This document shows, piece after piece, positions 1 to 64,000 of a stretch of 64,000 bases of DNA. Where the stretch lies: IMG/VR virus record IMGVR_UViG_3300021963_000032. One strand, written 5' to 3'. Origin of the DNA: a virus (lineage: Duplodnaviria; Heunggongvirae; Uroviricota; Caudoviricetes). A program made the translations under genes and the position numbers. The notes beneath the pieces were generated by a model that made no database searches, was not told where the DNA came from, and saw only the letters and a program-made list of their open reading frames with translations. Within the stretch, counting starts at the first letter, position 1; the number at the start of each line of letters is the position of its first letter.

Positions 1-830
1 AAGGAGTTGATTTAGAAACCTACTTCAAAACCAACAACATCAACAAGTCGGTTGATGATCAATTAAAAACAATTAAAGAGAGTTTTGCTTTCTTGTTTGT
101 AGGTCACTGGTTGAATGGAGAGTTCGGAGAGGATAGAAAGAACGTATCAGCGATGATTAGAGTATTCTTGGAAGCTTTCAAAGGAAAGGCATCACACAAC
201 CAACCAGCCCTTATCTTAAAAACATCTCAAGCAGACTTCAGCCCACTCGACAGAGACGATGTATTAAAAAAGATTGATGCAATTTATCGCTCAATGAATA
301 CAACAAAGAAGCTACCAAAGGTTTATCTATTGCATGGTGATTTGTCTGACGATGAAATGAACTCACTATACAATCACCCAAAGGTAAAAGCACACCTTAC
401 CTTTACAAAAGGAGAAGGCTTTGGACGTCCTTTGGCTGAGGCAAGTTTATCTCAAAAGGTAATCATTGCTCCAAACTGGTCCGGACATACAGACTTCTTA
501 AAGGACGCTGCACTCCTTCCAGGACAATTGACAAACGTACATCCTTCAGCAGCTTGGGAGAATGTTCTTCTGCAAGAATCTCAATGGTTCACAGTAGATT
601 ACGGATATGCAGCAGGTATTTTGAAAGATGTAGTTGACAATTACAAAAACTATGAGGTGATGGGTAAAAAGCAAGCTTCACACGTTAAGAATAACTTCAA
701 CTTACAAGGAATGCAGGAGTTGTTGATTCAAACGCTAGACAAGTATGTTCCAGAGTTTCCGAAACAAGTACAGCTCAAACTACCACAACTCAAAAAAGTA
801 CAATTACCACAACTTAAAAAAATACAATAA
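1..830 (+). CDS. Glycosyltransferase family 1 (GT4-like), C-terminal part. The ORF is open to the window start, so it is 5'-truncated. TTG at 93 is only an internal candidate start.
   Basis: EGFGRPLAEA matches the GT1 EX7E region. The reading frame is open from nt 3 with no stop. The C-terminus carries a PQLKKVQLPQLKK repeat tail. Confidence 0.55.
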   Translation, partial: GVDLETYFKTNNINKSVDDQLKTIKESFAFLFVGHWLNGEFGEDRKNVSAMIRVFLEAFKGKASHNQPALILKTSQADFSPLDRDDVLKKIDAIYRSMNTTKKLPKVYLLHGDLSDDEMNSLYNHPKVKAHLTFTKGEGFGRPLAEASLSQKVIIAPNWSGHTDFLKDAALLPGQLTNVHPSAAWENVLLQESQWFTVDYGYAAGILKDVVDNYKNYEVMGKKQASHVKNNFNLQGMQELLIQTLDKYVPEFPKQVQLKLPQLKKVQLPQLKKIQ

Positions 831-1063
831 TGGAAAACAACAAAATGCGTTACTTTATAACGACCTACACTAGCTTCTCACACAACCATGTGATTGCTTT
901 ATTGTCATCTAATGACGCAGAATACAGATTTATTGATTACCCAACAGAGGAGAGTTATAGTAAATTTGAAGTAATAAGCGACAGAGCAGCGTTTGAAATG
1001 TTGCGTGAAGCTTCAAAAGAAAATGACGGATCCGCTTTTACTTTAGAATATGGAACCTATTAA
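830..1063 (+). CDS. hypothetical protein
   Basis: ORF with ATGA overlap to the upstream gene, in a codirectional operon. Confidence 0.35.
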   Translation: MENNKMRYFITTYTSFSHNHVIALLSSNDAEYRFIDYPTEESYSKFEVISDRAAFEMLREASKENDGSAFTLEYGTY

Positions 1064-1544
1064 AATTATATGCCCGCATTGCGGAGGAGATCATTGCTTT
1101 GAGGAGAGTCAGACAATCCCAACACCAAACGGAGATTCAGAGCAAGAAGTAACTAGTTGGATGTGTACAGATTGTGGCTATACATCTACAACTCTAAACG
1201 AAGAGGGATCAGCTATAATCACTGAGTACGAAGAAGTAACAGCGGAGCTTATCAAAGACCTACGTTGGGTCAATCCAGCAGACAACTTGGTTTGGTATCC
1301 AATCGTACTGAACTTCCCTACATTTGGACTTATCTTCCCAGACGGAACAAGTGAGGCTGATTGGACGTGGATGGCAGCTCCTGCAGTGGATATTGCAGAG
1401 GAAAGTCAAAGTAACTTTCCAATCCCAGGACAACCAGGAAACTTCTACACTAGACGTGTAGACATGGAATCAGGAAAGCATTTCAGTAGAGATGAGTTTA
1501 CTCAAGCTTGCGAGTTTATTGGATTTATTCAATCAGGAAACTAA
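1050..1544 (+). CDS. hypothetical zinc-ribbon protein
   Basis: CPHCGG...CTDCGY forms a CxxC...CxxC pair. Confidence 0.4.
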   Translation: MEPIKIICPHCGGDHCFEESQTIPTPNGDSEQEVTSWMCTDCGYTSTTLNEEGSAIITEYEEVTAELIKDLRWVNPADNLVWYPIVLNFPTFGLIFPDGTSEADWTWMAAPAVDIAEESQSNFPIPGQPGNFYTRRVDMESGKHFSRDEFTQACEFIGFIQSGN

Positions 1545-1547
1545 ACC

Positions 1548-2192
1548 ATGAAAATTAGTTATGCAATACTAACTCACAATGAAGGGGATTACATACAGAA
1601 GTTGATCCCCTTCTTGTTGAAGAACAAGCAAGATCAGGATGAGATTGTTATTGTTGATGATTATTCCGATGACCAACTTACAAAGGATGTCTTAGAAAAA
1701 CATAAAGCAGACATTGTATTAGATTATCGAACGTTTGATGGTGACGCTACTCAGAAGAATTACCTTAACAGCAAGTGTACCGGTGACTTCATTCTTCAGC
1801 TAGATGCTGATGAATTGGTTACTGAATGGTTCATGTCTAACCTACACGAGATAGTAGAGCAAAACGAAGAGGTTGATTTGTTCATTATGCCTAGGATCAA
1901 TACAGTTAGTGGATTGACTGAGGATTGGATTAAGCAATGGGGTTGGCGTGTTAACGAAAAAGGATGGGTTAACTTTCCAGATCACCAAATGAGACTTTAC
2001 AGAAACTGCGACTATGTGACATGGGAAGGATTGCTGCACAGTAAGATCGTAGGATCAAAGCAGTTTACAATACTACCAGATGATGAGGAGTTTTGTATAA
2101 TACATCTTAAAGAGTTGAGTAGACAAGTAGAACAAAACAATCTATACGATAAGATAGAACAAACAGGTCGAACAAAGTATAAAGTAAAATAA
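1548..2192 (+). CDS. Glycosyltransferase family 2
   Basis: ISYAILTHNEGDYIQKLIP...IVIVDDYSDD N-terminus with a DADE (DxD-like) motif. Confidence 0.6.
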   Translation: MKISYAILTHNEGDYIQKLIPFLLKNKQDQDEIVIVDDYSDDQLTKDVLEKHKADIVLDYRTFDGDATQKNYLNSKCTGDFILQLDADELVTEWFMSNLHEIVEQNEEVDLFIMPRINTVSGLTEDWIKQWGWRVNEKGWVNFPDHQMRLYRNCDYVTWEGLLHSKIVGSKQFTILPDDEEFCIIHLKELSRQVEQNNLYDKIEQTGRTKYKVK

Positions 2193-2199
2193 ATAACAT

Positions 2200-2823
2200 A
2201 TGAAATTGCTAGAAAACTACGAAAAGTTGGACAATGGGGTTATAAGACAGATTAATAGAGAACCTTATAATTACGACTTCGATTATTCAAACGATTACAA
2301 CAAGCTAGGTGAAATTGGAAAGCGAATGAGCTATCTGCGACTAGGGTACTTATTAGGTGTTTTAGATTTCACACCTAAATCAATACTCGATATTGGTTAT
2401 GGGAATGGAGATTTTCTAGAAGCGTGTGTTAACGCAATACCACTATGCTACGGTCAAGACTTATCACCTTACCCAGTACCGGTTGGTGCTGAGAAAGTTG
2501 ATTCACTAGATATAGAAGTGGACGTTATTACAATGTTTGATGTATTAGAGCATTGGGAAAACATATACGACATCCAGCATCTAAAGTGTAAGTATCTATA
2601 CGTATCACTACCAAATTGCGATTACAAGTCTAATGAGTGGTTTGAATCGTGGAAGCATAGAAAGCCAAATGAGCATTTGTGGTTTTTTGATAAGGATTCC
2701 CTAATTCGCTTTATGAGTGAGGTAGGCTTTGAGTATGTTGCAACCTCTTATGTAGAAGATATAATCAGAAAAGACGCACTTAATAGTCCTAACATATTGT
2801 CAGCTGTTTTTAAAAAGCTATAG
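2200..2823 (+). CDS. Class I SAM-dependent methyltransferase
   Basis: LDIGYGNGDFLE motif I and a downstream MFDVLEHW motif. Confidence 0.55.
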   Translation: MKLLENYEKLDNGVIRQINREPYNYDFDYSNDYNKLGEIGKRMSYLRLGYLLGVLDFTPKSILDIGYGNGDFLEACVNAIPLCYGQDLSPYPVPVGAEKVDSLDIEVDVITMFDVLEHWENIYDIQHLKCKYLYVSLPNCDYKSNEWFESWKHRKPNEHLWFFDKDSLIRFMSEVGFEYVATSYVEDIIRKDALNSPNILSAVFKKL

Positions 2824-2825
2824 TT

Positions 2826-3656
2826 ATGAAAATACTGGTTATTAACTGGGGATGGATAGGAGATAGTATATTTGCTAGCCATATAGCAGAAAACTGCAAG
2901 CTGAACGGTTACGAACGTGTCGACCTTCTAGTAGGTTTCCCACAGACAGCTCCTCTACTTAGACTCAATCCACTAATAGATAACGTATATGTATCTAAAG
3001 TACCTGATTTCGATCCAGTAACGGATGGTATAGATTTGTCAATCTATGATGAAGTGTATAAGACGAGTGGATTGTTCTTTAACCAACTCCCGCTTGATAC
3101 CTTTAATACGACTTTTAAGTTTGAAAAGCTAAAATACAACTATAAGCTGTATACTGAGGAGGTAGCTTTAGAGTTTGAAGACAACACTAAGCCAATTCTA
3201 GCATTTCAATTAGATTGGCATCTGCGGTCCGCCAATGTAGATGGACCAAGAGATCCGCAGCGAATAATGGAAGCACTGCAGTCCAGATACAACATATACC
3301 CTATAGGTGGTAAGAATCACTGGGAACTAAATGAGGAGACTGGTAGTGATTTTCTTTTAATGGCTTCTGCTCTGAAGCATTGTAAATTATTCTTTGGTGT
3401 TCCAGGAGGTTTGCATGTTATTGCAGGAGGAGTTGGAACCAAGACCGTATGCACATCAGAACACGTTATGGAACATTATATCGTACGTGGTGAATTTGTG
3501 GGTGATGATTTTGAAGCATTTAAAGATCAAATACGTCCACATGCATCGAGGTTATTTCCTGATGAAACAAACACACCTGATAGTAGACACGAACTACTAC
3601 CACCTCACATTTCTGACGATGAGATAATAAAGTATCTTTTGGAGTTGGAACTTTAA
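2826..3656 (+). CDS. Putative GT9-like (heptosyltransferase-like) glycosyltransferase
   Basis: MKILVINWGWIGDSIF N-terminus resembles the GT9 KILVIRLSSLGD signature. Confidence 0.35.
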   Translation: MKILVINWGWIGDSIFASHIAENCKLNGYERVDLLVGFPQTAPLLRLNPLIDNVYVSKVPDFDPVTDGIDLSIYDEVYKTSGLFFNQLPLDTFNTTFKFEKLKYNYKLYTEEVALEFEDNTKPILAFQLDWHLRSANVDGPRDPQRIMEALQSRYNIYPIGGKNHWELNEETGSDFLLMASALKHCKLFFGVPGGLHVIAGGVGTKTVCTSEHVMEHYIVRGEFVGDDFEAFKDQIRPHASRLFPDETNTPDSRHELLPPHISDDEIIKYLLELEL

Positions 3657-3693
3657 ACAAAAAACCGTATTATTAAATAACAGTTACAATAAG

Positions 3694-4440
3694 ATGATAG
3701 AAGCAGTAGTATTATATTCAAGCAACGATAGTAGGTTTGCAGAAGCATGCGTCAAGTCGTTACTTAGCGCAAATATCAAAACACACATTATCGCATATTC
3801 GCATATGTGGAACGGAACTCCTGAGGATACCGAAAAGTTACAAGCTCCACTACTGCAGTACCAAGACAATGCATTATTTAGCCAATACCTTATTGATTGG
3901 GTACCAGGACAGAGTCCTTGGTATTGGGAAGGTTTAGGAAGATACTTAGGTACTCAAGAGGTGTCTGACGCAAGCGACTACATACTATACATCGATATAG
4001 ATGAGATAATAGATCCCGTTAAGTTTACAACTTGGATCGATTCCGGTAAGTTTAAAGAGCATGATGCACTCAAACTTTCTACACATTGGTACTGGAGAGA
4101 ACCAATTTACCAGGCAAACGCCTTAGAGGATAGTGTTGTAATGTTGAGGACTTCGATAGCTAAACAGCTACCATTCCAAGCAGGCGGTCGTGACATCTAC
4201 TTCCATGCATCTCAAAACTCAATTAGAAACATAAATGAGGCTGATCCAATGATTCATCACTACTCTTGGGTTCGTACCAAAGAAGAGATGTTAAATAAGG
4301 TTAGTAATTGGGGACATGCTGGTGATAGGGTGAATTGGAAGGAGCTTGTAGAAGAAGAGTATAGTCGTCCTTTCAATGGACAAGACTTCCTACACAACTA
4401 CCAATATACGGTAGTAGATAATAAATTTAATATCAAATAA
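3694..4440 (+). CDS. hypothetical protein in the glycosylation cluster
   Basis: ORF only, sitting inside the glycosyltransferase cluster. Confidence 0.35.
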   Translation: MIEAVVLYSSNDSRFAEACVKSLLSANIKTHIIAYSHMWNGTPEDTEKLQAPLLQYQDNALFSQYLIDWVPGQSPWYWEGLGRYLGTQEVSDASDYILYIDIDEIIDPVKFTTWIDSGKFKEHDALKLSTHWYWREPIYQANALEDSVVMLRTSIAKQLPFQAGGRDIYFHASQNSIRNINEADPMIHHYSWVRTKEEMLNKVSNWGHAGDRVNWKELVEEEYSRPFNGQDFLHNYQYTVVDNKFNIK

Positions 4441-4442
4441 TT

Positions 4443-5132
4443 ATGAGTTTAATAGGAACAAAGATAGTTGAAGTACCTTATTTTTTAAATCAGATTACCG
4501 AAATAGACAAGGATATACTAATAGTGGGAGAGTGCAAAGGTGGTACTGAGGGCATTGGTGAAGGTTTGTTCGAGCTTGGCTGTACTAATGTTACAACAAC
4601 CGACATTCTAGAAGCGCTACCAGAATCGTGGCTACGTAAGACTACAGATTGGGAGCATATTAAAACTGACTTTATAAAATTCGATGAAACTAAAAAGTAC
4701 GACTTTATAATCTCGATATCGGTGTTTGAGCATTTTGGTATGTTCTGGGAAGGTAAGGCCTATGATGTTGATAGTGACATTGAGGATATGGTTCTATGGA
4801 ATCATGACTTACAAGGGATACTCAAAGCTAGTAGATTAATGAAGGATGAGCACTCTAAGGTAATCATCACACTACCAATCGGACCTTATATGAATTACCA
4901 AGATTCAGGGTATCCGTTTTTGCGATACTACGATCTGCAAAGGCAAAATCTAGTTAAGAAGACACTTGCAGATAACGGCTTTAGAGTTAGTGATGAGAAG
5001 TTCTTTCTTTCAACTGATTATACAGAATGGTTTGAGGCTGATCAAAATATCAACTCACCAGAGAGTTATAGAAAGTACTGCAACCCATACACTCCTAACA
5101 TGATTTGGGGTCTAACAATCCAAAAACAATGA
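4443..5132 (+). CDS. Putative methyltransferase-like protein
   Basis: ILIVGECKGGTEGIGEG...FDFIISISVFEHFG gives a weak Rossmann / MTase-like pattern. Confidence 0.3.
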   Translation: MSLIGTKIVEVPYFLNQITEIDKDILIVGECKGGTEGIGEGLFELGCTNVTTTDILEALPESWLRKTTDWEHIKTDFIKFDETKKYDFIISISVFEHFGMFWEGKAYDVDSDIEDMVLWNHDLQGILKASRLMKDEHSKVIITLPIGPYMNYQDSGYPFLRYYDLQRQNLVKKTLADNGFRVSDEKFFLSTDYTEWFEADQNINSPESYRKYCNPYTPNMIWGLTIQKQ

Positions 5133-5824
5133 AAGTAATATATCGAATTTCAGATGCAGGCTACAATAAAGTAAAGCCTGCTTACATAGACAACGAATCA
5201 TGTTTAAAGAATTTCTGCAATGTGTTTTTTGATCACATTCACGATATTCACATTATCGCAGATAACTGCAGCGAGTCTACATTGAACATGATTAAGAAGT
5301 ATATTGATCCATCTATGATCGAGCAGGTATCTGTAGGACATGGAGCTGGGACGTTCAATCTAGCAGTGGATAAGGCATTAAGTTGGAACGACGATGAGAT
5401 TGTTTATTTTGTAGAAAACGACTACCTACATAAGCAAAACTCCCCAGATATCTTAAAGGAGGGGTTTGATTTAGGATCTTCCTTTGTTGCTCTATATGAC
5501 CATCCTGATAAGTACATGGAACCGACATCTGGAGGTAATCCATACTGCGAAGGTGGTGCTGAAGACACTAGAGTTTATTTATCGAACTCCTGCCATTGGA
5601 AGATAACAAACTCAACAACAATGACTCTCGCTGCCAAAGTATCCACTCTGAAGAGATGTGAAAGTATCATGAGAAAGCACACATCCGGAACTCACCCAAA
5701 TGATTTTCAGATGTTCCTAGAGCTGCGTGAGAATAATGAATTATTAATAACACCACTTCCAGGATATGCAACACATGGAGAGACAGCGTGGCTATCACCT
5801 TTAACAGATTGGAGTAGTATATGA
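5129..5824 (+). CDS. hypothetical protein, possibly GT-like
   Basis: An internal ATG at 5129 avoids the overlap with the upstream gene. IVYFVENDY motif. Confidence 0.35.
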   Translation: MKVIYRISDAGYNKVKPAYIDNESCLKNFCNVFFDHIHDIHIIADNCSESTLNMIKKYIDPSMIEQVSVGHGAGTFNLAVDKALSWNDDEIVYFVENDYLHKQNSPDILKEGFDLGSSFVALYDHPDKYMEPTSGGNPYCEGGAEDTRVYLSNSCHWKITNSTTMTLAAKVSTLKRCESIMRKHTSGTHPNDFQMFLELRENNELLITPLPGYATHGETAWLSPLTDWSSI

Positions 5825-6594
5825 TATCAGTTATAATACCAACGTACAAAAGCCCAGATGCTTTAGATTTATGTTTGCGATCTGCAATAGAAGGGCAGGC
5901 AGAGAAAAATCAGATCATAGTAGTAGTCGATGGATTCTACGAACTTAACAAACACGTACTAGACAAGTGGGCTGATTCAATTGATGTGCTCGATATGGAA
6001 GAGAATGTAGGATTGTGCAGAGGAACAAACCTAGGAGTGTACAATGCAGCTCACGATAAAATCCTAATCGTAAACGACGATAACGTATTCCCTCAGCATT
6101 GGGATACAATCTTGGAGGAGGAATGGGAAGAGGGAGCAGTCATTGCACCAAACCAAATAGAACCTTATGCAAGTATGTTTCCTCAGTTCATTATCGAAGA
6201 CTTGGGACGAGATCCTAAAACATTTGACTTAGAAGCTTTTTGGAGATTTAATTACCACTACGCTTCGGGGGATAAGAAAGATGAGAGTGGATCGACACTA
6301 CCTATTTATATGGCTAAGATGGACTACCTTCGACTAGGAGGTTGGGATGAAAACTATGAAATGGGAATGGTAGCAGATTGGGACTTCTTTTTGAAATGTA
6401 AGCTAAGCGGTCTAAAGATGGTTAGAAACTGGAACCTTCACTTCTACCACTTTGTATCGCTATCGACAGCAACTCCTGAGAAGATACAACAACGTAAGGA
6501 TACTGAAATAGCAGGACATGAGTATGCTAAGTATAAGTGGGGTGGATATATAAGAAACAAACGAGAAGATAATAGCAAAATTATAATCAAATAA
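5821..6594 (+). CDS. Glycosyltransferase family 2
   Basis: MISVIIPTYKSPDALDLCLRS...IIVVVDGF. Confidence 0.6.
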   Translation: MISVIIPTYKSPDALDLCLRSAIEGQAEKNQIIVVVDGFYELNKHVLDKWADSIDVLDMEENVGLCRGTNLGVYNAAHDKILIVNDDNVFPQHWDTILEEEWEEGAVIAPNQIEPYASMFPQFIIEDLGRDPKTFDLEAFWRFNYHYASGDKKDESGSTLPIYMAKMDYLRLGGWDENYEMGMVADWDFFLKCKLSGLKMVRNWNLHFYHFVSLSTATPEKIQQRKDTEIAGHEYAKYKWGGYIRNKREDNSKIIIK

Positions 6595-6597
6595 CTT

Positions 6598-6843
6598 ATG
6601 CAGTTCTTTCTACTTATGCCAGGCGATAAAGAAGAGGATACTCTTAACGAAGCCAACCTACTAGGTGAAACATCCTTCGGTACTTTCTGGGCAGGTACAG
6701 CCCTCAAGACTTTAATGACTATAGTCGATAAAGAGCCAGAGCTGTTGCAACACATTAGAATTGCTCAAGATATGTCAAAGGCTATATTCACCGTAGAGGA
6801 GTTTTTAACAGCTATTCAAAAACATAAAATCAGAATGAGATGA
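6598..6843 (+). CDS. hypothetical protein
   Basis: ORF. Confidence 0.3.
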   Translation: MQFFLLMPGDKEEDTLNEANLLGETSFGTFWAGTALKTLMTIVDKEPELLQHIRIAQDMSKAIFTVEEFLTAIQKHKIRMR

Positions 6844-6988
6844 AGTATTATTATTACTCAAAAGTAGATTCAACTAATGAGAAGCTTGGATCAGTTATAG
6901 CGTTAAGTAGACTAGGAGCAGCAAAAATGTTTGCTCAAAGAAAAAGACTTGACTTAAAATCCTTCCTTTCCGTGTATAGTATCAGTAG

Positions 6989-7498
6989 ATGAAACTATTT
7001 ATAGGAAAGAATGAGGGGGTGATGAAAATAGTAGTAACTCGGACAAACAAGAAGAAGCAGTCATATGAAGTGGCTGTTGTGGATGGAGTTACCTCAATTT
7101 ACAAAGAAACAGTCAGTGGAATCAAGAACCGTGATGAGGTTGTTTGGAAGTTGGCTGACCTATATGGTGCTATGGATATCGAGATTGTCGAACCTAAGCC
7201 GAGAGAGTTCAAGTTCTCTGAGATACCAAACATTCCAGTCCTAGATGAAGAGGAAGCTGAAGAGTACTTTGAGGATTGTGAAGAGGCAGTTTACGATAGA
7301 ATCGTTGTCGCAATTAAAGAAGGATTGCATACAAAGAGAAACGTTGTAAGGTTGTTTGAGCTTAACGGTACTGGAGTGTATCTTACCTCAGACAGATCAA
7401 ACTGGAAGGGTGGATTAGAACAAGTACTACAGCACTACATAAGAATTGAAGCATACGAAAAGTGTACAGCAGTACACAAGTTGATAGAAAAAATATAG
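6989..7498 (+). CDS. hypothetical protein
   Basis: ORF preceded by a GGAAAGAATGAGGGGGTG purine-rich stretch. Confidence 0.4.
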   Translation: MKLFIGKNEGVMKIVVTRTNKKKQSYEVAVVDGVTSIYKETVSGIKNRDEVVWKLADLYGAMDIEIVEPKPREFKFSEIPNIPVLDEEEAEEYFEDCEEAVYDRIVVAIKEGLHTKRNVVRLFELNGTGVYLTSDRSNWKGGLEQVLQHYIRIEAYEKCTAVHKLIEKI

Positions 7499-7500
7499 TT

Positions 7501-8124
7501 ATGAGAAAGTTTAGGTCTACGATACTACTCCAATCTCAGATTGAAGGAGCGATGAAGGTTACTCGATCAAATAGAGCAGCAGCTGAATATTTGAGAGTGA
7601 GTTTCAATATGTACAAAAGATATGCCAAGCGTTATATGAATGACCAAGGCATCTCACTATTCGAAGCGCACAAGAATCAAGCAGGAGTTGGAGTAACAAA
7701 GAATCGAGTAGCAGACTCAAGACACAAGGTAGACGACATCTTACTAGGTAAGCACCCCAACTACCCACCATACAAACTATTCAAAAGATTATTGCAGAGT
7801 GGTTATATTGAAGAGTGTTGCAAAAGCTGTGGGTACCACCAAAAGAGGCCAACAGATCTAAAAGCACCACTTGTAATGAATCACATCGATGGTGATAAGA
7901 CTAACCATAAGTTTGATAACCTAGAAGTGCTATGCTACAATTGCTACTTCGTATTGGTTGGGGATTTGAGAAAGACGTTACTGAGAGATTCCACCGAGAG
8001 ACCTGAGCAATATACTTCCGAACTATTTGATGGAGGACAAGACACACTCGATGCCATGGCAGGATTGGATCTACTCACAGATGAAGAAAAGCAAGCATTA
8101 ATTAATAGCCTAGGTACACTATGA
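7501..8124 (+). CDS. HNH endonuclease with N-terminal HTH-like region
   Basis: CKSCGY...NHIDGDKTNHKFDNLEVLCYNCY matches the HNH motif. The ATG at 7501 is immediately after the upstream stop. Confidence 0.6.
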   Translation: MRKFRSTILLQSQIEGAMKVTRSNRAAAEYLRVSFNMYKRYAKRYMNDQGISLFEAHKNQAGVGVTKNRVADSRHKVDDILLGKHPNYPPYKLFKRLLQSGYIEECCKSCGYHQKRPTDLKAPLVMNHIDGDKTNHKFDNLEVLCYNCYFVLVGDLRKTLLRDSTERPEQYTSELFDGGQDTLDAMAGLDLLTDEEKQALINSLGTL

Positions 8125-8570
8125 TAAGTACAAAAGAAATAGCAACTAGACGCATAAGAAAGATTGAGAAGAGATTAGTACCAAAGCTTAGGCATAAGAG
8201 ATGGTACAGAAAAGTAGTTGGAATATTATTAATCCCAGTTGCGCTAACCACACACGGCATTGACCTTCTTATAGAATACTATTACAAAAAGAAGCCTACC
8301 GTGAAAGGAACTAAGCATAGAATCAACTTAGGAAACATCATAGCAGGGTTTACAAACCTAGCGTTTCCAAATGAGGAGGTTGAAAAGATAGCACATAGTA
8401 GAGCTGAGATTTGTGCACGATGCCCTTTCGCAATGAAGACGGGAGTGTATAGTGTGGTTAAAGATAATCGTACAGTTACTATTCAAGGAATGAAGTGTAC
8501 TGAGTGCGGTTGCAATCTAAGTGCCAAAGTAAGAAGCATACACGACACATGCCCAGTAGGAAAGTGGTAA
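8121..8570 (+). CDS. hypothetical membrane-anchored Cys-rich protein
   Basis: N-terminal TM segment. CARCPF...CTECGC...CPVGKW cysteine cluster. Confidence 0.4.
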   Translation: MISTKEIATRRIRKIEKRLVPKLRHKRWYRKVVGILLIPVALTTHGIDLLIEYYYKKKPTVKGTKHRINLGNIIAGFTNLAFPNEEVEKIAHSRAEICARCPFAMKTGVYSVVKDNRTVTIQGMKCTECGCNLSAKVRSIHDTCPVGKW

Positions 8571-8809
8571 AAGGTCCTATAGGGATTCTGGTATTTGATG
8601 ACGAGTTTAATCATATTAAGTTTGTTGTGGATGTGTTGTCTCAGACATTTGGCTTTCCACCTACCCAAGCCTACCAGTGTGCAAACCTAATACATGAGAG
8701 AGGGTCTTATGTAGTTAAAACTCTAACGTATAAGGAGAAGCAGAAAGCTGAGCTACTTAGAAACATTCTTGTATCAAATGGGTTAATTGCTAAAATAATT
8801 CCTCTGTAA
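8549..8809 (+). CDS. clpS: ClpS-like ATP-dependent Clp protease adaptor
   Basis: ILVFDDEFNHIKFVVDVLSQTFGF...AYQCANLIHERGSYVV resembles the ClpS core (vilhNDdyTpmefVv-vL...lseeeAt-imlevHekG). The start is taken at an internal ATG. Confidence 0.5.
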   Translation: MPSRKVVKGPIGILVFDDEFNHIKFVVDVLSQTFGFPPTQAYQCANLIHERGSYVVKTLTYKEKQKAELLRNILVSNGLIAKIIPL

Positions 8810-8847
8810 CTGTTGCAGAATCGTTATCTATGTTGTATCTTTACGGC

Positions 8848-9771
8848 ATGAAAAACGAACAGAACCTAGGATATGCATGCATCAATATGCAGCTCCGTAA
8901 GCAAAACATTTTTACCGGTAGAACTTGTCGTAAAGCTACATTCCAAGAGAAGGGTTTAGATTACGTAGGCGAATTAGGATTGCAGAATGTCCGAGACTTA
9001 TATCAAATCGTCCAGTGGAACAGCCGCAATAACATTAAGATGTATCGTATCGGTTCAGATATCTTTCCGTGGCAGAGTGAGTATAAGTTGGAACAACTAC
9101 CTCAGTATACTAAGATTGTTAACTTGCTCAAAGCTATTGGAGACTATGTTACAAAAGATGGTCAACGACTATCATTCCATCCAGGGCCATTTAATATTCT
9201 AGGATCTACTAAGCCTGGTGTTGTTGAGCGTACTATTGTCGACCTGCAGAATCACTCAGAGATATTTGACTTAATGGGATTCGAACCTAGCCCGTACAAT
9301 AAGATTAACATCCACGTTGGAGCTACGTATGGTGATAAGGAGGGTACATTAGATCGCTGGTGTAATAACTTTAAGCGTCTCAATGAGAGAACACGGAAAC
9401 GCATCACATTAGAGAATGACGATAAGGAGAGTATGTATACGATTGTAGACCTACTATGGGCACACGAACGCGTTGGTGTTCCGTTGGTGTTTGATTACCA
9501 TCACCATAACTGCCACCCAGGAGATATTGATCAACAGACAGCTTTGCAATATGCAATGAGTACTTGGCCAGAGGGAATTAGACCAGCTGTGCATTATTCA
9601 TCTTCTCGTAGGCTAAACGAAGATAGCAGTGTCAAAGTACAAGCACATGCTGATTACATATACGAAAAGATTGATACGTTCGGTTATGATATTGATATCA
9701 TGTTGGAATGTAAAGCAAAGGAGCTTGCCTTGTTGGAATATCGAAAAAAACATAGTATATTAGTAGCATGA
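8848..9771 (+). CDS. uvdE: UV damage endonuclease (UvdE family)
   Basis: LGYACINMQL...KMYRIGSDIFPW...HPGPF...INIHVG matches UvdE. The start is taken at the ATG just after the promoter motif at 8813-8844. Confidence 0.6.
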   Translation: MKNEQNLGYACINMQLRKQNIFTGRTCRKATFQEKGLDYVGELGLQNVRDLYQIVQWNSRNNIKMYRIGSDIFPWQSEYKLEQLPQYTKIVNLLKAIGDYVTKDGQRLSFHPGPFNILGSTKPGVVERTIVDLQNHSEIFDLMGFEPSPYNKINIHVGATYGDKEGTLDRWCNNFKRLNERTRKRITLENDDKESMYTIVDLLWAHERVGVPLVFDYHHHNCHPGDIDQQTALQYAMSTWPEGIRPAVHYSSSRRLNEDSSVKVQAHADYIYEKIDTFGYDIDIMLECKAKELALLEYRKKHSILVA

Positions 9772-9882
9772 AAATTATAACAACAATAACTACATCAATC
9801 ATACACATACTAAGTGGGACGTGGTTAGTGTACGGAATCGTACGTATGGTAGTTAGAATACAAAACGCATTAAAGGATTAAT

Positions 9883-10152
9883 ATGAAACAAATAACAACC
9901 GGAATAGCAGTAACCTTGGCATTTATGTTGGGAATGTACATTTTAACAAAAGCTAAACCACGCTATCCAGAAAGTACACTATACCATTGTAGGGTGAATA
10001 AGGTAGTAGAAGAGTTTCCACATGGAGGTATCACACCAGATGTAAGGTATAGGTTAACAACAGATGAGGGCTTTGTAGTATTTTCGTACAACCGAGAATT
10101 TTCAGTAGGGGACTCAATCGAAGTCCGAGTAGTAAGAATAAGTAAACAATAA
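9883..10152 (+). CDS. hypothetical membrane protein
   Basis: N-terminal TM helix. Confidence 0.35.
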   Translation: MKQITTGIAVTLAFMLGMYILTKAKPRYPESTLYHCRVNKVVEEFPHGGITPDVRYRLTTDEGFVVFSYNREFSVGDSIEVRVVRISKQ

Positions 10153-10165
10153 AAACCAAATAAGT

Positions 10166-10393
10166 ATGTATTTTACAGTTTCAGTTAAAGTGTCATTCGA
10201 AGATGACAAAGGAAAAGTTAAGAAATCAGTTGAGCGTTACCTAGTAGACGCAATGTCAGTAACAGAAGCGGAAGCTAGAACAACAGAGTTCATGAAGTCA
10301 GATACACGTGACTCAGAGATCGTAGCTGTTAATCAGTCTCGTATTCTTGAAGTGATTAGTCCAAAGGAAACTCCTGATGTTTATGGAAAGTAA
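10166..10393 (+). CDS. hypothetical protein
   Basis: ORF. Confidence 0.35.
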   Translation: MYFTVSVKVSFEDDKGKVKKSVERYLVDAMSVTEAEARTTEFMKSDTRDSEIVAVNQSRILEVISPKETPDVYGK

Positions 10394-10607
10394 TTTTCAA
10401 CCTGATTCTATCGTACAAGCCGTTATTCAGCGGTTTGTCGATAGAGCCAAGTTTGGTCACGAGAAGTATGGAACTGACTTGGATAGAAAGGATCTAACAA
10501 TGGATGAGTGGATCCAACACGCTCAAGATGAATTGCACGATGGTATTCTATATCTTGAGAAAATAAAGCAAACTCTTAAAGAGTTTAACAAAACAATCAA
10601 TATTTAG
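10377..10607 (+). CDS. hypothetical protein
   Basis: ORF. Confidence 0.35.
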   Translation: MFMESNFQPDSIVQAVIQRFVDRAKFGHEKYGTDLDRKDLTMDEWIQHAQDELHDGILYLEKIKQTLKEFNKTINI

Positions 10608-10634
10608 TAGTAACACTAACCAATAACACACAAG

Positions 10635-10865
10635 ATGATTACATGCAAAGTATGTGGTAATGAGATACCAGAGGGAAGATTAAAAGCAGTACCAGGAACA
10701 AAAACATGCGTACAACATTCAACAGCAACTAAGTTCGCTGCAAATGTAGTAAGCTACGGGAATGCCGAGGCAGGCGACCTTGTCAACGAAATTGAAATCG
10801 TAAGAGATGCAAAAGCAGTTGAGCAATTGAATCACTACTCAAAACAAATTGGTTCATATAAGTAA
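10635..10865 (+). CDS. DksA/TraR-family C4 zinc-finger protein
   Basis: CKVCGNEIPEGRLKAVPGTKTCVQHS pattern. Confidence 0.45.
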   Translation: MITCKVCGNEIPEGRLKAVPGTKTCVQHSTATKFAANVVSYGNAEAGDLVNEIEIVRDAKAVEQLNHYSKQIGSYK

Positions 10866-11062
10866 TGGCTGACGATCGTTCTGAGATATTTAGAGCTATG
10901 AGTAATAGGTATAGATTAAAGGTTATACTAGCTGAGCTAGGTACCGAACCGAACCTAACTCAAATATCATTTATCCAGGATTGCATCGAGATAGCTAAGC
11001 TTGAACCAGACAGTAGCACTAATAAAATTATACAAGATGCTTTTGAGAGAATTAGAAGATAA
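10865..11062 (+). CDS. hypothetical protein
   Basis: ORF with ATGA overlap. Confidence 0.35.
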   Translation: MADDRSEIFRAMSNRYRLKVILAELGTEPNLTQISFIQDCIEIAKLEPDSSTNKIIQDAFERIRR

Positions 11063-11399
11063 GATAACAAGCATAAGACCAGTATACGATAAGACTGTCT
11101 TAGGAGGGCACTTTGAAGTAACCTTTGGACCAAATGTAGTATTCAATCTATCATTCCCAGCATTCTTGAAAAACAAGTTTGAAGAGGATCAGAAACTGAA
11201 AGACTATGTACGAAATAGAAAAGATGATGCAGAGATAAGTGCATCGGGAATTGTCAACAACTTATACTACATTGGATGTCCAGTGGATGAGTGGGTTGAA
11301 GACTACTTTGTAAACGTACGCAGTAAGGTATCACAGTTTGATGCACTACTTCAGTTATTCAATCACTTAAAGAGTTTCGGAGATGACAATACAAAATAA
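11037..11399 (+). CDS. hypothetical protein
   Basis: ORF. An internal start is chosen to limit overlap. Confidence 0.35.
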   Translation: MLLRELEDKITSIRPVYDKTVLGGHFEVTFGPNVVFNLSFPAFLKNKFEEDQKLKDYVRNRKDDAEISASGIVNNLYYIGCPVDEWVEDYFVNVRSKVSQFDALLQLFNHLKSFGDDNTK

Positions 11400-11793
11400 C
11401 GATCAAGACTTTTCACATATAGATTACACTGAGTGTCCTATTTGTGGTAATGAAGCAATCAGTGAAGTAGTACATGAAACCCACGAAGAGAATATACAAT
11501 GCCACAGCTGCGGTTATGCTAGACGAATGTCGATCATCGATGGCAAGCTAGATATGCAGGAGTATGTCAATCACGGGTGCTATAAGGTACAGATGAAAGG
11601 ATCACCCACATTAGAGTGCGGATCGTTCACAACACCAGAAGCAGAACAAGCGTTTGTAGAATTAATAAATAATTTAGGAGAAAAAGTTGCACATGCGGAA
11701 TATTCTAAGTATATTAACGAAACAATCGAGACCACAGTGGTCGTAGACGGAGAAATACATAAAATACAAATAGATGAGCAAGAACAGCAGTAA
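11383..11793 (+). CDS. hypothetical zinc-ribbon protein
   Basis: CPICGN...CHSCGY. Confidence 0.4.
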   Translation: MTIQNNDQDFSHIDYTECPICGNEAISEVVHETHEENIQCHSCGYARRMSIIDGKLDMQEYVNHGCYKVQMKGSPTLECGSFTTPEAEQAFVELINNLGEKVAHAEYSKYINETIETTVVVDGEIHKIQIDEQEQQ

Positions 11794-12110
11794 GCAGTTA
11801 GTAGAGCAAGTACAGTCATGGGTTAGCTGGATTGCAGCAGTAGGAAGAAGAAATCAAAATAATCCAAAGAAATACGAAAAAAAAGTTGCATACGAGAGTA
11901 AAAAGGAGTATGTTAGTAAAAAGAGTTAATACTTATAAGGGAATGAAAGCATTGAACAACATATTACGCAATACAACGATTAGCATGTCGAGACATGAAT
12001 GGTCAGCGTGTGGAGTGCCGTTTAATGTCCTTGATCCAAAACAGTATCAATCACAATCTCGGGTTTTAGTATGAAGTAACGAATAAAAAAGTTAAATTAT
12101 ATATAAAAGG

Positions 12111-12137
12111 AACCCGAGTCACAAGCTCGGGTTTTTT
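12111..12137 (+). terminator. Rho-independent terminator
   Basis: ACCCGAGtcacaagCTCGGG hairpin followed by TTTTTTT. Confidence 0.6.
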
Positions 12138-12141
12138 TATT

Positions 12142-12215
12142 GCTTTCTTAGCTCAGTTGGTAGAGCGCTTCACTTGTAATGAAGATGTCATCGGTTCGAC
12201 TCCGGTAGAAAGCTC
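12142..12215 (+). tRNA. tRNA-Thr(TGT)
   Basis: Hand-folded cloverleaf. GCTCAGTTGGTAGAGC D-arm, anticodon loop CTTGTAA, GGTTCGACTCC T-arm. Confidence 0.7.
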
Positions 12216-12249
12216 AGAACAAATGTTCTTTGACATATTGGCTTTAAAT

Positions 12250-12321
12250 TTTCCCCTCGTCTAATCGGCAGGACGTCTGGTTTTGGGCCAGAAGATCGAG
12301 GTTCGAACCCTTGGGGGAAAA
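12250..12321 (+). tRNA. tRNA-Gln(TTG)
   Basis: Acceptor TTTCCCC/GGGGAAA, anticodon loop TTTTGGG, T-loop TTCGAAC. Confidence 0.65.
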
Positions 12322-12328
12322 CAATAAT

Positions 12329-12412
12329 GGAAGTTTAATTAAGCTGGCGCTTAACCTAGTCTTGAAAACTAGTGGTACCGAAAGGTATGGGGATCGATAC
12401 CTCAGGCTTCCT
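12329..12412 (+). tRNA. tRNA-Ser(TGA), type II
   Basis: Acceptor GGAAGTT/GGCTTCC, anticodon loop CTTGAAA, long variable arm. Confidence 0.55.
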
Positions 12413-12539
12413 CTAAATCAATACAGAGTTGAATGATACGAGCCTCCAAAGTTCGAAAGGAGTCATGGTTTGATTGAAGCGAGCAACTGTGCGCTATACA
12501 AAAAGTGTTTGCATTCGGCAAATACTACACAGTTGACAA

Positions 12540-12612
12540 CTAGGTGTGGGAAAGTTGGTAATCCGCGTGGTTTGGGACCACGAGACCGCAGGTTCGAGCC
12601 CTGCCACTTAGA
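12540..12612 (+). tRNA. tRNA-Pro(TGG)
   Basis: Anticodon stem CGTGG/CCACG, loop TTTGGGA, T-arm GCAGGTTCGAGCCCTGC. Confidence 0.65.
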
Positions 12613-12681
12613 CTATTTTTTAATCACTAAAACCCCAGAAATTATGGAAAGTGACAAGAGCGACAAGAGTCGCAAACAGCC

Positions 12682-12755
12682 GATCTCGTAGCTCAGTTGG
12701 CTAGAGCACCTCACTTTTAATGAGGGAGTCGTGGGTTCGAGCCCCACCGGGATCA
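12682..12755 (+). tRNA. tRNA-Lys(TTT)
   Basis: Acceptor GATCTCG/CGGGATC, anticodon loop CTTTTAA. Confidence 0.7.
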
Positions 12756-12764
12756 CAAACAAAT

Positions 12765-12837
12765 GCTCCTTTAGCTCAGTTGGTAGAGCGCTGCCCTTAC
12801 ATGGCAGATGTCGCAAGTTCGAGCCTTGCAGGGAGTA
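12765..12837 (+). tRNA. tRNA-Val(TAC)
   Basis: Anticodon stem CTGCC/GGCAG, loop CTTACAT. Confidence 0.65.
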
Positions 12838-12847
12838 CAAATAATAT

Positions 12848-12931
12848 GCCGTAGCGCTGAAGTTGGAGAGTCGGGGCAGACTGTAAATCTGTTGTCGTAA
12901 GGCTGAGTAGGTTCGAATCCTACCTGCGGCA
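12848..12931 (+). tRNA. tRNA-Tyr(GTA), long variable arm
   Basis: Acceptor GCCGTAG/CTGCGGC, anticodon loop CTGTAAA, T-arm GTAGGTTCGAATCCTAC. Confidence 0.65.
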
Positions 12932-12936
12932 CAATT

Positions 12937-13008
12937 GGACAAGTAGCTCAGGGGTAGAGCAAGCGACTGTTAATCGCTGGGTCGGAGGTTCGATCCCTCC
13001 CTTGTCCG
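12937..13008 (+). tRNA. tRNA-Asn(GTT)
   Basis: Acceptor GGACAAG/CTTGTCC, anticodon loop CTGTTAA. Confidence 0.7.
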
Positions 13009-13166
13009 CAATGATATAATGTTGGGTTTCCTGGTAGTAACGGTATTAACCATGGTAAGTAAGCTACAAGATTCTAGTAATAAGCACCAGATGGATTCCG
13101 TGCGACTAAAGTATCAATAGTTTTAAGGGTGGCTCTAGTTCTATAAAAACGTAATTGCCTCCACCA

Positions 13167-13240
13167 GCGCTTATAGCTCAATTGGTTAGAGCACCCGCCT
13201 GATACGCGGAAGGTTATTGGTTCGATTCCAGTTAAGCGCA
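13167..13240 (+). tRNA. tRNA-Ile(GAT)
   Basis: Acceptor GCGCTTA/TAAGCGC, anticodon loop CTGATAC. Confidence 0.7.
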
Positions 13241-13298
13241 CAAAAAGAGGAATAACTAGTGTGGGTGCCTCAACTGCTGCAGCAGTACCACACTCAAT

Positions 13299-13384
13299 GG
13301 AGAGTAAACCTTGATGGCGATAGGGCTTGCCTGCTAAGCAATGTGTACCCGTAAGGGTATTTGGTTCGATTCCAATGCTCTCCG
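13299..13384 (+). tRNA. Probable type II tRNA, tentatively Ser(GCT)
   Basis: Acceptor GGAGAGT/GCTCTCC, T-arm TTGGTTCGATTCCAA, candidate anticodon loop CTGCTAA. The D-arm is atypical. Confidence 0.4.
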
Positions 13385-13389
13385 CAGCA

Positions 13390-13460
13390 TGCCGTAGGTC
13401 CTGGGTGGACGAGGTGGGCTCATATCCTGCTTTGGATTGGTTCGAACCCAATATACGGTA
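13390..13460 (+). tRNA. tRNA-Met/Ile2 family (CAT), copy 1
   Basis: Anticodon loop CTCATAT, T-arm ATTGGTTCGAACCCAAT. The acceptor pairing is slightly irregular. Confidence 0.5.
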
Positions 13461-13470
13461 CAACAAAGGT

Positions 13471-13635
13471 ATGATGAATATGAAAAAAGTAATAACAGGA
13501 AGTTTCGAATCATCGAGAGATGTACTTCGAGGAAAGGCTCCATCGCCCAAAGGACGATTGGACTGGCGTGGTCAGGCCGTACAAGTTTACAACAAGTTCG
13601 CTAAGAAGTTGACTAAACGTAAGTCAGCGTTGTGA
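13471..13635 (+). CDS. Small basic protein (54 aa) embedded in the tRNA array
   Basis: ATG preceded by AAAGG. The product is MMNMKKVITGSFESSRDVLRGKAPSPKGRLDWRGQAVQVYNKFAKKLTKRKSAL. A strong terminator follows immediately. Confidence 0.35.
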   Translation: MMNMKKVITGSFESSRDVLRGKAPSPKGRLDWRGQAVQVYNKFAKKLTKRKSAL

Positions 13636-13640
13636 ATTGA

Positions 13641-13670
13641 CCCTCCCCACTTACGGAGTGGGGTTTTTTT
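13641..13670 (+). terminator. Rho-independent terminator
   Basis: CCCTCCCCACttacgGAGTGGGG followed by TTTTTTT. Confidence 0.65.
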
Positions 13671-13674
13671 AAAT

Positions 13675-13748
13675 GGTGGTTGTAGCTCAATCGGAAGAGC
13701 GCCAGATTGTGATTCTGGAGGTAGTGGGATCGAAACCCACCATTCACC
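13675..13748 (+). tRNA. tRNA-His(GTG) with encoded G-1
   Basis: Anticodon stem CCAGA/TCTGG, loop TTGTGAT. An extra 5' G pairs with the C discriminator. Confidence 0.6.
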
Positions 13749-13754
13749 CAATAT

Positions 13755-13840
13755 GCCTCGGTGGTGAAATTGGTAAACACGCTGGATTTAAGCTCCAGTG
13801 GGCAGTAATGTCCTTGCGGGTTCGAGCCCCGCCTGAGGTA
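13755..13840 (+). tRNA. tRNA-Leu(TAA), type II
   Basis: Anticodon stem CTGGA/TCCAG, loop TTTAAGC, long variable arm, T-arm GCGGGTTCGAGCCCCGC. Confidence 0.65.
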
Positions 13841-13989
13841 CTAAAGATGATACAAAGCGTAGAATGGTAAGCGTGGAGAGACGTGGCGCAAGGGTACACA
13901 CTAAGGATAAGCAATCAGTGCTCAACTCTCTAATGGTGTGTGAAGCCACTGAGGCAAGATTCCTGATAAAGCCATTTATCATCTTTTTT

Positions 13990-14061
13990 GCCCACATAGT
14001 TCAATGGATAGAACGTCCGGCTACGAACCGGGAGATAGGAGTTCGAATCTCTTTGAGGGTA
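13990..14061 (+). tRNA. tRNA-Arg(ACG)
   Basis: D-arm GTTCAATGGATAGAAC, anticodon stem TCCGG/CCGGG, loop CTACGAA. Confidence 0.6.
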
Positions 14062-14066
14062 CAAAT

Positions 14067-14139
14067 GCCCCTATAGTTCAACTGAATAGAACATCCCCCT
14101 TCTAAGGGGAAGATTGGAGTTTGACTCTCTGTGGGGGTA
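14067..14139 (+). tRNA. tRNA-Arg(TCT)
   Basis: Anticodon stem TCCCC/GGGGA, loop CTTCTAA. The T-loop TTTGACT is atypical. Confidence 0.5.
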
Positions 14140-14176
14140 CGATCCGATGTGTGATCCGAGCTAGGTCGGATAATTT

Positions 14177-14249
14177 ACTCCAGTAGCTCAGTTGGTAGAG
14201 CACCGGATTCCAAATCCGGGTGTCGGAGGTTCGAGTCCTTCCTGGTGTG
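14177..14249 (+). tRNA. tRNA-Trp(CCA)
   Basis: Anticodon stem CCGGA/TCCGG, loop TTCCAAA, T-arm GGAGGTTCGAGTCCTTC. Confidence 0.65.
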
Positions 14250-14317
14250 CATAAGACGGGAGGCGAGTGTTGAGGGTACAACCGTTAGGATACCTCAGCC
14301 AAGTCCTCCCCGAAGAA

Positions 14318-14390
14318 GGACAGGTAGCTCAGTCGGTAGAGCACGGCGCTGAAGACGCTGGTGTCGGGGGTTCGAATCCCTCTCTGTCCA
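14318..14390 (+). tRNA. tRNA-Phe(GAA)
   Basis: Acceptor GGACAGG/TCTGTCC, anticodon loop CTGAAGA. Confidence 0.7.
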
Positions 14391-14395
14391 CAAAT

Positions 14396-14465
14396 GCTCA
14401 GGTTGATCTTGGAGGTCGGTAGGTCTGCAAAACTTACAGAGTTGGTTCGATTCCAACCTTGAGCT
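14396..14465 (+). tRNA. tRNA-Cys(GCA), compact 70 nt
   Basis: Acceptor GCTCAGG/CTTGAGC, anticodon stem TAGGT/ACTTA, loop CTGCAAA, short D-arm. Confidence 0.55.
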
Positions 14466-14509
14466 CAAAAATAATTGTTCATAACTTTGTAATTATTTTG
14501 ATATAACTG

Positions 14510-14546
14510 TTGCAAACACCACAACAATGGAGTATCTTTAGGTATA
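14510..14546 (+). promoter_or_regulatory. Conserved phage promoter motif (TTGCA...TATCTTTAGGTATA) driving the tRNA sub-cluster
   Basis: CTGTTGCAAACACC...AGTATCTTTAGGTATAAG, preceded by the GTTCATAACTTT upstream element. Confidence 0.55.
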
Positions 14547-14591
14547 AGAAAGAGCAAAGGAGTTCATTGACGTAGTGGTAAACAAACAAAC

Positions 14592-14679
14592 AGTCAGGTG
14601 ATAGTAATTGGTAACTGCGGTGGTGCGTTAAGAGCGCTTAATATCCATCGGATTACAGGTTCGAGTCCTGTCCTGACTA
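14592..14679 (+). tRNA. Non-canonical tRNA-like element, 88 nt, anticodon unresolved (possibly Leu-like type II)
   Basis: Perfect acceptor AGTCAGG/CCTGACT and canonical T-arm ACAGGTTCGAGTCCTGT. The internal region (GGTGG...21 nt...CCATC) does not fold into a standard anticodon arm. Confidence 0.4.
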
Positions 14680-14699
14680 TAAAAAAGTTAACAAAAGTG

Positions 14700-14730
14700 T
14701 TGACTTATCGAAACAAAAGGAGTATATTTA
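14700..14730 (+). promoter_or_regulatory. Promoter variant (TTGAC...TATATTTA) with duplicated leader GTTCATTGACATAGTGGTAAACAAACAAAC
   Basis: Near-duplicate of the 14510-14591 promoter-leader unit, placed upstream of the second tRNA sub-cluster. Confidence 0.5.
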
Positions 14731-14765
14731 TAAAAGTTCATTGACATAGTGGTAAACAAACAAAC

Positions 14766-14847
14766 GCGCGAGTGGTGGAATTGGTAGACACGCCGGATTT
14801 AGGATCCGGTGCCGAAGGGTTTGAGGGTTCGAGTCCCTCCTTGCGTA
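14766..14847 (+). tRNA. tRNA-Leu(TAG), type II
   Basis: Anticodon stem CCGGA/TCCGG, loop TTTAGGA, long variable arm, T-arm GAGGGTTCGAGTCCCTC. Confidence 0.65.
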
Positions 14848-14943
14848 CAAAAAGATCAACTAGTCACTGTAATCAATCAGTGGGCGTCAGTAAGTATTCT
14901 GAGCGACGTTTAAATCCTGACAGCAATGTTGATTTTTTATTTT

Positions 14944-15017
14944 GCAGGCATAGCTCAATTGGCTAGAGCACTAGCCTTCCAAGCTGGGGGTTGTGGGTTC
15001 GAGTCCCACTGCCTGCT
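14944..15017 (+). tRNA. tRNA-Gly(TCC), with 3' CCA encoded
   Basis: Acceptor GCAGGCA/TGCCTGC, anticodon loop CTTCCAA, T-arm GTGGGTTCGAGTCCCAC followed by TCCA. Confidence 0.7.
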
Positions 15018-15022
15018 CCAAT

Positions 15023-15096
15023 GGGGGATTAGCTCAGCTGGCTAGAGCACTGCACTTGCACTGCAGGGGTCAACGGTTCGAATCCGTTATCCTCCA
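15023..15096 (+). tRNA. tRNA-Ala(TGC)
   Basis: Anticodon stem CTGCA/TGCAG, loop CTTGCAC, T-arm AACGGTTCGAATCCGTT. Confidence 0.7.
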
Positions 15097-15101
15097 CAAT
15101 T

Positions 15102-15173
15102 GGTCCATTGGTGTAGTGGCTAACATACCACCCTGTCACGGTGGTGCCGCGAGTTCGATTCTCGCATGGACCG
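15102..15173 (+). tRNA. tRNA-Asp(GTC)
   Basis: Acceptor GGTCCAT/ATGGACC, anticodon loop CTGTCAC. Confidence 0.7.
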
Positions 15174-15183
15174 CAAACAATAC

Positions 15184-15255
15184 GCTGCCATCGTCTAACG
15201 GTTAGGACCTATGGTTTTCATCCATAAAATCGGAGTTCGATTCTCCGTGGCAGTA
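15184..15255 (+). tRNA. tRNA-Glu(TTC)
   Basis: TCGTCTAACGGTTAGGAC D-arm, anticodon stem TATGG/CCATA, loop TTTTCAT. Confidence 0.7.
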
Positions 15256-15350
15256 CAAAGATCGGAGTAATTAACCGATCCTAACAAGTAAGTATGCATA
15301 TAGCTTAAAGAGATTTGACGTCACTAATTTCTGCATGCTTCTCTTGATTA

Positions 15351-15426
15351 ACTACTTATGGTGTAAATTGGTTTGCACACGGGTCACACGGCCCGAGGGT
15401 TATAGGTTCGAGTCCTATGGGTAGTT
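15351..15426 (+). tRNA. tRNA-like with atypical anticodon loop, identity unresolved
   Basis: Acceptor ACTACTT/GGGTAGT and T-arm ATAGGTTCGAGTCCTAT are canonical. The anticodon stem CGGG/CCCG encloses a 6- or 8-nt loop (T)CACACG(G). Confidence 0.35.
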
Positions 15427-15432
15427 CAACAT

Positions 15433-15505
15433 AGCGGGGTGGAGAAGATGGTATTCTCGGCGGGCTCATAACCCGAGGACGCTGGTTCGAGTCCGGCCCC
15501 CGCTA
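15433..15505 (+). tRNA. tRNA-Met/Ile2 family (CAT), copy 2
   Basis: Acceptor AGCGGGG/CCCCGCT, D-stem GAGA/TCTC, anticodon loop CTCATAA. Confidence 0.6.
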
Positions 15506-15601
15506 CAAATACGTAAACCTAAGTACCCATACCGCTCACGGTGGGCTAAGTAAGATACAATTTCGTACTGCGGGAAGTAGAATGCTTAGGAGCGTGTTTA
15601 C

Positions 15602-15684
15602 GGCTAGGAGTGTAAAAGGCGTCGGTGCTGATTCCATCTGTTGAAGATGGTTGCTCATTGTAGGTTCGAATCCTATCCTAGCTG
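15602..15684 (+). tRNA. Putative type II tRNA-like element, anticodon unresolved
   Basis: Acceptor GGCTAGG/CCTAGCT and T-arm GTAGGTTCGAATCCTAT. The internal hairpin CCATCtgttgaaGATGG could be the anticodon arm (TTG) or the variable arm. Confidence 0.3.
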
Positions 15685-15689
15685 CAGAG

Positions 15690-15763
15690 GGTCCTTTAGC
15701 TCAGTTGGTTAGAGCAGCTCGCTCATAACGAGAAGGTCCCAGGTTCGAATCCTGGATGGACCA
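15690..15763 (+). tRNA. tRNA-Met/Ile2 family (CAT), copy 3
   Basis: GCTCAGTTGGTTAGAGC D-arm, anticodon loop CTCATAA, T-arm CCAGGTTCGAATCCTGG. Confidence 0.6.
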
Positions 15764-15772
15764 CACAAAAAG

Positions 15773-15803
15773 TTGCAAATAAGAAAAGAAAGTTGTATAT
15801 TAA
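15773..15803 (+). promoter_or_regulatory. Promoter motif (TTGCAAAT...TGTATATTAAA)
   Basis: Same TTGCA -33 and TAnnTTTA -7 architecture as the other promoter instances. Confidence 0.45.
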
Positions 15804-15819
15804 AAGAAAAGAAACAGTT

Positions 15820-16740
15820 ATGAAGAATCATTCACTATCACCAAAAGGTTTATCGCTATCTCAAGCGCAATCAGTATCCAATCTTTGTAATCAAAGAGCA
15901 AAGGATATCCAGGCCAATATTTCAGTAATCAACAATGCACAGAAGGTTATTACCATTGACGGTAAAGACTACGTTAAGACTGTAGGTAATGCAATCCCTT
16001 ACGAGATCGTGGATCTTTTGAAAGAGAAAGCACGCTTACATGCTGCCCAAGCTTTCTTGATGGAGAACATCAAAGCTAAAGACGAAGCGCTGAGTGAGAT
16101 CAAGAATAGACGATTCGTTTCTGGTATCGAAGGTCCTGAGAGCCCACGTTATATGGAACCAGAATACATCGATCCAGTTGATGAGCAGTGGGGTTGGGAA
16201 CAGCTATCTACTAAAGAGTACTGTGAGTTCTTAGAAGCTGAAGCATTTGCATCACACGTTGGACAATTCATCCACGGAGGTGGTAAGTTGGATAAACTTC
16301 GTAAGGAGTTACCTACAATGGAATTGTTGGAGTGGGCTGAGATTGAGGATGGCAAGAAGACGCCAGTAGTAGTTAATGCACACCACACGTCAGAGTATTT
16401 AGCTGACTTGCATGAGGATCTTTCTGGACTTCATAGAGATTACGAGCAAAAAGTAAACTACTATAAAGCTAAGGTGAAGAACCTAGTGACTTTGGAGAAT
16501 GCTCGCATTGCTCGAGTTAATGCAGACAACCAGTCAGCAGCTAACGAAATCAACGACAAGTTGATTACAGAGTACAAAACTGCAAGACAAGCTTGGTTAG
16601 CCAAAGTTTCGAAAGCAACAAATGAGTTTGAAGAAGCTCGTCAGAAAGAGACCGCTCGAATCGCAGCTCTACGAATTGAGGTATCACCGATATTCAAAGA
16701 AGTGATTGATGGCTTTCTTTCTAAGTTAGGTAAAGAGTAA
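15820..16740 (+). CDS. hypothetical protein
   Basis: ORF. The start is taken downstream of the promoter motif. The product is a coiled-coil-rich acidic protein. Confidence 0.45.
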   Translation: MKNHSLSPKGLSLSQAQSVSNLCNQRAKDIQANISVINNAQKVITIDGKDYVKTVGNAIPYEIVDLLKEKARLHAAQAFLMENIKAKDEALSEIKNRRFVSGIEGPESPRYMEPEYIDPVDEQWGWEQLSTKEYCEFLEAEAFASHVGQFIHGGGKLDKLRKELPTMELLEWAEIEDGKKTPVVVNAHHTSEYLADLHEDLSGLHRDYEQKVNYYKAKVKNLVTLENARIARVNADNQSAANEINDKLITEYKTARQAWLAKVSKATNEFEEARQKETARIAALRIEVSPIFKEVIDGFLSKLGKE

Positions 16741-17075
16741 GGTGGTAGGGAGCTAGACATGAGTCGATGCTCCCTTACTTTTGTGTTGGGATAGTTAGGT
16801 TTTCTTATACAAGATATGATATATATTCATTATACTAAGAAACGCTGGATGTAGGGCACTGCCCTTATTTAGCCCTGAAACTATCGCTTCCCTGCAAACT
16901 CCAAAAGCTGAGATAGAACTCAACGTTAGACAAGTTACTCCTCTCCGGTCGAGATAATTGGCTAGCAAACCGAGACTTAGTTTTTGATTTTGCCTTTGTA
17001 GCAGGGAAGGTCTTTGATTTGGAATTTAGCATTGGTTTAGTCTATATCCCTAATTATCTCAACAACTTATTTTAT

Positions 17076-17179
17076 AGTCAGGTGGCGGAATGGTAGACGC
17101 TCAGGGTGATAATTAAGTAGTTCGGATTATAAATACAACCTCGATGGACTACATGTAGGTTCGAATCCTGCCCTGACTA
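17076..17179 (+). tRNA. Non-canonical 104-nt tRNA-like element, Leu-like D-arm, possibly intron- or insert-containing
   Basis: The acceptor AGTCAGG/CCTGACT is identical to the element at 14592. D-arm GCGGAATGGTAGACGC, T-arm GTAGGTTCGAATCCTGC, with about 30 extra nt internally. Confidence 0.35.
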
Positions 17180-17224
17180 CAAGCGTAGAAGTTCATTGAC
17201 ATAAAATAATAGGAGAACCACAAT

Positions 17225-17620
17225 ATGGAAACAACAATGTTTGCTTTAGGGATTCTTGCGATGATAATGGTGATGTTAATTACTGTTGTTGTTGTTGGTA
17301 TTGTTAAGGTATTTAAGATGAGTAAACAAATCAAAGATTTCTACACATACCTGCATGAGTCAGAAAGATCTACAAGTGATTACATTCGTAGAGTAGAGCA
17401 AAATACTGATATGCAGTTTCGGGATGTTAATAGAGATATCAACATGATCGAACATACGATGATGAATCGAATGGATCACGGATTGATAGCAGTAAATGAT
17501 CAAATTACAGATTCAGTTACTCAAAGTAATTCGTATACAGACAAACGAATCGATAAGCTAATTGATACCTACTTTGAGGTACAAGAAGCAAAACAATCAA
17601 AAAAACTAATTAAAGGATAA
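17225..17620 (+). CDS. hypothetical membrane protein
   Basis: N-terminal TM helix (LGILAMIMVMLITVVVVGIV). Confidence 0.4.
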   Translation: METTMFALGILAMIMVMLITVVVVGIVKVFKMSKQIKDFYTYLHESERSTSDYIRRVEQNTDMQFRDVNRDINMIEHTMMNRMDHGLIAVNDQITDSVTQSNSYTDKRIDKLIDTYFEVQEAKQSKKLIKG

Positions 17621-17664
17621 ATCCGTCAAAGCTTCTACGCTTTCTATTTATATAAAACAATCAT

Positions 17665-19650
17665 ATGAAACATATTAGTACAATTCTATTTGTATTGATC
17701 TTTGCTACAAGCTTTGGTCAGTACTGTCCTGCATTAGGACCAGATCAACTCCTTCCATGTGGGTTAGGAACAACGACGTTAACAGCTGACCTATCTCAGT
17801 GTGGACCTGGAGGACCTTCTCCAAAACAAACCACGGATTACCTAGTTAGTAGTATTCCCTATGTTGCTCAAGCTAACACGGGTACTAACATATTCATGAC
17901 AGATGATTCTCAGCAAGGACCTTTTAATATAGGATTCAACTTTTGCTTCTTCGGATCAACCTATACTCAATTCTATATAGGATCGAATGGTTGGATATCT
18001 TTCTCAGGAGGGCAGCCAACTACATTTACCTCTTCACCAATTCCAACAGCAAACCCTCTAGTACCTAAGAATTGTGTAATGGGGCCATGGCAGGATTGGC
18101 ATCCAGGACTTGGTGGTCAGATTAAATATCAAACAACTGGAGTAGCTCCATGTAGAAAATTAACAGTAAGTTGGATAGGTGTACCTATGTTTAGTTGTAC
18201 GGGAAACCAAGGAACATTCCACATTGTGGTCTATGAGTCAACTAACGCAATCGAAACCTATATTCAAGATAAACCTGCATGTACACAGTGGCAAGGTGGT
18301 ACCGCAGTAGAAGGTATACACAATACAGCTGGTTCAATAGGGATAGCCGTTCCTGGAAGAAACTCCACAGCATGGACTGCAAACAATGATGCTTGGAGGT
18401 GGACTCCAAATGGTCCTCTAGTTAATCCAGTACTGACTTGGTACCAGGTAGGTAATCCAGTAGCTATTGGAACTGGACCATCTATAACAGTCACACCACC
18501 CGCTGCAGGTGCTCAGTATACTTGTCGTTTTGTTTATCCTATTTGTAATGTAGGATGGGCTACTTGTAATGCTTTTGCAGGATTGGGACCAGATACAGTA
18601 TTCGTACAACCTGGACCTCCGTATCCAGTAGTAAGTCCAATTGCAGGTTCAGATACTCTATGTTCGTATTCAACAAATGAGCTATATACAATTATCAATC
18701 AACCTGGAGTAAATTACTTATGGGACGCTGTTGGGACTATTACGTCAGGTCAAGGTGCAGATAGCATTACTATTGATTGGAATGCAATTGCTCCAGGATT
18801 CATTCCTGGTGGGGTTATGGTTACTCCGGAAGCAAATGGTTGTGTAGGTGCACCTGCTTCTTTTGATTTATTTATACTAGATGTTGTTCCAATTATTCAA
18901 CCGATAGGACCATTCTGCGAATATGACGATAGCACTCAGCTAGTTGGTAATCCATTAGGTGGAGCATTCTCAGGAGTAGGAGTTTCTAATACTTACTTCA
19001 ATCCACAAAACGCAGCTGGCGTTGATACAATTACTTATACATACACTCTCAGTGGCTGTACGTTTGATACAACAACTCTTGTTACCGTGTACCCAAAACC
19101 TACCTTAGATTCTATTACTCCTCACAATACATTCTTTGAGATATGTGAGCTAGAAGTGGCCACAATAACATGGGATGCAGATGGTTATCCTGCAAATGGA
19201 TATACGGAGTGGACTTGGTTAGGACAGAATACTCAGCAACCATTATTATCTGTAACAGTACCTTGGGATTCAGCAGGAACATATAATGTGTCTGCAGTCT
19301 ATTGGGCTAATGGTTGTGTGTCGGATCCACAAACTGCTTACATCACAGTAATTCAGTGTCCGGAAACTTTATTCTATATTCCTAATTCATTTACACCAGA
19401 TGGTAACGAATGGAATCAAGTATGGCAACCTATAATTACTAGTGGGATAGATCCATACAACTATCAGGTGTTGGTGTACAATCGTTGGGGAGAAGTTGTA
19501 TTTGAGTCTCACGACATTGAAGTTGGATGGGATGGAACTTATAAAGGTAGGCCATGCATGGAAGGTGTATACTTTTACATAGTAAGCTGTACCGATACTA
19601 AAACAGCTAAGAAGTTTAACCTACAAGGACATATTTCTTTATTAAAATAA
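17665..19650 (+). CDS. Secreted Cys-rich protein with T9SS type-B C-terminal sorting domain (gliding-motility-associated CTD)
   Basis: Signal peptide MKHISTILFVLIFATSFGQ. The C-terminus FYIPNSFTPDGNEWNQVW...YNRWGEVVFES...GWDGTYKG matches the TIGR04131-like CTD motif. Confidence 0.55.
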   Translation: MKHISTILFVLIFATSFGQYCPALGPDQLLPCGLGTTTLTADLSQCGPGGPSPKQTTDYLVSSIPYVAQANTGTNIFMTDDSQQGPFNIGFNFCFFGSTYTQFYIGSNGWISFSGGQPTTFTSSPIPTANPLVPKNCVMGPWQDWHPGLGGQIKYQTTGVAPCRKLTVSWIGVPMFSCTGNQGTFHIVVYESTNAIETYIQDKPACTQWQGGTAVEGIHNTAGSIGIAVPGRNSTAWTANNDAWRWTPNGPLVNPVLTWYQVGNPVAIGTGPSITVTPPAAGAQYTCRFVYPICNVGWATCNAFAGLGPDTVFVQPGPPYPVVSPIAGSDTLCSYSTNELYTIINQPGVNYLWDAVGTITSGQGADSITIDWNAIAPGFIPGGVMVTPEANGCVGAPASFDLFILDVVPIIQPIGPFCEYDDSTQLVGNPLGGAFSGVGVSNTYFNPQNAAGVDTITYTYTLSGCTFDTTTLVTVYPKPTLDSITPHNTFFEICELEVATITWDADGYPANGYTEWTWLGQNTQQPLLSVTVPWDSAGTYNVSAVYWANGCVSDPQTAYITVIQCPETLFYIPNSFTPDGNEWNQVWQPIITSGIDPYNYQVLVYNRWGEVVFESHDIEVGWDGTYKGRPCMEGVYFYIVSCTDTKTAKKFNLQGHISLLK

Positions 19651-19716
19651 TTCTACTTAACTGTTGCAAAATCGGTATTAAGGTAGTATATTTACTACAT
19701 AAAATTAATACTAGTT

Positions 19717-20001
19717 ATGAAACGTAAGAGAAACTTCAAAACAACATTTCTTAGATTACTCAGACGGGTAGGATGGCTTTGTAAGAAACCAACTCCTCCC
19801 ACTCGTCGTTTGCGGATAGCATCAACATCGTGGCCAGATTCACGAATCACACCTATACAAGCAGAGCAGCACAATTGGGTAGAAGCTAAGAAGAGTTACC
19901 GAAAAGATTGTCATTTTGACTCAGTCACATTTACTTGCAAGTGTGGTGTTAAGTCGGTAGAAGAGTTTATGCAAGGATGTAATCAAAGTAAAAACAAATA
20001 A
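19717..20001 (+). CDS. hypothetical basic protein
   Basis: ORF downstream of the promoter motif at 19664. Confidence 0.4.
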   Translation: MKRKRNFKTTFLRLLRRVGWLCKKPTPPTRRLRIASTSWPDSRITPIQAEQHNWVEAKKSYRKDCHFDSVTFTCKCGVKSVEEFMQGCNQSKNK

Positions 20002-20011
20002 AACACAAGTT

Positions 20012-20344
20012 ATGAAAGAGACAATTAACCAGACAACAGTATCGTTTATAAAGAAACATGCTAAGAATGCGTTGAGCATTATTGTAGCGGTATCAATCGC
20101 AACAGCATCATTCAAGTTAGGTGCCAAGTATGGTAACACTGAGAAGAAAGAAGCTGCAGTAGAAAACCCATACGCACATGCATTCTCTCCTGAGGAGATC
20201 TCGATTGCAGTGAACGAAAGTAATGAGTTGATCATGATCGAACGAGCTACTGGAAAGTACATTGTGTATAGTGATAAGATTGGTCAGACAATTTTTGGAA
20301 TGTATGCTAACCGCATTAGTCAAGAGGTGAATGCTGGTAAATAG
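20012..20344 (+). CDS. hypothetical membrane protein
   Basis: TM segment ALSIIVAVSIATA. Confidence 0.35.
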   Translation: MKETINQTTVSFIKKHAKNALSIIVAVSIATASFKLGAKYGNTEKKEAAVENPYAHAFSPEEISIAVNESNELIMIERATGKYIVYSDKIGQTIFGMYANRISQEVNAGK

Positions 20345-20858
20345 TATTAAAATCGGTATTGCAGTGGCATCAGTTGCTGTCGCTGCACTTACCGTTACTA
20401 CTCCGGAAACAGAAACAAAAACAACAAACACACAAGTAAGGATTCCGGATAGTATCGATCAAGGTTCTCCTGCAAGTTTGCAGATGTACAATTACATTAA
20501 AGCATACGCAGATACGTTTGACATTCCATTGCGCTATGCATTTGGTATTGCCAACACTGAGACTGGTTACAATGGACCATTCCACTGGAAGTACAATCCA
20601 GCACAAACATCATGTGCAGGTGCAGTAGGACCAATGCAAGTAATGGTATCAACAGCTAGATGGATTAACAAAGATGGTGTATCAAAAGAGAGGTTACGAA
20701 CTGATATTAGATACAACGTCTACACTTCAATGAAATTATTACACAAGCTATTTATTAAAAACAGAGACTGGAAGCTAGTGTTCGGAGAATACAATACCGG
20801 ACGTCCTTGTGTTAATGGATACGCTCACAAAGTTTACAACTACAAAGCTAAATGGTAA
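20331..20858 (+). CDS. Lytic transglycosylase (SLT domain) with signal/TM N-terminus
   Basis: ANTETGYN...GAVGPMQV resembles the SLT ES...GAxGLMQ motifs. Confidence 0.45.
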   Translation: MLVNSIKIGIAVASVAVAALTVTTPETETKTTNTQVRIPDSIDQGSPASLQMYNYIKAYADTFDIPLRYAFGIANTETGYNGPFHWKYNPAQTSCAGAVGPMQVMVSTARWINKDGVSKERLRTDIRYNVYTSMKLLHKLFIKNRDWKLVFGEYNTGRPCVNGYAHKVYNYKAKW

Positions 20859-21205
20859 TGAAAGAAGAATTAGGATTCGAAGATAGCATAAGCCCAGATG
20901 TCTATGATGGTACAGAAGATTTGGATCGAATGAGAGACCAAGCTGTAAATTGGTTAGGTCACGGTAATCGAATTAGAACAATCGCAGCTCTTCAAGATAG
21001 AAATGCTCTTTTAGAATATGAAGGAGATGAAGACGAAAAGGTGATGCAATGGATCGGTGAGAATTTAGATCTGGACTGTCCCAATCAATATATGATTTCA
21101 GATCTAGCAGAGATTGTTGATAGTTGGGGACTAAAGAAAACCACAGCAAAAGAAGCAAGACACGCAATTTTAACAGTACTTGTGGAGTACATTGGAGGTT
21201 GCTAA
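20852..21205 (+). CDS. hypothetical protein
   Basis: ORF. Confidence 0.35.
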   Translation: MVMKEELGFEDSISPDVYDGTEDLDRMRDQAVNWLGHGNRIRTIAALQDRNALLEYEGDEDEKVMQWIGENLDLDCPNQYMISDLAEIVDSWGLKKTTAKEARHAILTVLVEYIGGC

Positions 21206-21220
21206 CTATTTATTAATAAG

Positions 21221-22456
21221 ATGATAAAACTAAAGAACATACTAAACGAAGTACTCGAAGAAGGAGTATATGATCCAGGAATCCTAAAATGCGTATTCCT
21301 AGCAGGTGGGCCTGGATCAGGTAAAACAACAGCAGCAAATCAATTACTTGGAGTAAGCTTTGATAGCTTTTCTGAGGCTGGACTAAAACCAGTTAATAGT
21401 GACAAATTCTTTGAGTTCATCTTAAAGTCTCGTAACCTACCAACTGACCTAGCATCTCTTTCTCCTGAGGACTTTGAGAAGATTACTGTAGGTGCAGACT
21501 CTCCTAGAGAGAAAGCAAAGGGAATGTTGAAGACATCTTATACATACTACGTTGGTGGTCGTTTAGGTCTTATCATTGATGGTACTGGAGATGATCCAAA
21601 CAAAACAAGACAACAAGCAGAGGAATTGCAGAAAGTGTTTGGCTACGATGTAGCTATGGTGTTTGTTAACACATCACTAGAAAAAGCGATTGATAGAAAT
21701 AACAATCGAGAAAGAAAGCTACCTGCTGATCTTGTAACTAAGATCTGGAATGAAGCACAGAAAGCAAAGGAAGTACATAAGCGCTTCTTTGGTAACAACT
21801 TCTACGAAGTACTTAACGAGAAGGATAGTGCACCAGGACAGCCATTAGATATCAACCCACAAGTACAAAAGTTAGTACGTTCGTTCATACAAAAGCCAGT
21901 TCAGAACCCAGTAGGTAAAGAGTGGATCAAGAAAGCACTTGCTGCAAAGTCTTCTATGAGTGAAGCAGAAAATCCTCAGTATGAGATATTCTGTGATATG
22001 GATGGAGTGCTTTGTGATTTTGTTAAGCAGTGGAAGAAATACTTCAAAGGAGAAGCTCCTGACGATATGAGACATCGAATTGGTAAACCAGAGTTTGATG
22101 AGTACCTAGATTCTATGGACAGAAAGTTTTGGAATACTATGGAGTGGATGCCAGGAATGCAAAGAGTGTGGAATGTTATTAGCAACTATGGTGCAGGTGC
22201 TAAAATACTTAGTGCCCCTGCCGAGAACCCAGACTCACCTGCAGGTAAGTTGGATTGGGTAAAGAAGAATCTTTCAAATCCAGAAGTGATCTTCCGCAAG
22301 TCAACACAAAAGCAAGAGTTCTCAGGACCTAACAAGATCCTTATTGATGACCTCAAAAGAAATATTGATCAGTGGAGAGCTAGAGGAGGAATTGGAATAC
22401 ACCACATCAGCGTGGAGAAGACACTAAAAGAACTAAGTGATTTAGGAATAAAATAA
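21221..22456 (+). CDS. Fusion of a P-loop (d)NMP kinase-like domain and a HAD 5'(3')-deoxyribonucleotidase-like domain
   Basis: N-terminal FLAGGPGSGKTT Walker A. C-terminal FCDMDGVLCDF HAD motif I (compare DMDGVLADF of NT5C-type enzymes). Confidence 0.5.
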   Translation: MIKLKNILNEVLEEGVYDPGILKCVFLAGGPGSGKTTAANQLLGVSFDSFSEAGLKPVNSDKFFEFILKSRNLPTDLASLSPEDFEKITVGADSPREKAKGMLKTSYTYYVGGRLGLIIDGTGDDPNKTRQQAEELQKVFGYDVAMVFVNTSLEKAIDRNNNRERKLPADLVTKIWNEAQKAKEVHKRFFGNNFYEVLNEKDSAPGQPLDINPQVQKLVRSFIQKPVQNPVGKEWIKKALAAKSSMSEAENPQYEIFCDMDGVLCDFVKQWKKYFKGEAPDDMRHRIGKPEFDEYLDSMDRKFWNTMEWMPGMQRVWNVISNYGAGAKILSAPAENPDSPAGKLDWVKKNLSNPEVIFRKSTQKQEFSGPNKILIDDLKRNIDQWRARGGIGIHHISVEKTLKELSDLGIK

Positions 22457-22483
22457 ACCAACGAAAGTTGGTTTTTTTGTTTT
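22457..22483 (+). terminator. Rho-independent terminator
   Basis: CCAACgaaaGTTGG followed by TTTTTTTGTTTT. Confidence 0.55.
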
Positions 22484-22604
22484 AATTAGGTATATTAATA
22501 GAAATAAGTATGGGACCATTAGAAGGACAATTACATTTATTAGCAATCACCGTTACGGTAGTATGTATAGTGGTTCATTTAATTTTTGCAAACAAAAACA
22601 AGGA

Positions 22605-23003
22605 ATGAAGATAGGAGTTATAGCAGGAAACTTTGACGTTATCCACCCAGGTTATATCTATATGTTTGATGAGTGTAAGCAGAACTGCGACCACCTCGTA
22701 GTACTATTGCATACGGATCCTACCATCGAACGTCCCGAAAAGCTCAAGCCAATTTTAACAGTTGAAGAGAGACGTAAAATCTTATTTGCTTTAGATATTC
22801 CTACAGTCATATCTTATGATACGGAAAAGGAGTTGTATTGGATGCTCCACGATGGAGACTATGATGTGCGTTTTCTAGGGGACGATTACATGGGTAAGTC
22901 CTTTACTGGAGATGACCTTAGTATTCCAATTCACTATCTCAACAGAGATCACGGTTGGTCAACAACAAAGTACAAACGATTAATAGCAGATTCACTATGT
23001 TAA
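22605..23003 (+). CDS. Cytidylyltransferase-like nucleotidyltransferase (NMNAT / glycerol-3-P cytidylyltransferase family)
   Basis: GVIAGNFDVIHPGYIYMF matches the (T/H)xGH nucleotidyltransferase signature. Confidence 0.45.
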   Translation: MKIGVIAGNFDVIHPGYIYMFDECKQNCDHLVVLLHTDPTIERPEKLKPILTVEERRKILFALDIPTVISYDTEKELYWMLHDGDYDVRFLGDDYMGKSFTGDDLSIPIHYLNRDHGWSTTKYKRLIADSLC

Positions 23004-23105
23004 GAAAAATTAACAAATGGTTTGAAATCAATTTTGGTTGGTTTTTTATAAGCGGAAGAAAGAGAGCTCACTGGGCTGATTATTTAAGAAAAAAGTATAA
23101 GGTAT

Positions 23106-23255
23106 GAATGATAAAGAAATGATCAAAGTTCAAGAGGAACTAATTAACGTACTCTACTCACAAGTGGTAGACTTATCGATGATGTCTAAGATTGAATTAG
23201 GCGACGATGTAATTGCAGAAATTCAGCGATTAAGAAACCTAATGTCTGAGTATTA
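23106..23255 (+). CDS. small hypothetical protein (49 aa)
   Basis: ORF below the track cutoff that fills the gap before thyA. Confidence 0.25.
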
Positions 23256-23256
23256 A

Positions 23257-24540
23257 ATGAATAATCTCGATAAACAGTACACCACACTACTCCAAGACAT
23301 ATTGGACAATGGAGTAACCAAACAAGATCGCACTGGTACTGGAACAGTATCTGTATTTGGTAGACAAATTAGACATAAGATGTCAGAAGGGTTTCCTTTA
23401 CTTACAACTAAGAAGATGCCATTTAAACTTATAGCAACAGAGCTGATGTGGTTCCTTCGTGGTGATACAAACATTAAATTTCTAGTAGACAACAACTGTC
23501 ATATTTGGGATGGCGATGCTTATAAAGCGTATGAACAATGGTATGAACATATGAGTAAAACCACACCATTTACTGTACCTAAAAGGTTTACACAAGATGA
23601 GTTGATTAAGGCAATTAGTCTTGATGAGTATCATGCTAAGCATTTTGGCGAGTTAGGTCCAATTTATGGTAAGCAATGGAGAAAGTGGTCATATGAAGCT
23701 GGTGAAGTTAATAAAGGTGGTATAGACCAAATCGCAAACCTAATCAACGACCTTAAAACAAACCCAGACTCTAGGCGTTTAATGGTTAATGCTTGGAATG
23801 TTGGTGAATTGGATTCAATGGTTCTCCCACCTTGTCATTATGGATTTCAAGTTTATACAAGGGAGTTGAGTTTAGATGAAAGAGGCGAATTATTTAGAAA
23901 AACTTACCCAGATAAATCAGTTAGTGATTTCGCTCCACAAGGAATGGAAGTACAATCACTAAGCCACCAACTATATACAAGATATAATAATGCAAATATT
24001 CCAACCAGAGCAATCTCTTTAATGTGGAATCAGCGTTCAGTAGATACATTCTTAGGTTTACCATTCAACATTGCATCTTATGGATTGTTATTGGAAATAA
24101 TTGCTAAAGCAGTTAATATGGTTCCAGATGAATTGATCGGTAACTTGGGTGATACACATTTGTATTTGGATCATATTGAACAAGCAAAGGAACAGATTGG
24201 CAAAAAACTAGATCTAGATGAACGACAAGCAATGGTCACCCAAGAAATGTTTAATCAAATATATAATGCTGGAGACAGTAGCACATTAACACATTCTGAA
24301 ATTGATCAATGGGACATTCCAAGAATCAAAACCAGAGAACCCTATCCACTACCAACTTTAAATATCAATACAGAATTTTGGCCAACAGAATCTGGAGAGT
24401 GTGGTGTAGGTCCTATTGATGCGACAGCAGTATTTGCAGGGTTCGCTAACGATCATTTCTGCAAGTGTCTGTTGGAAGAAGACTTGCAACTAGGCAACTA
24501 TAAATCACACCCACACATTAAAGCACCTTTATCAAATTAA
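23257..24540 (+). CDS. thyA: Thymidylate synthase family (ThyA / pyrimidine hydroxymethylase-like), enlarged to 427 aa
   Basis: DRTGTGTVSVFG, FPLLTTKKMPFK, ELMWFLRGDTN and the catalytic VLPPCHYGFQVY motif. Large insertions make it longer than canonical 264-316 aa ThyA. Confidence 0.65.
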   Translation: MNNLDKQYTTLLQDILDNGVTKQDRTGTGTVSVFGRQIRHKMSEGFPLLTTKKMPFKLIATELMWFLRGDTNIKFLVDNNCHIWDGDAYKAYEQWYEHMSKTTPFTVPKRFTQDELIKAISLDEYHAKHFGELGPIYGKQWRKWSYEAGEVNKGGIDQIANLINDLKTNPDSRRLMVNAWNVGELDSMVLPPCHYGFQVYTRELSLDERGELFRKTYPDKSVSDFAPQGMEVQSLSHQLYTRYNNANIPTRAISLMWNQRSVDTFLGLPFNIASYGLLLEIIAKAVNMVPDELIGNLGDTHLYLDHIEQAKEQIGKKLDLDERQAMVTQEMFNQIYNAGDSSTLTHSEIDQWDIPRIKTREPYPLPTLNINTEFWPTESGECGVGPIDATAVFAGFANDHFCKCLLEEDLQLGNYKSHPHIKAPLSN

Positions 24541-24966
24541 ATGGAACTACTTAACTCCCACCCAATCAAGAAGTCTGACCTAGGCTTTCATGGTAATCTC
24601 TTTGGAGGAAAGCTCCTAGCATGGATTGATGCATCAGCTGCAGGATATGCAATGCAGCTATGTGATACACCAAGAATGGTTACGGTATCAATTGATCAGT
24701 GTAACTTTGAGAAGCCAGCCCGAGAAGGTCAGCTACTGAAAATATATGGAAAGCCTGCCTCAGTAGGTAATAGCTCTGTCTCTTTGTATATGGAAGCAAG
24801 AGCACACAACGTATATACTGGGAAGCAGATTATCGTATTAAAGACCCATATCAAGTTCGTACACATAGACGAAGGTGGGTATCCAATTCCAGTAGGAGAG
24901 AAAGGTAGAAGTAGAATTACTAGAATAATAGAAAGTAGTAGCAAAATCGAAACAAAATTACTATAG
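24541..24966 (+). CDS. Hotdog-fold acyl-CoA thioesterase-like protein
   Basis: GNLFGGKLLAWIDASAAGYAM resembles the YciA/4HBT thioesterase signature. Confidence 0.45.
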   Translation: MELLNSHPIKKSDLGFHGNLFGGKLLAWIDASAAGYAMQLCDTPRMVTVSIDQCNFEKPAREGQLLKIYGKPASVGNSSVSLYMEARAHNVYTGKQIIVLKTHIKFVHIDEGGYPIPVGEKGRSRITRIIESSSKIETKLL

Positions 24967-25112
24967 TTAGGCATGAGTATCGGAGAACAAACACTAAGCA
25001 CAATGATGCCTTTGTTACAAGATGTAGCAACAAAGCATGGGTTGAGATTATACATCGCACGTGAGTTTAAGATGGCTCGATTTCTACTAGCAAATGTTTA
25101 CTTAAATTTTAT

Positions 25113-25826
25113 ATGATAGTTACTTTAATTTCAGACACGCACACAAAGCATAACCAAATCACAAAGGATCTTCCTGGTGGTGATTTATTAATCCATGCCG
25201 GTGACTTTATGTCCTCAGGTTACAGCCCTTATGAAGCAGAAGAGTTCTTTAAGTGGTTTGATAAAATTAACAACTATGACACAAAAGTGTTCATTGCAGG
25301 TAACCACGATCGATTAATGGAGAGTGATCCTGAATGGGCTAGTGGTATTCTAACCGGATACAAGACTATAGAATACCTACAAGACGATTGGTTGGGGATA
25401 TATAACGATGGTCCTAATGGTGATCTACCGGAAGAGAATGTACGCATCTACGGTTCACCATGGCAACCTGAGTTCTACGATTGGGCTTTTAATTTACCAA
25501 GACATAGTGAAGAGATGAAAGCACGTTGGGATGCAATTCCTGATTTTACAGATATCCTAATAACACACGGACCTCCATTCGGTCACTTAGATATTCCAGG
25601 TGGAGGAAGACCTATACGAGTTGGATGTGAAATGCTACGTGCACGAGTTGATGTAGTTAGACCAAAGATTCATGTGTTTGGACATATCCATGGAAGTCAC
25701 GGTTACTACTACGATGGGCACACTCACTTCTTCAATGCTTCTGCACTGAATGAGAGGTATGAGTATCGCAATCTACCATTCACATTTGATTGGAATCATT
25801 TAACTAATGAAATTAAATGGTTGTAG
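25113..25826 (+). CDS. Calcineurin-like metallophosphoesterase
   Basis: DTH...GDF...GNHD...HGP...GHIHG motif series. Confidence 0.55.
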   Translation: MIVTLISDTHTKHNQITKDLPGGDLLIHAGDFMSSGYSPYEAEEFFKWFDKINNYDTKVFIAGNHDRLMESDPEWASGILTGYKTIEYLQDDWLGIYNDGPNGDLPEENVRIYGSPWQPEFYDWAFNLPRHSEEMKARWDAIPDFTDILITHGPPFGHLDIPGGGRPIRVGCEMLRARVDVVRPKIHVFGHIHGSHGYYYDGHTHFFNASALNERYEYRNLPFTFDWNHLTNEIKWL

Positions 25827-25854
25827 TTCGGATATAAAGTCGTATCTTTAGATC

Positions 25855-26145
25855 ATGAGAAAAGTAACACAACGCAAAGCAATCGAAGGGGATCTTGAAG
25901 ATTACATTGGAGGTATTGTCTCTACAAACTTAACAGCTACATGCAGAGCTAAGCTTGTTGCAGTTAGTACTGAGTTATGTTTGTTTGAGACTTCACCTAC
26001 TCCATATGACGTACTAAGAGTTAAAGGTTACGACTGTGTTGTTGGTGAGATATTCACACTATCAACTCGCGATGTACGTTTTATGTACTTCCCACCAGAT
26101 GAAAACAAATTTAATAAAGATGGAAAGATATTGCAAGAGTTGTGA
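25855..26145 (+). CDS. hypothetical protein
   Basis: ORF. Confidence 0.35.
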   Translation: MRKVTQRKAIEGDLEDYIGGIVSTNLTATCRAKLVAVSTELCLFETSPTPYDVLRVKGYDCVVGEIFTLSTRDVRFMYFPPDENKFNKDGKILQEL

Positions 26146-26518
26146 GAAACAAACCTCACACAGACAGAAAGGACTAAGATCACCAGTTGATGTATGCAAC
26201 GACTGTGATACTATTAACTCAACATACACTCTAATAAAGAGTAATGGAGAGATGCATAGAGCTAATCAAGTAAAGTTTGTAGAGTGGGCTGGTGAGGAGT
26301 TAGGAAGTCGTGGTAAAAAGCTACATGAGTTTCCTAAGGTAGGGTTTAGTGCTCTACTGGATCCTCAGTATGGTCCTAGCTTCACTTGGCTGACTACACC
26401 TATCATTGAGATTGTAGAGATCAAAGAGGAGTACTTCAAGTTCAAAACACAGAACAGTAGCTACGAACTATTTGGTCCTATGGAGATGTACGACGAAGCT
26501 AATGGTAATCCGGTATGA
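26120..26518 (+). CDS. hypothetical zinc-ribbon protein
   Basis: CKSCEK...CNDCD. An internal ATG is chosen as the start. Confidence 0.35.
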   Translation: MERYCKSCEKQTSHRQKGLRSPVDVCNDCDTINSTYTLIKSNGEMHRANQVKFVEWAGEELGSRGKKLHEFPKVGFSALLDPQYGPSFTWLTTPIIEIVEIKEEYFKFKTQNSSYELFGPMEMYDEANGNPV

Positions 26519-26868
26519 AGATAAACTACGCAGCACTCGGATTGGGAATGTTATTTGGCTTTCTAGCTCAAATATGTGTATTCTTCCAACTACAAGGACC
26601 AATGAAGTATGAGTGGTTTAAGAATAATTACTGGTTGACAGTGATGATGGGCATTCCTATCTCAATGCTATTTATGGAATCAGTAAAGTATATGGTAGCT
26701 GCTTATGATGGTCAAATGTGGCCTTCCCGACTAATTGGATTCAGTATCGGTGCAGTTGTATTTACTTGGCTTAGTTGGTTACTATTCAAAGAACCACTCA
26801 CATTAAAAACCATAGTCAGTTTACTATTCGCAGCAGGAATACTAGGTGTTCAGATTTTTTGGAAATAA
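26515..26868 (+). CDS. hypothetical integral membrane protein
   Basis: Three or four TM helices. Confidence 0.4.
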   Translation: MKINYAALGLGMLFGFLAQICVFFQLQGPMKYEWFKNNYWLTVMMGIPISMLFMESVKYMVAAYDGQMWPSRLIGFSIGAVVFTWLSWLLFKEPLTLKTIVSLLFAAGILGVQIFWK

Positions 26869-26880
26869 TTTAACAAGCTG

Positions 26881-26912
26881 TTGCAAAATCGTTTCATTGG
26901 TAGTATCTTTAC
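26881..26912 (+). promoter_or_regulatory. Conserved phage promoter (TTGCAAAATCG...TAGTATCTTTAC)
   Basis: Motif ends 4 nt upstream of the ATG at 26916. Confidence 0.55.
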
Positions 26913-26915
26913 TGT

Positions 26916-27365
26916 ATGAAAAAAGACACAGTTATATTCGATTTAGATGGCACATTGGCTTTGATTGATGAAAGAAGAGCTTTGGCCGCAAAACCAAACG
27001 GAAAGATCAATTGGAAAATATTCTTTGCTCCAGAGAACATTGCATTGGATAAACCAAATACACCGGTTATGTCGGCATTTCACGGATTTAAGCGCCAAGG
27101 GTTCGATGTAGTTATTTTCTCAGGAAGAGATGAAATAAGTCGCGCTGAAACCATAGCATGGCTAGACGGCTACGATATTGAACCAGATGCCTTGAAGATG
27201 AGACCACAAGGATCTTTCACACCGGATGATATCTTGAAGAAACAGTGGTTAGATGAGTTGGGAGCAGACAAAGTGTTCTGTGTATTCGATGACAGAGATA
27301 AAGTAGTACAAATGTGGAGAGACAATGGATTAACTTGTTTCCAAGTAGCTCCGGGTAATTTTTAA
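26916..27365 (+). CDS. HAD-family phosphatase (polynucleotide 3'-phosphatase-like)
   Basis: VIFDLDGTLA HAD motif I and FSGRDE motif II region, adjacent to the kinase, CCA enzyme and RNA ligase. Confidence 0.5.
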   Translation: MKKDTVIFDLDGTLALIDERRALAAKPNGKINWKIFFAPENIALDKPNTPVMSAFHGFKRQGFDVVIFSGRDEISRAETIAWLDGYDIEPDALKMRPQGSFTPDDILKKQWLDELGADKVFCVFDDRDKVVQMWRDNGLTCFQVAPGNF

Positions 27366-27368
27366 GTT

Positions 27369-27755
27369 ATGAAAGAGTTATTCTTATTAAGAGGTTTGCC
27401 TGGAAGTGGTAAGTCTACGTTAGCTAAAACATTAGGAGGACTTCACTACGAAGCTGATATGTACTTTACAAATGCTGCAGGAGACTATAAGTTTGATCCC
27501 ACTGGTTTACGTAGCGCACATGAGTGGTGCCGAGATTTAGTCTGGGTAGCTATGACTAAGTCTGAACCACTTGTAGTAGTATCAAACACATTCACTCAGG
27601 AGTGGGAGATGGAAGCTTACTACAAATTAGCTGAGAAGTATGGATATCGAGTATCGTCATTGATAGTTGAGAACCGTCACGGAGGAGTAAATGAGCATGG
27701 AGTACCAGCTGACAAGTTGGAACAAATGAAGAATAGATTCGAAGTAAAACTATAA
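27369..27755 (+). CDS. P-loop polynucleotide 5'-kinase-like protein
   Basis: LLRGLPGSGKSTLAK resembles the T4 Pnk-type kinase Walker A. Confidence 0.5.
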   Translation: MKELFLLRGLPGSGKSTLAKTLGGLHYEADMYFTNAAGDYKFDPTGLRSAHEWCRDLVWVAMTKSEPLVVVSNTFTQEWEMEAYYKLAEKYGYRVSSLIVENRHGGVNEHGVPADKLEQMKNRFEVKL

Positions 27756-27772
27756 AAAGTTTTGCACAACTG

Positions 27773-27810
27773 TTGCATCAACGGAAAATAGGTACGACCT
27801 TTAGATATAA
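27773..27810 (+). promoter_or_regulatory. Conserved phage promoter (TTGCA-N22-CTTTAGATATAA)
   Basis: Family motif upstream of the ATG at 27828. Confidence 0.5.
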
Positions 27811-27827
27811 TTAAAAACACACAAGTT

Positions 27828-28577
27828 ATGCCAAAGATTTACAAAGTAGGAGGTTGCGTTAGGGATACGTTTCTAGGTATTGATTCGAAGGATATTGATT
27901 TTACCTTTGTGTTAGATAACATTGACAGATCCGTAGAGGAAGGGTTTCAGATAATGACTGAGTACCTAGAACATAAGGGATTCACAATCTTCTTATCGAC
28001 TCCACAGATGTTTACAATTAGAGCTAAGTTCCCAAGTACAGACGGACCTTATGCTAGATACTGCGGTATGGTTGCAGACTTTGTGTTAGCGAGAAAGGAA
28101 GTTGGATATGTTCCAGGAACGAGACAACCGATTCTTGAGTTAGGTACGTTAGAAGATGACCTTATTAGAAGAGACTTCACTCTGAATGCACTAGCTGTAG
28201 ATGAGGACGGAAATCTAATTGATCTTTTCAATGGCGTTAACGATCTAAAGGTAGGCTTACTCAGAACTCCATTAGATCCAAAAGTCACAATGATGGATGA
28301 TCCATTGAGGTTTTTAAGAGCTTTGAGGTTTAGTATCACTAAAGACTTTACGATTGCTCTTGAGATATTCGATGCTATACAAAACCAACCTGAGATTCTA
28401 GAGAAGCTAGAAAAAGTAGTCTCTGCAGAGAGAATTAGAGAAGAGGTTTTCAAAATGATGAATGCTGACACTGTAAAGACTTTGGAGTTGTTTAGAATCG
28501 TAGAAGAGATGGTTCCAGGATTCACTAAGCTAGTATTCAGCAAAGGTCTATGGTTGAAACCAACATTTGAACAATAA
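27828..28577 (+). CDS. cca: Class II nucleotidyltransferase: CCA-adding enzyme / poly(A) polymerase head domain
   Basis: VGGCVRDTFLGIDSKDIDF and RRDFTLNAL signatures. Confidence 0.65.
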   Translation: MPKIYKVGGCVRDTFLGIDSKDIDFTFVLDNIDRSVEEGFQIMTEYLEHKGFTIFLSTPQMFTIRAKFPSTDGPYARYCGMVADFVLARKEVGYVPGTRQPILELGTLEDDLIRRDFTLNALAVDEDGNLIDLFNGVNDLKVGLLRTPLDPKVTMMDDPLRFLRALRFSITKDFTIALEIFDAIQNQPEILEKLEKVVSAERIREEVFKMMNADTVKTLELFRIVEEMVPGFTKLVFSKGLWLKPTFEQ

Positions 28578-28595
28578 ATAAATACACAATAAGAA

Positions 28596-29735
28596 ATGGA
28601 AAATAACAACAGCGTATGTTACGTAGGACTCGTAACAGAAGTAAAAGCCATCGAAGGAGCTGACAACATTGAGTTAGCAGTAGTTGGTGGATGGAATGCA
28701 ATCACTAAGAAAGGTGAATATGCAGTAGGTGATAAAGTTGTAGTAGCTACAACAGATGCAGTCATTCCAGTTGGGTTATCTGACTTAATGCAAGTGACTA
28801 ACTACTTGCGTAAAGGACAACGAGTGAGAACCGTTAAGTTGCGAGGAGTATACTCTGAGTGCTTATTAATCCCATTTAAGTATCTAGCTCCTAAGTCATT
28901 GGAAAAGAATGTTAAGGATGGTGATGACATGATGGAGATCTTAGGAGTAACCAAGTACGAGCCACCGGTAAGACAAGTTCAGTTATCATCTGGAAGAAAG
29001 GTCAAATACAAAGACAATCCAAACTTCCATGTCTACTACAAGTTCCCTAACTTGAAGAATGTAGCTGGGATGTTTACTGAGGAAGATGTAGTTGAGATCA
29101 CTAGAAAGATTCATGGTACCAATGCTCGCTATGGTATTGTCAAAAAGACTAGCTTGTCTTTCATGGACAAAGTTAAAAAGTTCTTCCGCTTAGGTGGAGA
29201 GTGGATTGATTATGAGTATGTGTACGGATCTCACAACGTTGAGAAAGGTTCTGACTCACAAGGATTCTACTCTACAGATGTTTGGAGAACAATTGCTGAC
29301 AAGTACCAAATCAAAGAAAAGCTTTGGACGATTGTTAAGGAAGAGTACACTCCAGAACAGTTGGGAGCAGGGATTGTAATGTATGGTGAAATCTACGGAG
29401 CAGGTATTCAGAAGAATTACGAGTACGGATTAACTGATATGGAGTTTGTCGGGTTCGACTTCTCTGAGGATGGAACATACTTTGCACCACTCACATCACA
29501 ATATGCTATCAAAAACGTGATGGGATTACCATATGTAGAGCAATTGCATTTCGGACCATGGACACAAGAAGTACAAGACAAGTATGTGTTCAATAACTTC
29601 ATCGAAGGTACTAAGGTGCCACACGAGGGAATTGTAATCAAGTACCACACTGGTCAGCGAAACAAAGTAGCTAAAGTAATCAACCCAGACTACTTGATCT
29701 ACGGAGAGAAACACAACGTAGGAGACTCACACTAA
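28596..29735 (+). CDS. ATP-dependent RNA ligase (Rnl2/Rnl5-like) with N-terminal OB-like domain
   Basis: Motif I KIHGTN, motif IV EGIVIK, motif V KVAKVINP. N-terminal VGLVTEVKAIEGADNIELAVVGGWNAI OB-like segment. Confidence 0.6.
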   Translation: MENNNSVCYVGLVTEVKAIEGADNIELAVVGGWNAITKKGEYAVGDKVVVATTDAVIPVGLSDLMQVTNYLRKGQRVRTVKLRGVYSECLLIPFKYLAPKSLEKNVKDGDDMMEILGVTKYEPPVRQVQLSSGRKVKYKDNPNFHVYYKFPNLKNVAGMFTEEDVVEITRKIHGTNARYGIVKKTSLSFMDKVKKFFRLGGEWIDYEYVYGSHNVEKGSDSQGFYSTDVWRTIADKYQIKEKLWTIVKEEYTPEQLGAGIVMYGEIYGAGIQKNYEYGLTDMEFVGFDFSEDGTYFAPLTSQYAIKNVMGLPYVEQLHFGPWTQEVQDKYVFNNFIEGTKVPHEGIVIKYHTGQRNKVAKVINPDYLIYGEKHNVGDSH

Positions 29736-30043
29736 TGGTAGCACGAACGAAGATAGGAAGCTTTCGAGCAACTTGGGTGTTGAGGCATCGATGGGAAGAA
29801 GGATCTGAAAGCATTTTAAAAAACTATGAGGCTAATAATATTAGACGTACATGGGAGCTGGGTATTTGGGCAAAACGATCTAAAGCAGTTGGTCGCAGAA
29901 AAGCTGGTAAAGATAAAGCTGATACCATTATTAAGACGTTCGGATCCGATAATCACGTAAACTGCTACATGATAGGATTAAATTTAATTATTGCTAAAGT
30001 TTGGGTTGATTTCAAATTCAGCCCAACACTTGGCACAAAATAA
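29735..30043 (+). CDS. hypothetical protein
   Basis: ORF with ATGA coupling. Confidence 0.3.
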   Translation: MVARTKIGSFRATWVLRHRWEEGSESILKNYEANNIRRTWELGIWAKRSKAVGRRKAGKDKADTIIKTFGSDNHVNCYMIGLNLIIAKVWVDFKFSPTLGTK

Positions 30044-30053
30044 AACTTATACA

Positions 30054-30317
30054 ATGTTTAAAGGTTTTGGAAATTTTAGAAATGCAATACTGATAGTTCT
30101 AGGAATGGGTTTGATGTATGTTCCAATTGTCTACTTCGCAAAGCAGGAATCGATGCAATGTGATGAAGTAGTATTCCTCGAGGGTGAATTGAGTATGGAC
30201 GTAAGGGAGGTAAACTCTCACGACAATGGAATGTCTACTATCTATCTGTGTGATGGAAAAGTATTAAAGGTACCAACTAGAAGAATAATTAAAATAGTAG
30301 ATAAAGATGTTCGATAA
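30054..30317 (+). CDS. hypothetical membrane protein
   Basis: TM helix AILIVLGMGLMYVPIVYF. Confidence 0.35.
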   Translation: MFKGFGNFRNAILIVLGMGLMYVPIVYFAKQESMQCDEVVFLEGELSMDVREVNSHDNGMSTIYLCDGKVLKVPTRRIIKIVDKDVR

Positions 30318-30876
30318 GATAAGACGATGGTGGCGATGGGAAGCACGCTACATGCATAGAGATTTTGCTCAAGGAGTAAAGAACTTGTGGAAATGGTTTC
30401 CAACTATTTGGAAAGATCGAGATTGGGATGAACATTTCATTTATGAATTGCTTCGTGTGAAGTTAGAGTTCCAAGCCGAGTACATTGGAAGCAGAGACAT
30501 ACACACTACGGCAAAGCGTGATGCTGAGTTAATGAGATTAGTGGCTCGATTGATTAAGCTTCAGCAAGATGACCACTACGGCATGGAGTATATGGAATAC
30601 CACGATCAAGATCTTAATTGGGTAGACATAGAAGATCGTCCAGGATATGTTGAAGCAGTGTTTGATCAAAAGTCTGAGAGGTTTGATGAGTTCTTTGCAA
30701 AGTACCCTAGACAATACAAGCGAGTAGCTAGTGGTGAAATCAATCGATACAGACGTGAGTTCTCTAAGAAAGATAAGCAGGAAATCGCAATGGAGATTGC
30801 TCACGAGAATCAGGCACGTTGTCAGAAGCTACTATTCAGCATCATGCACGAGCATATCCAAGGATGGTGGGACTAA
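30307..30876 (+). CDS. hypothetical protein
   Basis: ORF. Confidence 0.4.
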   Translation: MFDKIRRWWRWEARYMHRDFAQGVKNLWKWFPTIWKDRDWDEHFIYELLRVKLEFQAEYIGSRDIHTTAKRDAELMRLVARLIKLQQDDHYGMEYMEYHDQDLNWVDIEDRPGYVEAVFDQKSERFDEFFAKYPRQYKRVASGEINRYRREFSKKDKQEIAMEIAHENQARCQKLLFSIMHEHIQGWWD

Positions 30877-31253
30877 TGAAAGAGGTACAAGATAGAGTTT
30901 GGGCTAAGGTCAAAGAACTTAGAAAGCAGGGCAAATTACCAGATTGGTCAGATGAAGACTTTAAAGATGAACCATCAGCATTAGCGAACTCCCAATACAG
31001 ATTACAAAGTGACCCAGCAGGATTCTTAGGACCACAACACTCTCAGCACCTGGTTGGAAAGACATTCATGTATAATGGTCCTTATGGACTTCACGAATGG
31101 ACTGACAAAGTAAGCCAAGTAACGATGTGTAAAGAAATGCACAGTGAACCTGGAAAGTTGCTTAGTGTAATGGGTTATAAAGTGGAGTGGTATGTAAGAG
31201 CTTCACGAACAAATTACATTTATCCATTAAAAGAGGTAATTTTTTTAGATTAA
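30876..31253 (+). CDS. hypothetical protein
   Basis: ORF with a TAATG overlap start. Confidence 0.35.
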   Translation: MKEVQDRVWAKVKELRKQGKLPDWSDEDFKDEPSALANSQYRLQSDPAGFLGPQHSQHLVGKTFMYNGPYGLHEWTDKVSQVTMCKEMHSEPGKLLSVMGYKVEWYVRASRTNYIYPLKEVIFLD

Positions 31254-31256
31254 CTG

Positions 31257-31288
31257 TTGCAAATACGAATCAAAGGTAGTATATTTAG
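31257..31288 (+). promoter_or_regulatory. Conserved phage promoter (TTGCAAATACG...TAGTATATTTAG)
   Basis: Family motif 4 nt upstream of the ATG at 31292. Confidence 0.5.
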
Positions 31289-31291
31289 AGC

Positions 31292-31528
31292 ATGAAAGAA
31301 AGACAGAATAAAACACCGTCAGGTTTAAGAGTAGGAATCACAGCGTTGGCCTTCGGTATAATGACGACACTCTATGGAGAGTATATTGTCAGCAGAGAGG
31401 TTCCAAGTTATGTGGTAGGATTGTGCACCATAGTGGTGGTAGCATCTTTAGGATACACAATAAAGAGTATTATCGAGTATATAGACTCAAAGTTTAATAA
31501 ATCAGTTACAAACAAAAAACAAAAGTAA
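31292..31528 (+). CDS. small membrane protein
   Basis: Two TM helices. Confidence 0.4.
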   Translation: MKERQNKTPSGLRVGITALAFGIMTTLYGEYIVSREVPSYVVGLCTIVVVASLGYTIKSIIEYIDSKFNKSVTNKKQK

Positions 31529-31531
31529 ATT

Positions 31532-32476
31532 ATGTTATTTAGTATTATTTTAATTATCGCAGCTGTAGGGTTTGCTGCATTCAGAATCATCAAAGGACTT
31601 TCTCTAGTGGAGAATGCAGGTTATAATGACGCAACGGCTAAAGCAAAGGGTCGTAGTATGGTTCGGACGGGAATTGTAGTTGCAATTTTAGGATTACTTG
31701 TTGGTATGTTTCAACCATTTTCATTGGAACGAATCGATGCAGGTAATAAAGGTTTGAAAGTAAACTTAACCGGATCAGATAGAGGAGTTGCAAAATACCA
31801 ATATAAAACAGGATGGGTATTGTATAACAGCTGGACTGAACAAGTTAAAGAATTTCCATTATTCCAACAACACATTGAATACGATGCACAAGAAGTAATC
31901 ACTAAGGGAGGTTTCTCGGCTACTATCAAACCAAGCTTCAACTACTCACTACGAGAGGATGCTATTGGAGATATGTTTGTCAACCTACGCTTAGACATTA
32001 AGGAGATCGAGCAGGGCTGGTTAAAGAATGCTATTGTAAGTTCAGTTAATGACGTTGCGAACCGATGGGAAGTAGATGCCATCTTTAATAAACGAGAAGA
32101 GTTTGAAGCAGCAATTATTGTAGAGTGTAATAAAAGAGTATCTAAATGGTTCACTGTATCTCAGTTGCGAACTAATATAGTACCACCAGCATCACTACAA
32201 AAAGCTATCGAGGGTAAGACTAAAGCGGTCCAAGAAGCTCAAGCTGCGCAGCAACGTACACTAGTAGCTCAAGCTGAGGCATTAGAAAAGATGGCTATTG
32301 CTCGAGGTGACTCTGCTAAGACTATCATTAATGCTCAAGCTGCTGCTCTAGCTATGAAGATCAAACAGAAAGAGCTATCTCCACTTTATGTAGAGTTTGT
32401 GAAAGCATCTTCATGGGATGGTAAGTTACCAACTACAGTTGCAGGTAATGCAGGAACATTCTTGAACATCAAATAA
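31532..32476 (+). CDS. SPFH/band-7 (prohibitin-like) domain membrane protein
   Basis: N-terminal TM helix. Ala/Gln-rich C-terminal coiled-coil (QEAQAAQQRTLVAQAEALEKMAIARG) typical of the HflK/C-like family. Confidence 0.4.
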   Translation: MLFSIILIIAAVGFAAFRIIKGLSLVENAGYNDATAKAKGRSMVRTGIVVAILGLLVGMFQPFSLERIDAGNKGLKVNLTGSDRGVAKYQYKTGWVLYNSWTEQVKEFPLFQQHIEYDAQEVITKGGFSATIKPSFNYSLREDAIGDMFVNLRLDIKEIEQGWLKNAIVSSVNDVANRWEVDAIFNKREEFEAAIIVECNKRVSKWFTVSQLRTNIVPPASLQKAIEGKTKAVQEAQAAQQRTLVAQAEALEKMAIARGDSAKTIINAQAAALAMKIKQKELSPLYVEFVKASSWDGKLPTTVAGNAGTFLNIK

Positions 32477-32483
32477 CAACCAA

Positions 32484-32512
32484 CACCTAAATAAATTAAC
32501 CCTCCTAGTGAG
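32484..32512 (+). terminator. Rho-independent terminator
   Basis: CCCTCctagtgAGGG followed by TTTTTTT. Confidence 0.6.
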
Positions 32513-32532
32513 GGTTTTTTTATGTTCAGCTG

Positions 32533-32568
32533 TTGCATAAACGAATAGGAAGGAGTATCTTTAGGTAT
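32533..32568 (+). promoter_or_regulatory. Conserved phage promoter (TTGCA-N22-CTTTAGGTATAA)
   Basis: Family motif upstream of the ATG at 32584. Confidence 0.55.
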
Positions 32569-32583
32569 AAACAAAAGCAAGTT

Positions 32584-33441
32584 ATGATAGTATTAGATTT
32601 AACAAACCCAGTAAACTCCTCAGTGAAGTATCAGGTTAATAAGTTTCCTGACGGACAGCAGTCCATTACTTTACTTAATAGTCATCATTTTTGGACATTG
32701 AAGAATGAGACAATAAAGATCCATAGTCACCTTAATTCGTTCGCAGACTTGGAGTTAATTATTTGTGCTAAGAAGGTTTTAGATAACCTAGGAACTCCTC
32801 AAGTAATACTACACGTTCCATACTTCCTAGGAGCTAGATCGGATCGTAGGTTTGAAGAGGGAACAGTTCACTACCTTAAAGAGGTAATCTGTCCTATTAT
32901 CAACTCACTGAAGTTTGATGCAGTGGTAGTATTAGATCCTCACTCAGATGTACTTGAAGCTTGTCTCGATAACATGGTGAAGATCGACAACCACTTAATT
33001 GTGAAGTCTGCATTGACTGCAATTGACAATAAGAATGATGCACGAGATCGAATCTGCTTAGTGTCACCTGACGCTGGTGCTTACAAGAAGATCTTTGATG
33101 TAGCTAAGAAGTTCGACATTGATAAAGTGATTACAGCTACAAAGGTCCGAGACTTGAAGACCGGTAAGATCTTACATACAGAAGTTCCTACACCAGACAT
33201 GCACAACGACATTAAATATGTGATTGTCGATGACATCTGTGATGGTGGTAGAACTTTCACTGAGATTGCAAAGGCTATCAAAGCTGTTAGACCAACTGCT
33301 AAAATCTATCTAGTAGTAACTCACGGAATCTTCTCAGGTGGTGAAAAGCCTTTGAAAGAGTACTTTGAGCATGTATACACTACTAATAGTGTGAAGGAAG
33401 GTGAGTCAGATTTTGTTACACGATACAACGTATTCAAATGA
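32584..33441 (+). CDS. prs: Ribose-phosphate pyrophosphokinase homolog (PRPP synthetase-like, candidate ADP-ribose pyrophosphokinase)
   Basis: VIVDDICDGGRTFTEIAK matches the PRPP/PRT-binding motif DDxxDTGxT. The N-terminal Prs-like domain is present. The start is set after the promoter. Confidence 0.6.
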   Translation: MIVLDLTNPVNSSVKYQVNKFPDGQQSITLLNSHHFWTLKNETIKIHSHLNSFADLELIICAKKVLDNLGTPQVILHVPYFLGARSDRRFEEGTVHYLKEVICPIINSLKFDAVVVLDPHSDVLEACLDNMVKIDNHLIVKSALTAIDNKNDARDRICLVSPDAGAYKKIFDVAKKFDIDKVITATKVRDLKTGKILHTEVPTPDMHNDIKYVIVDDICDGGRTFTEIAKAIKAVRPTAKIYLVVTHGIFSGGEKPLKEYFEHVYTTNSVKEGESDFVTRYNVFK

Positions 33442-33878
33442 TAGTGTACCACAAAGACTTCTTCATCAACAGATTAGTGAAGGAGTGGCTCAACCACGAG
33501 AAGTTAGTCATCGCATGCGACTTAGATGACACAATCATTCCATACAACCTAGAGCTAACACAAAGCTGTGCAGATGTTGTTGAGTTGATACTAGATTGCC
33601 AAAAGGAAGGAATTGTATTCATTATCAATACAGCACGAGAACGATCCAAGTTGATTGATAGTGTAGGCCAAGTAGAGGATTTAGGAATCAAAGTACACTC
33701 AGTTAACGAAATGCCTCCCTATTGGACACTACCAATTGGAGTATCAGGTAAAGTGTATGCTAACATATTCTTAGACGATCGAGGTGGATTGGAATGTACC
33801 AAGCACCAATTGCGTAAAGCATTGGAGATAGTAAAACAGATAAGAGAACAACAAAAAATACAGAATGAAAGTAATTAA
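33438..33878 (+). CDS. HAD-like hydrolase
   Basis: VIACDLDDTIIP matches the DxDxT motif. Confidence 0.4.
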   Translation: MIVYHKDFFINRLVKEWLNHEKLVIACDLDDTIIPYNLELTQSCADVVELILDCQKEGIVFIINTARERSKLIDSVGQVEDLGIKVHSVNEMPPYWTLPIGVSGKVYANIFLDDRGGLECTKHQLRKALEIVKQIREQQKIQNESN

Positions 33879-34341
33879 ACCACCACATGCAATAACTGAA
33901 AGAACGTACGGACATCCAACTATCTTCCTAGCTGGAAGTATTGAGATGGGTAAAGCAGAGGATTGGCAATCACAGATGGAATGGCTATTTCGTGATAAAG
34001 ATGTAACCATATTTAATCCTCGCAGAGAGGAATGGGATTCGTCTTGGACTCAGGACATTGAGAATCCACAATTCTATCAGCAAGTGAATTGGGAGTTGAA
34101 TGCATTAGAGAAGAGTGATCTAATCTTTATGTACTTTGCACCTGGAACGCAATCACCAATATCACTACTAGAGCTTGGACTATTTGCACACACCGGTAAG
34201 TTGGTTGTATGCTGTCCGGAAGGTTTTTGGAGAAAGGGTAATGTTGATATCGTTTGTGATAGATATGGCATTCCAGTATTCTCAAATGTAGTAGCAGCTC
34301 AGGGAGAATTATACAGCAGATGGTTAGAATTATTTAAGTAA
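33865..34341 (+). CDS. Nucleoside 2-deoxyribosyltransferase-like (Rcl/YtoQ family) protein
   Basis: IFLAGSIEMG...FNPRREEWDS...LIFMYF pattern of the deoxyribosyltransferase fold. Confidence 0.45.
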   Translation: MKVIKPPHAITERTYGHPTIFLAGSIEMGKAEDWQSQMEWLFRDKDVTIFNPRREEWDSSWTQDIENPQFYQQVNWELNALEKSDLIFMYFAPGTQSPISLLELGLFAHTGKLVVCCPEGFWRKGNVDIVCDRYGIPVFSNVVAAQGELYSRWLELFK

Positions 34342-34345
34342 ACTG

Positions 34346-34383
34346 TTGCATATTCAAAAAGGAATAAGTAAATTTAGGTATAA
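34346..34383 (+). promoter_or_regulatory. Conserved phage promoter (TTGCA-N22-ATTTAGGTATAA)
   Basis: Family motif upstream of the ATG at 34399. Confidence 0.5.
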
Positions 34384-34398
34384 CAAAAAAAGAGAAAT

Positions 34399-35910
34399 AT
34401 GAATCCATTATTTTTAACAGACGGGTACAAGACGGGACACCACAAGCAGTATCCAGAGGGAACCACATTAGTGTATTCCAACTTCACACCACGTAGCAAC
34501 AAGTATGCTCCGAAGGGTTGTGATAAAGTAGTATCATTTGGTCAGCAATTGATCATGAAACAGATCCACGAAGCCTTTGAGAAAGACTTCTTTCATCAAC
34601 CAAAGGAGCACGTGTGTGCTGAGATCAAACGTGAGTTGTCAATGTACTTAGGTACCGACTATGACGTATCTCACTTCGAGGCGTTATGGGATCTACAGTA
34701 TCTTCCAATCAAAGTGAAAGCTATTAAAGAAGGTACATTGGTTCCAATTAAAGTTCCAGTGTTAACAATCGTCAACACACATCCAGACTTCTATTGGATC
34801 ACTAACTACTTGGAAACAATCATCTCCAATATGTTATGGAAGCCAATGACCTCTGCAACAATTGCACATCAGTACAAGAAAGTACTAGAGCATTGGGCTG
34901 AGAAGACTAACCGTGATGCGATGGAGTTTGTTAATTGGCAGGGACATGACTTCTCTATGAGAGGTATGGATTCTACTGAAGCGGTTATCTCTTCGGGATT
35001 AGGTCACTTAACTTCATTCCTAGGATCTGACTCACTTCCAGCTATCTACGGAGCTAGAAAGTATTACGGTGAGACAGAGTTTGTTGCAGGATCAGTAAAT
35101 GCTACAGAGCACTCAGTAATGTGTGCAGGTACAAAGGATGACGAGGTTGGAACATTCCGTCGCTTGTTGACCGAGACTTATCCATCAGGAATCTTATCAG
35201 TAGTATCTGACACTTGGGATTTGTGGAAAGTATGTACCGAACACGTAGTTACATTAAAAGATGAGATTATGGCTCGTGACGGTAAGTTAGTTATCCGTCC
35301 TGACTCAGGTGACCCAGTAGATATTCTTTGTGGTTTAAATACTAGAAGTGAAGAATTTAAGAAAAATTGGTTGGACACTGCTACTCGAAATAATGGTGAA
35401 TATGAAGGAGTTATTGAAATACTTTGGAATGTATTCGGAGGAACTATCAATGAACAAGGTTACAAAGTACTTGACCCACACATCGGAGCAATCTACGGAG
35501 ACTCAATCACAATCGACAGAGCAAATGAAATCTGTGCTAGATTAGAAGCAAAAGGGTTTGCATCTACAAACGTAGTGCTAGGTATCGGATCATTCACATA
35601 CCAATACAACACACGTGATACATTTGGGTTTGCAATGAAAGCAACCTATGTTGAGGTGAATGGTGAAGGTAGAGAGATATTCAAAGATCCAATCACAGAT
35701 GATGGAACTAAGAAGTCTGCAACCGGATTGCTATGTGTTCAACCACTGAGTGACGGAAGCATCTACTTAATGGACAAAGTTAGTTGGGATAGTGAAGATA
35801 AGGGACTACTCGCTAGCATCTATGTTGATGGTAAGTTCCACAATGTTACTACTCTGTCAGATGTTCGTGCTAACTTGAGAACTGCTAACCTATTAGAAGA
35901 GCTAGTGTAA
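34399..35910 (+). CDS. nadV: Nicotinamide phosphoribosyltransferase homolog (NAMPT/NadV-like, or NARP1 Namat-like)
   Basis: N-terminal LFLTDGYKTGHHKQYP matches the NAMPT TDSYKxxHxxQYP signature. The 503-aa length fits the family. Confidence 0.65.
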   Translation: MNPLFLTDGYKTGHHKQYPEGTTLVYSNFTPRSNKYAPKGCDKVVSFGQQLIMKQIHEAFEKDFFHQPKEHVCAEIKRELSMYLGTDYDVSHFEALWDLQYLPIKVKAIKEGTLVPIKVPVLTIVNTHPDFYWITNYLETIISNMLWKPMTSATIAHQYKKVLEHWAEKTNRDAMEFVNWQGHDFSMRGMDSTEAVISSGLGHLTSFLGSDSLPAIYGARKYYGETEFVAGSVNATEHSVMCAGTKDDEVGTFRRLLTETYPSGILSVVSDTWDLWKVCTEHVVTLKDEIMARDGKLVIRPDSGDPVDILCGLNTRSEEFKKNWLDTATRNNGEYEGVIEILWNVFGGTINEQGYKVLDPHIGAIYGDSITIDRANEICARLEAKGFASTNVVLGIGSFTYQYNTRDTFGFAMKATYVEVNGEGREIFKDPITDDGTKKSATGLLCVQPLSDGSIYLMDKVSWDSEDKGLLASIYVDGKFHNVTTLSDVRANLRTANLLEELV

Positions 35911-36143
35911 TGGAAAGGAGACCAATATTTATAATTCGCTTACCAAAGAATACAACGGAAGGCGATTATATGATAGCCAAAGAGTCTTTAGAAAGGTATG
36001 AAGCCTTATACAAAGACTATCATGTTCTACTAATCGCTGGGAACCAAAACAGACAGACTGAGTTTGAATGCTACGGACATACTCTGACTGATATTGAATT
36101 GGATGAGTTGAAACAAAAAGTACTAAAGCAATATGAAGGATAA
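35910..36143 (+). CDS. hypothetical protein
   Basis: ORF with ATGG overlap. Confidence 0.35.
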   Translation: MERRPIFIIRLPKNTTEGDYMIAKESLERYEALYKDYHVLLIAGNQNRQTEFECYGHTLTDIELDELKQKVLKQYEG

Positions 36144-36861
36144 ATTATTGGGATTATATGGTGCATTAGCCGCAATGGGAGGAACTAGTTATTCAGTTTC
36201 TCCCATAGTCACCGCTAGCTCTTATAGCTCCGGCTCTTATGATTTAACTCAGTCAGAAACATATCAATATCTAATGGATGAGATAAAGAAGATGACTATG
36301 AATCAAGATGATAATGTACAAAGCTTACCATGCGTAGTTCATGATGCTATGTACCTACTAAACCTCATGTACGCAGATGTGACTGCAGATTGGTCTGACA
36401 GCTCAAAAGACTCTGAAGCAAAGGTAGAGCACTATGTACGTCAGTGTGTTGGATTGACTTTTATCAATAATACTATTAAGACTGTACTGCCAAAGTCTAG
36501 TACAGCTCTAGTTCCATTTACAATTACTGACGAGATGATCCGTAAAGATTGGGTAGACACCACTACGCAGATGATTACAATTCCTTATGAAATTTTCGCA
36601 CAGAAAGCAAAGATGCTAATGAATTGGGGAAGTGACACTTACTGTATAATGGTAGAGTCAAAGAACTATCCAGGTAGAGTGATTCCATTCTGCTACGATG
36701 AGAAGTTTGCAACTCCTGACGGTTCTGTTGGTTTTGTGTTTAAGCAACCTCAGGATCTTAGCTTAGGCAAATTATCAACTGCTTGGTGTGTAGTGATAAA
36801 GCGTAAAGTGAAATCTGCTGGTACGATTAGCAGCTACACAAATAACCATACTATTTATTAG
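36133..36861 (+). CDS. hypothetical protein
   Basis: ORF. Confidence 0.4.
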   Translation: MKDKLLGLYGALAAMGGTSYSVSPIVTASSYSSGSYDLTQSETYQYLMDEIKKMTMNQDDNVQSLPCVVHDAMYLLNLMYADVTADWSDSSKDSEAKVEHYVRQCVGLTFINNTIKTVLPKSSTALVPFTITDEMIRKDWVDTTTQMITIPYEIFAQKAKMLMNWGSDTYCIMVESKNYPGRVIPFCYDEKFATPDGSVGFVFKQPQDLSLGKLSTAWCVVIKRKVKSAGTISSYTNNHTIY

Positions 36862-36925
36862 TGTATATTGGTTACATAGTTACACGGGGAATAAGCAAGT
36901 AGTAACATAGTAACTAGTAACAGTA

Positions 36926-37069
36926 ATGGCAAAACTAAAAGCACAGGCAGCGAAAGTACACATAGCAAAGCCGAAAAAGAAAAGACCAGGAGTTCACGCG
37001 AAGACAAAAGTAAGCGCAAGTAAAAGAAGTACAAGCTGGGCAAAACCTTATGTAGGGCAAGGCAGATAA
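36926..37069 (+). CDS. small highly basic protein (47 aa)
   Basis: The product is MAKLKAQAAKVHIAKPKKKRPGVHAKTKVSASKRSTSWAKPYVGQGR. A terminator follows at 37091. Confidence 0.3.
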   Translation: MAKLKAQAAKVHIAKPKKKRPGVHAKTKVSASKRSTSWAKPYVGQGR

Positions 37070-37090
37070 GTACATTAGCCTGACACGTTG

Positions 37091-37117
37091 AAGGAGATCG
37101 AAAGGTCTCCTTTTTTT
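37091..37117 (+). terminator. Rho-independent terminator
   Basis: GGAGATCgaaaGGTCTCC followed by TTTTTTT. Confidence 0.65.
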
Positions 37118-37128
37118 ATGCACAGCTG

Positions 37129-37160
37129 TTGCAAAATCGGTATTGATGTAGTATCTTTAC
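37129..37160 (+). promoter_or_regulatory. Conserved phage promoter (TTGCAAAATCGG...TAGTATCTTTAC)
   Basis: Family motif 4 nt upstream of the ATG at 37164. Confidence 0.55.
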
Positions 37161-37163
37161 CAC

Positions 37164-37820
37164 ATGATTGATAACAAAGAGCAAATTAAAGGTCTACTTA
37201 ACTTCAGCGAACCTGGAGACTTCTACATGCTATATGTAATGAAGCGTAAGAAGGACCAACCCGAAGGTGAAAGAGATAATCACCAATCCGTAAGAACAAT
37301 CCGTTCGTACTGCATTAAGTCTATCGAGCAGTTAGACAAACGTTGGGAGGAGATTGTGATGATGTGTGAGATGTTCAAAGCTCGTGCATACATTCACGTA
37401 CAGAAACAGAACCACAAAGATGTATCGCTCAACATGATGATGGCATTAGCTCAGAGAATCCAAGATGGTAACCACGAGCAGCAGTCACTATTCGATTCAG
37501 TAGTAGGTCAGTTGAAGACGCATGAGAAGAGATGGATCGTTGACATTGATATTCCTGATCCCCATGCCGCTAGGGAGCTTGCTACGTACATCAACAGCCT
37601 CCGACCGGTAGGATCAAAGTGTGAAGCTGTCATTCCTACTAAGAATGGATACCACCTAATCACTGGTAGGTTTGATGTTAAGACATTTAGTGAGAAGTTT
37701 CCTGACATTGACATTCAGAAGAAGAATCCAACCTTACTATACTATCCAAACAGCCTAGAACAAGCTTCTGCGGTAGCCCCACCACCACCTCCACCAGATC
37801 GATTATCAAAAGGATTTTAA
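37164..37820 (+). CDS. hypothetical protein with C-terminal poly-Pro
   Basis: ORF with a PPPPPPD tail. Confidence 0.4.
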   Translation: MIDNKEQIKGLLNFSEPGDFYMLYVMKRKKDQPEGERDNHQSVRTIRSYCIKSIEQLDKRWEEIVMMCEMFKARAYIHVQKQNHKDVSLNMMMALAQRIQDGNHEQQSLFDSVVGQLKTHEKRWIVDIDIPDPHAARELATYINSLRPVGSKCEAVIPTKNGYHLITGRFDVKTFSEKFPDIDIQKKNPTLLYYPNSLEQASAVAPPPPPPDRLSKGF

Positions 37821-37824
37821 GCAT

Positions 37825-38061
37825 ATGAAAACTAGGATACACGTTAATCAGCATCATGTTAGGTCTAACAAGTCAAAGGGTACAGATCTTCCAGTCATCA
37901 CAATAAAGCAGGGAAAGACTAATACCTACTGCAATGAGGTAGAGATACTAGGACCAAGCAGAATCATATACTCAGGACCAGGATGTGATACAAAAGCACT
38001 ACTAGGTTGTGGTGCACGAGTAGTAATAGAGACAGAGAGTGAAATAAACATCATAAACTAA
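37825..38061 (+). CDS. hypothetical protein
   Basis: ORF. Confidence 0.3.
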   Translation: MKTRIHVNQHHVRSNKSKGTDLPVITIKQGKTNTYCNEVEILGPSRIIYSGPGCDTKALLGCGARVVIETESEINIIN

Positions 38062-38345
38062 TGAGCAATCTACAGAGAAGGACAACTGCAGCCTACGGCA
38101 TAGAGCGATGGTTAAGCAGCAAAGGTTACAAAGTAACCAACAAGACTACAGCAGATATGACTTGTGCATTCCTCAAGACGAAAGGACTGCAGTACACTAA
38201 GTTCAACTCAAGGTATAGAGGGAACTGGACTCCTATTGTATGTAACGCTCTGTCTGTGCAAGAATACTTTACAGAATTTACTCAATTTATTTTAAAAAAT
38301 TATCCGCTAGCTGTTGCACCGACGGAAAATAGTGCTGATCTTTAG
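38061..38345 (+). CDS. hypothetical protein
   Basis: ORF. Confidence 0.3.
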   Translation: MSNLQRRTTAAYGIERWLSSKGYKVTNKTTADMTCAFLKTKGLQYTKFNSRYRGNWTPIVCNALSVQEYFTEFTQFILKNYPLAVAPTENSADL

Positions 38346-38352
38346 GTATAAA
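38314..38352 (+). promoter_or_regulatory. Conserved phage promoter (TTGCA-N22-CTTTAGGTATAAAAGAAAGAGAGAT)
   Basis: Family motif upstream of the ATG at 38366. Confidence 0.5.
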
Positions 38353-38365
38353 AGAAAGAGAGATA

Positions 38366-38754
38366 TGAAAAAAGAAGCAAAAGTAGAGTACGGGATCACG
38401 ATCACGAAGCCATGGAGCAAAGAGATGTATGAACACAATGACACATTGGCAGAAGTTGTTAAAGACAAAGTTTTGAATATGTGGAATGAAGCCTACGAGG
38501 CTGCGGAAGCTGAGTTTGTTGATGAAGATGAGTTAGGAAATGAGTTTGGTGATCTGTATTGGGATGCCGCTAGTGATGAGATGGTAAGGATTCAAAAAGC
38601 CATTACATACTATTCGTTTTCAAATCAGAACATTATCGAAGTTGCAGAAGAGGTTGTAGACACCTTAGAGAATATGCCAACCTTCCAGCTTAGAGAGTTA
38701 GTAGAGGAGTTAGAGATCGAATTAGAAAAAGGTTTTATTGGTTTTAATAATTAA
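38366..38754 (+). CDS. hypothetical acidic protein
   Basis: ORF downstream of the promoter. Confidence 0.4.
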
Positions 38755-38759
38755 GAGAT

Positions 38760-39056
38760 ATGACAAAGCAAGAGTATTTTAAGATGGTCCGTGAGATCAA
38801 CAATGAGTTAAGAGGTGAAGGAGTAGATTGGTTTAAGACTTATTCAGAACCACGCAAGAAGACTAGCTATCGTACTAAGTTGTACTACGTTGCGTATAAT
38901 CCTAATGGTACAGTAGTTGATAGTGTAGCAGCAGCTAAGCTTATAACCAGAGTATCCCAAGGTCAGATCGAATCAAAGAGATTCATCGGTAAGAATTACT
39001 ACGGACATTCAGTAGTGAATCTAGTAATGACACCAACTAATCCACTAGAACAATAA
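38760..39056 (+). CDS. hypothetical protein
   Basis: ORF. Confidence 0.35.
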   Translation: MTKQEYFKMVREINNELRGEGVDWFKTYSEPRKKTSYRTKLYYVAYNPNGTVVDSVAAAKLITRVSQGQIESKRFIGKNYYGHSVVNLVMTPTNPLEQ

Positions 39057-39059
39057 GTT

Positions 39060-39290
39060 ATGACACAACAAGAATTAGACAAAGCTACGGAGATAATCAA
39101 CGCAGCAAACGAACAGCTTCGTATTGCCATGGACAAGCTAGATGTGCAGAAGCGCATCATCGAGACGCAAGATGAGTTGATTGCTATACTCAAAGATACC
39201 TTGAAGAATCGTGACAAATACATCACGTTGCTAGAATCACAGCTCAATGTACAAGACAACGTAATCAACAAACACGTACTTAAAGGATGA
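39060..39290 (+). CDS. hypothetical coiled-coil protein
   Basis: ORF. Confidence 0.35.
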   Translation: MTQQELDKATEIINAANEQLRIAMDKLDVQKRIIETQDELIAILKDTLKNRDKYITLLESQLNVQDNVINKHVLKG

Positions 39291-39538
39291 GTAAAGATAA
39301 GTCAAGCCTAGATCAACTTATGCGGGATGCATGGAATGATCCACAACTCTCAGATGGTGATATGCCAATGGTTAAGACACCATACCACTACTACAAGCTA
39401 GCAGTGAGTAAGCTGGAAGAACCAGATAACGATCTACTAGTGGACGATCCCAATGAGCACTGTGTAAGAGCAATGACAGAGGAAGAATTCTATTGGAGAT
39501 TAGAAAGAGATAGCAACTTTGAGTCAAAGTGGAAATAA
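39287..39538 (+). CDS. hypothetical protein
   Basis: ORF with ATGA overlap. Confidence 0.35.
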   Translation: MSKDKSSLDQLMRDAWNDPQLSDGDMPMVKTPYHYYKLAVSKLEEPDNDLLVDDPNEHCVRAMTEEEFYWRLERDSNFESKWK

Positions 39539-39604
39539 ATTCACTTTAAATGTTGCAAAGCTGGATCTTTGTGACGACCTTTAGGTATAAATAAAAAGAG
39601 AGAT

Positions 39605-40693
39605 ATGAAGTTACAAACACTATTTAAGCGAGCTACCAACGGAAAGGTGTTGGAGCATACATTCGAGATTGAAGGTAATGGTTACCGTACGATTTCAGGA
39701 TACGTTGATGGAGTGAAGACCACAACAGAATGGACCTACTGCCAAGGGAAGAATATTGGTAGAAGTAATGAAACCACACCGGAAGGTCAAGCACTAGCAG
39801 AAGCTAAGGCTGAGTGGAAGAAACGTACAGAGCGCAACTACTTTGCTAAGGTTGCTGACATAGACAATGGTACAATGTTCAAACCCATGCTCGCTAACAA
39901 GTGGGAAGACTATGCTGACAAGATTCAGTATCCTATCTACTCTCAACCTAAGTTGGATGGTATTAGATGTATCGTAAGAGAGGATGGTATGTGGACACGA
40001 ACCGGTAAACCAATCGATTCAGCACCACACATCTTTGAAGCACTTGCACCACTATTTGCAGAGAATCCAGATCTTATCTTCGACGGGGAATTATATGCTG
40101 ACAAGTATGCTAATGACTTCAACGCTATCGTATCGCTAGTGAAGAAGACCAAGCCAACAGCTAAGGACCTAGAAGACAGTGCAAAGGTTATTAAGTATCA
40201 CATCTACGACTTACCAAGCTGTGAGGAAGTATTCACTAAGAGATACAAAACACTACAGAGCATAGAGTTGCCTGAGTGCTGCGTGAAAGTAGTAACAGAT
40301 CAAATAGACAACTTGAATGATGTTGCAGGATACTACGGAGACTATATGTCAGCCGGGTATGAAGGTCAGATGCTACGAGTAGATGGAATGTACGAGAACA
40401 AACGCTCTAAGTCATTACTCAAGCATAAGTCATTCATCGATGAGGAATATACAATCGTAGGGTATGAAGAGGGTAACGGAAACCTAGCTGGAATGATCGG
40501 AGCATTAGTATTCCAAACAGCACAAGGTGATAAGTTCACAGCATCAGTGAATGGTGGGTGGGAACATCTCAAACAACTATGGAGTGAAAGAGATACTCTA
40601 GTCGGACAAGAAGCTACTATCAAGTACTTCAACATCACACCGGATGGTAAACCAAGATTCCCTAAAGTAACAGCAATCAGAAACTATGAGTAA
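39605..40693 (+). CDS. lig: ATP-dependent DNA ligase
   Basis: Motif I KLDGIR, motif IV EGQMLR, motif V LLKHK, in canonical order. Confidence 0.65.
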   Translation: MKLQTLFKRATNGKVLEHTFEIEGNGYRTISGYVDGVKTTTEWTYCQGKNIGRSNETTPEGQALAEAKAEWKKRTERNYFAKVADIDNGTMFKPMLANKWEDYADKIQYPIYSQPKLDGIRCIVREDGMWTRTGKPIDSAPHIFEALAPLFAENPDLIFDGELYADKYANDFNAIVSLVKKTKPTAKDLEDSAKVIKYHIYDLPSCEEVFTKRYKTLQSIELPECCVKVVTDQIDNLNDVAGYYGDYMSAGYEGQMLRVDGMYENKRSKSLLKHKSFIDEEYTIVGYEEGNGNLAGMIGALVFQTAQGDKFTASVNGGWEHLKQLWSERDTLVGQEATIKYFNITPDGKPRFPKVTAIRNYE

Positions 40694-40985
40694 TATGGAA
40701 GGAATATCAATACAAGCAATGAGTAACATACTCGCAGAAGCTAACAAGTGCAATCTGCAGAGCTATGGTCAAGAAAGCAGAGTATTCGGAGCAATTGAAG
40801 GAGTACTACTATGCTATGGCAAACTAAAACCAGGTGTACTTTGGAATTACAAATACGTTGATGTAGAAGTTACGGGATGGTTCGGTAAGAAGAAGATCGA
40901 GAAAAGACAACAAACCTACAGAGAGCTGATGGTGGAGTTGTTAAGACAGTTAATACATGAGGAAGTTCAAAAGCTACACCAATGA
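40686..40985 (+). CDS. hypothetical protein
   Basis: ORF. Confidence 0.35.
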   Translation: MSNMEGISIQAMSNILAEANKCNLQSYGQESRVFGAIEGVLLCYGKLKPGVLWNYKYVDVEVTGWFGKKKIEKRQQTYRELMVELLRQLIHEEVQKLHQ

Positions 40986-41695
40986 AAGACATATCCATAA
41001 GATACACAGAACCGGAGAAACCAACAGCACTAAACAGACAACCAGGGGATCCATCAGTAGTATACACATCACGTACTGTAACAATGAAGGGGACAGGATT
41101 GAATCAACGTAGCAATCTAGCAATGGTATTGTATGATGTAGAGATTAAAAATGGAAGTTCTATCGATGCAAGCTTCGATCATCTACAAGGGATATACAAT
41201 CCAACAGTGACAGTAAACTCAATACCAAAGAGCTGTTACATAGAGGCAAAGAGTATAACAAACGAGTGCATAGACTTACAAGATAAAGTAATAAACATAC
41301 CACTCAAAGCATTCGACGGGAAACAACTAATAGCATATAAGCAGTCACAAACCGGGCAGATAAACTACTTGATACTATTCCAGAGTCACACAGACAACAA
41401 CCGGGTGCATGCAATAAGACTAGAGGTACACTATAACCCAGTAATGAACGAGCACTCAGTAAGAGCATGGTTCCCAAATGAAAAGCTAAGGAACCAAGAC
41501 GAGTGGACAATACAAGTACCAAGTGAACTAAAGTATTACATAGAGAACCATATACAGAGTCTAGGGGTACAGCAAGTAGGAACATCAGCACATAGTATAA
41601 TGGGAGGACATAGAGGATACAATAGCGTACCATGGATGAACAATACTCCAATCACTATAAAGCGTACAGGGAAAGGGTCTAAACACTTATACTAG
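40982..41695 (+). CDS. hypothetical protein
   Basis: ORF. Confidence 0.4.
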   Translation: MKDISIRYTEPEKPTALNRQPGDPSVVYTSRTVTMKGTGLNQRSNLAMVLYDVEIKNGSSIDASFDHLQGIYNPTVTVNSIPKSCYIEAKSITNECIDLQDKVINIPLKAFDGKQLIAYKQSQTGQINYLILFQSHTDNNRVHAIRLEVHYNPVMNEHSVRAWFPNEKLRNQDEWTIQVPSELKYYIENHIQSLGVQQVGTSAHSIMGGHRGYNSVPWMNNTPITIKRTGKGSKHLY

Positions 41696-42030
41696 CGATA
41701 GACATTCATACTATGTGAGATGAGTAGAGTCACGATTCATAAGATAGACACTAGTATAGTAAAGGAGGGTTTGTATATCATAGGTGGGAGGGCGGACGTA
41801 TACACATTCCTCCCGCGCGAACCAAATTTTTGCTATAGAAGTTATACACTCAACACATGTGCATATCTTTTCATAACCTTCCTTCCCTCTCTACCCCCGT
41901 GTAACTAACTGATACTCAGGAGGTTACTCCAACCGGTACCCTCTGTGCCCCCCAGGAATCTAATACAACTGGGAAGTTATGAACCGAGGATTGTGCAAAA
42001 CTTTTTCTTTTATTTTTTTGTCCCTAGCTG

Positions 42031-42069
42031 TTGCTAGATCGAATAAAAGGGAGGACCTTTAGGTATAAA
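42031..42069 (+). promoter_or_regulatory. Conserved phage promoter (TTGCT-N22-CTTTAGGTATAAAGATTGAGAGAT)
   Basis: Family motif upstream of the ATG at 42081. Confidence 0.5.
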
Positions 42070-42080
42070 GATTGAGAGAT

Positions 42081-44309
42081 ATGAATAATACACAGACACA
42101 GACTTATCAAGAATTGCTTCGCAAGGCGCTGGGCAAGAAGAACACTAACACTGCCGCGCGTAAGTTAGATGTCAAGAAGAACTATGCTAGCTTCTGGATG
42201 GATGACTTAGGAAAGGGTAACGATCGCTTTGGTCTTGGTAGTGACTTCTCTGGGAAGAGTAGTGACATCGTCAAGGCTATCAAGTTGAACTCTTACCGTA
42301 AGGCGATTGCAAACTTCGTTAAGATCCTTACTAACAAAGAGATCCCCGTGAGGTTTGCTGGTAGTGATTCTTACACAGATGGTAAGAGTGTTACTATCTC
42401 TTCTGATATTAAGGACAATAACTTTGATGTCTCTGTGGGATTGGCCTTGCACGAGGCTTCTCACATTTTGTTGACTGACTTCTCTGTCCTTCCCGCACTA
42501 CGTGATGGGAAGATTGAAGCAGCTAAAGACTTGGACGGAAGGTTGGTTAAAGACCTTTTGAACTTCATTGAAGATAGACGTATTGACCACTATGTGTTTA
42601 GTACTTCTCCTGGGTACAAAGCTTACTACCACAAGTTGTATGAGCACTACTGGAACAATGACAAGACGGTTATCAAAGGCCTTTTGTCTGCTAAGTTCAG
42701 AGATGCTAAGAAGCTTGACAGTTGGATGTTCCAGATCATCAACATGATGAATCCCGCATTTGATGCGACTGTTATGCCTCGCTTGCAGGAGATCGTTACC
42801 TTGATTGGAATACCGACTATCAGTCGTTTGAAGTCTACACAAGACGCTCTTGACATTGCCATCCAGGTTGCACAGATCATCACAGACGAGATGCGCCAAG
42901 CGATCGAAGATGCAGCTAGCCAACCGGAGCCAGAACAAGGGCCAGGTCAGCCTAGTCCGGATGCAGACGGTGAAGCAGGAGAGGATCAAGAGTCCGGCAG
43001 TGAAAGTGATGATTCAAGTGAAAGTGATGATGGAAGTGAAAGTGATGATGGAAGTGAAAGTGATGATTCAAGTGAAGAAGGTCAGGGATCTAGTGAGGGT
43101 GAAGAAGGGGAAGACGGAGACGGAGAAGCTTCTACCGGTGGTACTGATCTGACTCCAGAAGAAGAGGCTGCTATCGAGAAGGTGCTTAGAGAGCAACGTA
43201 AGTTCATGGACGGAGAGAGCGGGAAGAAGCAGGCAGGTAGAAACCTCGAAAGAAAGTTAGATAAGACTGAGAAAGAGGGAGTTACGATCGAGCAAGTAGG
43301 TGGCAAGTATACTTGTCTTAACTACGATGTTACCGGTAAGGAGTTCGTTGCCGCAGCTGATGCGAAGGATAAGATACAAGAAGCTAGAAACAATGTGTAC
43401 AAGGAAGCATACGGATCACCAGCGAAGAAGGCAGCAGAAGCAGCATTAGCTGAGCTCCGCACTACTAGTGAGTTATTAAGTAATGACTACTTCAGCAGTC
43501 CTAGTGCACGATATGCTAAGGCAATCGACAAGGGAATATTGATGGGACAGTTGCTTGGTAAGAAGCTACAGATGCGTAACGAGTCACGTGAGAGAATCGA
43601 TAACAGACTGAGAAGCGGGAAGATAGACAACAGACGTCTAGCAGCTGCAGGGTACGGAATCGAGAGCATCTTCCACCAGGTGACAATAGACAAGTACAAG
43701 AAAGCTAACCTACACATGAGCTTAGATGGCTCAGGCAGTATGGGAGGAACCAACTGGGAGAACACAGCCATGATGGCAGCAGCAATTGCTAAAGCTCTTA
43801 CCTTCACATCAAACGTGGCAATGCAGATATCAATCAGGGTAACAACTAACGATAGCGGAACCCTTCCTGCTAACTACTTCATCTACGATTCTCGCAAGAA
43901 TACACTAAGAGAGCTACAGGTGATACTAAAGGCATTCAATCCTAACGGGATGACACCAGAAGGTTTGTGCTTCGAGAGTATGCTTAAGAAGAACCAACTA
44001 GTGAAGTCTAGCGCAGACATGGATAGCTACTTCGTTAACCTTTCCGACGGAGGACCTGGAGGAGTAGGACAGTACGGAGGATCAGTTGCAACGGAGCATA
44101 CAAGAGCACAAGTTACTAAGATGCGTAACGAGCTAGGTATGGGAGTATTAAGCTACTTCATGACACAGTACGGAGGTACAGACTTCGCTAGCAGTGGTAG
44201 CGGTAGAGCTTTCCAGGCCATGTACGGAAAGGCAGCTACCAACATTGCACCGGACAACGTAATGGAGATTGCTAAGACACTTAACAATTTATTTATGAAC
44301 AAGGGATAA
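42081..44309 (+). CDS. CobT-like von Willebrand factor A domain protein with an acidic Ser/Asp/Glu repeat
   Basis: MIDAS-like HMSLDGSGSMGG. Internal (SESDDG/SESDDS)x4 and EGEEGEDGDGEA acidic tract. Partner CobS-like ATPase lies at 48707. Confidence 0.5.
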   Translation: MNNTQTQTYQELLRKALGKKNTNTAARKLDVKKNYASFWMDDLGKGNDRFGLGSDFSGKSSDIVKAIKLNSYRKAIANFVKILTNKEIPVRFAGSDSYTDGKSVTISSDIKDNNFDVSVGLALHEASHILLTDFSVLPALRDGKIEAAKDLDGRLVKDLLNFIEDRRIDHYVFSTSPGYKAYYHKLYEHYWNNDKTVIKGLLSAKFRDAKKLDSWMFQIINMMNPAFDATVMPRLQEIVTLIGIPTISRLKSTQDALDIAIQVAQIITDEMRQAIEDAASQPEPEQGPGQPSPDADGEAGEDQESGSESDDSSESDDGSESDDGSESDDSSEEGQGSSEGEEGEDGDGEASTGGTDLTPEEEAAIEKVLREQRKFMDGESGKKQAGRNLERKLDKTEKEGVTIEQVGGKYTCLNYDVTGKEFVAAADAKDKIQEARNNVYKEAYGSPAKKAAEAALAELRTTSELLSNDYFSSPSARYAKAIDKGILMGQLLGKKLQMRNESRERIDNRLRSGKIDNRRLAAAGYGIESIFHQVTIDKYKKANLHMSLDGSGSMGGTNWENTAMMAAAIAKALTFTSNVAMQISIRVTTNDSGTLPANYFIYDSRKNTLRELQVILKAFNPNGMTPEGLCFESMLKKNQLVKSSADMDSYFVNLSDGGPGGVGQYGGSVATEHTRAQVTKMRNELGMGVLSYFMTQYGGTDFASSGSGRAFQAMYGKAATNIAPDNVMEIAKTLNNLFMNKG

Positions 44310-44772
44310 AAAGTTATGAACCGGTAGCTTTAGAGGGGGTATGCCTAGAGGAGACTAGAGGGGTATCCCCCCCTATATAAGACGCGATCTAGCGAGGGGG
44401 ATGCCCCCATGAAAGACGGTGATATAGCAGGGGGATATCCCCTTAAAAACACGCTTAAAACACCGTAAAACACCCCCTATAATTACGTGAAAACCGAATG
44501 GATATCGCCCTATATTGGGGAGGTTACATGCGTTCACATTTCGATGCCAATTTTTTTGCTATAGCAACATTGACACTTCGATTACACTGCGTGTAATGTA
44601 TATGTTAAATCCTCCCTTCCCTCTTGGGAAGGTCAGGCCCATCCCCATGGGGAGCCTCGAGGTTAAAAGTGGCACCCCTTGTTCATAACTTATTCCAAAA
44701 CCGAGCATATTTATACAAGTAAACCGGAGGTAAAAAATAAAAAATTTAGTATATTTCCCCTATAAAACACAC

Positions 44773-45009
44773 ATGGATATTTCGAGAAAAACACTAATGA
44801 AACGCGCGGGCTTGCTTGAAGAAGAGCAACGAATTAAGCAGGTAAGAATGACACAACAAATGTGGGATAAACTGCCATTTGACACGCGTGCAAACATGCT
44901 GTTATCAGCTGTTAAAGATCCGGATGATATCGAGCAGTATGTTGATATGGATTGGAACAATCTACCGGCTGAAGTTACACAAAACATGGTGGTATACATT
45001 AAAGCATAA
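44773..45009 (+). CDS. hypothetical protein
   Basis: ORF. Confidence 0.35.
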   Translation: MDISRKTLMKRAGLLEEEQRIKQVRMTQQMWDKLPFDTRANMLLSAVKDPDDIEQYVDMDWNNLPAEVTQNMVVYIKA

Positions 45010-45011
45010 CG

Positions 45012-45332
45012 ATGATCAAATTTAAACAAATATTGCAAGAAAAGGAGCTCAATCCGTACTCACAGTCGGTAGGTTCATTTGCGGCAAATTACGTGGGCTT
45101 CCAGGTATCAATCAGTAACGGGGACCTAGTGGAAGGTGGCGAGATTAGCGGCGATTTTCTAGTGGTTGGATACGGTAGATTAATTGAAAACACAACCGGT
45201 GATTTCAATGCAAGAACTAACCCATCTAGCGAGGTATTAATCGTGCAAGATGCGGATGGAGTTGGCTCAGGACTACACTCTATATTCTGTAGTGTTATGG
45301 AGCTACAATCTAAGGTAAAAGTAAAACAATAA
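45012..45332 (+). CDS. hypothetical protein (N-terminal MIKFKQILQE motif family)
   Basis: ORF. The N-terminus is shared with the genes at 53582, 21221, 54253, 54639 and 55178. Confidence 0.4.
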   Translation: MIKFKQILQEKELNPYSQSVGSFAANYVGFQVSISNGDLVEGGEISGDFLVVGYGRLIENTTGDFNARTNPSSEVLIVQDADGVGSGLHSIFCSVMELQSKVKVKQ

Positions 45333-45339
45333 CACACAT

Positions 45340-45648
45340 ATGAAAGACAATATTTCAAAACAAAGACTGCAGGAACTAGCAGCAATCAACAACCCGTTTC
45401 TAGTGGCAGAAGCAGTGGACGCTAACGCCATGATCAAACTAGAAGTGATGGTAAAAGCAGGTACATTAATCGATATGTTCGGGGGAGCAGAAACGCTAGC
45501 AGACACTGTAAACGACCCTAACAAATTCAGAGATTTTACACGTACAATCCAGGACGATCTAGGAGAATGGTTAGCAGGACCAGGCGGAGACGAGTGGGCT
45601 AACGACGGCGTAGAATCTGGAAATTATGACGATTATATTCCTTTCTAA
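45340..45648 (+). CDS. hypothetical protein (N-terminal SKQRLQELA motif)
   Basis: ORF. The N-terminus resembles that of the gene at 46554. Confidence 0.4.
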   Translation: MKDNISKQRLQELAAINNPFLVAEAVDANAMIKLEVMVKAGTLIDMFGGAETLADTVNDPNKFRDFTRTIQDDLGEWLAGPGGDEWANDGVESGNYDDYIPF

Positions 45649-45661
45649 ATAACACACAAAC

Positions 45662-46147
45662 ATGAAACTAAGTAACGTAAAAGCAATCATCCAACAAGAG
45701 GTGAAAAAAGTACTCAAAGAAGCGGTAGATCCGGACAACTGGCCTATCGGGTACTTTGAGGTTAAAGACACGTTTGAAATCACACCCGGTGGTGGTTGGG
45801 GCGTTAGATTTAACAAAGGCCAAATCGTACAAGTAGCACAATCTAAAGTCGATCGAAGCTTACAAACAATCACAACTTGGGATGCCCTTAAAAACGAGTG
45901 GGTAGTGAAAGCTCCACCTATTAGCGGGTACAAAGATAACGGCGGAATGTTCCCTATTTCAAGCTTTGGAGGGTCGCGTGCTTGGACTGCTAAGTTTGCT
46001 CAAAACACTACTCCTCTATCTAAAGGTGCGGCTGAATCCAAAGCGAAATCAATGGCAGCTGAGACGACATTAAGCGCTAGAGATGCGGTTAAAATGCTCA
46101 ACACATTGAAGCCAAATCAAATGGTTAAAATCACGATTGTTAAGTAA
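45662..46147 (+). CDS. hypothetical protein (N-terminal MKxSxxxAIIxxEVxxVLKEA family)
   Basis: ORF. The N-terminus is shared with the genes at 46153, 47308 and 47525. Confidence 0.4.
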   Translation: MKLSNVKAIIQQEVKKVLKEAVDPDNWPIGYFEVKDTFEITPGGGWGVRFNKGQIVQVAQSKVDRSLQTITTWDALKNEWVVKAPPISGYKDNGGMFPISSFGGSRAWTAKFAQNTTPLSKGAAESKAKSMAAETTLSARDAVKMLNTLKPNQMVKITIVK

Positions 46148-46152
46148 TCAAG

Positions 46153-46428
46153 ATGAAGAAATCACAACTACAAGCAATCATCAAAGAAGAGGTTAGAGGC
46201 GTGCTTAAAGAGGCTTCATTCTTCGATAACATGAACGACGAAACCAAAGCACTTTATCGCGAATATGCACAAAAGATTGATATCTTGGATCGCACCGCGA
46301 TCTACAATCACGACCTTTTGAATAAGGCGCTTATGGCTGATCCTCGTGTTCAAAAGAGCGCTCAAAAGAATACATTGCAAAAGGCATTAGCATGGGCAAT
46401 TACGTTTGCTCAAGAGATGGAAAGATAA
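46153..46428 (+). CDS. hypothetical protein (same N-terminal motif family)
   Basis: MKKSQLQAIIKEEVRGVLKEA. Confidence 0.4.
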   Translation: MKKSQLQAIIKEEVRGVLKEASFFDNMNDETKALYREYAQKIDILDRTAIYNHDLLNKALMADPRVQKSAQKNTLQKALAWAITFAQEMER

Positions 46429-46553
46429 TCCTAACCTGCTGAAAGCAGCGACAAATAAGTAAGGAGGGAAGGCCAAAAATATGCGGGAACTGGTGCGAAA
46501 AAATGCGCCGGTTCTTGTTTGTTTATGCGGGACTATTTATATAAAAGTTAACT

Positions 46554-46775
46554 ATGAAACACGAGACATCTAAGCAGAGATTAATGGAGTTGGCTAACGT
46601 CAGTGAAGCTATGGAAACCCCATCTGCTGCGGCGTCTGAGATACTATCTTTGCTTGCACATCCGAACATAAAGAAGAGTATGGATGCTCTTTCAGATATG
46701 ATCGGTGACCAGGAGTTTATGGCTGTTAAGAAGCTGTACGATGGTTTGTATATGGAGCTTAAAAAGTACGAATAA
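46554..46775 (+). CDS. hypothetical protein
   Basis: ORF with SKQRLMELA motif. Confidence 0.35.
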   Translation: MKHETSKQRLMELANVSEAMETPSAAASEILSLLAHPNIKKSMDALSDMIGDQEFMAVKKLYDGLYMELKKYE

Positions 46776-47302
46776 TGTTTAAGTATATACGGGACATCTT
46801 GACGACAATTACACCAGGACAGCGGATCGTTGCTTTGGCTTTTTTGTTGATGAGTATTACCGTAATTGCTGTGGGACCTAAGATTGTAGGTAGCTTTACT
46901 CAAGACACTGAGGAGTTGCAGATTAAGGTGGAATCGCAGAAGAATGAGATTGCTGATCTTACCCAGCGAGTTGGTGATTTGAATCGTCAAGTCATTACTA
47001 ACCAAACAGAGTGTACTAACCAGTGGATGTCCCGAGAGCGTGAGATTCTTGGTGTTATCAATTTGATAGAGCAAGAGGCGTTGTCTACAAACGGAAGAAT
47101 AGTGGCTACTAGTTCAACAGTCGTTCGCAGACCTAACACTTATAACTACGATAACGATACAATGCAAAGAGTGTCTATGATGGTTGTAGCACCAGAACCA
47201 GAAGTGGTGAAAACCGTTACGCATAAAGTTGATAACAGAAAGATGCTCGGTATGGTGTCAAAGCTGAAGGGTGAAATACAAAAGGACTTAGGCAAACAAT
47301 AA
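46775..47302 (+). CDS. hypothetical membrane / coiled-coil protein
   Basis: TM helix LAFLLMSITVIAV followed by a coiled coil. Confidence 0.4.
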   Translation: MFKYIRDILTTITPGQRIVALAFLLMSITVIAVGPKIVGSFTQDTEELQIKVESQKNEIADLTQRVGDLNRQVITNQTECTNQWMSREREILGVINLIEQEALSTNGRIVATSSTVVRRPNTYNYDNDTMQRVSMMVVAPEPEVVKTVTHKVDNRKMLGMVSKLKGEIQKDLGKQ

Positions 47303-47307
47303 ATTAT

Positions 47308-47523
47308 ATGAAGAAATCAGAATTACAAAAGATAATCCGTGAGGAAGTAAAAACAGCTCTAGGTGAGCAAGTTAATCCCGAGTTGGATGCTATGGTGAAG
47401 AAATTCGTTAAGGGTCTAGCTGCCAAGTATCAGTACGGAGAGCAGGACGCTCTTTATGCTATATTCGAATCATTGAAGCGCCAGCAAATGCTAGGTAACG
47501 ACGTAAATTACAGACCATACTAA
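47308..47523 (+). CDS. hypothetical protein (N-terminal motif family)
   Basis: MKKSELQKIIREEVKTALGEQ. Confidence 0.4.
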   Translation: MKKSELQKIIREEVKTALGEQVNPELDAMVKKFVKGLAAKYQYGEQDALYAIFESLKRQQMLGNDVNYRPY

Positions 47524-47524
47524 C

Positions 47525-48244
47525 ATGAAGAAATCACAACTAAAATCACTTATACGAGAGGCTGTTTCGTCTCGATTGGCAGAAGCTCAAGACTTTATGG
47601 CTCAGCTGAAAACTTCTGGTAAATTGGTAGATCCAACTGGTGTTGGTAGTTCTCCTAGATACTCTGAAACGTATCAACTAACGGGAGATACTAAGCATGA
47701 TTCTATGCGATTCTTCTACAAGCCTACCGACAAGAATAAGCCGTACGGTCTTGTATATATTCAAGGTCATGGATTAGATAGTCGTGTAATGTCATCTGTT
47801 GGATTAGGTTATCACACGCAGTCAGGAATCGCTGGTGTTGATGGCTATATTCACGATGGTAATTATAATACAAGTTGGGTATCTGAGCAAGACTTTATCA
47901 AAGCTGTAACAGATTTTAGCAATGGATTTGGTAAGTATGCTAAGTCGTATAACGACTTCTACAAGGGTAGAGGTTTGTCTCCAGGAGTTGGTGATATGAT
48001 GCAAGAAGGTGTTATGTCAGACATCGACATCATCGCACAAGAGTCAGCTACATTTGAGGAGTTTGTTAGCAAAATTGCTGCAGATCCAAAATATAAAAGC
48101 TTAGATGCAAATGACGCTGAAGTGAAGGATTTCTTGCAACAAATGTACGATGATGCACAAGTTGTAAGTGAAACAAAACACGTTAAAAAACTATCAATCA
48201 AAGAAGCAATTCGAAGTATCATTCGCAAAGAATTAAGAAAATAA
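47525..48244 (+). CDS. hypothetical protein (N-terminal motif family)
   Basis: MKKSQLKSLIREAVSSRLAEAQ. Confidence 0.4.
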   Translation: MKKSQLKSLIREAVSSRLAEAQDFMAQLKTSGKLVDPTGVGSSPRYSETYQLTGDTKHDSMRFFYKPTDKNKPYGLVYIQGHGLDSRVMSSVGLGYHTQSGIAGVDGYIHDGNYNTSWVSEQDFIKAVTDFSNGFGKYAKSYNDFYKGRGLSPGVGDMMQEGVMSDIDIIAQESATFEEFVSKIAADPKYKSLDANDAEVKDFLQQMYDDAQVVSETKHVKKLSIKEAIRSIIRKELRK

Positions 48245-48254
48245 ACCACATCTA

Positions 48255-48292
48255 CTATTGCTCTAAGAAACCACCCCACAAAGGTGGTTTTT
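48255..48292 (+). terminator. Rho-independent terminator
   Basis: AAACCACCccacaaaGGTGGTTT followed by TTTTTGTTT. Confidence 0.6.
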
Positions 48293-48337
48293 TTGTTTGT
48301 ATCGGTTCATAACTTTTAAATTATTTTTGTTTAGCTG

Positions 48338-48376
48338 TTGCATATCCGGATTGATCGGGTGTCCTTTAGGTATAGA
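48338..48376 (+). promoter_or_regulatory. Conserved phage promoter with upstream ATCGGTTCATAACTTT element
   Basis: TTGCA-N22-CTTTAGGTATAGATAAAAAGAGAAAGAT upstream of the ATG at 48392. Confidence 0.55.
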
Positions 48377-48391
48377 TAAAAAGAGAAAGAT

Positions 48392-48622
48392 ATGAAAAAT
48401 TCAATTTTAGACAAGAACGGAGCAGAGCTTCAAGTTGGTACAGTAGTAAGTCACAAGACCGGGTGGGTACGAATCACACGATTGAACAGTAAGTGGTGTA
48501 ACCTTGGTGCAATCTGGGGTGGTAGGGTTTATGAGAAGAAAGTTCCTCTTAGTGAGATCTTTGCCGACGAAGTTGCTTGGTATGAGGCTTGGACTAAAAC
48601 AGATCAGTACAGATGCATGTAA
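48392..48622 (+). CDS. hypothetical protein
   Basis: ORF. Confidence 0.4.
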   Translation: MKNSILDKNGAELQVGTVVSHKTGWVRITRLNSKWCNLGAIWGGRVYEKKVPLSEIFADEVAWYEAWTKTDQYRCM

Positions 48623-48650
48623 AAAAAATGAAAAAAAATTGCACTAACTG

Positions 48651-48696
48651 TTGCAAACACGGAAAACAGTCCTGACCTTTAGGTATAGATTTAAAG
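48651..48696 (+). promoter_or_regulatory. Conserved phage promoter
   Basis: TTGCAAACACGG...CCTGACCTTTAGGTATAGATTTAAAGAGAGAT upstream of the ATG at 48707. Confidence 0.55.
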
Positions 48697-48706
48697 AGAG
48701 ATAAAA

Positions 48707-49924
48707 ATGATTATTAAAAACACAAAAACACAAGTTATGAGTAAATTTCCAATGATTGCCGAAGTAAAGATGGCCCCTGGCAAAGGCGGTAAGATGGTTG
48801 TTAAAGCCTTCGATTCAGTTTCCGGAGAGGAAGTGAAAGGTATTGTTTATGTAACGCTTCAAGGAGCTTACAAAGCTGGTATGAACCTTGCTAAGATGAG
48901 TGAAGATTCTTCTTTCACTCGAGTTGATTCTACTGTCTCTGTTGAGATGTTAGAGCAGATTATTAGTGGTGCTGAGGTTTCAGTTCCGGAGGTTGCTCCT
49001 GCTACTAATGACGTTATGTCTTTCTTAAAGACTTGTGTTGAGAAACGTCCAGAGACACTCTACATTGAGGACCTTAACTGGAAGTTTATGTGTCGTACTG
49101 CGATGCGTGGAGGTAATATGTTGATGACTGGTCCTACCGGATGTGGTAAGTCTCAGACAGCCATTGCGGTTGCTAAGGCTCTTGGACGTGAGTTGTTCTA
49201 TGTTAACTTAGGTGCTACTCAAGATCCTCGAGGAACATTGATTGGTAACACTCACTTCTCTAAAGAGGTTGGTACTTTCTTTAACGAGTCTGCTTTCGTA
49301 AAAGCCATTCAGACTCCTAACACAGTGATCTTGCTTGATGAGATTTCTCGTGCGCATCCTGAGGCTTGGAATATCTTGATGACGGTTCTCGATCCAGGAC
49401 AGAGATACTTGAGATTGGATGAGGCTGTTGGAGCTCCTACAGTACACGTTGCAGAGGGAGTAGCGTTCATCGGAACTGCTAACATTGGTAGTGAGTATAC
49501 TGCCACAAGAGTAATGGACCGAGCGTTGTTAGACCGATTCACTATCGCTGAGATTCCTTACTTAACTGTAGCTCAGGAGTCTAAGTTGCTGACTCAGTTA
49601 CACCCAGGATTGTCTAAGAAAGTTTGTCAGAACATCGCTGAGATTGCTGGTCAGACTCGTACAGAGGTTATGACAGATAGTCCACGAATCTCTAGTGCGA
49701 TTTCGACTCGTGCAGCGATTGAGATGGCCGGGTTAATGTCTGACGGATTCGCAATCGAAGAGACAGCTCAAGTAAGTATCTACCCACTGTACTCTAACGA
49801 CGGAGGTATGCAGTCTGAGAGAACTTATGTGAAGCAGTTGGTTCAGAAGTACATCAACGATGGAACTGCTGATAACTTGACGGGTGCTGAAAGTGCTGAG
49901 GTTGAATCAAACTTACCTTTCTAA
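48707..49924 (+). CDS. CobS-like / MoxR-family AAA+ ATPase
   Basis: Walker A LMTGPTGCGKSQ. Walker B ILLDEISRAHPEAWNILMTVLD. Confidence 0.55.
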   Translation: MIIKNTKTQVMSKFPMIAEVKMAPGKGGKMVVKAFDSVSGEEVKGIVYVTLQGAYKAGMNLAKMSEDSSFTRVDSTVSVEMLEQIISGAEVSVPEVAPATNDVMSFLKTCVEKRPETLYIEDLNWKFMCRTAMRGGNMLMTGPTGCGKSQTAIAVAKALGRELFYVNLGATQDPRGTLIGNTHFSKEVGTFFNESAFVKAIQTPNTVILLDEISRAHPEAWNILMTVLDPGQRYLRLDEAVGAPTVHVAEGVAFIGTANIGSEYTATRVMDRALLDRFTIAEIPYLTVAQESKLLTQLHPGLSKKVCQNIAEIAGQTRTEVMTDSPRISSAISTRAAIEMAGLMSDGFAIEETAQVSIYPLYSNDGGMQSERTYVKQLVQKYINDGTADNLTGAESAEVESNLPF

Positions 49925-49926
49925 TC

Positions 49927-50229
49927 ATGAGAGGTAACACTAACCCAGACAAAGAGTTCATGAGAATGAAGCGCTATGTCGACAAGAAGTTTCCTGGAGC
50001 ACATACGGTTGCTAGAGAGAGAAACGGACAAATGACTTATCAGGTTTTGGATGGAAGAGGCTTTGCTGTTATTAGTGAAGAGCTGTTTCTTCCACCGGCC
50101 TTCACTGTGAGAAAAGCTTGGGAACAAGCCAAGTATGCAGCTTGGTTTTCGAACATGATTCGCAAGTCAAATGCAGCGTTTTCAGACGAGAAAATGTACA
50201 AAAAGATGGCCAGAGAAACTGGTGAATAA
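49927..50229 (+). CDS. hypothetical protein
   Basis: ORF. Confidence 0.35.
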   Translation: MRGNTNPDKEFMRMKRYVDKKFPGAHTVARERNGQMTYQVLDGRGFAVISEELFLPPAFTVRKAWEQAKYAAWFSNMIRKSNAAFSDEKMYKKMARETGE

Positions 50230-50248
50230 TGACCAAAAAACAACAAAA

Positions 50249-50770
50249 ATGAGCATAGTAAGATTTATAGCAGACCTCCATTTAGGACACGAAAACATGG
50301 CTAAAAAACGCGGATTTACTTCCGCAGCTGAGCATGATGAACATATCATAAAGATGTGGAATAGTGTGGTAAATAAGCGCGATATGACCTACATTTTAGG
50401 TGACGTGACTATGGAGACCAGTAAGTACTATCCGCTCTTAGATCGCTTGAATGGCCGTAAGAAAGTCGTGCTTGGAAACCACGATATGCCAAAGGATATT
50501 CCGGAGCTTTTGAAGCATGTAGACCAGGTTGGTGCAATGATGCGATATAAGGGCATTTGGATGTCTCACTGTCCGGTTCATCCAATGGAATTGGAACACC
50601 GCGTAAAGCGGATCATTCACGGTCATATCCACGAAAAGTTCGTTATGAAACAAGTAACGTTTCTAGGTTTTAATGTATTCAAACGTGTTGATAGACGATA
50701 CCACTGCGTGTCTTGTGAGCATGTTAACTACACTCCTAAAACGCTCGCAGAGCTGGGAATAGAAAGATAA
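50249..50770 (+). CDS. Calcineurin-like metallophosphoesterase (Ser/Thr phosphatase-like)
   Basis: IADLHLGHEN...LGDV...GNHD...GHIHE motif series. The start is taken at an internal ATG after the upstream gene. Confidence 0.5.
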   Translation: MSIVRFIADLHLGHENMAKKRGFTSAAEHDEHIIKMWNSVVNKRDMTYILGDVTMETSKYYPLLDRLNGRKKVVLGNHDMPKDIPELLKHVDQVGAMMRYKGIWMSHCPVHPMELEHRVKRIIHGHIHEKFVMKQVTFLGFNVFKRVDRRYHCVSCEHVNYTPKTLAELGIER

Positions 50771-50785
50771 TTCATTACTATTTAT

Positions 50786-51109
50786 ATGCAGATGATAAAG
50801 CTTGGAAGTATTATAAAAGAGATGGGATTACCATCATTTGATCCACCTAACAAATTCCTGAGAGGGGAGATATCCAAGCAAGCATTGATCGATAAAGCAG
50901 CACCATTAGTGCAGCCTCTACCATTCATCGATCAGAACATGCTAGATGCATTAACTTTTACCGCAACAGAGCGTGATGCCAATAAGGTTTGGAAAGCTCT
51001 TACACAAGGTGGATTAGGTGCCTACTTCGATCCTCCTACCCAAAGTGCAGAGCCCGAAATGTGGTTTATCGACACTCGAACTGCAAATGCAGACGGATTG
51101 ATCTTGTAA
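50786..51109 (+). CDS. hypothetical protein
   Basis: ORF. Confidence 0.35.
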   Translation: MQMIKLGSIIKEMGLPSFDPPNKFLRGEISKQALIDKAAPLVQPLPFIDQNMLDALTFTATERDANKVWKALTQGGLGAYFDPPTQSAEPEMWFIDTRTANADGLIL

Positions 51110-51150
51110 TAAGATCGGTTCATAACTTTCTATTTATTTTCTTGCAGCTG

Positions 51151-51196
51151 TTGCATGGCTGGATATATGTCCTGACCTTTAGGTATAGATTTAAAG
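51151..51196 (+). promoter_or_regulatory. Conserved phage promoter with upstream GATCGGTTCATAACTTT element
   Basis: Near-identical to the promoter at 48651, including CCTGACCTTTAGGTATAGATTTAAAGAGAGATAAA. Confidence 0.55.
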
Positions 51197-51226
51197 AGAG
51201 ATAAATTAATTACTAAAACACAAGTT

Positions 51227-52036
51227 ATGAAAACAATCGAATTAACACCTGCCGAATTAGAGTTGATCCAAGTAAAGCGTCAACAAGAGGAATTAGCCGC
51301 TCAAGAAGCTGCTGTTCAAAACCAACTTGCAATCGAGAAAGAAATTGCTCGAGTTAACCTCCAAGTTGAAGGTTATATTAAGCAAGAAGCTCAACAAGTG
51401 AAAGCTGCTGGTGAGTTTGCTTTACAAATGCCATCCGTAGGATTTCATGTTGATACTAGAGATCTCGAAGCTAAAGCCACTTACAAGAGTGAAGTTGTTG
51501 ACACGATCAAGTATCAAGAACAAGTAGCCTACATGCTTAAAGATGGTTATAAGATTTCGGTCAGAGAACACATCGTGTATAGTAGATATGGTGGACGTGG
51601 TAGAAGTCAGGGATATAAGATGTATGTTACCGGTCCTGGTATTGACTACAAGACTTCAAACCGTGGTTACAAAAATACCAAGAAAGTGATCGAATTAATC
51701 GAAGACACAATCGAGTCAATCAAAGCTAAAGAGTTGTTTATTGCAAAACAGAAAGGTGCGGTTGAGTCTACTGTTGCAAAGTTGACACAAGAGTTTCCTA
51801 AAGCTAAGGTGATTTCGAGTCGTGGTTGTAAGATCAATCCTTACGGATCTCCTTCTAACAGATACACTGAGTATGATAAAGTTGAAGTGAAATTGCCTAA
51901 CGGAGTTAACATAGAGTACCGAGTTCATTCAGATGGCTACATGGAACGATTAGGAATTACCTACCCTAAACACGACACAATGGAATTGATTTCAATGTTA
52001 AATAATTTAGAATTTTCTTCCGAAACTGTTGCCTAA
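51227..52036 (+). CDS. hypothetical protein
   Basis: ORF. Confidence 0.4.
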   Translation: MKTIELTPAELELIQVKRQQEELAAQEAAVQNQLAIEKEIARVNLQVEGYIKQEAQQVKAAGEFALQMPSVGFHVDTRDLEAKATYKSEVVDTIKYQEQVAYMLKDGYKISVREHIVYSRYGGRGRSQGYKMYVTGPGIDYKTSNRGYKNTKKVIELIEDTIESIKAKELFIAKQKGAVESTVAKLTQEFPKAKVISSRGCKINPYGSPSNRYTEYDKVEVKLPNGVNIEYRVHSDGYMERLGITYPKHDTMELISMLNNLEFSSETVA

Positions 52037-52067
52037 TCAAATATAAGTCACGACCTTTAGATATAAG
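52029..52067 (+). promoter_or_regulatory. Conserved phage promoter overlapping the 3' end of the upstream gene
   Basis: TTGCC-N22-CTTTAGATATAAGAAAGAGAT upstream of the ATG at 52076. Confidence 0.45.
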
Positions 52068-52075
52068 AAAGAGAT

Positions 52076-52309
52076 ATGAATACTGAACTAAATACCCGAA
52101 CAGACGTTATCAAAGCTTTGGTGGCGGAGTTCAACGAAAAGCCAGCCGGTTTTAACAATAACGAGAGAACCAAGTCAAATGAGAAGTTTTGGACCTTCAA
52201 CCGATTGTTCCATTATTATTGGGATTTGAAACATGGTCGTAAAGGTACTTACCGTACCACCCTCAATCCTGCTACCGGTTTTTATGAACTTAATAAACAA
52301 CAATCATGA
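52076..52309 (+). CDS. hypothetical protein
   Basis: ORF. Confidence 0.35.
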   Translation: MNTELNTRTDVIKALVAEFNEKPAGFNNNERTKSNEKFWTFNRLFHYYWDLKHGRKGTYRTTLNPATGFYELNKQQS

Positions 52310-52530
52310 TAAAGAAGTTGAGTGAAATGCCACGTGCAGAGAAGATTGAAATTGATTTAACTGGTCCTGAGGGCAATGCCCACTACCTAATAGGCCTAGC
52401 TACTAACCTTTGTGATAACTTTGACTTAGATGCTGTTGTTGTTCGTAAAGAGATGATGGCTAGTGATTACGAAAACTTGCTTGAAGTATTTGATAATTAT
52501 TTTGGTGAAATAGTGAATTTATATCGCTAA
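52306..52530 (+). CDS. hypothetical protein
   Basis: ORF with ATGA overlap. Confidence 0.35.
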   Translation: MIKKLSEMPRAEKIEIDLTGPEGNAHYLIGLATNLCDNFDLDAVVVRKEMMASDYENLLEVFDNYFGEIVNLYR

Positions 52531-52534
52531 AAAG

Positions 52535-52572
52535 TTGCACCGGTGGAATTAAGTCACGACCTTTAGGTATAA
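52535..52572 (+). promoter_or_regulatory. Conserved phage promoter
   Basis: TTGCA-N22-CTTTAGGTATAAAAGAAAGAGAGAT upstream of the ATG at 52586. Confidence 0.5.
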
Positions 52573-52585
52573 AAGAAAGAGAGAT

Positions 52586-52780
52586 ATGAAAACAATCGCA
52601 AACAAGACCCAAAAGACATTTGAAGCTGCCATCAGAATGGTCATGATTAGAGAAGGTAAGAGTTTCCAAGAAGCTCAAAATATCGTACTAGAGGTTGTAA
52701 ACGACTTTAAGTCAGACAACGTGACTAAGAATGACCTAGTAGATTTGATTAACACACTACATTACACATTTATAAAATAA
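52586..52780 (+). CDS. hypothetical protein
   Basis: ORF. Confidence 0.35.
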   Translation: MKTIANKTQKTFEAAIRMVMIREGKSFQEAQNIVLEVVNDFKSDNVTKNDLVDLINTLHYTFIK

Positions 52781-52785
52781 GAGAT

Positions 52786-53085
52786 ATGAATAATTCAGTA
52801 AAACAAATCGAGAAGTATTTAAACCTAACGGTACTAGCTTCAGAAAGTAAGATTCAAAGAGAGGTGTTTGGTTATAATAGAACCGAATCGTTTGAGTCAA
52901 ATAAGAAATATGCTGACATGCTTCGTCGAGGATGGTATAAGGATTTATATAAACGAGTAGAGGTTTCTGTACCAGGAGTTCGTTCAAGAATATTCTATTA
53001 CAAAGGAAGTGTAAACGAAATGCAAACCTTACTTGCAAATCGAGGAGAAACTGTTGAGTCATTTATTTTAAAAAACGAGCTATGA
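52786..53085 (+). CDS. hypothetical protein
   Basis: ORF. Confidence 0.35.
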   Translation: MNNSVKQIEKYLNLTVLASESKIQREVFGYNRTESFESNKKYADMLRRGWYKDLYKRVEVSVPGVRSRIFYYKGSVNEMQTLLANRGETVESFILKNEL

Positions 53086-53306
53086 GTAATGAAATGATTG
53101 GTAATTTTGTCTATTTGTATTTTATAATTAGTACAATGGCGTTGTTGAGATGGGGAGCTGAGATCCTCGATAATATTCAAAAGAAACGTGAGAATGGCAA
53201 AGAAGAAACAAAAGGATAGTACACCTGCTTACAACGAGGTCAACAAGAAGATCGCAGCTAGGTTAGAAAAGTTTAATAAAGAAAAAAACACACAAAAATA
53301 AAAGTT

Positions 53307-53519
53307 ATGTCAAAAGAAAAAAACGCATCGAGTGGAATTGGTTTAGGAACTGTGTTGTTCTTGATATTTTTAACATTGAAATTAGCTGAGGTTGGTCCAG
53401 TTCAGTACTGGTCTTGGTGGGCTGTAACGTGTCCTCTTTGGATTCCACTATTGCTTGTGGTAGGAATTGCAGCGATTGTTGGCCTTGTAGTTTTAATAGG
53501 TCGCGCATTGAATAAGTAG
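53307..53519 (+). CDS. small membrane protein (2 TM)
   Basis: LGTVLFLIFLTL and IPLLLVVGIAAIVGLVVLI hydrophobic segments. Confidence 0.4.
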   Translation: MSKEKNASSGIGLGTVLFLIFLTLKLAEVGPVQYWSWWAVTCPLWIPLLLVVGIAAIVGLVVLIGRALNK

Positions 53520-53539
53520 GTTTATCTCTCTTCCTACTA

Positions 53540-53578
53540 TTTATATGAAAGGTTCTTGAACGAGAGCCTTTCTTTTTA
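53540..53578 (+). terminator. Rho-independent terminator
   Basis: AAAGGTTCttgaacGAGAGCCTTT followed by CTTTTTAT. Confidence 0.5.
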
Positions 53579-53581
53579 TAT

Positions 53582-54256
53582 ATGATAAAATTCAAAAACA
53601 TATTACAAGAGCTTAGTGGTGAGGAAACTTCCCGCGAGCAGTTTGTGTTAGGAGCTTCTCGAGATATTGTGAACGCTTTTAAGTCTGGTGTTCGTAAATA
53701 CAAAGACACGTTTATATTACCACGTGGTGGTGAGGAAGCTGAAGTCAATTTAGATATCACATTTATAAAGAGACCAAAGCAGGAGTATGCTTTCTCAATA
53801 GCTGCAGGGTTTGGTCCTAAGAAAAGAGGTGATGAAGATGCATTGGAGATGTTGGTTGAGTACAATCCAAAATGGTTTCCTAACGCAATGAACGCTTTTG
53901 TAGCCGAAGTGAAAGAGACTTTAGAACATGAATTGGAGCACGTTGGTCAACAAAACTTTGACGATATGTATGTCGTGTCTAATAGGTACGACCAGCCTCT
54001 AGCATACCCAGAAGAGTCACCACAAGCACCAACCCACTTCCTTTATCTTACCAGTAATGTGGAAGTTCCAGCCTACGTTAAGGGATTACTAAAGCGAGCT
54101 AAAGTGAAGGGATTATCCTTCGAAGAAGCCCTAGAAGACTACTACAGCGACTACGTTGATACCTTTAGAGTTTATAGTACAGATTGGAGTAAAGTGAAAA
54201 AAATATGGACAGATTGGGCCTTAGCAAATAGAGATAAACTTAGAAAGTTCACATGA
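53582..54256 (+). CDS. hypothetical protein (MIKFKNILQE N-terminal family)
   Basis: ORF. Confidence 0.4.
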   Translation: MIKFKNILQELSGEETSREQFVLGASRDIVNAFKSGVRKYKDTFILPRGGEEAEVNLDITFIKRPKQEYAFSIAAGFGPKKRGDEDALEMLVEYNPKWFPNAMNAFVAEVKETLEHELEHVGQQNFDDMYVVSNRYDQPLAYPEESPQAPTHFLYLTSNVEVPAYVKGLLKRAKVKGLSFEEALEDYYSDYVDTFRVYSTDWSKVKKIWTDWALANRDKLRKFT

Positions 54257-54642
54257 TTAAACTATACGATTTACTAATAGAAACTGTAACACAATCACAA
54301 CTTGCACTACTTGAAAAGTATGCGGATAAGTTGTTTGCAGTCGTTGGGATTGATGTTGAATTTTCTAAACACTTCTTCGATCGAGTAAATGATCCCCGCA
54401 ATAATAGGCCGATCTCAGATGCTGAGTTGACTGATCTATTTCAGAAAACCTACGAGAAACACGGTAAGCAAATAGCTTCTTTGGGTGCAAGTGCTGAGGC
54501 GGTTATTGTCGATATGCAGAAGGATATTAATATTCCATTTGTGTTGCAATACAACAATAGAACGCAGCAATTAGAACTTATGTCTAAGACAATAATGCGC
54601 AAGAAAAACTTCCAAACAACCAACAAAAAATTAACTGTATGA
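54253..54642 (+). CDS. hypothetical protein (MIKLYDLLIE N-terminal family)
   Basis: ORF with ATGA overlap. Confidence 0.4.
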   Translation: MIKLYDLLIETVTQSQLALLEKYADKLFAVVGIDVEFSKHFFDRVNDPRNNRPISDAELTDLFQKTYEKHGKQIASLGASAEAVIVDMQKDINIPFVLQYNNRTQQLELMSKTIMRKKNFQTTNKKLTV

Positions 54643-55181
54643 TCAAACTAAAATCACTTATTCCAGAAGCTTATACGGATGAGTTTGGTAAAAATAAATG
54701 GGTCAATCTTCCACGCAAAGCCCTTGAGGATTACGCTGATACTATTGCTGATCTTGTAGTGAATGCTTATGCAGGTAAGGGGGGTAATTTTGAGATACGG
54801 ACCGGTAACGATGTACGCTCATCTGATCTGAATTTCTGGGTATCTAACGATGTAGACTCAGATGAGGATATGGATGTTGTGGTAGGAGGAAAGGTAACTC
54901 CAGCAGGGACAAAGATGACAATGATAGGTCAGGATGGTGGTGCTACTGCTAAAAAAGTAGGAGTAACTAAGATGATTGAGCTTATGAAGACGAGAGGTTT
55001 TTATGCTGAAATGGATAAGGATATGGCTGCTAAATTTGGTTTGCCAATCACAAAAGATGAAGCTGATATTCGTAAAGTTATTAATAAGGATCTTAAAATG
55101 AATCCCGATGGTAGCTATGATAGAAAGCTTACTGGCGGTCCAGTTAAAACAAAAGTATTAGTAGGGATTCCAAAGGTATGA
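54639..55181 (+). CDS. hypothetical protein (MIKLKSLIPE N-terminal family)
   Basis: ORF with ATGA overlap. Confidence 0.4.
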   Translation: MIKLKSLIPEAYTDEFGKNKWVNLPRKALEDYADTIADLVVNAYAGKGGNFEIRTGNDVRSSDLNFWVSNDVDSDEDMDVVVGGKVTPAGTKMTMIGQDGGATAKKVGVTKMIELMKTRGFYAEMDKDMAAKFGLPITKDEADIRKVINKDLKMNPDGSYDRKLTGGPVKTKVLVGIPKV

Positions 55182-55597
55182 TAAAGCTAAAACACATATT
55201 AGTAGAAGCAAAAACAAATTGTCCAATTGCAACGCAGGATATTCATGTTAATTTGAAAAACCGTCAACACGGAATTGATGAATATCACTATGGACCAGCC
55301 AATCCAGAGAAGCCAGGTAATTATTGGAAGGATGCGGCTAAGCGATGGAAGACTGATGAATCTACTGCTAAAACAATGCTGTGTGCTAATTGTGCTGCAT
55401 TTGACGTTTCAGACAAGATGTACGATTGTATGACAAAAGGCATTGAGGGTGATGAAGAAAACATAGATGCATTAGCTACAATCGAAAAAGGTGATTTAGG
55501 TTATTGTAATTTTCTTCACTTCAAGTGTGCAGGTTCAAGAAGCTGTGCAGCATGGGTAACTGGCGGATCACTAGATGATAAGGATTTAACCAAATAA
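55178..55597 (+). CDS. hypothetical protein (MIKLKHILVE N-terminal family)
   Basis: ORF with ATGA overlap. Confidence 0.4.
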   Translation: MIKLKHILVEAKTNCPIATQDIHVNLKNRQHGIDEYHYGPANPEKPGNYWKDAAKRWKTDESTAKTMLCANCAAFDVSDKMYDCMTKGIEGDEENIDALATIEKGDLGYCNFLHFKCAGSRSCAAWVTGGSLDDKDLTK

Positions 55598-55601
55598 TAC
55601 A

Positions 55602-56264
55602 ATGTTAAACTACACTACATCAAAACCCGTTTATCAAAATATTGAAATATCTAAACCACTTCCCGACGACATAGCTGACCGTATTTTGTTAAATGGTACT
55701 TGTCATGTTGATCATGAGGGTTTTGATCTAAATGAGATAGAACAAGCATATCACAAACACAATGGTGTTTCTTTAGAGCACGACACAACGTGGTACAAAG
55801 ATGGTGATGCGACCAGAGGAGCACATGCAATTATTCAGCCATGGTTGATACAGACTGGTGATTCTGAATTAATATTAGATCATAGTCAGTTTGTTTTTCG
55901 ATATCCATTATCGGGCGATGCTGCTGCACAAGTAAAAACGTACGCAAAGCAACGTCCAGAATTATTAAGAATATTAAGTGCTGAATTTAAGTGTGGGTTG
56001 GATTTATGTATCGATCATTTATCAGCTGACAGGGTACGACCTATAGTCCATATTGAGTGGGACTATCTAGATATATCCACCATGATGGTTGATGTAGATT
56101 ACGTACAAACCGCACTACAACACACCAATTGGCAAGAAATAATATCAGTTGTTAACCGTTTCAATAGGTTATCAAAAAACTCACTAGATGCATTTCAACA
56201 AGCGGATTTTAGGTCTATGCTATTGTTTGGTCGCAAATCCTACGCACTAATTCCTACGTTGTAA
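55602..56264 (+). CDS. hypothetical protein
   Basis: ORF. Confidence 0.4.
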   Translation: MLNYTTSKPVYQNIEISKPLPDDIADRILLNGTCHVDHEGFDLNEIEQAYHKHNGVSLEHDTTWYKDGDATRGAHAIIQPWLIQTGDSELILDHSQFVFRYPLSGDAAAQVKTYAKQRPELLRILSAEFKCGLDLCIDHLSADRVRPIVHIEWDYLDISTMMVDVDYVQTALQHTNWQEIISVVNRFNRLSKNSLDAFQQADFRSMLLFGRKSYALIPTL

Positions 56265-56299
56265 TGTTTATTAAAGAAACGGCTTAGGACCGTAATAGC

Positions 56300-56350
56300 T
56301 ATGGCTATTTAGAACCACCCCAGTGTCGCTACCAGGGTGGTTTCTTTTAT
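56300..56350 (+). terminator. Rho-independent terminator
   Basis: ACCACCCcagtgtcgctaccaGGGTGGT followed by TTCTTTT. Confidence 0.5.
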
Positions 56351-56370
56351 CTAGCAACTATTTATAAAGG

Positions 56371-57159
56371 ATGGAAGTTAGAGGATACATACACCCCGAA
56401 GCAGCTTTTGCAACTATATCTGAATGGGAACAAGTAGCTAAACAGTTTCTTGCTTTACAGAAGAAAGGTGCAGATACGAGAGGTGGTGTAATAGATTCCA
56501 ATCCAGAATTAGCATCTCTAGTACAGAGGTGGTTTAGTTTTTTGTTATATGTTGAAACTCAGCAATACGATCTACTCACTCAAAAGAATGTACTAGATTT
56601 TATTGAAGATTTTGTTAATCACCGAGTGTGGGGAATGCGAAAAGAGTTTGGAGCTTACTTCTACGATGATAGTAGAGATGTAAGTTATATAAACGACATT
56701 CGAGTTGCTTACTTTTACTCACGTGGTGATATAGAGCCTTATGTTCTTTTGGACGATAATATCGTTTCTAAGTTGTACGATACTACCACCGAAAAGGTAA
56801 TAGTGAAGCACTGGACAACAGAGCAAGGAATGCGAAACATACAAGACAGTATTAACAATCAGCACACCTATGCAATAAGCACTTTCACTAAACAGTGGAA
56901 GCCTTTTTTCAGAAAGGACAGTAATATTCTCTTAAAGCTGGAAGGAAACCTTCGTGGAGCGTTTAAGAGCGATGTTAAGAGTTTTGCTACAGATGGTGGT
57001 AATAGAGCTGTTAATATGTTTAGATTGGCTTATCCTGGTGAAGAAACAAATCTATGCTTAAACGCTGCTGACTGTATAGGAGGCGCCACCGCCTTATGGA
57101 ACGAGTTTATCGTAAAGCCTACAAAACTGTTAGCCTTTAAAAAAATACAAAGATACTAA
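56371..57159 (+). CDS. hypothetical protein
   Basis: ORF. Confidence 0.4.
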   Translation: MEVRGYIHPEAAFATISEWEQVAKQFLALQKKGADTRGGVIDSNPELASLVQRWFSFLLYVETQQYDLLTQKNVLDFIEDFVNHRVWGMRKEFGAYFYDDSRDVSYINDIRVAYFYSRGDIEPYVLLDDNIVSKLYDTTTEKVIVKHWTTEQGMRNIQDSINNQHTYAISTFTKQWKPFFRKDSNILLKLEGNLRGAFKSDVKSFATDGGNRAVNMFRLAYPGEETNLCLNAADCIGGATALWNEFIVKPTKLLAFKKIQRY

Positions 57160-57217
57160 CGTCATATATTTATTCGGTTACTGGTTATATCATATAAACA
57201 CAAAACCTATAATTAGT

Positions 57218-57466
57218 ATGAAAAAGTTTTTCAGTCGTCTTTTTGATGACAACAACTCAATCAATGAAAAATCTGTAGTCGGTTTCATCGCATTCCTTAT
57301 GTTGGTGATTGCTTTGGCTGTTGATTTAATTACCGGAGCTTATGGGAAACCCCTACTTATCAACAAATTTATCTTTGATGGATTTATGGTGATCGTATTG
57401 GGGTCATTCGGAATTGCTTCTGTTGACAAGTGGATTAATAAAAAAAATAACAAAGAAGAGGAATAA
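57218..57466 (+). CDS. Putative holin (2 TM)
   Basis: Two hydrophobic helices and a charged C-terminus. The stop overlaps the endolysin start. Confidence 0.4.
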   Translation: MKKFFSRLFDDNNSINEKSVVGFIAFLMLVIALAVDLITGAYGKPLLINKFIFDGFMVIVLGSFGIASVDKWINKKNNKEEE

Positions 57467-58077
57467 TGAGTCTAAAAAGTCTACAAGAAAAGATCGGGGT
57501 TACTGCAGATGGTGCTTTCGGTCCAGGAACAATGAAAGCAGCAATGACTTTCTATAAACTAACTCCAGTTCGTGCTGCGCATTTCTTTGCACAAACAGCT
57601 CACGAAACGGGAGAATATAAACTATTCAGTGAGAATCTAAACTACTCTGCACAAGGCTTGCAAGGTACATTTGGTAAATATTTTCCAGGTAACCTAGAGG
57701 AATCTTATGCTCGTAATCCGGAAAAGATCGCTAACAGAGTTTATGCTGATCGTATGGGTAATGGTAACGAAGCGTCAGGTGATGGTTGGAAGTATCGTGG
57801 AAGAGGTGCTCTTCAATTGACTGGAAAAGCTAACTATGAAGCATTTGCTAAGTATTTAGGTAAACCAGAAATCATGACTAATCCTGATCTAGTTGCAACA
57901 ACTTATGCATTCGAATCTGCGATGTATTTTTTTGAAAAGAATAAGCTTTGGGCTATTTGTGATAAAGGAGTTGACGCTGCGACAATCACAGCTTTAACAA
58001 AAAGAATTAACGGTGGTACAAATGGATTGGATCACAGAACAAAGCTAACTGCTAAATACTATAATTACGTAAAATAA
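57466..58077 (+). CDS. Endolysin, GH19 (chitinase class I-like lysozyme) with N-terminal peptidoglycan-binding repeat
   Basis: AHFFAQTAHETGEY matches the GH19 signature. N-terminal LQEKIGVTADGAFGPGTMKA resembles PG_binding_1. Confidence 0.6.
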   Translation: MSLKSLQEKIGVTADGAFGPGTMKAAMTFYKLTPVRAAHFFAQTAHETGEYKLFSENLNYSAQGLQGTFGKYFPGNLEESYARNPEKIANRVYADRMGNGNEASGDGWKYRGRGALQLTGKANYEAFAKYLGKPEIMTNPDLVATTYAFESAMYFFEKNKLWAICDKGVDAATITALTKRINGGTNGLDHRTKLTAKYYNYVK

Positions 58078-58667
58078 TGGCTTACACAAGAGAACAAATA
58101 GAAGCCGCTGTAAAAGCTAAGGGATATGCTTGGTTTGAAGGCGCAAAAGATTACGATGTTAATATCGTAGGAGTTAGAAACTCAGCAACTGGACAAGTGG
58201 TGACAAATGTGTTTGATGACACTATGACAATCTCTTACAAAGAGAATGGTGAGTGGAAGTTTAACCAATGGCCATGTACAACAGATCCTGGTAAGAAGGG
58301 AGTAAAGGAGTACCATAACGCAGCAGGTGTTGCTCGTTTGGTTGAAGGTCAGTATCGTGGTTCTCACACTTTAGGTTTACACCAAGGAAAGTATGAAGCG
58401 TTAAAGCAAGCAAAGAATGTAAAAGTTTATCGTGATGCAAACAAAGATATGACTTACGATGAAACTAAAATTGCTGAAGGCGTTTTTGGTATCAATATTC
58501 ATAAAGCTGGTGTGGATTCAACTTACGTTGAAAACTGGTCAGAGGGTTGTCAGGTATTTAAGAAGTCAGTTGACTTCGAAGCTTTCATGGTAATCTGTCG
58601 CAAAGCAGCAGCTATCCATGGTAAATCGTTCACATACACGTTACTTGAGTCTAGTGACTTAAAATAA
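58077..58667 (+). CDS. hypothetical protein
   Basis: ORF with TAATGG overlap. Confidence 0.35.
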   Translation: MAYTREQIEAAVKAKGYAWFEGAKDYDVNIVGVRNSATGQVVTNVFDDTMTISYKENGEWKFNQWPCTTDPGKKGVKEYHNAAGVARLVEGQYRGSHTLGLHQGKYEALKQAKNVKVYRDANKDMTYDETKIAEGVFGINIHKAGVDSTYVENWSEGCQVFKKSVDFEAFMVICRKAAAIHGKSFTYTLLESSDLK

Positions 58668-58684
58668 GCGAGGAAAAGCATTGA

Positions 58685-59086
58685 ATGGATAACTTAGGGA
58701 AATTTATACCACTGTTTTTTGGTGGAGGATGGATTGTATTAGTAATCGGGGCAGCAGGAATGCTGGCCCGACTTGCTACGAGTAAAAATCCCGAAGAGAA
58801 AACAGTATCACAAATTATTAACAACATGGTTGCTGCTATGATTGCATCACTGATATCTTGGTTTATCCTGGAGCAGTTTGAAATTGCAGCTATGTGGAAA
58901 GCGTTGGTTTATGGTTTGGTAGGATTAAACTCTCCAGAATTATTGTCAGGTATTATTAAGATATCAACTAAGTTCTCAGAGAATCCTGGTGAATTTATTT
59001 CAAACGCCAAATCAGGTAAGATTACATCAACAAAGAAGGCTCCAACTAGAACTACTAGAAAGCCTACGACAAGAAAGACAAAATGA
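58685..59086 (+). CDS. membrane protein with basic KKAPTRTTRKPTTRKTK tail (spanin-like candidate)
   Basis: Two or three TM helices and a Lys/Thr/Arg-rich C-terminus. Confidence 0.35.
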   Translation: MDNLGKFIPLFFGGGWIVLVIGAAGMLARLATSKNPEEKTVSQIINNMVAAMIASLISWFILEQFEIAAMWKALVYGLVGLNSPELLSGIIKISTKFSENPGEFISNAKSGKITSTKKAPTRTTRKPTTRKTK

Positions 59087-59820
59087 AACAAACAACGTTA
59101 ATGGTTATTTTAACTGGTATTATTATTGTTATAGCCAGTTTTGGAAAGTATGTTGAGTCAAACATATCAGTATCAGCTACTACAATTTTAGAGGATCGCC
59201 TTAAACCAGCACCTATGTTGTCCCACATTTTTGACTACTTTGGTACGACGGTTCAAGATGCATTAACATCTCCTAATACGGATATCAGTAGTATACAAAA
59301 ACAACGCGAAGCTATTCTACTAGAAAAACAAAATAGAGATACTCTGTGGAGTCAATACACGAGTACCTACTTAGTAGAGTCTGAAGCTAAGATGGTTGAA
59401 AAGGTAAATATCGAAATGGCAGAGCTTGATGAAACTATTGATGTGATATTAACATCTCCAGATACGGTAAAAGTGAAATCAATTATAACGTCAGATAAAT
59501 TCAATGCTCAAATGAATACAGCAATGAATGATATAAACTGGCTGTTAGACTTACAAACCCAGGTTGGGCAAGAAGAGACAATGAAGATGATTGCATTGTT
59601 GGAAAACTTCTCTCACTTTATGGTTGGAGCGATTGCATTAGCGTTTATAATGCTTGGTTCTATGCTATATCCAAAAATATTCAACAAAGATAAAACTCCT
59701 GCTAAGCCAGTCAGAAAGACGAGAGCTACTGCTGCGAAAAAAACAACTACACGCAAACCAGTTGTACGGAAGCCAGTTACAAAAAAACCTGTAACTCGAA
59801 AAAATACAACAAGAAAATGA
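59083..59820 (+). CDS. membrane protein with basic (KKPV/TRK)-repeat tail (spanin-like candidate)
   Basis: N-terminal TM, central coiled coil, second TM, C-terminal AKKTTTRKPVVRKPVTKKPVTRKNTTRK. Confidence 0.35.
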   Translation: MKQTTLMVILTGIIIVIASFGKYVESNISVSATTILEDRLKPAPMLSHIFDYFGTTVQDALTSPNTDISSIQKQREAILLEKQNRDTLWSQYTSTYLVESEAKMVEKVNIEMAELDETIDVILTSPDTVKVKSIITSDKFNAQMNTAMNDINWLLDLQTQVGQEETMKMIALLENFSHFMVGAIALAFIMLGSMLYPKIFNKDKTPAKPVRKTRATAAKKTTTRKPVVRKPVTKKPVTRKNTTRK

Positions 59821-60284
59821 TCAAAAACTTTTTATTAGCACTTACACTTCTACTTACGTTTAACCTATCAGCACAGGATACAACACAGAATCGGAACTAT
59901 ATTTGTATCGGAACTGGTGCATTTTTTAACTCTCCTATGATGGATTGGCAACAACTCCTGGGAGCTTCTATAGAATACGGAAGGTATTTTGAGTCGGGAG
60001 TTGCATTAGGTATTAACTTTGGATATTGGTCTCTTGCTAAGGGATCCGAATACAATGGTGTTAAAATAACATATCCACTTCTGTCGACAGATTATTATTC
60101 ATTCTCACTTAGTGGTGGTGTAAACTACTTCTTCACGTACAAGGATTTACTCTTTGAGTATGACTTTAATACAAACATATTTCTTAAAAACGACTACTCA
60201 CTTAGCTTTAGTTACTGCTTCCAAAGCGGTTTAGGATACGATCGAGCGCAAAGTTTTAACATTGGAATTAATAAAGATTTTTAA
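59817..60284 (+). CDS. Outer-membrane beta-barrel protein (OmpA-like/porin-family fold) with signal peptide
   Basis: Signal peptide MIKNFLLALTLLLTFNLSAQ, alternating aromatic beta-strand pattern, C-terminal aromatic residue. Confidence 0.45.
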   Translation: MIKNFLLALTLLLTFNLSAQDTTQNRNYICIGTGAFFNSPMMDWQQLLGASIEYGRYFESGVALGINFGYWSLAKGSEYNGVKITYPLLSTDYYSFSLSGGVNYFFTYKDLLFEYDFNTNIFLKNDYSLSFSYCFQSGLGYDRAQSFNIGINKDF

Positions 60285-60317
60285 TCTCTTATAGCTCCCT
60301 ATTTATATTAAAAACAC

Positions 60318-61130
60318 ATGGCAGTAATAAGTAGAACGGGTATTTCAAATGGAAGCACACTTGATGCTTCTCACATCACAAACATCATAGATGCTTTGGA
60401 TGGAACCAGCACAACTACACATATAATAGCATCCGGATCATTTACTGGATCCTTTGGTGGTAGCTTTAATGGAACAGCAACTTCTGCAAGTAGTGCCATA
60501 GCTGCTGTAACAGCAGCAACCGCATCGAATATTACGGTAACCAACACAGCGACTGGAACAGGTCCTTATTACGTCGTGTTTGCAGACGGTACTACTGGCC
60601 ATAGAGCAGCACGAGTTGATTCGGGATCATTAACTTTTAATGCTACAACTAACACACTAACCGTTACCTCATCAAATGCTATACTTGCAACAACTGCAAC
60701 TGCGGCTCCACTTATAATGCAATTTACACACACTACCACTTCAAGCTTACAAGCAACACCGTGGTTCTTTGCTAACTTTGCTGCAAATACCTTCACTTCA
60801 GCTAATAGAATGTACTGCACATCACCAATAACTGGTACAATTATAAGTGCTAGTGTTGATACACACAACGCTGCGGGATATACTGGAAGTGCTAAAATTT
60901 CATTTCAAGTCGTGTTACATGCTTCCGCTTCAAACGCGATCTCTTCATCCTTAGCGGGTTCTGTATTTACGCAACCAGGCTCAGGTTTTATATCAAGTAC
61001 TAGAGCTGCACTTGATACTCCTCTCGATGTATTGGCTGGTAACACTCTTTCTATAAAGTATATTTCAGATACAACTACAACAAACAACTTAGCAATTACT
61101 AACGCAGTAACCCTATACTTCAGACCTTAA
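60318..61130 (+). CDS. Low-complexity Thr/Ser/Ala-rich protein (possible fiber/structural)
   Basis: ATSASSAIAAVTAATASNITVTNTATGTG-type composition. Confidence 0.35.
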   Translation: MAVISRTGISNGSTLDASHITNIIDALDGTSTTTHIIASGSFTGSFGGSFNGTATSASSAIAAVTAATASNITVTNTATGTGPYYVVFADGTTGHRAARVDSGSLTFNATTNTLTVTSSNAILATTATAAPLIMQFTHTTTSSLQATPWFFANFAANTFTSANRMYCTSPITGTIISASVDTHNAAGYTGSAKISFQVVLHASASNAISSSLAGSVFTQPGSGFISSTRAALDTPLDVLAGNTLSIKYISDTTTTNNLAITNAVTLYFRP

Positions 61131-61178
61131 CTTAGCTTTTGTAGCTAATTGTTTTATTTTTTACTATATTAACGTACT

Positions 61179-61373
61179 ATGAGTAGTGAAGATTTAATTC
61201 TTGATATCATGCACGAAGCCCATTCACTTGGATTACATGAACACGTTTTTAAAAAAGTAACTGAATTATCTGGTTCACTACGTATATACGATACTCAACA
61301 ACGAGCTGTTATTTACGAGCAAGCTTATAAACTAGTTATAGATGAAAGAACAAACAACCAAAGTATTATTTGA
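61179..61373 (+). CDS. hypothetical protein
   Basis: ORF. Confidence 0.3.
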   Translation: MSSEDLILDIMHEAHSLGLHEHVFKKVTELSGSLRIYDTQQRAVIYEQAYKLVIDERTNNQSII

Positions 61374-61872
61374 TCCAGTCCAAATTGATGACTGCGTTTG
61401 GGGAATTGCCAAACATATTAACGAGAAGTACAAAAACCACGACGAAGAATCTAATATAGTATTCTGTCCAATTCTTACCGGTGTAATTCCTTTCTTTGTA
61501 AACCTATCTAGCTACCTTGAATTTGATCCTTATGTAGAATATATTGGAGCAGCTTCTTATGAGGGAACTGAGCAACAAGAAATTAAAACATACAGAATGC
61601 CTAAACCAGAATTGATTCAGGATAAGGTTGTGTGGTTGTTTGATGACATTGCTGACAGCGGTAAAACTTTACAACACCTTAAAGACATCTTAATGTCGTA
61701 CGGAGCTAAGCAAGTGTATACTTGTGTATTGTTGAAAAAGAATACATGCCCATTCCCAGTAGATGTTTATGGTTTTCCATTAGAGGATGATGCTTGGGTG
61801 CATGGATTTGGGTTAGATGCTCCAAACGGACGAGGAAGAATTTCACCAGCTTTATTTACAACAACACCTTAA
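61342..61872 (+). CDS. Hypoxanthine/guanine phosphoribosyltransferase-like (type I PRTase)
   Basis: VWLFDDIADSGKTL matches the PRPP-binding motif. Confidence 0.55.
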   Translation: MKEQTTKVLFDPVQIDDCVWGIAKHINEKYKNHDEESNIVFCPILTGVIPFFVNLSSYLEFDPYVEYIGAASYEGTEQQEIKTYRMPKPELIQDKVVWLFDDIADSGKTLQHLKDILMSYGAKQVYTCVLLKKNTCPFPVDVYGFPLEDDAWVHGFGLDAPNGRGRISPALFTTTP

Positions 61873-62072
61873 TCATGATGACAATTTCATTTTACATCCA
61901 ACCCGAAGATGCTCTCGTACTTTGCAGCTACTTAGAGTCCTTTGACGAGGAGGAAGAGAATCCAGTACTGTACATTAGTAATCAACCTACAAGCCCTCAA
62001 GATTTACTTATTACAATTAAGTTTGAGCAATATAACGAGTTAATTGACCTCGAACTTGTTGAATGGCTTTGA
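61866..62072 (+). CDS. hypothetical acidic protein
   Basis: ORF with an internal start. Confidence 0.3.
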   Translation, partial: TLIMMTISFYIQPEDALVLCSYLESFDEEEENPVLYISNQPTSPQDLLITIKFEQYNELIDLELVEWL

Positions 62073-62105
62073 TCTTTGGAAAACTTTTCCTATATTTAAT
62101 TCAAA

Positions 62106-62485
62106 GGGGCTGCTTTGGCTTTGACAAGCAGACGCGTTCTTTGAGATGATGCAAGCAGGGTTAGATGGAAACCCTTAAACACCTATCACAACATAAATGC
62201 AAACGTAGAACTTTCTACATGGACCTTCGAAGATGTTATGGCATTCGTAGGTGGTGAATTAGCAGTAGCTGCATAGTCGCTCCCGTATCACTCATGGGAC
62301 ATTAAATAGAAGTGAACGAAAGAGTACATCTCGCTGACTCATTAAATAAGAGTGGGGAACATTGGTCCGATTGACGATGTTGAAGAACTGATCGGTATTT
62401 TGTCTAGTTAGAAAACGAGACTAAGCTTGTGAACGAGTCTGTTTGAATATCTGTTTGGACGAGGGTTCGACCCCCTCCAGCTCCA
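62106..62485 (+). ncRNA. ssrA: tmRNA (SsrA)
   Basis: 5' GGGGCTG...GACAAGCAGACGCG and 3' GGACGAGGGTTCGACCCCCTCCAGCTCCA form a tRNA-like acceptor and T-arm. The internal tag ORF ...GCATTCGTAGGTGGTGAATTAGCAGTAGCTGCATAG encodes ...AFVGGELAVAA* ending in the typical LAxAA. Confidence 0.6.
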
Positions 62486-62521
62486 CTATCTCTCGTGTCG
62501 AAAGGCACAACTTGTGTGTTA

Positions 62522-62555
62522 AGGAATGGCTAAGGAAACTTGGCCATTCTTTTTT
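62522..62555 (+). terminator. Rho-independent terminator
   Basis: AATGGCTAAGgaaaCTTGGCCATT followed by CTTTTTT. Confidence 0.6.
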
Positions 62556-62687
62556 GCTGAGATATTTATATGCAGAATAGGTTATGTTATAAATTTATTT
62601 TAAATTATTTTCACAAAACTGTTGACTTTCTGGATTATTTTCCTGATATTATTAAAATAAATTATTAATTAATAACTTTTAAATTTT

Positions 62688-63023
62688 ATGGTTTTAACAA
62701 TTATTACAATTTCCAGTTTACTTTTATCTGGAACATTTATTTACCTTTACAATAAGGAAGTAAATAAGAAAAAGGATATTGAGGCTAAGTACCAAGCTAC
62801 AGAAAAGTTTGCGGAAGAAGCAGGATCTACAATCCTTAAATTGCAAACTGAGAAGAAAGAATTACAAAACACTTTAGCTCTTTCTCAAGCTCGTAACACT
62901 ATTGCTAAAACAGCAGAAAGAGCTGTAGAGAAGTTAGAAGCTAGCCGTCCAGTTGTAGCAGGAGAAGAAAAACCAAAAGCACGTAGAGGCCGTCGCAAAA
63001 AGCCAGCTGCTAACAAAGACTAA
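62688..63023 (+). CDS. membrane-anchored coiled-coil protein with basic C-terminus
   Basis: N-terminal TM and a KPKARRGRRKKPAANKD tail. Confidence 0.35.
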   Translation: MVLTIITISSLLLSGTFIYLYNKEVNKKKDIEAKYQATEKFAEEAGSTILKLQTEKKELQNTLALSQARNTIAKTAERAVEKLEASRPVVAGEEKPKARRGRRKKPAANKD

Positions 63024-63026
63024 TAA

Positions 63027-63452
63027 ATGAAATGCTTTAAACGATTAGTAAATTCTAAGTTTTTAGCTAAAGCATCTGAGGAGCTTTCTCGAGCGCGTAA
63101 AGTATTACACGACGGGGAAGCTCCTCTTTTTGATACAATACACATCTACAATAAGGCTGATAGAAAGTACGTCTATGATTGCTATGTAGAAGATTATATG
63201 TTACTGGATGAAATCGAAAACGCGTTTGATCCAACAGAAGATTATAAGAATATAGTGTTTTACTTAGAAGAAGATTATCTTCTATTTGTATACAGCAGAT
63301 CTCGAAAGCTTATCCAGGAGGCAGTAGCATATTCCTTTAATGTGCACGGAGATATTCCAATTCATAAATCAAAGCATACCATTCACAATAAGGTTTGGTA
63401 TACTGCACTGATTGACACTAGAATGCCATTCCCAACTCCAGTTCCAAACTGA
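63027..63452 (+). CDS. hypothetical protein
   Basis: ORF. Confidence 0.35.
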   Translation: MKCFKRLVNSKFLAKASEELSRARKVLHDGEAPLFDTIHIYNKADRKYVYDCYVEDYMLLDEIENAFDPTEDYKNIVFYLEEDYLLFVYSRSRKLIQEAVAYSFNVHGDIPIHKSKHTIHNKVWYTALIDTRMPFPTPVPN

Positions 63453-63490
63453 ATTTGCTAATTTGGATATTTATTACTATAGTTAGTAAT

Positions 63491-63934
63491 ATGAAACAGA
63501 AAATTAGCAAAAGCAAAACCCTTGAATGTAAAGTCTGCGGACAAGATGTTCACAATTGTGGAGCTACTGCAGATGCAGTTACTTGTAGCCAGTGTGTTAT
63601 GGAACTGTATTGGCATGAAGAAGATGCTCCTAAAAGAAAGGTTGTAGGTTTCCCTAAAGGTTGGAGATTTATGAAGCAATTTGTTCATGAAAACGGTACT
63701 GTGTACTTTCGTGGTGAAGAGCAACCGGATCTTAAAGGAACACTTCCAGCAACACCTTTAGCAGTCAAGGAACCTAGAGTTAAGAAAAGTAAAGCACAAA
63801 AAGCCCAAGAGAAGCAAGAAGCTCTAAGTAGGTTCAGTAAGCTTAAGAAAGATTTAGCAAAGGAAAACAGATTGACTTATCGCAGAAAGATAGAGTCAGA
63901 AATTAAACGGTTACAAAAAACAATTAAGTTATGA
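63491..63934 (+). CDS. zinc-finger protein with basic C-terminus
   Basis: CKVCGQDVHNC...CSQC pattern, with an internal ATG chosen as the start. Confidence 0.35.
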   Translation: MKQKISKSKTLECKVCGQDVHNCGATADAVTCSQCVMELYWHEEDAPKRKVVGFPKGWRFMKQFVHENGTVYFRGEEQPDLKGTLPATPLAVKEPRVKKSKAQKAQEKQEALSRFSKLKKDLAKENRLTYRRKIESEIKRLQKTIKL

Positions 63935-64000
63935 ATTTTACAGCAGAAGAATTACAAAGTAATTTTGATAAGCTAATCAGTTACATTGAGAAGCATTTTG

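Follow-up and report, generated by a model that had tools for sequence, protein, structure and literature searches.

The window analyzed here, a 64,000-nt stretch (64 kb) of an uncultured phage genome of at least 160 kb, encodes a CobT-like (vWA) protein followed by a block of small ORFan genes, about nine in number (44773-48244). The gap between them (44310-44772) is the biggest non-coding gap of the window, tRNA/tmRNA regions excepted. The preliminary description had called it non-coding, and this holds across the family: stop codons interrupt each of the six frames in 13 or more of the 17 homologues (three of the frames in 17/17), so that no frame is open family-wide and, with no conserved ORF present, a protein-coding exon can be ruled out. 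The picture of a GC-rich island in AT-rich surroundings was overstated, as the GC content of the region is 0.45-0.475 against 0.396 for the window, and the upstream 745-aa gene is similar (0.44-0.49). The motifs listed in that description were all found where it had placed them, and they are not scattered at random elsewhere. All three palindromes of the form G>=4..(0-6 nt)..C>=4 in the 64 kb lie inside the gap, which also holds 13 G/C runs of at least four (where the rest of the window would predict 0.58), both occurrences of GGGGNATNCCCC (0.01 expected) and three of the four occurrences of CCCCTATA (1.06 expected).

Seventeen homologous copies of the element were recovered from metagenomes and IMG/VR. 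The CobT-like proteins next to them are 46-76% identical among six aligned full-length copies (about 56-99% for fetched homologues), and despite this divergence two boxes, ATAAT(T/A)ACGTGAAAA and the dyad TTACAC-N3-GTGTAA, are invariant or nearly so; they are referred to below as P2 and P1. At E<=1e-30, a search for CobT-like proteins gave 1148. The intergenic length varies from 434 to 847 nt, and the flanks are rich in indels. The downstream genes differ among relatives (a 78-aa ORFan, a methylglyoxal-synthase-like gene, others), and one locus, L011, has different genes upstream. A CHU_C T9SS domain (E=5e-15) and promoters of the form TTG-N20-TAnnTTTA place the host in the phylum Bacteroidota, for which a sigma-A consensus TTTG/TAnnTTTG and a TAAAA ribosome-binding site have been described (PMC2483708). 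The gap is a true non-coding DNA element with rigid spacing, conserved among uncultured freshwater Bacteroidota phages; its features are collected in Table 1.

Table 1. Features of the intergenic element and of its partial copy E' (positions in the window; a dot marks features without a strand)
Feature	Position	Strand	Remarks
AAGTTATGAACCG, reverse-orientation copy of the CGGTTCATAACTT motif	44311-44323	+	11-13 nt inverted repeat with 44681-44691, bracketing the element
Degenerate G-run site GAGGGGGTATGCC	44333-44345	.	weak dyad symmetry; kept in L009/L030, degenerate in L001
Dyad a, GAGGGGTATCCCCCCC (GGGGTATCCCCCCC)	44358-44373	.	centre -112 from P2 box; followed by TATATAAG
CCCCTATA boxes	44370, 44474, 44757		imperfect CGCCCTATA at 44506
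Dyad b, GAGGGGGATGCCCCC (GGGGGATGCCCCC)	44394-44408	.	centre -76.5 from P2 box; followed by A-tract ATGAAAGAC
Dyad c, AGGGGGATATCCCC (GGGGGATATCCCC)	44429-44442	.	centre -42.5 from P2 box; followed by TTAAAAAC
Phased A-tracts AAAACAC(C/G) x3	44445-44474	.	TRF: period 10 nt, 2.8 copies, 89% matches
P2 box, ATAATTACGTGAAAACCG	44479-44496	+	core ATAAT(T/A)ACGTGAAAA in 17/17 homologues; -7/-10-like TATAATTA inside
Spacer with semi-conserved box TTACATGCGTTCACATTTCGATG (44524-44546)	44497-44549	.	length kept, sequence poorly; scattered conserved columns only
A-T7 run, then GCTATAGC	44550-44565	+	CTATAG in 16/17 homologues; position of an UP-like element
-33/-35-like box TTGACACT	44570-44577	+	only ACA(C/T) conserved in relatives
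P1 dyad TTACAC-TGC-GTGTAA + TGT	44582-44599	.	operator-like, fixed 6-3-6 geometry
Pyrimidine-rich tract CCTCCCTTCCCTCT (44611-44624) and two hairpins	44606-44654	+	
Blocks AAAGTGGCACCCC, GTTCATAACTT (forward motif), TCCAAAACCGAGCATATTTATAC	44666-44716	+	kept among members of the window clade
Gene-proximal promoter-like box GGAGGT-N18-TATATTTC	44726-44775	+	then TAAAACACAC ribosome-binding-type stretch and ATG 44773
Partial copy E': AAATTTTTGCTATAG, TTATACACT, CACATGTG dyad, TATCTTTT -7 box, CCTTCCTTCCCTCT leader	41824-41890	+	nhmmer E=0.004

The upstream part of the element is built, across the family, from three to four units of about 35 bp, in each of which an A- or T-tract comes after a G4-6/C4-7 dyad. 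The dyads span 10-15 bp with a centre of variable length; the window has three such intergenic polyG...polyC dyads (G4-5..C4-7), and 16/17 homologues have them. The four palindromes originally proposed reduce to three clear G/C dyads and one site, GAGGGGGTATGCC, that is only weakly palindromic. Among the W-type homologues, counterparts of dyad a lie at -110 to -112.5 (11/11), of dyad b at -77 ±0.5 (9/11 by a strict G4/C4 criterion, L033 and L035 having weaker G/C sites in the array) and of dyad c at -42 ±0.5 (11/11), while in L-type loci the dyad centres fall at -54/-91. The register has a period of 35-37 bp and is held to ±1 nt against the two invariant boxes in 16/17 loci; the one homologous locus lacking a strict palindrome is L010, where TATTTTT comes after a weaker GGGTACCCCCCC site. 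This fixed register speaks for iterated, conserved and probably functional palindromes, as had been suggested, and the arrangement resembles a protein-binding array. The four CCCCTATA-type boxes reported along with them are present but form no repeat family of their own: each is either the outer flank of a G/C dyad or a piece of a -7/-10-like box, the one at 44757 being the end of a promoter -7 box that runs into a TAAAA ribosome-binding motif. A CRISPR-like array or a MITE was rejected, the repeats being too short or too divergent and the bracketing 11-13-mer being promoter-associated and in one orientation elsewhere.

The tract 3' of dyad c is A-rich (A5) in W-type homologues and T5-6 in L002, L006, L007 and L008, so the orientation of the tract flips. 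This bears on an explanation purely at the RNA level, in which the dyads are tandem intrinsic terminators or 3'-stabilising hairpins of the CobT-like mRNA and the remainder is an ordinary promoter region. The dyads do lie immediately 3' of the stop codon, and in the four T-tract loci the strict palindrome at -54, the one nearest P2, has the canonical shape of a Rho-independent terminator, a G/C-rich stem followed by T5-6; the weaker site of L010 with its TATTTTT is similar, and polyG/polyC stem-loops terminate transcription in the phages RB49 and phi1 (PMC2839356). In the window clade, however, an A-tract and not a U-tract occupies that position, and the dyads, being without a U-tract, are therefore not canonical terminators. 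Loops would measure 0-4 nt, and several dyads have centres of 0-1 nt, so that G-C pairs would have to open to form them; a terminator scan of 43800-45300 found none, and the phage's ordinary terminators differ in having a mixed-sequence stem and T7. Nor is there a reason why terminators in divergent phages should hold their centres to ±1 nt relative to a box that lies 42-112 nt further downstream. We regard this explanation as improbable.

Downstream of the dyads, P2 and P1 form a rigid core. Each occurs once in the 64-kb window, and the distance between them is 100-101 nt in 17/17 homologues; three G/C dyads at 35-bp intervals, the ATAAT(T/A)ACGTGAAAA box and TTACAC-N3-GTGTAA together make up a 235-bp array. 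A run of T7-9 lies 64-66 nt 3' of P2 across homologues, and TTTTGCTATAG, which overlaps this part of the element, has exactly two sites in the window, at 41828 and 44554. The 6-3-6 geometry of the P1 dyad is kept in 16/16 distinct sequences, with 96.9% of cells paired and compensatory changes at two pairs (TAATAC..GTATTA in L034/L036). Like the operators of dimeric repressors, this inverted repeat keeps its half-site spacing and symmetry in relatives. It does not match the Bacteroidota LexA (SOS) boxes GGA-N5-TCC or CTAA-N5-TTAG (PMC8565304). The small proteins encoded on its flanks showed neither an HTH nor an RHH domain, and no gene for a cognate regulator was found nearby; the proteins encoded downstream gave no significant Pfam or PHROG match, with one sub-threshold PRANC match.

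Constraint on the gap acts on DNA. Rfam searches of the window and eight loci, at gathering and E-value thresholds, returned only tRNAs and tmRNA, all elsewhere. RNAalifold, run on 10 and then 17 sequences and on both strands, gave essentially no consensus fold: consensus energies ranged from -1.4 (the core) to -6.9 kcal/mol, with only a dyad of 4-6 bp predicted, and single-sequence folding was equal on both strands (z=-3.3). Since a conserved ORF, an Rfam match and a consensus RNA fold are all absent, the constraint is placed at the DNA level; the switch between A5 and T5-6 in the tract 3' of dyad c points the same way. A small non-coding RNA gene, producing either a C/U-rich RNA from P1 or an RNA of about 70 nt running from P2 to the T-run, would account for the promoter-like positions of the invariant boxes, for the conserved T-run and for the G-poor, pyrimidine-rich tract 3' of P1 (C 0.30-0.63, G 0-0.23, in 17/17 homologues). 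Yet no Rfam family matches, neither consensus structure nor covariation extends beyond the 6-bp dyad, no homologue has a hairpin abutting the T-run, and the C-rich tract is conserved neither in sequence nor in length (about 20 to 90 nt), which makes such a gene most improbable.

The same stretch as the pyrimidine-rich tract (44606-44654) holds the two GC hairpins noted previously, CCTTCCCtcttGGGAAGG (44615-44632) and CCCATCCCCATGGGGAG (44638-44654), both of which we confirm. The first is a 25-nt insertion missing from L001. In L036 and L033 the tract grows into tandem repeats. The forward CGGTTCATAACTT motif also lies 30 nt 5' of the phage's standard promoters at 14507, 48335 and 51148, and a 13-mer identical to that of AAGTTATGAACCG is found at 41974-41986.

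The phage's standard promoter, CTGTTGCA-N18-TAnnTTTA (TTG-N20-TAnnTTTA), occurs 17 times in the window. Between 42028 and 48335 none was found, which leaves the ORFan block without one, so a promoter is needed in the gap. The best promoter-like site of that interval, at 44724-44757, coincides with the gene-proximal box, which has a good -7 element (TATATTTC) and a poor -33 element and ranks 38 of 64,000 positions against the standard promoter PWM; in L002/L007/L008 the same layout, (G/T)(G/A)AGG(A/T)-N18-TATATT, stands before another gene. For translation, CTAATG at 44797 offers an alternative start that is conserved. P1 and P2 rank 390 and 94 of 64,000, and membership of the standard promoter class was rejected for both on account of these poor ranks. 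The preliminary description had read TTGACA (44570-44575) and TAATGT (44594-44599), 18 nt apart, as an E. coli-like promoter. The hexamers are there, but that reading fails because TTGACA is not conserved, its counterparts being TAGACA, TCGACA, ATACAC, AAGACA and TTAACA with only ACA invariant, and because the host belongs to Bacteroidota; an E. coli sigma-70 promoter was rejected on the same grounds. N4-type hairpin promoters and promoters of a single-subunit RNA polymerase were likewise dropped, since each box has a single copy and a polymerase of that kind was not seen.

Upstream of the CobT-like gene lies the partial copy E', which comprises only the P1-type, promoter-like part and has a good -7 box, TATCTTTT. 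It is also present in L009/L029/L030 and missing from L001/L006/L007/L008, and it marks a synteny breakpoint, the window lineage being rearranged relative to the order CobS-x-CobT-element. A phased repeat array with bends that coincides with gene-content breakpoints could be a packaging (pac) site, or one dedicated to site-specific recombination, with the G/C dyads as the recognition sequence; many metagenomic contigs stop within about 300 nt of the element. These contig ends are, however, attributable to assembly breaks at a core common to co-occurring strains and to selection for short contigs, and the element is internal in the 160-kb contig ERZ27296343:k141_1337282. No terminase or recombinase gene was found nearby, and the P2 18-mer has no attB-like site in 185,579 genomes; its 12 exact matches there are chance matches inside coding sequence, so a host attB or a prophage copy was also rejected. 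A pac or recombination site is, on balance, very improbable.

We tentatively favour, as the leading reading though by no means a settled one, that the gap is an insulator/promoter-operator module heading the hypervariable ORFan block, similar to the promoter-early stem-loop (PeSL) cassettes of T4-type phages (Arbiol et al. 2010, PMC2839356; Comeau et al. 2014, PMC4122927). In those phages the cassette joins a stem-loop of the polyG-loop-polyC type to an AT-rich stretch and to a strong promoter; it lies beside ORFans and mediates modular shuffling (PMC2839356, PMC4122927). The present element is likewise a composite intergenic element in which polyG...polyC dyads and an A/T-rich stretch precede a predicted promoter; it lies beside small ORFans in a hyperplastic region, the gene content of relatives changes exactly at it, and a partial copy stands at a rearrangement breakpoint. 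Unlike a PeSL, which has one stem-loop, it has three or four phased dyads, and it adds a core of about 125 bp with invariant boxes at 100-101 bp spacing and an operator-like dyad. U-tracts are missing from the window-clade dyads and present in L-type relatives only. The promoter grammar, TTG-N20-TAnnTTTA, also differs, because the host is a member of Bacteroidota. PeSLs occur in dozens of copies concentrated in hyperplastic regions, whereas one full and one partial copy were found in the 64 kb.

Most likely, judging from this anatomy, the element would stop, start and regulate transcription at the head of the small-gene block, which agrees with the earlier suggestion of an early-region control locus. 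We infer a cis-acting DNA module, not a gene, that works through bound proteins, the existence and identity of which belong to the same inference. The three to four dyad and A/T-tract units of about 35 bp would insulate the block against transcription coming from the CobT-like gene and might also give a factor of phage or host phased sites to bind. The rigid promoter-operator complex of about 125 bp (P2, P1 and the T-run/CTATAG upstream element) would set the timing of transcription start; a dimeric regulator bound to the P1 dyad, between the -33-like and -7-like positions, could either block or recruit RNA polymerase. Transcripts would open with a pyrimidine-rich leader, and a Bacteroidota-type promoter, GGAGGT-N18-TATATTT, with its TAAAA ribosome-binding stretch would launch the ORFan operon. 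Given its own conservation and the variability of its flanks, the module may double as a recombination joint for the shuffling of gene cassettes, comparable with the PeSL cassettes of T4-type phages.

Several observations count against the favoured reading. P1 and P2 fit the standard promoter model weakly, and P1 has a -33/-35-like hexamer that relatives do not conserve. The window-clade dyads have no U-tract, and no regulator gene was identified. Several copies are usual for PeSLs and for promoter classes, and this element has a single full copy and one partial copy. Phased dyads with A-tracts are equally typical of iteron origins.

Multi-operator promoter regions are known from other phages, such as OR/OL of lambda and the p4/p6 early-late switch complex of phi29. 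As in these, several dyads stand in register with tandem putative promoters within about 250 bp, and one dyad lies inside a promoter spacer. Here, in contrast, no cognate regulator gene was found adjoining, adjacent sites, being 35 bp apart, face different sides of the helix, and the dyads are G/C homopolymers with a slightly variable centre length.

In the origin of phage lambda, four iterons with dyad symmetry and A-tracts are accompanied by an AT-rich region and by a palindrome on the flank. By analogy, an initiator might assemble on the three to four phased G/C dyads as an iteron-type origin (an orisome), with the A/T-tracts bending the DNA, the T-run or AT-rich blocks melting, and the local promoter supplying activating or primer transcription, as at lambda ori or oriE of T4. 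The shared anatomy consists of evenly spaced dyad repeats with A-tracts, a separate palindrome on one side and a nearby predicted promoter, in a single-copy element that is highly conserved among relatives. At least three dyads at 35-37 bp, each with its A/T-tract and in fixed register to the invariant boxes, support this, as do the 33-nt unit (x2.4) detected by TRF in L033, the arrays beside the core in relatives, with units of 19 nt (x3.3) and 10 nt (x7.3), and the invariant T-run together with a 26-nt all-A/T block (44732-44757) 150 nt downstream. The T4 origin oriE similarly combines an early promoter with evenly spaced 12-nt iterons (PMC3016281). On the other hand, the period of 35-37 bp and the G/C homopolymer cores differ from those origins, the region (GC 0.39-0.475) is not AT-rich overall and seems to lack an extended AT-rich unwinding region, offering only the T7-9 run and that A/T block as candidates, and a DnaA-box-like ATGGATA fits only 6/9 positions and is not conserved. 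No initiator gene adjoins or encloses the element, and no recognisable helicase or primase does so either, the neighbours being the CobT-like vWA gene and ORFans. GC skew, a weak test in a phage, stays positive and monotonic over the 64 kb and does not inflect at 44.5 kb, all genes lie on the + strand with no strand switch, and E' duplicates the promoter-like part only. Beyond the iteron-like anatomy, nothing positive was found for the origin initially proposed, and we consider it unlikely, though it is the main rival of the favoured module.

To about the same degree doubtful is a broader view, in which the 235-bp array is the platform of an undescribed phage-specific machine, an origin or an origin combined with an early-promoter switch being its most interesting form. 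In that version the origin would serve a widespread lineage of large, uncultured Bacteroidota phages of fresh water, and the G/C homopolymer dyads, possibly in cruciform shape, would be iterons for an initiator.

The cis-regulatory DNA of uncultured phages, above all of those infecting Bacteroidota, is almost unknown, and the element described here is precisely definable by its invariant 15-18-mers and by constant spacings of 35 bp and 100 bp, and sits exactly at a site of gene-content shuffling. If it is a promoter-operator/insulator cassette, the PeSL idea of a mobile regulatory cassette would reach beyond the T4-type phages of Proteobacteria, and the element would help to track down these phages' regulator and early genes; should it be an origin, the lineage would gain its first sequence-defined one. 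Under either reading the invariant boxes would be practical markers for related phages and for the start of hypervariable regions.

The combined P2...P1 pattern had no match in 185,579 genomes, and no DNA match was found among the cultured phages of INPHARED. In the megaphage LR756508 there is no gap 3' of the CobT-like gene; the element is absent from L015, whose CobT is 45% identical; and L004 was rejected as a homologue, as it matches the 18-mer by chance. A non-coding region of 840 nt in Microcystis phage Mel-JY01 contains a P2-like TTAACGTGAAAACTGAATG, a match that is not significant (E=0.69). The element itself recurs in freshwater metagenomes of several sites.

Outside its tRNA and tmRNA regions, the window has no larger non-coding gap than the intergenic region downstream of the CobT-like gene. 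The palindromes and boxes listed in the preliminary description were all recovered within it, and their concentration there is non-random: the two copies of GGGGNATNCCCC in 64 kb both fall in the gap (0.01 expected), as do all three palindromes of at least four G and at least four C and three of the four CCCCTATA matches. Runs of four or more G or C number 13, against 0.58 expected. The reported GC-rich island is only relative, as the gap (GC 0.45–0.475) exceeds the window (0.396) but is matched in GC by the upstream gene. Its non-coding character was borne out: no frame is open family-wide, each of the six carrying stops in at least 13 of 17 homologues.

Coordinates of the element, its neighbors and other features of the window
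Feature	Position (nt)	Strand	Remark
CobT-like gene	42072-44309	+	745-aa ORF, upstream flank
Non-coding gap (element)	44310-44772		
Small ORFs (ORFan block)	44773-48244	+	about nine, tightly packed, downstream flank
P2	44479-44496		ATAAT(T/A)ACGTGAAAA
P1	44572-44599		GACACT-N4-TTACACTGCGTGTAATGT
Single copy of the L033 array unit	44626-44645		
Best promoter-like site for the ORFan operon	44726-44757		
CGGTTCATAACTT motif	44311-44323, 44681-44691		inverted orientation
(CG)GTTCATAACTT motif, forward	14477, 44681, 48305, 51118		11-13 nt
(CG)GTTCATAACTT motif, reverse	41974, 44311		11-13 nt
Mini-ORF	44314-44325		ATG AAC CGN TAG/TAA (M-N-R-stop)
E'	41824-41890		partial paralogue of the element
Second non-coding region	41696-42071		partial P1 promoter and leader copy
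62-aa ORF	41720-41908		probably spurious
Standard promoter-like sites	8810, 14507, 19661, 26878, 27770, 31254, 32530, 34343, 37126, 38311, 39550, 42028, 48335, 48648, 51148, 52026, 52532	+	bipartite motif
CobS/MoxR-like AAA+ gene	48707-49924	+	
tRNA genes	12.1-15.8 kb		23 tRNAs
tRNA-like match	17076-17179		104 nt, Rfam 36.3 bits
CHU_C-domain ORF	17665-19650	+	661 aa
Thymidylate-synthase ORF	23257-24540	+	427 aa
tmRNA	62106-62486		Rfam 98.6 bits

Scanning IMG/VR and JGI metagenomes for DNA patterns, and adding contigs that encode homologues of the CobT-like protein, gave a set of 17 homologous but non-identical copies of the element from freshwater samples, the window's own counted; a partial copy (L005) and one near-identical to the window's (L029) were left outside this set. 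The CobT-like label comes from weak PHROG matches (E about 1e-6 to 1e-9) and from the vWA/CobT annotation that homologues carry in their sources. Identity to the window protein is 46–76% in six aligned full-length copies and about 56–99% in other fetched homologues. Most copies lie directly 3' of the CobT-like gene, while that of locus L011 is instead preceded by a tRNA and small ORFs. The gene downstream varies, being an unrelated 78-aa ORFan, a methylglyoxal-synthase-like gene, or ORFs of 90–183 aa. The more distant CobT-bearing genomes L015 and LR756508 lack the element.

Two boxes, P2 and P1, are essentially invariant among relatives and lie 100–101 nt apart in 17/17, with about 45 nt of the spacer poorly conserved; between them are an invariant T7–9 run and a CTATAG kept in 16/17. 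Upstream of P2, the 11 copies in the window-like (W-type) register carry G4–6..C4–7 dyads at −42, −77 (9/11) and −111/−112 (±1), and those in the other, L-type register at −54/−91, the period being 35–37 bp across both. An A- or T-tract follows each dyad, in the window copy AAAACAC recurs three times in phase, every 10 nt, and TRF calls the dyad unit of locus L033 a 33-nt repeat (2.4 copies). Every copy has, 3' of P1, a tract rich in pyrimidines and poor in G (C 0.30–0.63) whose sequence is not conserved. In locus L036 (3937–4007) it is expanded to tandem CCTCCCTTTG ×7.3, and in L033 (3934–3996) to a tandem array of a 19-nt unit, AGGGAAGTCAGGCCCCACT (×3.3). Just 5' of the downstream gene, both clades have (G/T)(G/A)AGG(A/T)-N18-TATATT, ending in a good −7 box, with a stretch of TAAAA type after it. 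Indels are frequent outside the −112..+120 core (intergenic length 434–847 nt; a 25-nt hairpin insertion in the window), so the constant core spacing reflects constraint, not recent ancestry. In Microcystis phage Mel-JY01 (L013, PP395634.1), an unannotated 840-nt non-coding region (5125–5967), one gene past the CobT-like gene, contains TTAACGTGAAAACTGAATG and several AAAACCG boxes reminiscent of P2, a similarity that is not significant (nhmmer E=0.69).

An Rfam search of the element gave no family match, and RNAalifold on the core of 17 sequences returned no consensus fold (−1.4 kcal/mol), predicting only the P1 dyad. Single-strand folding was equal for both strands (z=−3.3), as palindromes would give, and no hairpin abutting the T-run was found. 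The tract 3' of the P2-proximal dyad is T5–6 in L002, L006, L007 and L008 versus AAAAAC in the window clade; an RNA terminator would be intolerant of such a flip, an intrinsic DNA bend would not. A 6-3-6 arrangement of the P1 dyad is retained in every sequence. In L034 and L036 both arms changed compensatorily (TTACAC..GTGTAA to TAATAC..GTATTA), representing one lineage and thus one event of two pairs, and single-arm changes occur in both directions (C·A or U·G), therefore showing no strand preference. The behavior of this dyad, the tract flip, the strand-symmetric folding and the lack of an Rfam match, consensus fold or open frame point to a DNA duplex bound by protein, with strict geometry.

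Seventeen sites just 5' of start codons share [T-rich]-CTGTTGCA-N18-TA(T/C)(C/A)TTTA(G/C)G, or in fuller form [T-rich]-CTGTTGCA-N4-CG(G/A)-N11-TA(T/C)(C/A)TTTA(G/C)G, often ending in CCTTTAGGTATA(A/G)A, 15–40 nt upstream of the start. CTGTTGCA is over-represented (15 copies, all on the + strand, versus 2.6 expected). These sites agree with TTTG/TAnnTTTG, the sigma-A consensus of Bacteroidota, and that phylum's ribosome-binding motif, TAAAA, is also present (PMC2483708); the extra conserved positions suggest a phage-specific promoter class. No such standard promoter was found between 42028, that of the CobT-like gene, and 48335, so the ORFan operon must start from the gap, barring upstream read-through. 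At P1, the T-run is placed as in standard promoters and a TTG/TAG-type box lies 20–21 nt before a TA; the dyad fills this predicted promoter spacer, an operator-like layout. E', upstream of the CobT-like gene, shares T-run-GCTATAG and the CCTYCCTTCCCTCT leader with the element and has a TTATACACT box, a different small dyad (CACATGTG) and a good −7 box (TATCTTTT), which suggests that P1-type sites form a small promoter class. The surrounding second non-coding region is confined to the lineage of the window, L009, L029 and L030, whose CobS/CobT order is rearranged.

Most relatives have the order CobS-x-CobT-element-ORFans, while the window lineage has E'-CobT-element-ORFans...CobS, with E' at the breakpoint; the CobS proteins of the window and of locus L001 are 88% identical. 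This synteny supports the element as a putative recombination joint. PeSL cassettes of T4-type phages combine polyG/polyC stem-loops, an A/T-rich stretch and a promoter next to a block of ORFans (PMC2839356, PMC4122927), and the element shows the same succession, bordering an ORFan block of relative-specific content. Given the promoter gap, the P1 layout, E', the PeSL-like arrangement and synteny, we tentatively favor a compound insulator/promoter–operator module, a reading we place just short of even chances. Pure terminator hairpins (improbable), a pac or recombination site (more improbable still) and a small RNA gene (the least probable of all) would each account for part of the data, but are at odds with the findings set out above.

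The serious alternative, which we nevertheless consider unlikely, is an iteron-type replication origin: evenly spaced dyads with A-tracts, single-copy status, neighboring repeat arrays and a nearby promoter recall lambda ori and T4 oriE (PMC3016281). Against it, the GC skew is monotonic and gives no origin signal, genes do not switch strand, and neither a linked initiator nor an extended AT-rich region is evident. T4 and T7 origins are promoters, so the origin and promoter readings are compatible. Of the functions put forward in the preliminary description, an early control locus is plausible and an origin possible, though without positive evidence, while its E. coli-like TTGACA-N18-TAATGT promoter was wrong. 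The element would represent a PeSL-like composite cassette or an iteron-like array, in a group of phages that has been little studied.

The element is bracketed by inverted copies of the CGGTTCATAACTT motif. Forward copies of (CG)GTTCATAACTT precede three standard promoters by exactly 30 nt; one reverse copy lies 53 nt 5' of the 42028 promoter, and another immediately follows the stop codon of the CobT-like gene; the motif may bind an orientation-independent factor. Just 3' of the same stop codon is a mini-ORF with equivalents in L009 and L030, the former using a synonymous Arg codon and having a second occurrence upstream of its CobT-like gene. Its retention may be a mere by-product of AAGTTATGAACCG motif conservation.

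All window genes are on the + strand, and those annotated serve nucleotide metabolism or auxiliary functions (thymidylate synthase, RNA and DNA ligases, NAMPT, PRPP synthetase). No close cultured phage was found. A CobT-like protein 99% identical to the window's is encoded on an ENA contig of 160,559 nt, which puts the genome at 160 kb or more. At its C-terminus the 661-aa ORF has a type-IX-secretion sorting domain of the CHU_C family (PF13585), scoring above the gathering threshold with E=5e-15, a Bacteroidota-specific export signal here on a phage gene. Together with the sigma-A-like promoter layout and the TAAAA motif, this places the host in Bacteroidota, which makes E. coli promoter grammar the wrong yardstick. 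For the phage-encoded tmRNA an unusually long tag is predicted, ANVELSTWTFEDVMAFVGGELAVAA. The tRNA-like match, uncalled by ARAGORN, could represent either a tRNA-like element or a tRNA interrupted by an insertion or intron. The thymidylate-synthase ORF covers only profile positions 29–307 of 335 despite its length, suggesting that it holds a sizeable insertion, which could be an intein, an additional domain or an unrecognized intron.

Follow-up and report, generated by a model that had tools for sequence, protein, structure and literature searches.

Candidate prohead-targeting leader peptides on diverse proteins of an immuto-like phage

Within the 64-kb stretch of phage DNA analysed here (the window), 14 ORFs on the + strand begin with one of three conserved peptides, termed leader A (n = 7), leader B (n = 4) and leader C (n = 3). 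These N-terminal peptides are probably prohead-core targeting propeptides, functionally equivalent to the T4 CTS, and on sequence comparison the set is best read as a variant of the T4 CTS system with several leader classes. The leaders most likely load diverse proteins into the forming head, with a protease then clipping the tag. The original prediction of a capsid-targeting/propeptide signal of the T4 internal protein type is supported by the anatomy of leader A and its grading into T4-type leaders, by the S77 protease, gp22-like scaffold and gp23 of phage immuto, by leader genes lying beside the protease, by leader swaps and by a promoter-like motif.

Leaders are strictly N-terminal and conserved as peptides

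The twelve ORFs for which conserved N-termini had been predicted are all present, with coordinates and N-termini correct, and while the four B members match the prediction, two additional members at 50792 and 44773 bring A from six to seven and C from two to three (Table 1). In six-frame scans of the window, the leader regexes matched only at the starts of these ORFs, on the + strand throughout, and leader HMMs scored 11-35 bits on all 14 proteins and at most 5.1 bits on the remaining window ORFs, with no matches among 949 minus-strand control ORFs. The generic T4-type pattern M..h..hh.E was found at 7 of 111 ORF N-termini in the window vs 0 of 425 internal Met positions. Likeness between carriers ends 10-21 residues from the N-terminus, and after removal of the first 25 residues no pair gave BLASTP E < 0.2, which rules out tandem duplication of whole genes, with its full-length similarity, as the source of the shared N-termini and bears out the predicted divergence beyond the leader.

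Table 1. Leader genes, promoter-like motifs and bracketing genes in the window (a slash marks the proposed junction after the leader)
Position	Strand	Feature	Length (aa)	Remarks
21221..22456	+	Leader A, MIKLKNILNE	411	P-loop kinase + NT5C 5'-nucleotidase fusion
42072-44309		VWA gene		Brackets B/C cluster, with AAA+ gene
44773..45009	+	Divergent leader C, MDISRKTLMKRAGLLE	78	First gene of cluster; C HMM 11.0 bits, residues 4-15
45012..45332	+	Leader A, MIKFKQILQE	106	Acidic cargo; regex and HMM
45340..45648	+	Leader C, MKDNISKQRLQELA	102	Regex and C HMM
45662..46147	+	Leader B, MKLSNVKAIIQQEVKKVLKE/A	161	B HMM 27.9 bits
46153..46428	+	Leader B, MKKSQLQAIIKEEVRGVLKE/A	91	B HMM 34.7 bits
46533..46541	+	Promoter-like motif CTATTTATA		12 nt 5' of 46554 operon
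46554..46775	+	Leader C, MKHETSKQRLMELA	73	L001 ortholog, 63% identity
47308..47523	+	Leader B, MKKSELQKIIREEVKTALGE/Q	71	B HMM 33.4 bits
47525..48244	+	Leader B, MKKSQLKSLIREAVSSRLAE/A	239	B HMM 29.6 bits
48707-49924		MoxR-type AAA+ gene		Brackets B/C cluster, with VWA gene
50778..50786	+	Promoter-like motif CTATTTATA		Immediately 5' of 50792 gene
50792..51109	+	Leader A, MIKLGSIIKE	105	A HMM 14.3 bits; absent from original prediction; mechanical ORF call begins 2 codons 5', at 50786 (MQ-)
53537..53545	+	Promoter-like motif CTATTTATA		Then hairpin, ahead of four-gene leader-A operon
53582..54256	+	Leader A, MIKFKNILQE	224	HELEH motif in cargo
54253..54642	+	Leader A, MIKLYDLLIE	129	Conserved HF.DR.ND.RN domain (phrog_14518/23027)
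54639..55181	+	Leader A, MIKLKSLIPE	180
55178..55597	+	Leader A, MIKLKHILVE	139	7 Cys

Identical residues are encoded by different codons in 58 of 109 cases for leader A (65 expected from genome codon usage) and in 36 of 62 for leader B (38 expected), the nucleotide identity of the leaders (0.57-0.66) is not above their amino-acid identity and the 30 nt 5' of leader genes are ~30% identical. This randomisation of synonymous codons indicates selection on the leader peptide. A nucleic-acid feature carrying no peptide signal, either a translation-initiation region fitted to a host lacking Shine-Dalgarno sites or a gene-shuffling recombination cassette, would be in keeping with the lack of visible Shine-Dalgarno sequences 5' of leader genes, the A/T-rich leader codons and the conserved boundary motifs (PeSLs) that serve modular shuffling in T4-like phages (PMC4122927). 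Such a feature is nonetheless a very improbable cause of the conservation, being largely refuted by the codon and nucleotide-identity analysis, with the peptide also kept across phages of different host phyla and its conserved positions, in helical register, being occupied by Glu and by hydrophobic residues.

Leader A, the T4 CTS and leader interchange

The T4 CTS consists of the first 10 residues, with residues 4 and 7 driving targeting and residues 8 and 10 processing, and T4 gp21 cleaves after L/I-x-E (PMC9026906). Leader A, M-I-K-[LF]-K-x-[IL]-[LI]-x-E, is 10 aa long, is conserved at exactly positions 4, 7, 8 and 10 and has the M..h..hh.E anatomy and L/I-x-E end of the T4 CTS. The T4 N-termini compared are those of gp24 (MAKINELLRE), Alt (MELITELFDE), gp22 (MLKEQLIAE) and IPII (MKTYQEFIAE, its residues -10..-1 being annotated as propeptide). 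Counting against prohead targeting, L/I-x-E carries little information within K/E/L-rich helices.

Through homologues of its cargo, leader A grades into canonical MK[TS]F..[FY]I.E leaders. The predicted kinase/nucleotidase fusion at 21221 was confirmed as a Zeta_toxin/AAA_33 P-loop kinase joined to an NT5C nucleotidase, and its kinase belongs to this continuum, occurring under MKTFAELQ in the T4-like phage Melnitz (MKTFAELQ-EGVYDP), with HTVC008M having MIPFILK-EGLYDP. In the T4-like Paraglaciecola phage GD1, MK[TS]F..[FY]..E heads a cluster of 9-10 small genes, eight of which fit a strict regex, and its prohead protease is flanked by gp8 (MKSYQEFLVE) and gp10 (MKSFDEYFEL). The enzyme-like domain of 54253, with 566 database homologues, begins at about residue 12 behind leaders that vary between homologues (MIKLKDILFE, MIKFKEYLLEE, MKKFKEYISEE, MKSFKEYIEE, MILTEKF and others), including GD1 gp42 with MKSFEQYIEE and an immuto protein with MKKSQLRQIIKEAL; in the AF2 model of 54253 residues 1-10 have pLDDT < 50.

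Leaders are interchangeable on orthologous cargo, with A/C, A/B, A/D and A/T4-type swaps detected, D being a fourth class found in relatives. The A/C swap is seen in the 45012 cargo, 56% identical to that of L001 1988-2332 under a C-type leader (MKLTKKRLMENAGLLQE), and the A/D swap in the L125 homologue of 55178, which has leader D (MDNFNLRKYLAEGKL...CPLPTQNLELN). The 45662 cargo aligns at 60% identity with L001 2734-3483, a protein ~90 residues longer before the common region, the 47308 protein and the last 80 residues of the 47525 protein align with the N-terminal part and the C-terminus, respectively, of the 283-aa L001 4439 protein, and 53582 has homologues in L001 (67% identity) and in the C-terminal half of 521-aa proteins of L002 and L003. 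Counting against prohead targeting, leaderless cargo homologues exist (P0116) and the 54253-domain homologue of Sinorhizobium phage phiM12 lies inside a 602-aa protein whose sole annotation is hypothetical, the adjoining gene being annotated as a virion structural protein.

Head modules and gene neighbourhood in related phages

The window, from an uncultured, large, aquatic phage, has together with flanking contig loci (L005, L012) its gene order and ~30 proteins, at 25-77% identity, in common with Flavobacterium phage immuto, of which the phage is a distant, larger relative. In immuto, the closest relative in culture, the T4-type head module is ordered TerL, gp20 portal, 284-aa protein, 73-aa leader-B protein, 360-aa protein, protease, 75-aa leader-D protein, gp22-like scaffold and capsid protein, with the protease matching Pfam Peptidase_S77 (gp21 family; E = 9e-35) and the capsid protein matching Gp23 (E = 6e-84). 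The window phage presumably has a T4-type head module too, lying beyond both the window and the ~10 kb of flanking sequence read.

In related phages the leaders accompany T4-type head modules and sit within them. Of 41 complete immuto-like head loci, at least 19 encode, between portal and protease, a small conserved protein headed by leader B. A blind search of IMG/VR for back-translated MIKLK.IL.E, a peptide that heads at least 130 diverse ORFs there, gave at least 134 matches; among the matches listed, 124 were at ORF starts, 44 of 46 loci with immuto-type markers had the leader-A match on the same strand as the marker genes and 47 of 120 loci contained TerL, head, neck or tail-sheath genes of the T4/immuto type, an enrichment that is inflated since short IMG/VR viral contigs are recognised via hallmark genes. 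Among the same listed matches, 22 leader-A ORFs lay 3' of the protease (nine between protease and scaffold, the other 13 in loci that stop short of the scaffold), nine 3' of a neck gene, five of these directly, and another five between TerL and portal. Homologues of the 54639, 55178 and 21221 cargo with leader A or a near variant lie 3-4 kb 5' of TerL/portal in L223 and L107, that of 54639 (MIKLIDILNE) ~3 kb 5' of TerL and portal in L223 and that of 21221 (MIKLKDILNEGVYDP) 4 kb 5' in L107. In the small head protein, the residues following leader B repeat the ones that follow the propeptide in the capsid protein of the same phage (in L048, QIVAE/ANVNTSGGAGFSAGAGETW in the capsid protein and IKELDE/ANVTQVGGSGFTAGAGETY in the small protein), and the scaffold N-terminus KDLLKQAIAE/AK parallels T4 gp22 LKEQLIAE/AQ.

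This mimicry, by which the small leader-B protein resembles the N-arm of the capsid protein, the small, acidic nature of many carriers and the gp67/gp68 positions of leader-B, leader-D and many leader-A proteins beside protease and scaffold would also suit core or assembly parts resembling gp67/gp68, targeted to the prohead core but degraded and expelled at maturation, with no cargo delivered to the next cell. This is unlikely, as the 14 window genes lie outside any head module, are hypervariable between relatives and include enzymes, a conserved enzyme-like domain and a Cys-rich protein, which fits T4 internal proteins and Alt rather than core scaffolds.

The VWA and AAA+ genes enclosing the B/C cluster, the L001 cluster likewise directly following its VWA gene, the phage chaperonin genes (GroEL/GroES) just 5' of the window and the nucleotide enzyme among the carriers could instead point to helices that dock onto some cytoplasmic machine with no relation to the capsid, be it GroEL/GroES, the AAA+/VWA pair or a nucleotide-metabolism complex. 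That proposal is quite improbable: it leaves unexplained the T4 CTS match at positions 4, 7, 8 and 10, the continuum with the canonical CTS leaders of GD1, in which CobS and CobT homologues were neither detected nor annotated, and the leader genes between protease and scaffold together with the capsid-protein junction mimicry, and the L001 cluster has no AAA+ gene.

The promoter-like motif CTATTTATA has eight matches in the window vs 1.04 expected, on the + strand only, lying 5' of three leader genes or operons and of a tail-fibre-like gene, and both motif and hairpin of the leader-A operon are kept at L001 9953. In immuto it lies 5' of the portal, the 284-aa head gene, a leader-D gene, the tape-measure and lysis genes. 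Several leader operons carry a promoter-like motif common to structural genes, suggesting putative co-regulation. Counting against prohead targeting, the motif is absent from the 44773-46428 operon and occurs at 21221 just as a variant.

If the leaders are prohead-targeting propeptides, tagged proteins would be synthesised late in infection alongside head proteins and the short amphipathic leader would bind the scaffolding core, so that the tagged protein would be enclosed as the gp23-type shell assembles. The gp21-family (S77) prohead protease would then cleave after the final Glu of the leader (A ..IL.E/, B ..VLKE/A, C ..RL.E/L), releasing the mature protein within the capsid for co-ejection with the DNA or a role in assembly, and cargo would thus be expected in virions. 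Set against this, one cargo is a metabolic kinase-nucleotidase, and the pI of the mature parts is < 7 (4.1-6.8) in 10 of 14, T4 internal proteins being basic.

Comparison with known systems

The T4 CTS (IPI/IPII/IPIII, Alt and gp24; gp21-processed) is likewise a 10-residue peptide with hydrophobic residues 4, 7 and 8 and Glu 10, placed on unrelated hypervariable small proteins and an enzyme encoded by clustered genes; relatives of the window phage have a gp21-family protease, gp22-like scaffold and gp23 capsid protein, and orthologous cargo occurs under canonical T4-type leaders in T4-like phages. It differs in sequence (MKTYQEFIAE in T4, MIKLK.IL.E in the window), in having one loose leader class rather than three in the window genome and a fourth in relatives, in about five carriers compared with 14 per 64 kb and in cargo charge (10 of 14 window cargos with pI < 7), and the window phage, an immuto-like jumbo phage of > 230 kb, encodes GroEL/ES and a family A DNA polymerase and is not a member of the Straboviridae.

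The predicted likeness to T4 is supported, that to phiKZ being the weaker. In phiKZ, 201phi2-1 and SPN3US, N-terminal propeptides of head proteins, among them inner-body and ejection proteins, are cut after Glu by a gp21-related protease, and SPN3US gp53 and gp54 are paralogs with identical N-termini (PMC5694885). Several Glu-ended N-terminal propeptides and a gp21-related protease would be common to both systems, but theirs are mostly > 100 residues with an S/A-x-E motif, not short leaders ending in L/I-x-E, and are largely borne by paralog families, not by unrelated cargo with one short tag. Paraglaciecola Antarctic GD virus 1 (gp8, gp10 and gp31-gp50; unannotated CTS-like genes) resembles the window system in its protease flanked by tagged genes, its separate cluster of diverse small tagged genes and the common gp42/54253 cargo, differing in its single canonical leader class, MK[TS]F..[FY]..E, and in being a conventional T4-like phage. 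Diverse cargo is likewise loaded into HK97-fold shells through short terminal peptides or ordered interactions in encapsulins (cargo-loading peptides) and phage P1 (Dar proteins), but encapsulin tags are usually C-terminal and uncleaved and Dar loading follows a protein hierarchy rather than a common short tag, neither having sequence relation to the leaders.

Leader peptides and their carriers

Three short conserved N-terminal peptides (leaders A, B and C) had been described on proteins of the window, and all twelve of the N-termini then quoted were verified in the ORF list and by six-frame regular-expression scans. The original prediction divided them into six, four and two; these members stand, with the counts for A and C being too low, and seven, four and three are now recognised following the addition of one leader-A protein and one protein with a divergent leader C (see table). 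The 14 leader proteins scored 11-35 bits with leader profile HMMs and every other window ORF 5.1 bits or less, while 949 minus-strand control ORFs gave no match, and in all the fetched loci nearly all leader HMM matches lay inside the first 12 residues. The generic T4-type pattern M..h..hh.E was found at 7/111 ORF starts in the window as against 0/425 internal Met positions. The leaders are 10-21 residues long, B and C being longer than A, and all end in h-x-E (L/I/V-x-E), itself a weak motif.

That the proteins diverge beyond the N-terminal peptide was borne out, no pair being detected at BLASTP E < 0.2 once 25 residues were trimmed, which rules out tandem duplication of whole genes, the alternative that the original prediction itself had raised. 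At identical residues the codons differ at 58/109 positions in leader A (65 expected) and 36/62 in leader B (38 expected from genome codon usage), and the DNA upstream of the leader genes is unrelated among members. This codon variation at the rate of genome usage, together with the unrelated upstream DNA, largely rules out a DNA-level repeat or recombination cassette; the conservation of the leaders is selected at the level of the peptide.

Pfam and PHROGs searches for cargo function (cargo being the part behind the leader) gave no match for most carriers, the exceptions being 21221, a 411-aa fusion of a P-loop kinase and an NT5C nucleotidase, and 54253, a 129-aa protein with a conserved domain (numbers denote ORF starts). 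The mature parts have a pI below 7 in 10 of the 14. Sec and Tat N-terminal signals have a basic n-region followed by an uninterrupted hydrophobic core, while T9SS relies on a C-terminal sorting domain; read from their sequences, the leaders are amphipathic, charged and Glu-ending, and a secretion signal of any of these types was rejected. Genuine signal peptides of the window differ from the leaders, for example that of 17665 (MKHISTILFVLIFATSFGQ). By eye the last ~20 residues of the leader-B carrier 47525 (KKLSIKEAIRSIIRKELRK) are leader-B-like, an arrangement that would bring to mind T4 Alt and its double-ended propeptides, but the leader-B HMM gave this C-terminal helix no score.

Coordinates of features in the window and, where named, in related loci
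Feature	Position	Strand	Detail
Added leader-A member	50792-51109		MIKLGSIIKE; longest ORF call begins two codons earlier
Added member, divergent leader C	44773-45009		N-terminus MDISRKTLMKRAGLLE
Carrier with C-terminus leader-B-like by eye	47525-48244		
Promoter-like motif CTATTTATA[AT]	6302, 6995, 17644, 46533, 50778, 53537, 56358, 60299	+	
CTATTTATA[AT] in immuto (MW353176)	43347, 59946, 117561, 120552, 122434 and others		
Hairpin AAAGGTTCT...AGAGCCTTT, then T-run	53549-53572		between CTATTTATA motif and leader-A operon start
Conserved hairpin in related locus L001	~9965-9990		before leader-A operon
Gene-free stretch (460 nt)	44310-44772		between VWA gene and first leader gene; GC-rich palindromes GGGGGATATCCCC, GGGGTATCCCCCC; 3 of the window's 4 CCCCTATA sites, last one directly upstream of 44773 start
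CobT-like VWA protein	42072-44309		long acidic Ser/Asp/Glu-rich insert
CobS/MoxR-like AAA+ ATPase	48707-49924		best phage matches Microcystis phage Mel-JY01 and a 484-kb uncultured phage, ~47% identity each
tRNA block	12142-15764	+	23 genes
Weak long tRNA-like Rfam match	17076-17179	+	36 bits, 104 nt; ARAGORN made no call
tmRNA	62106-62488	+	Rfam 98.6 bits; tag ANVELSTWTFEDVMAFVGGELAVAA
Leader D, immuto (L010)	12195-13495		
Leader-B small head protein, immuto (L011)	8312-8533		equivalents in L017-L094
TerL in two pieces, related locus L223	5141-7929		apparently split by an inserted ORF

Relatives and regulatory surroundings

The window carries 23 tRNA genes and a tmRNA, and no near relative was found in INPHARED by megablast of the region or tblastn of 53582 (0 matches each). 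The upstream flanking contigs encode a family A DNA polymerase (PolA), HSP20, GroES, GroEL, a PD-(D/E)XK nuclease and glycosyltransferases, and those downstream tail/baseplate-like genes; because the 160-kb ENA contig k141_1337282 (ERZ27296343, 160,559 bp) adjoins the start of the window the genome exceeds ~230 kb. The closest cultured relative is Flavobacterium phage immuto (MW353176, 160 kb; host Flavobacterium sp. LMO8): about 30 proteins encoded by the window together with flanking loci L005 and L012 have counterparts there, 25-77% identical, and the order of the genes is shared. In immuto the head module runs TerL, gp20 portal, 284-aa, 73-aa and 360-aa proteins, protease (Pfam Peptidase_S77, E = 9e-35), 75-aa protein, acidic scaffold and capsid protein (Pfam Gp23, E = 6e-84). 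The N-terminus of immuto35A_190 reads MKKSQLRQIIKEAL... An S77 protease and a gp22-type scaffold, both present in immuto, were found neither in the window nor in its readable ~10-kb flanks; since genes and synteny are shared with immuto, we infer that the genome of the window phage has a head module containing them.

The motif CTATTTATA occurs eight times in the window against 1.04 expected, on the + strand only, with 6/8 sites lying 12-45 nt upstream of a start codon and a similar placing in immuto. The genes behind it include 46554 (C/B operon), 50792 (A), 53582 (a four-gene A operon) and the tail-fibre-like gene 60318, while the 44773-46428 operon is without the motif and 21221 has a variant only. 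Genes with the motif upstream in immuto are those for portal, the 284-aa head protein, a leader-D protein and the tape measure, together with the lysis cassette, so that it behaves like a late/structural promoter element; lying mainly before structural, lysis and leader-bearing genes in the two phages, CTATTTATA[AT] is a candidate late promoter element of the phage clade. The motif and the hairpin before the leader-A operon have a layout that recalls the PeSLs (composite promoter/stem-loop units) of T4-like phages. The gene-free stretch ahead of the first leader gene could be a promoter/regulatory cluster or an origin. The VWA protein and the AAA+ ATPase bracket the B/C cluster.

Leaders in head modules

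Immuto-like head loci were examined in a set of 80 fetched from at least 600 capsid-gene matches in IMG/VR, and blastn showed none of the 80 to overlap the window, its flanking loci or the related loci L001 and L004. In at least 19 of the 41 complete loci the small gene that separates portal from protease starts with leader B. A fourth class absent from the window, leader D (M..NFDL[RK]KFL.ENKL), heads small genes adjoining the protease in nine. Leader D is common in relatives, L002, L003 and immuto included, both next to the protease and closely upstream of TerL. The reading of L002 and L003 as podoviruses without a protease was rejected, immuto genes and leader D being present in both, and they therefore do not count against a head-targeting model.

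When IMG/VR was scanned blind for back-translated MIKLK.IL.E, at least 120 loci gave at least 134 matches, at least 124 of them at true ORF starts and ahead of dozens of unrelated cargos, against a rough estimate of ~20 or fewer chance matches in the whole of IMG/VR, which would not fall at ORF starts; at least 130 diverse ORFs carry the leader-A tag. Among the matches listed, T4/immuto-type genes for TerL, head, neck or tail sheath are present in 47/120 loci, a proportion inflated by the ascertainment of short viral contigs through hallmark genes, which leaves the positional finding unaffected, and in 44 of the 46 loci having immuto-type markers the leader-A match lies on the same strand as these. 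At least 31 loci with leader A have the protease, the scaffold or both. Downstream of the S77 protease there are at least 22 leader-A ORFs: nine have the scaffold gene on their other side, and in 13 cases the locus ends before a scaffold gene. At least five are placed between TerL and portal and, among the matches listed, at least nine come after the 400-aa neck gene, five of these directly. In locus L223, homologues of the window cargos 54639 and 55178, bearing leader A or something close to it, and a homologue of their leaderless neighbour 55602 lie 3 kb upstream of TerL/portal; the 21221 kinase homologue of locus L107, with leader A, lies 4 kb upstream of TerL and portal. The apparently split TerL of L223 suggests an intein or homing-endonuclease insertion.

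Behind leader B, the small head protein of each immuto-like phage repeats the residues that follow the predicted propeptide junction in the capsid protein of that phage. In locus L048 the capsid protein has QIVAE/ANVNTSGGAGFSAGAGETW and the small protein VIKELDE/ANVTQVGGSGFTAGAGETY, and in locus L039 QIVAE/ANTTGTGG and EVLQE/ANVTNVGG (slash, junction). The predicted capsid-protein junction falls at the position of the T4 gp23 cut site FLTE/AEIGG. The scaffold N-terminus KDLLKQAIAE/AK parallels T4 gp22 LKEQLIAE/AQ, and the leader-B ends in the window (VLKE/A, VLKE/A, ALGE/Q and RLAE/A) are of the same kind. These likenesses may be read as signs of a common protease site, the cleavage being predicted. 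Within the small protein the segment ANVT.VGG.sFt.G.GaqY co-varies, from phage to phage, with the N-terminal arm of the mature capsid protein, as if the propeptide junction of the latter had been mimicked or partly duplicated.

Different leaders also precede the same cargo. In place of the leader A found in the window, cargo 45012 has a C-type leader in L001 (cargo identity 56%), 54253 has leader B in immuto and T4-type leaders in Paraglaciecola Antarctic GD virus 1 (GD1) and phage Melnitz, 55178 has leader D in locus L125, and 21221 a T4-type leader in Melnitz. Such interchange is the behaviour expected from modular tags with one putative function, and the swaps on identical cargo provide a clean natural experiment on tag modularity.

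Likeness to capsid targeting in T4

In T4 the capsid-targeting sequence (CTS) is cleaved by the prohead protease gp21, and the first 10 residues of IPIII are enough for packaging, with residues 4 and 7 directing targeting, 8 and 10 processing, and gp21 cutting after L/I-x-E (PMC9026906). The loading of varied proteins through a CTS in T4-like phages is an established general idea (PMC3012670, PMC9026906). T4 N-termini of this kind include gp24 MAKINELLRE, Alt MELITELFDE, gp22 MLKEQLIAE and IPII MKTYQEFIAE (annotated residues -10 to -1). All seven members of leader A follow M-I-K-[LF]-K-x-[IL]-[LI]-x-E, the conserved positions being exactly 4, 7, 8 and 10 of the T4 rule.

The 54253 domain has 566 database homologues and begins at a conserved I-T-x-x-D-L...EKYADKLF, preceded according to lineage by MIKLKDILFE, MIKFKEYLLEE, MKKFKEYISEE, MKSFKEYIEE, MILTEKF, MIYNWKEWNSINE or no leader. 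In the T4-like phage GD1 this cargo is gp42 (N-terminus MKSFEQYIEE), one of nine or ten clustered small genes starting MK[TS]F..[FY]..E, eight of which match the strict expression; the GD1 prohead protease is flanked by gp8 (MKSYQEFLVE) and gp10 (MKSFDEYFEL). A literature search for virion proteomics of GD1 gave nothing relevant, and the annotation of the phiM12 homologue is not that of a virion protein. The AlphaFold2 model of 54253 is of mediocre to moderate quality (pLDDT 63.6), with residues 1-10 of low confidence and not part of the domain, whose start is near residue 14, and Foldseek of this model against the PDB gave no match. At the 21221 kinase domain the N-termini are MIKLKNILNEVLE-EGVYDP in the window, MKTFAELQ-EGVYDP in Melnitz and MIPFILK-EGLYDP in phage HTVC008M.

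Weaknesses of the targeting reading are the low information of the h-x-E ending, the pI below 7 of ten mature parts, the metabolic enzyme 21221 among the carriers, the annotation of the phiM12 homologue of 54253 and the homologues with no leader. Less probably, the leaders may instead dock to a cytoplasmic partner, for which the AAA+/VWA pair around the B/C cluster is a candidate. Cytoplasmic docking leaves unexplained the match to the T4 CTS, the embedding in head modules, the protease-junction likeness and the leader swaps. At the comparative level the capsid-targeting or propeptide role of T4 kind originally proposed is supported, and the leaders are probably a variant of the T4 CTS system that employs several tags, in an immuto-like clade that is abundant and for the most part uncultured. 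A bolder and rather doubtful extension is that immuto-like aquatic phages, a very abundant group (at least 600 capsid genes in IMG/VR), have at least four interchangeable prohead-targeting leaders (A-D), leader B deriving from or mimicking the final propeptide helix of the capsid protein with its cleavage junction, and that by means of these leaders a large, fast-evolving arsenal including whole enzymes such as the kinase-nucleotidase would be loaded for injection, with the leaders perhaps setting copy number or location in the head.

Of all viral molecules, it is the packaged and injected proteins of a phage that host defences meet first, T4 IPI and Alt being classic examples, and to our knowledge such proteins are unrecognisable from sequence except in a few model phages. 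With a short tag defined by its sequence, candidates for packaging would be marked in a Bacteroidota-type phage clade that is globally abundant and for the most part uncultured, and candidate anti-defence or takeover effectors could be listed; the MIKLK motif (MIKLKDIL or MIKLKNIL) was not mentioned in the literature searched. The finding matters mainly for a sequence rule by which packaged proteins of uncultured phages could be predicted, and were the combinatorial-leader reading true the injected proteome of thousands of these would be readable directly from sequence. Leaders could also be used to load foreign proteins into capsids of non-E. coli phages. A wider question that can now be asked is whether the ancestor of the entire gp21/gp23 head lineage already had the T4 CTS mechanism.

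Among known systems, the phiKZ-type inner body has propeptides of ~100 or more residues cut at S/A/G-x-E, unlike the shorter leaders and their L/I/V-x-E ends. The T4 CTS system is matched by leader A in the anatomy of a ~10-residue peptide (hydrophobic at 4, 7 and 8, Glu at 10) and by the presence of one tag on otherwise unrelated proteins, with no pairwise similarity past residue 25, while homology of the tag itself is traced, for leader A only, via intermediates on one orthologous cargo family.

Follow-up and report, generated by a model that had tools for sequence, protein, structure and literature searches.

Phage tmRNA genes have been on record for about two decades. In general, tmRNA acts where a ribosome has reached the 3' end of a truncated mRNA, and it has no direct action on stalls caused by tRNA shortage. 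In the E. coli molecule A86 sets the frame upstream of the resume codon (PMC2481249). About 2.3% of phage genomes contain a tmRNA; the reports on the mycobacteriophage Bxz1 group, Bacillus phage G, huge phages, pelagiphages and Melnitz list the genes, do not analyse their tags and describe no conserved phage-specific tag (PMC4131195, PMC7162821, PMC9004378). As in these cases, the gene described here belongs to a large phage rich in tRNA and translation genes, but the tmRNAs of Melnitz and of the pelagiphages are permuted (two-piece) and linked to a riboswitch, whereas the present RNA is one-piece.

The window, i.e. the whole stretch of 64,000 nucleotides which was analysed, had been proposed to contain a phage-encoded tmRNA of 380 nt, and ARAGORN in tmRNA mode and an Rfam RF00023 scan had been named as checks; both were run, both were positive and they agree on the element (Table 1). 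ARAGORN called a one-piece tmRNA at 62106-62486 with the tag ANVELSTWTFEDVMAFVGGELAVAA (type 'tmRNA', not 'tmRNA*'), and the RF00023 match at 62106-62488 covered the whole model (1-374) and scored 98.6 bits, where the gathering score is 47 (E = 2.7e-37), which is far beyond chance. The gene order is standard, with the 3' half of the acceptor and the T-arm following the coding part, and the best Rfam family is RF00023 and not the permuted RF04321. The predicted 5' end, T-arm (GAGGG-UUCGACC-CCCUC), 3' acceptor strand and terminal A were each found in place, and the stop codon stands just ahead of the putative pseudoknot 2 (PK2). The tmRNA properties on which the sequence gave a clear answer all fit, except for an encoded CCA: the gene reads ...CUCCA followed by CUA, thus the CCA must be added post-transcriptionally. 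tRNA-like genes without encoded CCA are common, and this absence does not disqualify a tmRNA. From the stop codon to helix 2 a tmRNA typically has pseudoknots 2-4, which are dispensable; here the posterior of the Rfam alignment is just 1-3 in this segment, and the PK3/PK4 region is highly variable among the family members.

Table 1. Coordinates of the tmRNA locus and of the associated phage genes in the window
Feature	Positions	Strand	Details
tRNA array, 23 genes	12142..15764	+	ARAGORN and Rfam
CCA-adding-type nucleotidyltransferase	27828..28577	+	Pfam PolyA_pol head domain, E 5e-20
RNA ligase	28596..29735	+	Pfam RNA_ligase and PHA02142 OB-fold; within the RNA-repair island at 21.2-29.7 kb
Putative Bacteroidota-type promoter	62068..62098	+	-33 TTTG 62068-62071, 19-nt spacer, -7 box TATATTTA 62091-62098
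tmRNA (ssrA) gene, one-piece	62106..62485	+	mature 5' G to discriminator A; ARAGORN, RF00023, family covariation
Acceptor stem 5' strand GGGGCUG	62106..62112	+	G62108 opposite U62482 as the alanine identity pair G3-U70
Helix 2 distal segment 5' strand GCAAGC	62151..62156	+	partner GCUUGU 62425-62430
Pseudoknot 1	62157..62187	+	stem 1: 62157-62161/62171-62175; stem 2: GAUGG 62164-62168/CUAUC 62183-62187
Frame-setting sequence UAAAU	62194..62198	+	U at -5 and A at -4, equivalents of E. coli U85 and A86
Tag frame	62199..62276	+	resume GCA 62199-62201, 25 codons ANVELSTWTFEDVMAFVGGELAVAA, stop TAG 62274-62276
Tag core, 14 codons VELSTWTFEDVMAF	62205..62246	+	best-conserved block of the RNA family
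Possible helix-5-like hairpin within the frame, ACCUUCGAA / UUCGUAGGU	62223..62252	+	suggested by the Rfam alignment
Pseudoknot 2, hand-derived	62281..62315	+	stem 1: UCCCG 62281-62285/UGGGA 62295-62299
Pseudoknot 2 stem 2, hand-derived	62288-62292/62311-62315	+	UCACU/AGUGA; complementarity in the window
Helix-2 3' strand and internal loop UUAGAAAACGAGACUAAGCUUGUGAA	62408..62433	+	family scaffold signature for the tag-independent search
T-arm, acceptor 3' strand CAGCUCC, discriminator A	62461-62477, 62478-62484, 62485	+	Rfam alignment
Intrinsic terminator	62521..62555	+	14-bp hairpin, GAAA loop, running into a U6 tract

In order to follow the structure across the family, RNAalifold and pair counting were applied to a MAFFT alignment of 27 members, which was wider than 400 columns. 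Paired cells amounted to 90.4%, against 36-49% in slid controls, and compensatory changes were present at 21 pairs. The acceptor, helix 2, PK1 and the T-arm were 98.5-100% paired: the acceptor stem was fully paired with compensatory changes, the distal segment of helix 2 was 100% paired with double changes at two pairs, stem 1 of PK1 (98.5% paired) had compensatory changes at 5/5 pairs, and so had the T-stem (5/5, 100% paired). The third acceptor pair, which had been recognized by hand as G-U in the original prediction, proved to be G-U in all 27 members, while the neighbouring positions 4-7 covary (GC/CG/GU, AU/CG/GC/UA, UA/CG/AU and GC/UA). The MAFFT alignment is not structure-aware and under-counts the helices which shift register (helix 2a, PK2, stem 2 of PK1); on this sequence-based alignment PK2 had moderate support (57-75% paired), and the relatives display alternative complementary versions of it. 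Stem 2 of PK1 was checked sequence by sequence, outside the alignment-based count, and at least four complementary solutions were found in the family (GAUGG/CUAUC, GGUUCU/GGAAUC, AUACU/GGUAU and AGGUA/UAUCU). In the region of the helix-2 3' strand and internal loop 16 of 51 columns are invariant. An additional element with a tag-like frame and an odd T-arm (L032, L038, L039, L052) was rejected as a tmRNA: L038 is below the Rfam threshold, and the other three are near-identical.

The window is phage DNA by its gene content, as had been presumed: it carries an endolysin, a CobS/CobT-like pair, 23 tRNAs and genes of nucleotide metabolism and RNA repair, and nearly all sizeable ORFs, together with every annotated gene, share one strand. 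Megablast of 14 kb of the window gave no match among GenBank phages, and tblastn with the RNA ligase returned nothing better than matches below 30% identity, thus the phage is without a close deposited relative. Its host is probably a member of the Bacteroidota, since one phage ORF has a T9SS CHU_C domain, the -7 box is of the TAnnTTTG type and the nearest GenBank matches to the tmRNA are all in Bacteroidota phages. RNA ligase homologues were found on stretches of about 15 kb around the tmRNA in nine related contigs, and tRNA arrays adjoin the tmRNA in many related contigs; this neighbourhood agrees with a tmRNA that would complement the tRNA array and the repair module during infection. A phosphoribosyltransferase beside the tmRNA here and in phage Calle was considered as a shared neighbour and discarded, for the two have only the common PRPP-binding motif and their adjacency is probably a coincidence. 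Taken together, the gene is most likely a functional, one-piece tmRNA gene from a large lytic-type phage of a Bacteroidota host.

The gene appears to have an expression unit of its own. The putative -7 box ends 7 nt ahead of the mature 5' end, and many family members likewise have a TATATTT(A/G) box, 14-36 nt upstream. The pattern TTTG-N19-TAnnTTTR has five matches in the window against 0.72 expected, and just one of them precedes the tmRNA; we infer that this segment would function as its promoter. On the other side, the fold of 62487-62562 reached -28.9 kcal/mol (z = -5.45), and none of 200 shuffles was as stable. A scan for sigma-70 promoters and terminators was abandoned as uninformative for a Bacteroidota host; it also missed the true terminator, and was replaced by motif comparison and folding. 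CCA is missing from all 23 tRNA genes as well, and the nucleotidyltransferase of the phage likely supplies the 3' CCA both to the tmRNA and to the tRNAs.

Integration often takes place at tmRNA genes, and ssrA fragments are known from phages (PMC9004378, PMC11590407), hence an inert piece of a host ssrA, left by imprecise excision or as the duplicate of an attachment site, has to be considered; nevertheless it is extremely improbable here, as the gene is complete in length and contains all core elements, has its own putative promoter and terminator, is part of a diverse family which compensatory changes have kept intact, has a tag not found in the cellular genomes scanned and lies in a phage region recurring in independent samples (e.g. 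SRR7130817, SRR7130819, JGI 3300021962), with no integrase among the approximately 50 ORFs scanned. It is also highly improbable that the RNA is a decoy which titrates host SmpB, or competes with the host tmRNA, and so shuts down trans-translation. Such a role has been proposed for the molecule of mycobacteriophage DS6A that consists of the tRNA-like domain only (PMC4131195), and neither tblastn with an E. coli SmpB query nor Pfam on about 50 of the approximately 100 ORFs detected an SmpB gene in the 64 kb of the window; but a decoy would need neither the resume context, nor pseudoknot 1, nor a stop codon, nor a selected peptide frame. A working tmRNA encoding a 25-residue tag is very probable in our judgement.

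The resume codon had been left as unclear in the original prediction. It can be assigned to the GCA at 62199, which is aligned to the Rfam consensus resume codon with high posterior probability, and U62194 and A62195 occupy the positions -5 and -4 before it, the A at -4 being kept in 27/27 family members. As the resume codon is assignable, the 25 residues are the genuine predicted length of the tag, which is not inflated by an open frame. The proposed frame of 25 codons closing with GGELAVAA and TAG is indeed present; the tag starts with AN, ends with ...ELAVAA, is atypically long for a tmRNA, as had been noticed (25 residues against 9 in GETNYALAA), and the same frame is kept in the relatives. 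The ending had been compared to the Bacteroidetes type, and this holds for the hydrophobic A-x-A-A end, but not for the whole tag, which is not of the 9-residue GETNYALAA type.

Because searches based on the tag are circular as evidence of conservation, the search was repeated with a scaffold motif outside the tag, UUAGAAAA-N4-A-N-UAAGCUUGUGAA, and it retrieved 54 viral contigs, 51 of them assessable. In 41 of these 51 one common core was present, in tags of 23-26 residues, with the pattern S-[T/S]-[W/M/F]-T-[F/W]-E-D-A-M-[A/S]-F (consensus VELS-T-[W/M/F]-T-F-E-D-A-M-A-F). We define the long-tag family by the scaffold motif together with a 23-26-residue tag having the core [ST]-[WMF]-T-[FWIV]-[EG]-[DN]-[AV]-[ML]-[AS]-[FW], and the window fits this definition with both its scaffold copy and its core. 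The majority fraction was 0.85 in the core, with 14/42 columns invariant, and 0.79 in the T-arm and acceptor. Changes at the codon positions 1, 2 and 3 of the core numbered 12, 10 and 25, with pS 0.53, pN 0.16 and consequently a pN/pS of about 0.3, values which come from 14 codons in 20 unique sequences, while 3 of the 27 aligned members had been retrieved by way of the tag. Substitutions in the core are conservative if not synonymous, even where several nucleotides are swapped (TGG/ATG/TTC for W/M/F, CTT/TTA for Leu). Judged from these codon changes, the core is under purifying selection as a peptide, which argues that the frame is translated.

The tag might nevertheless be short and canonical (such as GGELAVAA), with a resume codon further downstream, and the upstream codons might be conserved as RNA, in the form of a hairpin or a protein-binding site. 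ARAGORN does pick internal tags of the GEAMAIAA, VDYAVAA and AGLAVAA type in five relatives, but the long frame is intact in all five; the candidate internal site of the window, GGU 62253, has C at -4, while the A at -4 in every aligned member and the fit to the consensus resume codon belong to the long frame. The in-frame hairpin, which spans core codons 7-9 and 14-16, can form, with 84.7% of the cells paired across the family; its covariation does not exceed that of shuffles, and the codons outside the hairpin are conserved equally. Additionally, third-position variation dominates, and residue replacements are conservative although they take several nucleotide changes. The hairpin was therefore rejected as the sole cause of the conservation of the core, though constraint at the RNA level may add to it, and a short tag is improbable.

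Within the collections scanned the core was seen only in virus-like DNA. No cellular ssrA gene with the core was found in 185,579 species genomes using the pattern T-F-E-D-[AV]-M-[AS]-F, a scan which misses cellular tags outside this pattern; among its 31 matches one was a tmRNA, on a 4.5-kb contig with 12 tRNAs. No match to the core was obtained in GenBank phages. Furthermore, no protein resembling it was recognized among 5.8 billion protein clusters with a 43-codon in-frame query, in a search that requires three shared 5-residue words, so that weak resemblance would escape.

The possible origin of the core emerges from the comparison with Bacteroidota tags. The native tag of Bacteroides SsrA, GETNYALAA, has 9 residues where that of the window has 25; the latter starts with AN and not with GE, and L instead of Y stands before its AVAA, whereas the hydrophobic A-x-A-A end is common to both. 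Compared with the Bacteroidota tag there are about 15 extra codons here, from which the core S-T-W-T-F-E-D-A-M-A-F-V-G is read. Relatives with a short tag (GVNNYALAA, GEYNYAIAA) have almost the same scaffold as far as the resume codon, and the GEEK-type long tags share with them the first codons (GGC GAA) as well as the last ones (TAC GCn nTn GCT GCC stop). The core thus looks like an expansion of about 15 codons inside an ancestral Bacteroidota tag, GE.NYA(L/V)AA.

According to the anatomy of the locus and the biology of tmRNA, the molecule would work in the following way. Transcription would be driven by its own Bacteroidota-type promoter and ended by its own terminator; the ends would be trimmed and CCA added, probably by the CCA-adding enzyme of the phage, and the alanyl-tRNA synthetase of the host would recognise the G3-U70 pair and attach alanine to the RNA. 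With SmpB, presumably that of the host, the tmRNA would enter ribosomes that have stopped at the 3' end of a broken mRNA; such mRNAs should abound during infection and under RNA-targeting defences. Translation would then switch to the GCA at 62199, the tag peptide would be appended and the ribosome freed at the UAG. The tag's hydrophobic end (L/Y-A-V-A-A) is similar to the canonical degron at the C-terminus, and AVAA would act as such. ClpXP is expected in a Bacteroidota host.

What the acidic, aromatic core adds to this scheme can be proposed with less confidence. It may be an extra element by which a protease, an adaptor or a phage factor recognises the tag, a suggestion we put forward tentatively; a blended estimate for the working tmRNA with its 25-residue tag and for the core as recognition element still comes out as likely. 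The core is better conserved than the C-terminal end of the tag. Two family members end with ...VHA and ...VVA instead of AA, and sister tmRNAs on the same scaffold end with ...ELV (e.g. ...ELMELV), therefore an end of the ClpXP-degron type is not universal in the family and its sisters. One alternative is that the tag was repurposed, the rescue being kept while the core sends the tagged proteins elsewhere than to standard host ssrA degradation: to capture by a phage factor, to a different protease, into sequestration, or into protection from ClpXP, which would keep that protease from being saturated. The conservation of the core above both the C-terminal end and the tRNA-like domain, and its absence from cellular ssrA genes, speak for such a fate, as do the tags without terminal AA, among them the 22-residue ...AVGV tag of phage Calle; with these ends the phage tags here seem untied from the canonical degron. 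On the other hand, most members, the window included, retain the hydrophobic ...A-V-A-A end, no protein cluster resembles the core, and Pfam and PHROGs searches for a binding partner (protease or adaptor) among about 50 ORFs of the window and the commonest neighbour families of the related tmRNAs found none, the proteins met there being RNA-processing ones only. We regard the repurposed tag as unlikely. A more specific form of the idea, that Bacteroidota phages have turned trans-translation into their own tagging system, in which the core docks a partner outside the host ssrA pathway, is rated as rather unlikely too. If it were true, the partner could for example be a factor of the phage, or else another protease or chaperone, proteins from ribosomes stalled during infection would go to a fate chosen by the phage and not to ordinary ClpXP degradation, and the ...ELMELV and Calle ...AVGV tags would be further versions of the same strategy.

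In this article a long-tag family of phage tmRNAs is defined, which is apparently common in uncultivated Bacteroidota phages; its tag is more than doubled in length, and the added segment appears to be under purifying selection and is the best-conserved part of the RNA. The core of about 14 residues offers an experimental handle, in the form of a reporter fusion, a deletion or a bait (peptide VELSTWTFEDAMAFVGADYAVAA). Should it be a recognition element, a new specificity of an adaptor or protease could come to light in Bacteroidota, and a new orthogonal degradation tag could be gained, as the Lon tag of Mesoplasma did in synthetic biology; should it be without effect, what is left is a well-supported phage tmRNA in an island of translation maintenance, with tRNAs, a CCA-adding enzyme and RNA repair.

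Among cultured or named phages of the same host phylum, the tmRNAs of Cellulophaga phage Calle/phi38:1, Chryseobacterium phage MA9V-3, Maribacter phage Panino and crAss-like phages can be compared, and these were the only GenBank phage matches, confined to the 3' T-arm and acceptor. The tmRNA of Calle is also one-piece (RF00023, 86.6 bits), with a long tag of 22 residues and in a phage with 20 tRNAs, while those of MA9V-3 and Panino (RF04321) and of the crAss-like cr125_1 and cr10_1 (ARAGORN tmRNA*) are permuted. The tags of these Bacteroidota phages (AQIEANMEAVNAILNLEVAVGV, GNVIDINKYVAKLEVAA, GKVMNVSFAPTVRQFA, GNFYVTDYTRIAA, GNNFVTDYTQLAVA) are unrelated to that of the window. In Mycoplasma and Mesoplasma a long ssrA tag of 27 residues is recognised by Lon, lengthening and rewriting of the tag having changed the protease specificity (PMC8403727), which is a precedent for the proposed recognition role of the core; compared by description only, the two tags have their unusual length and hydrophobic character in common, but the long tag belongs to the phage here and to the cell in Mycoplasma. 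With the bacterial one-piece tmRNA (SsrA, RF00023, acting with SmpB) the present RNA shares the tRNA-like domain with G3-U70, helix 2, PK1, the A at -4, the GCA resume codon, a frame ending with ...AVAA and a stop codon before the putative PK2. It differs in being phage-encoded, in its tag of 25 residues instead of the approximately 9-14 of well-studied bacteria and in having no encoded CCA, and its family is most conserved in the middle of the tag and not in the tRNA-like domain.

The sequence had been read as a tmRNA gene with an unusually long tag frame, and both programs agree with this call far beyond chance: ARAGORN's tmRNA call spans 62106-62486 and gives the tag ANVELSTWTFEDVMAFVGGELAVAA, and RF00023 matched 62106-62488 along its entire model length with 98.6 bits (E 2.7e-37; curated threshold 47 bits). 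The element is a member of RF00023, its sequence is as originally described, including the G-U third pair of the acceptor stem, and the interpretation given in the original prediction is supported. The bases right after the discriminator base are CUA, thus CCA is not encoded by the tmRNA gene.

Coordinates of the tmRNA gene, of related loci and of other features of the window
Feature	Location	Strand	Detail
tmRNA gene	window 62106-62485	+	one-piece
Acceptor stem			GGGGCUG/CAGCUCC; third pair G62108-U62482
T-arm			GAGGG-UUCGACC-CCCUC
Discriminator base	A62485		
Sister tmRNA, contig L041	5117-5477	-	other long tag
Sister tmRNAs, contigs L048 and L024			other long tags
Sister tmRNA, contig L021	1121-1518	+	other long tag
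Sub-threshold element, contig L038	3409-3850	+	
Longer family member, contig L042	1164-1615	-	
Longer family member, contig L045	125-601	-	
Four-base-anticodon tRNA, contig L013	8432-8507	+	
tmRNA on MAG contig CAZPVG010000130.1 (L071)	1702-2065		
Calle_1 tmRNA (L096)	372-733; MT732432.1 ~42950-43311		86.6 bits
104-nt tRNA	window 17076-17179	+	
ORF with CHU_C domain	window 17665-19650	+	
P-loop kinase fused to NT5C-like phosphatase	window 21221-22456	+	
Metallophosphoesterase	window 25113-25826	+	
PNKP-type phosphatase	window 26916-27365	+	
CCA-adding-type nucleotidyltransferase	window 27828-28577	+	
RNA ligase	window 28596-29735	+	
NAD-type genes	window 22563-23003, 32533-33441, 33865-34341, 34399-35910	+	
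CobT-like protein and CobS/MoxR-like ATPase	window 42072-44309 and 48707-49924	+	

The resume codon, whose position was earlier regarded as unclear, can be placed at GCA 62199: Rfam aligns AUAAAUGCAAACG to the resume-codon part of its consensus with a high posterior probability, and ARAGORN chose this codon too. In E. coli the five bases before the resume codon set the frame, and A86 at -4 is nearly invariant and has a ruler role (PMC2481249). Positions -5 to -1 of the window are UAAAU (U62194 at -5, A62195 at -4), and A stands at -4 in 27/27 related tmRNAs despite their differing tag starts (AN, A, D, AE, GEEK, DNK, ANE). Since the alignment, ARAGORN and the frame-setting A coincide, the tag has 25 residues, closes at TAG 62274-62276 and is as unusually long as had been claimed.

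Degenerate back-translations of the tag retrieved 20 IMG/VR contigs with near-identical tags. Because such a search presupposes the peptide, it was repeated with a motif outside the tag, located some 200 nt away in the 3' strand of helix 2, and this scaffold motif matched 54 viral contigs, 51 of them assessable (3 were cut by contig ends). A tag of 23-26 residues on one plan was found in 41 of the 51: the start varies and is followed by (V/E)-E-(L/K)-S-(T/S)-(W/M/F)-T-(F/W)-E-D-(A/V)-(M/L)-(A/S)-F-(V/I/A), next by a short segment that varies again, and usually by (Y/L/F/M)-A-(V/M/I)-A-A. The short tags occasionally given by ARAGORN among these contigs are mis-set resume codons, the long frame being intact there. 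The other ten comprise 2 short canonical tags, 4 tmRNAs with other long tags (3 of the ...ELV type, 1 other) and 4 copies of a sub-threshold element. These sister tmRNAs share nearly the same scaffold, and the two scanned, L041 and L021, have Rfam scores of 73.9 and 70.1 bits. One sister tag, ANAYNVEDIMSIPTSITRSAVVEEIELMELV, has 31 residues without an Ala-Ala end, and its V-E-D-I-M-S-I stretch is similar to F-E-D-A-M-A-F of the core; another, GESFVNADGKVFYMDTTAVSYDEPVLMAA, has 29 residues.

The sub-threshold element (contigs L032, L038, L039, L052) is tmRNA-like and carries, besides the scaffold motif, a frame resembling a tag, ...GTREDLVAALQNNLLKVEELQFA; its T-arm, GACACGUUGGGCAGUGCAACGUC, is aberrant; the single copy scanned, that of L038, was below the Rfam tmRNA threshold, and the element may be a degenerate or divergent variant. 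Family members of 450-477 nt were seen in L042, L058 and L045, where the tag frame begins about 65-70 nt late (position 157-165 versus about 94), which points to inserted sequence separating the tRNA-like domain from the tag. Additionally, in L013 a tRNA with a four-base anticodon (ccta, ARAGORN) lies in a 20-tRNA array adjoining a family tmRNA; it could be of the frameshift-suppressor type or a miscall.

The RNA of the family is under structural, purifying selection. In the 27-sequence family alignment 90.4% of the cells in the tested helices are paired, versus 36-49% with the partner columns slid; compensatory double changes occur at 21 pairs, and the observed covariation was reached by no shuffle. 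Pairing reaches 98.5-100% in the acceptor stem, distal helix 2, stem 1 of pseudoknot PK1 and the T-arm; the G3-U pair is invariant while the four pairs below it vary, and stem 2 of PK1 takes at least four distinct complementary forms. PK2 has moderate support in this alignment, and PK3 and PK4 are very variable across the family (majority fraction 0.34 in the PK3-4 region).

The 14-codon core is the best-conserved block of the RNA (majority fraction 0.85, versus 0.79 for T-arm plus acceptor), 79-90% identical to that of the window even where scaffold identity is only about 55%. Its substitutions are conservative as protein, not as RNA: 25 changes fall on third, 12 on first and 10 on second codon positions, pS is 0.53 (synonymous divergence near saturation) and pN 0.16, Leu is written CTT or TTA, and the W/M/F position TGG, ATG or TTC. 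An in-frame hairpin, formable in 85% of cells, was considered as the explanation of this pattern and rejected, its covariation being no greater than that of shuffles; it may contribute to the conservation of the core. Judged by these substitutions, the tag is under purifying selection as a peptide. Such selection implies that the frame is translated and speaks against the gene being a remnant or a decoy.

In Bacteroides the native tag, GETNYALAA, has 9 residues and is a strong degron (bioRxiv 10.1101/2025.03.18.644028). Long-tag, short-tag and '...ELV' tmRNAs are nearly identical as far as the resume codon, which is the exact point of their divergence, and both ends of the GEEK-type long tags are common to short tags. 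Most simply, the long tag would have arisen when a tmRNA captured from Bacteroidota gained about 15 codons inside its tag frame. When the core pattern was scanned against one genome per species of 185,579 bacterial and archaeal species, 30 of the 31 matches fell within ordinary protein ORFs and one in a tmRNA (tag GEEKSTFTFEDAMAFVGGAEVVA). The latter lies on CAZPVG010000130.1 (4503 bp, 12 tRNAs), binned in an 'uncultured bacterium' MAG of the species-representative genome set and probably a phage fragment contaminating that bin. The tag is encoded by no GenBank phage, and among 5.8 billion clusters of predicted proteins none shares three 5-residue words with the frame. Within the limits of the pattern searches used, the core occurs only in virus-like DNA.

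Upstream of the tmRNA stands TTTG-N19-TATATTTA, in agreement with the Bacteroidota -33/-7 promoter consensus; a TATATTT(A/G) box also precedes related tmRNAs and neighbouring genes. On the 3' side a 14-bp hairpin runs into a U6 tract (z = -5.45). With a putative promoter and this hairpin the gene looks like an independent transcription unit, and its expression signals are plausible. CCA is encoded by none of the 23 tRNA genes nor by the tmRNA gene, and this fits the phage's own CCA-adding enzyme. SmpB was not found in the 64-kb window by tblastn with an approximate E. coli query, and neither the window nor the genes recurring beside related tmRNAs yielded a candidate partner for the tag. The recurrent neighbours (RNase H-like protein, cyclic-phosphate-processing receiver domain, RNA ligase, metallophosphoesterase) are of RNA-processing types, which fits the translation-maintenance module proposed originally.

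Our analysis established the tmRNA architecture, the alanine identity pair, the frame-setting context and purifying selection on structure and peptide. Following established tmRNA biology, CCA would be added, AlaRS would charge the RNA, and delivery with host SmpB and EF-Tu would bring it into ribosomes stalled on truncated mRNAs, where the nascent protein would be tagged and released at UAG. The ...LAVAA end would serve as a C-terminal degron, and the conserved acidic, aromatic core may be a second recognition element.

The window has no sizeable minus-strand ORF, all annotated genes being on the + strand; it carries 23 tRNA genes (ARAGORN), an endolysin cassette, thymidylate synthase, DNA ligase, UvdE and NAD-salvage-type enzymes. 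The RNA-end-repair island (21221-29735, +) comprises the kinase-phosphatase fusion, the metallophosphoesterase, the PNKP-type phosphatase, the CCA-adding-type nucleotidyltransferase and the RNA ligase, and resembles a tRNA-repair counter-defence set. The NAD-type genes encode NAMPT/NAPRTase-family, PRPP-synthetase-like, cytidylyltransferase-fold (NMNAT-like) and nucleoside 2-deoxyribosyltransferase-like proteins; NAD+ salvage or reconstitution is a possible function, and they may counter NAD-depleting defences. A CobT-like protein (745 residues) and a CobS/MoxR-like AAA+ ATPase were also observed, a pair frequent in large aquatic phages. Furthermore a 104-nt tRNA scores 36.3 bits in Rfam; ARAGORN reports none there in normal mode and, with introns allowed, a doubtful tRNA-Cys(aca) with a 27-nt intron. 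Since tRNA-Ser is absent from the 23-tRNA array, the call could represent an unusual tRNA, either of class II or with an insert.

No close relative of the window was found among 50,697 GenBank phage records, and independent assemblies from Logan, JGI and ENA showed its gene order again. Four features make Bacteroidota the most likely host phylum: an ORF of 661 residues has a C-terminal CHU_C domain for type IX secretion sorting (E 5e-15), so its export via the host T9SS is predicted; the putative promoter is of the Bacteroidota -33/-7 type; the GenBank phage matches to the tmRNA are only 3' ends of ssrA in crAss-like, Chryseobacterium, Cellulophaga and Maribacter phages; and relatives with the same scaffold bear the Bacteroidota-type tags GVNNYALAA and GEYNYAIAA.

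Much of this tmRNA biology is expected; the unexpected part is a conserved core seen only in virus-like DNA, which offers a concrete experimental handle on the role of phage tmRNAs. Phage tmRNAs are well documented (PMC4131195, PMC7162821, PMC9004378), and full-text literature searches found no description of a conserved phage-specific tag. The Mycoplasma tag of 27 residues is read by Lon (PMC8403727), a precedent for a long tag altering specificity that we invoke for the phage core. The tmRNA genes of crAss-like phages, MA9V-3 and Panino are permuted with tags of 13-17 residues, whereas that of the window is one-piece with 25. Calle, a cultured Cellulophaga phage, has a one-piece tmRNA like that of the window, with an unrelated 22-residue tag, AQIEANMEAVNAILNLEVAVGV, ending ...AVGV without a canonical end; the phi38:1 and phi40:1 GenBank records have no annotated feature at the matching 3' T-arm/acceptor (~26803-26835). 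Given the tags of Calle, the crAss-like phages, MA9V-3 and Panino, long idiosyncratic tags may extend more widely among the tmRNAs of Bacteroidota phages; the family of the window shows this most clearly, since one peptide is common to many diverged members.
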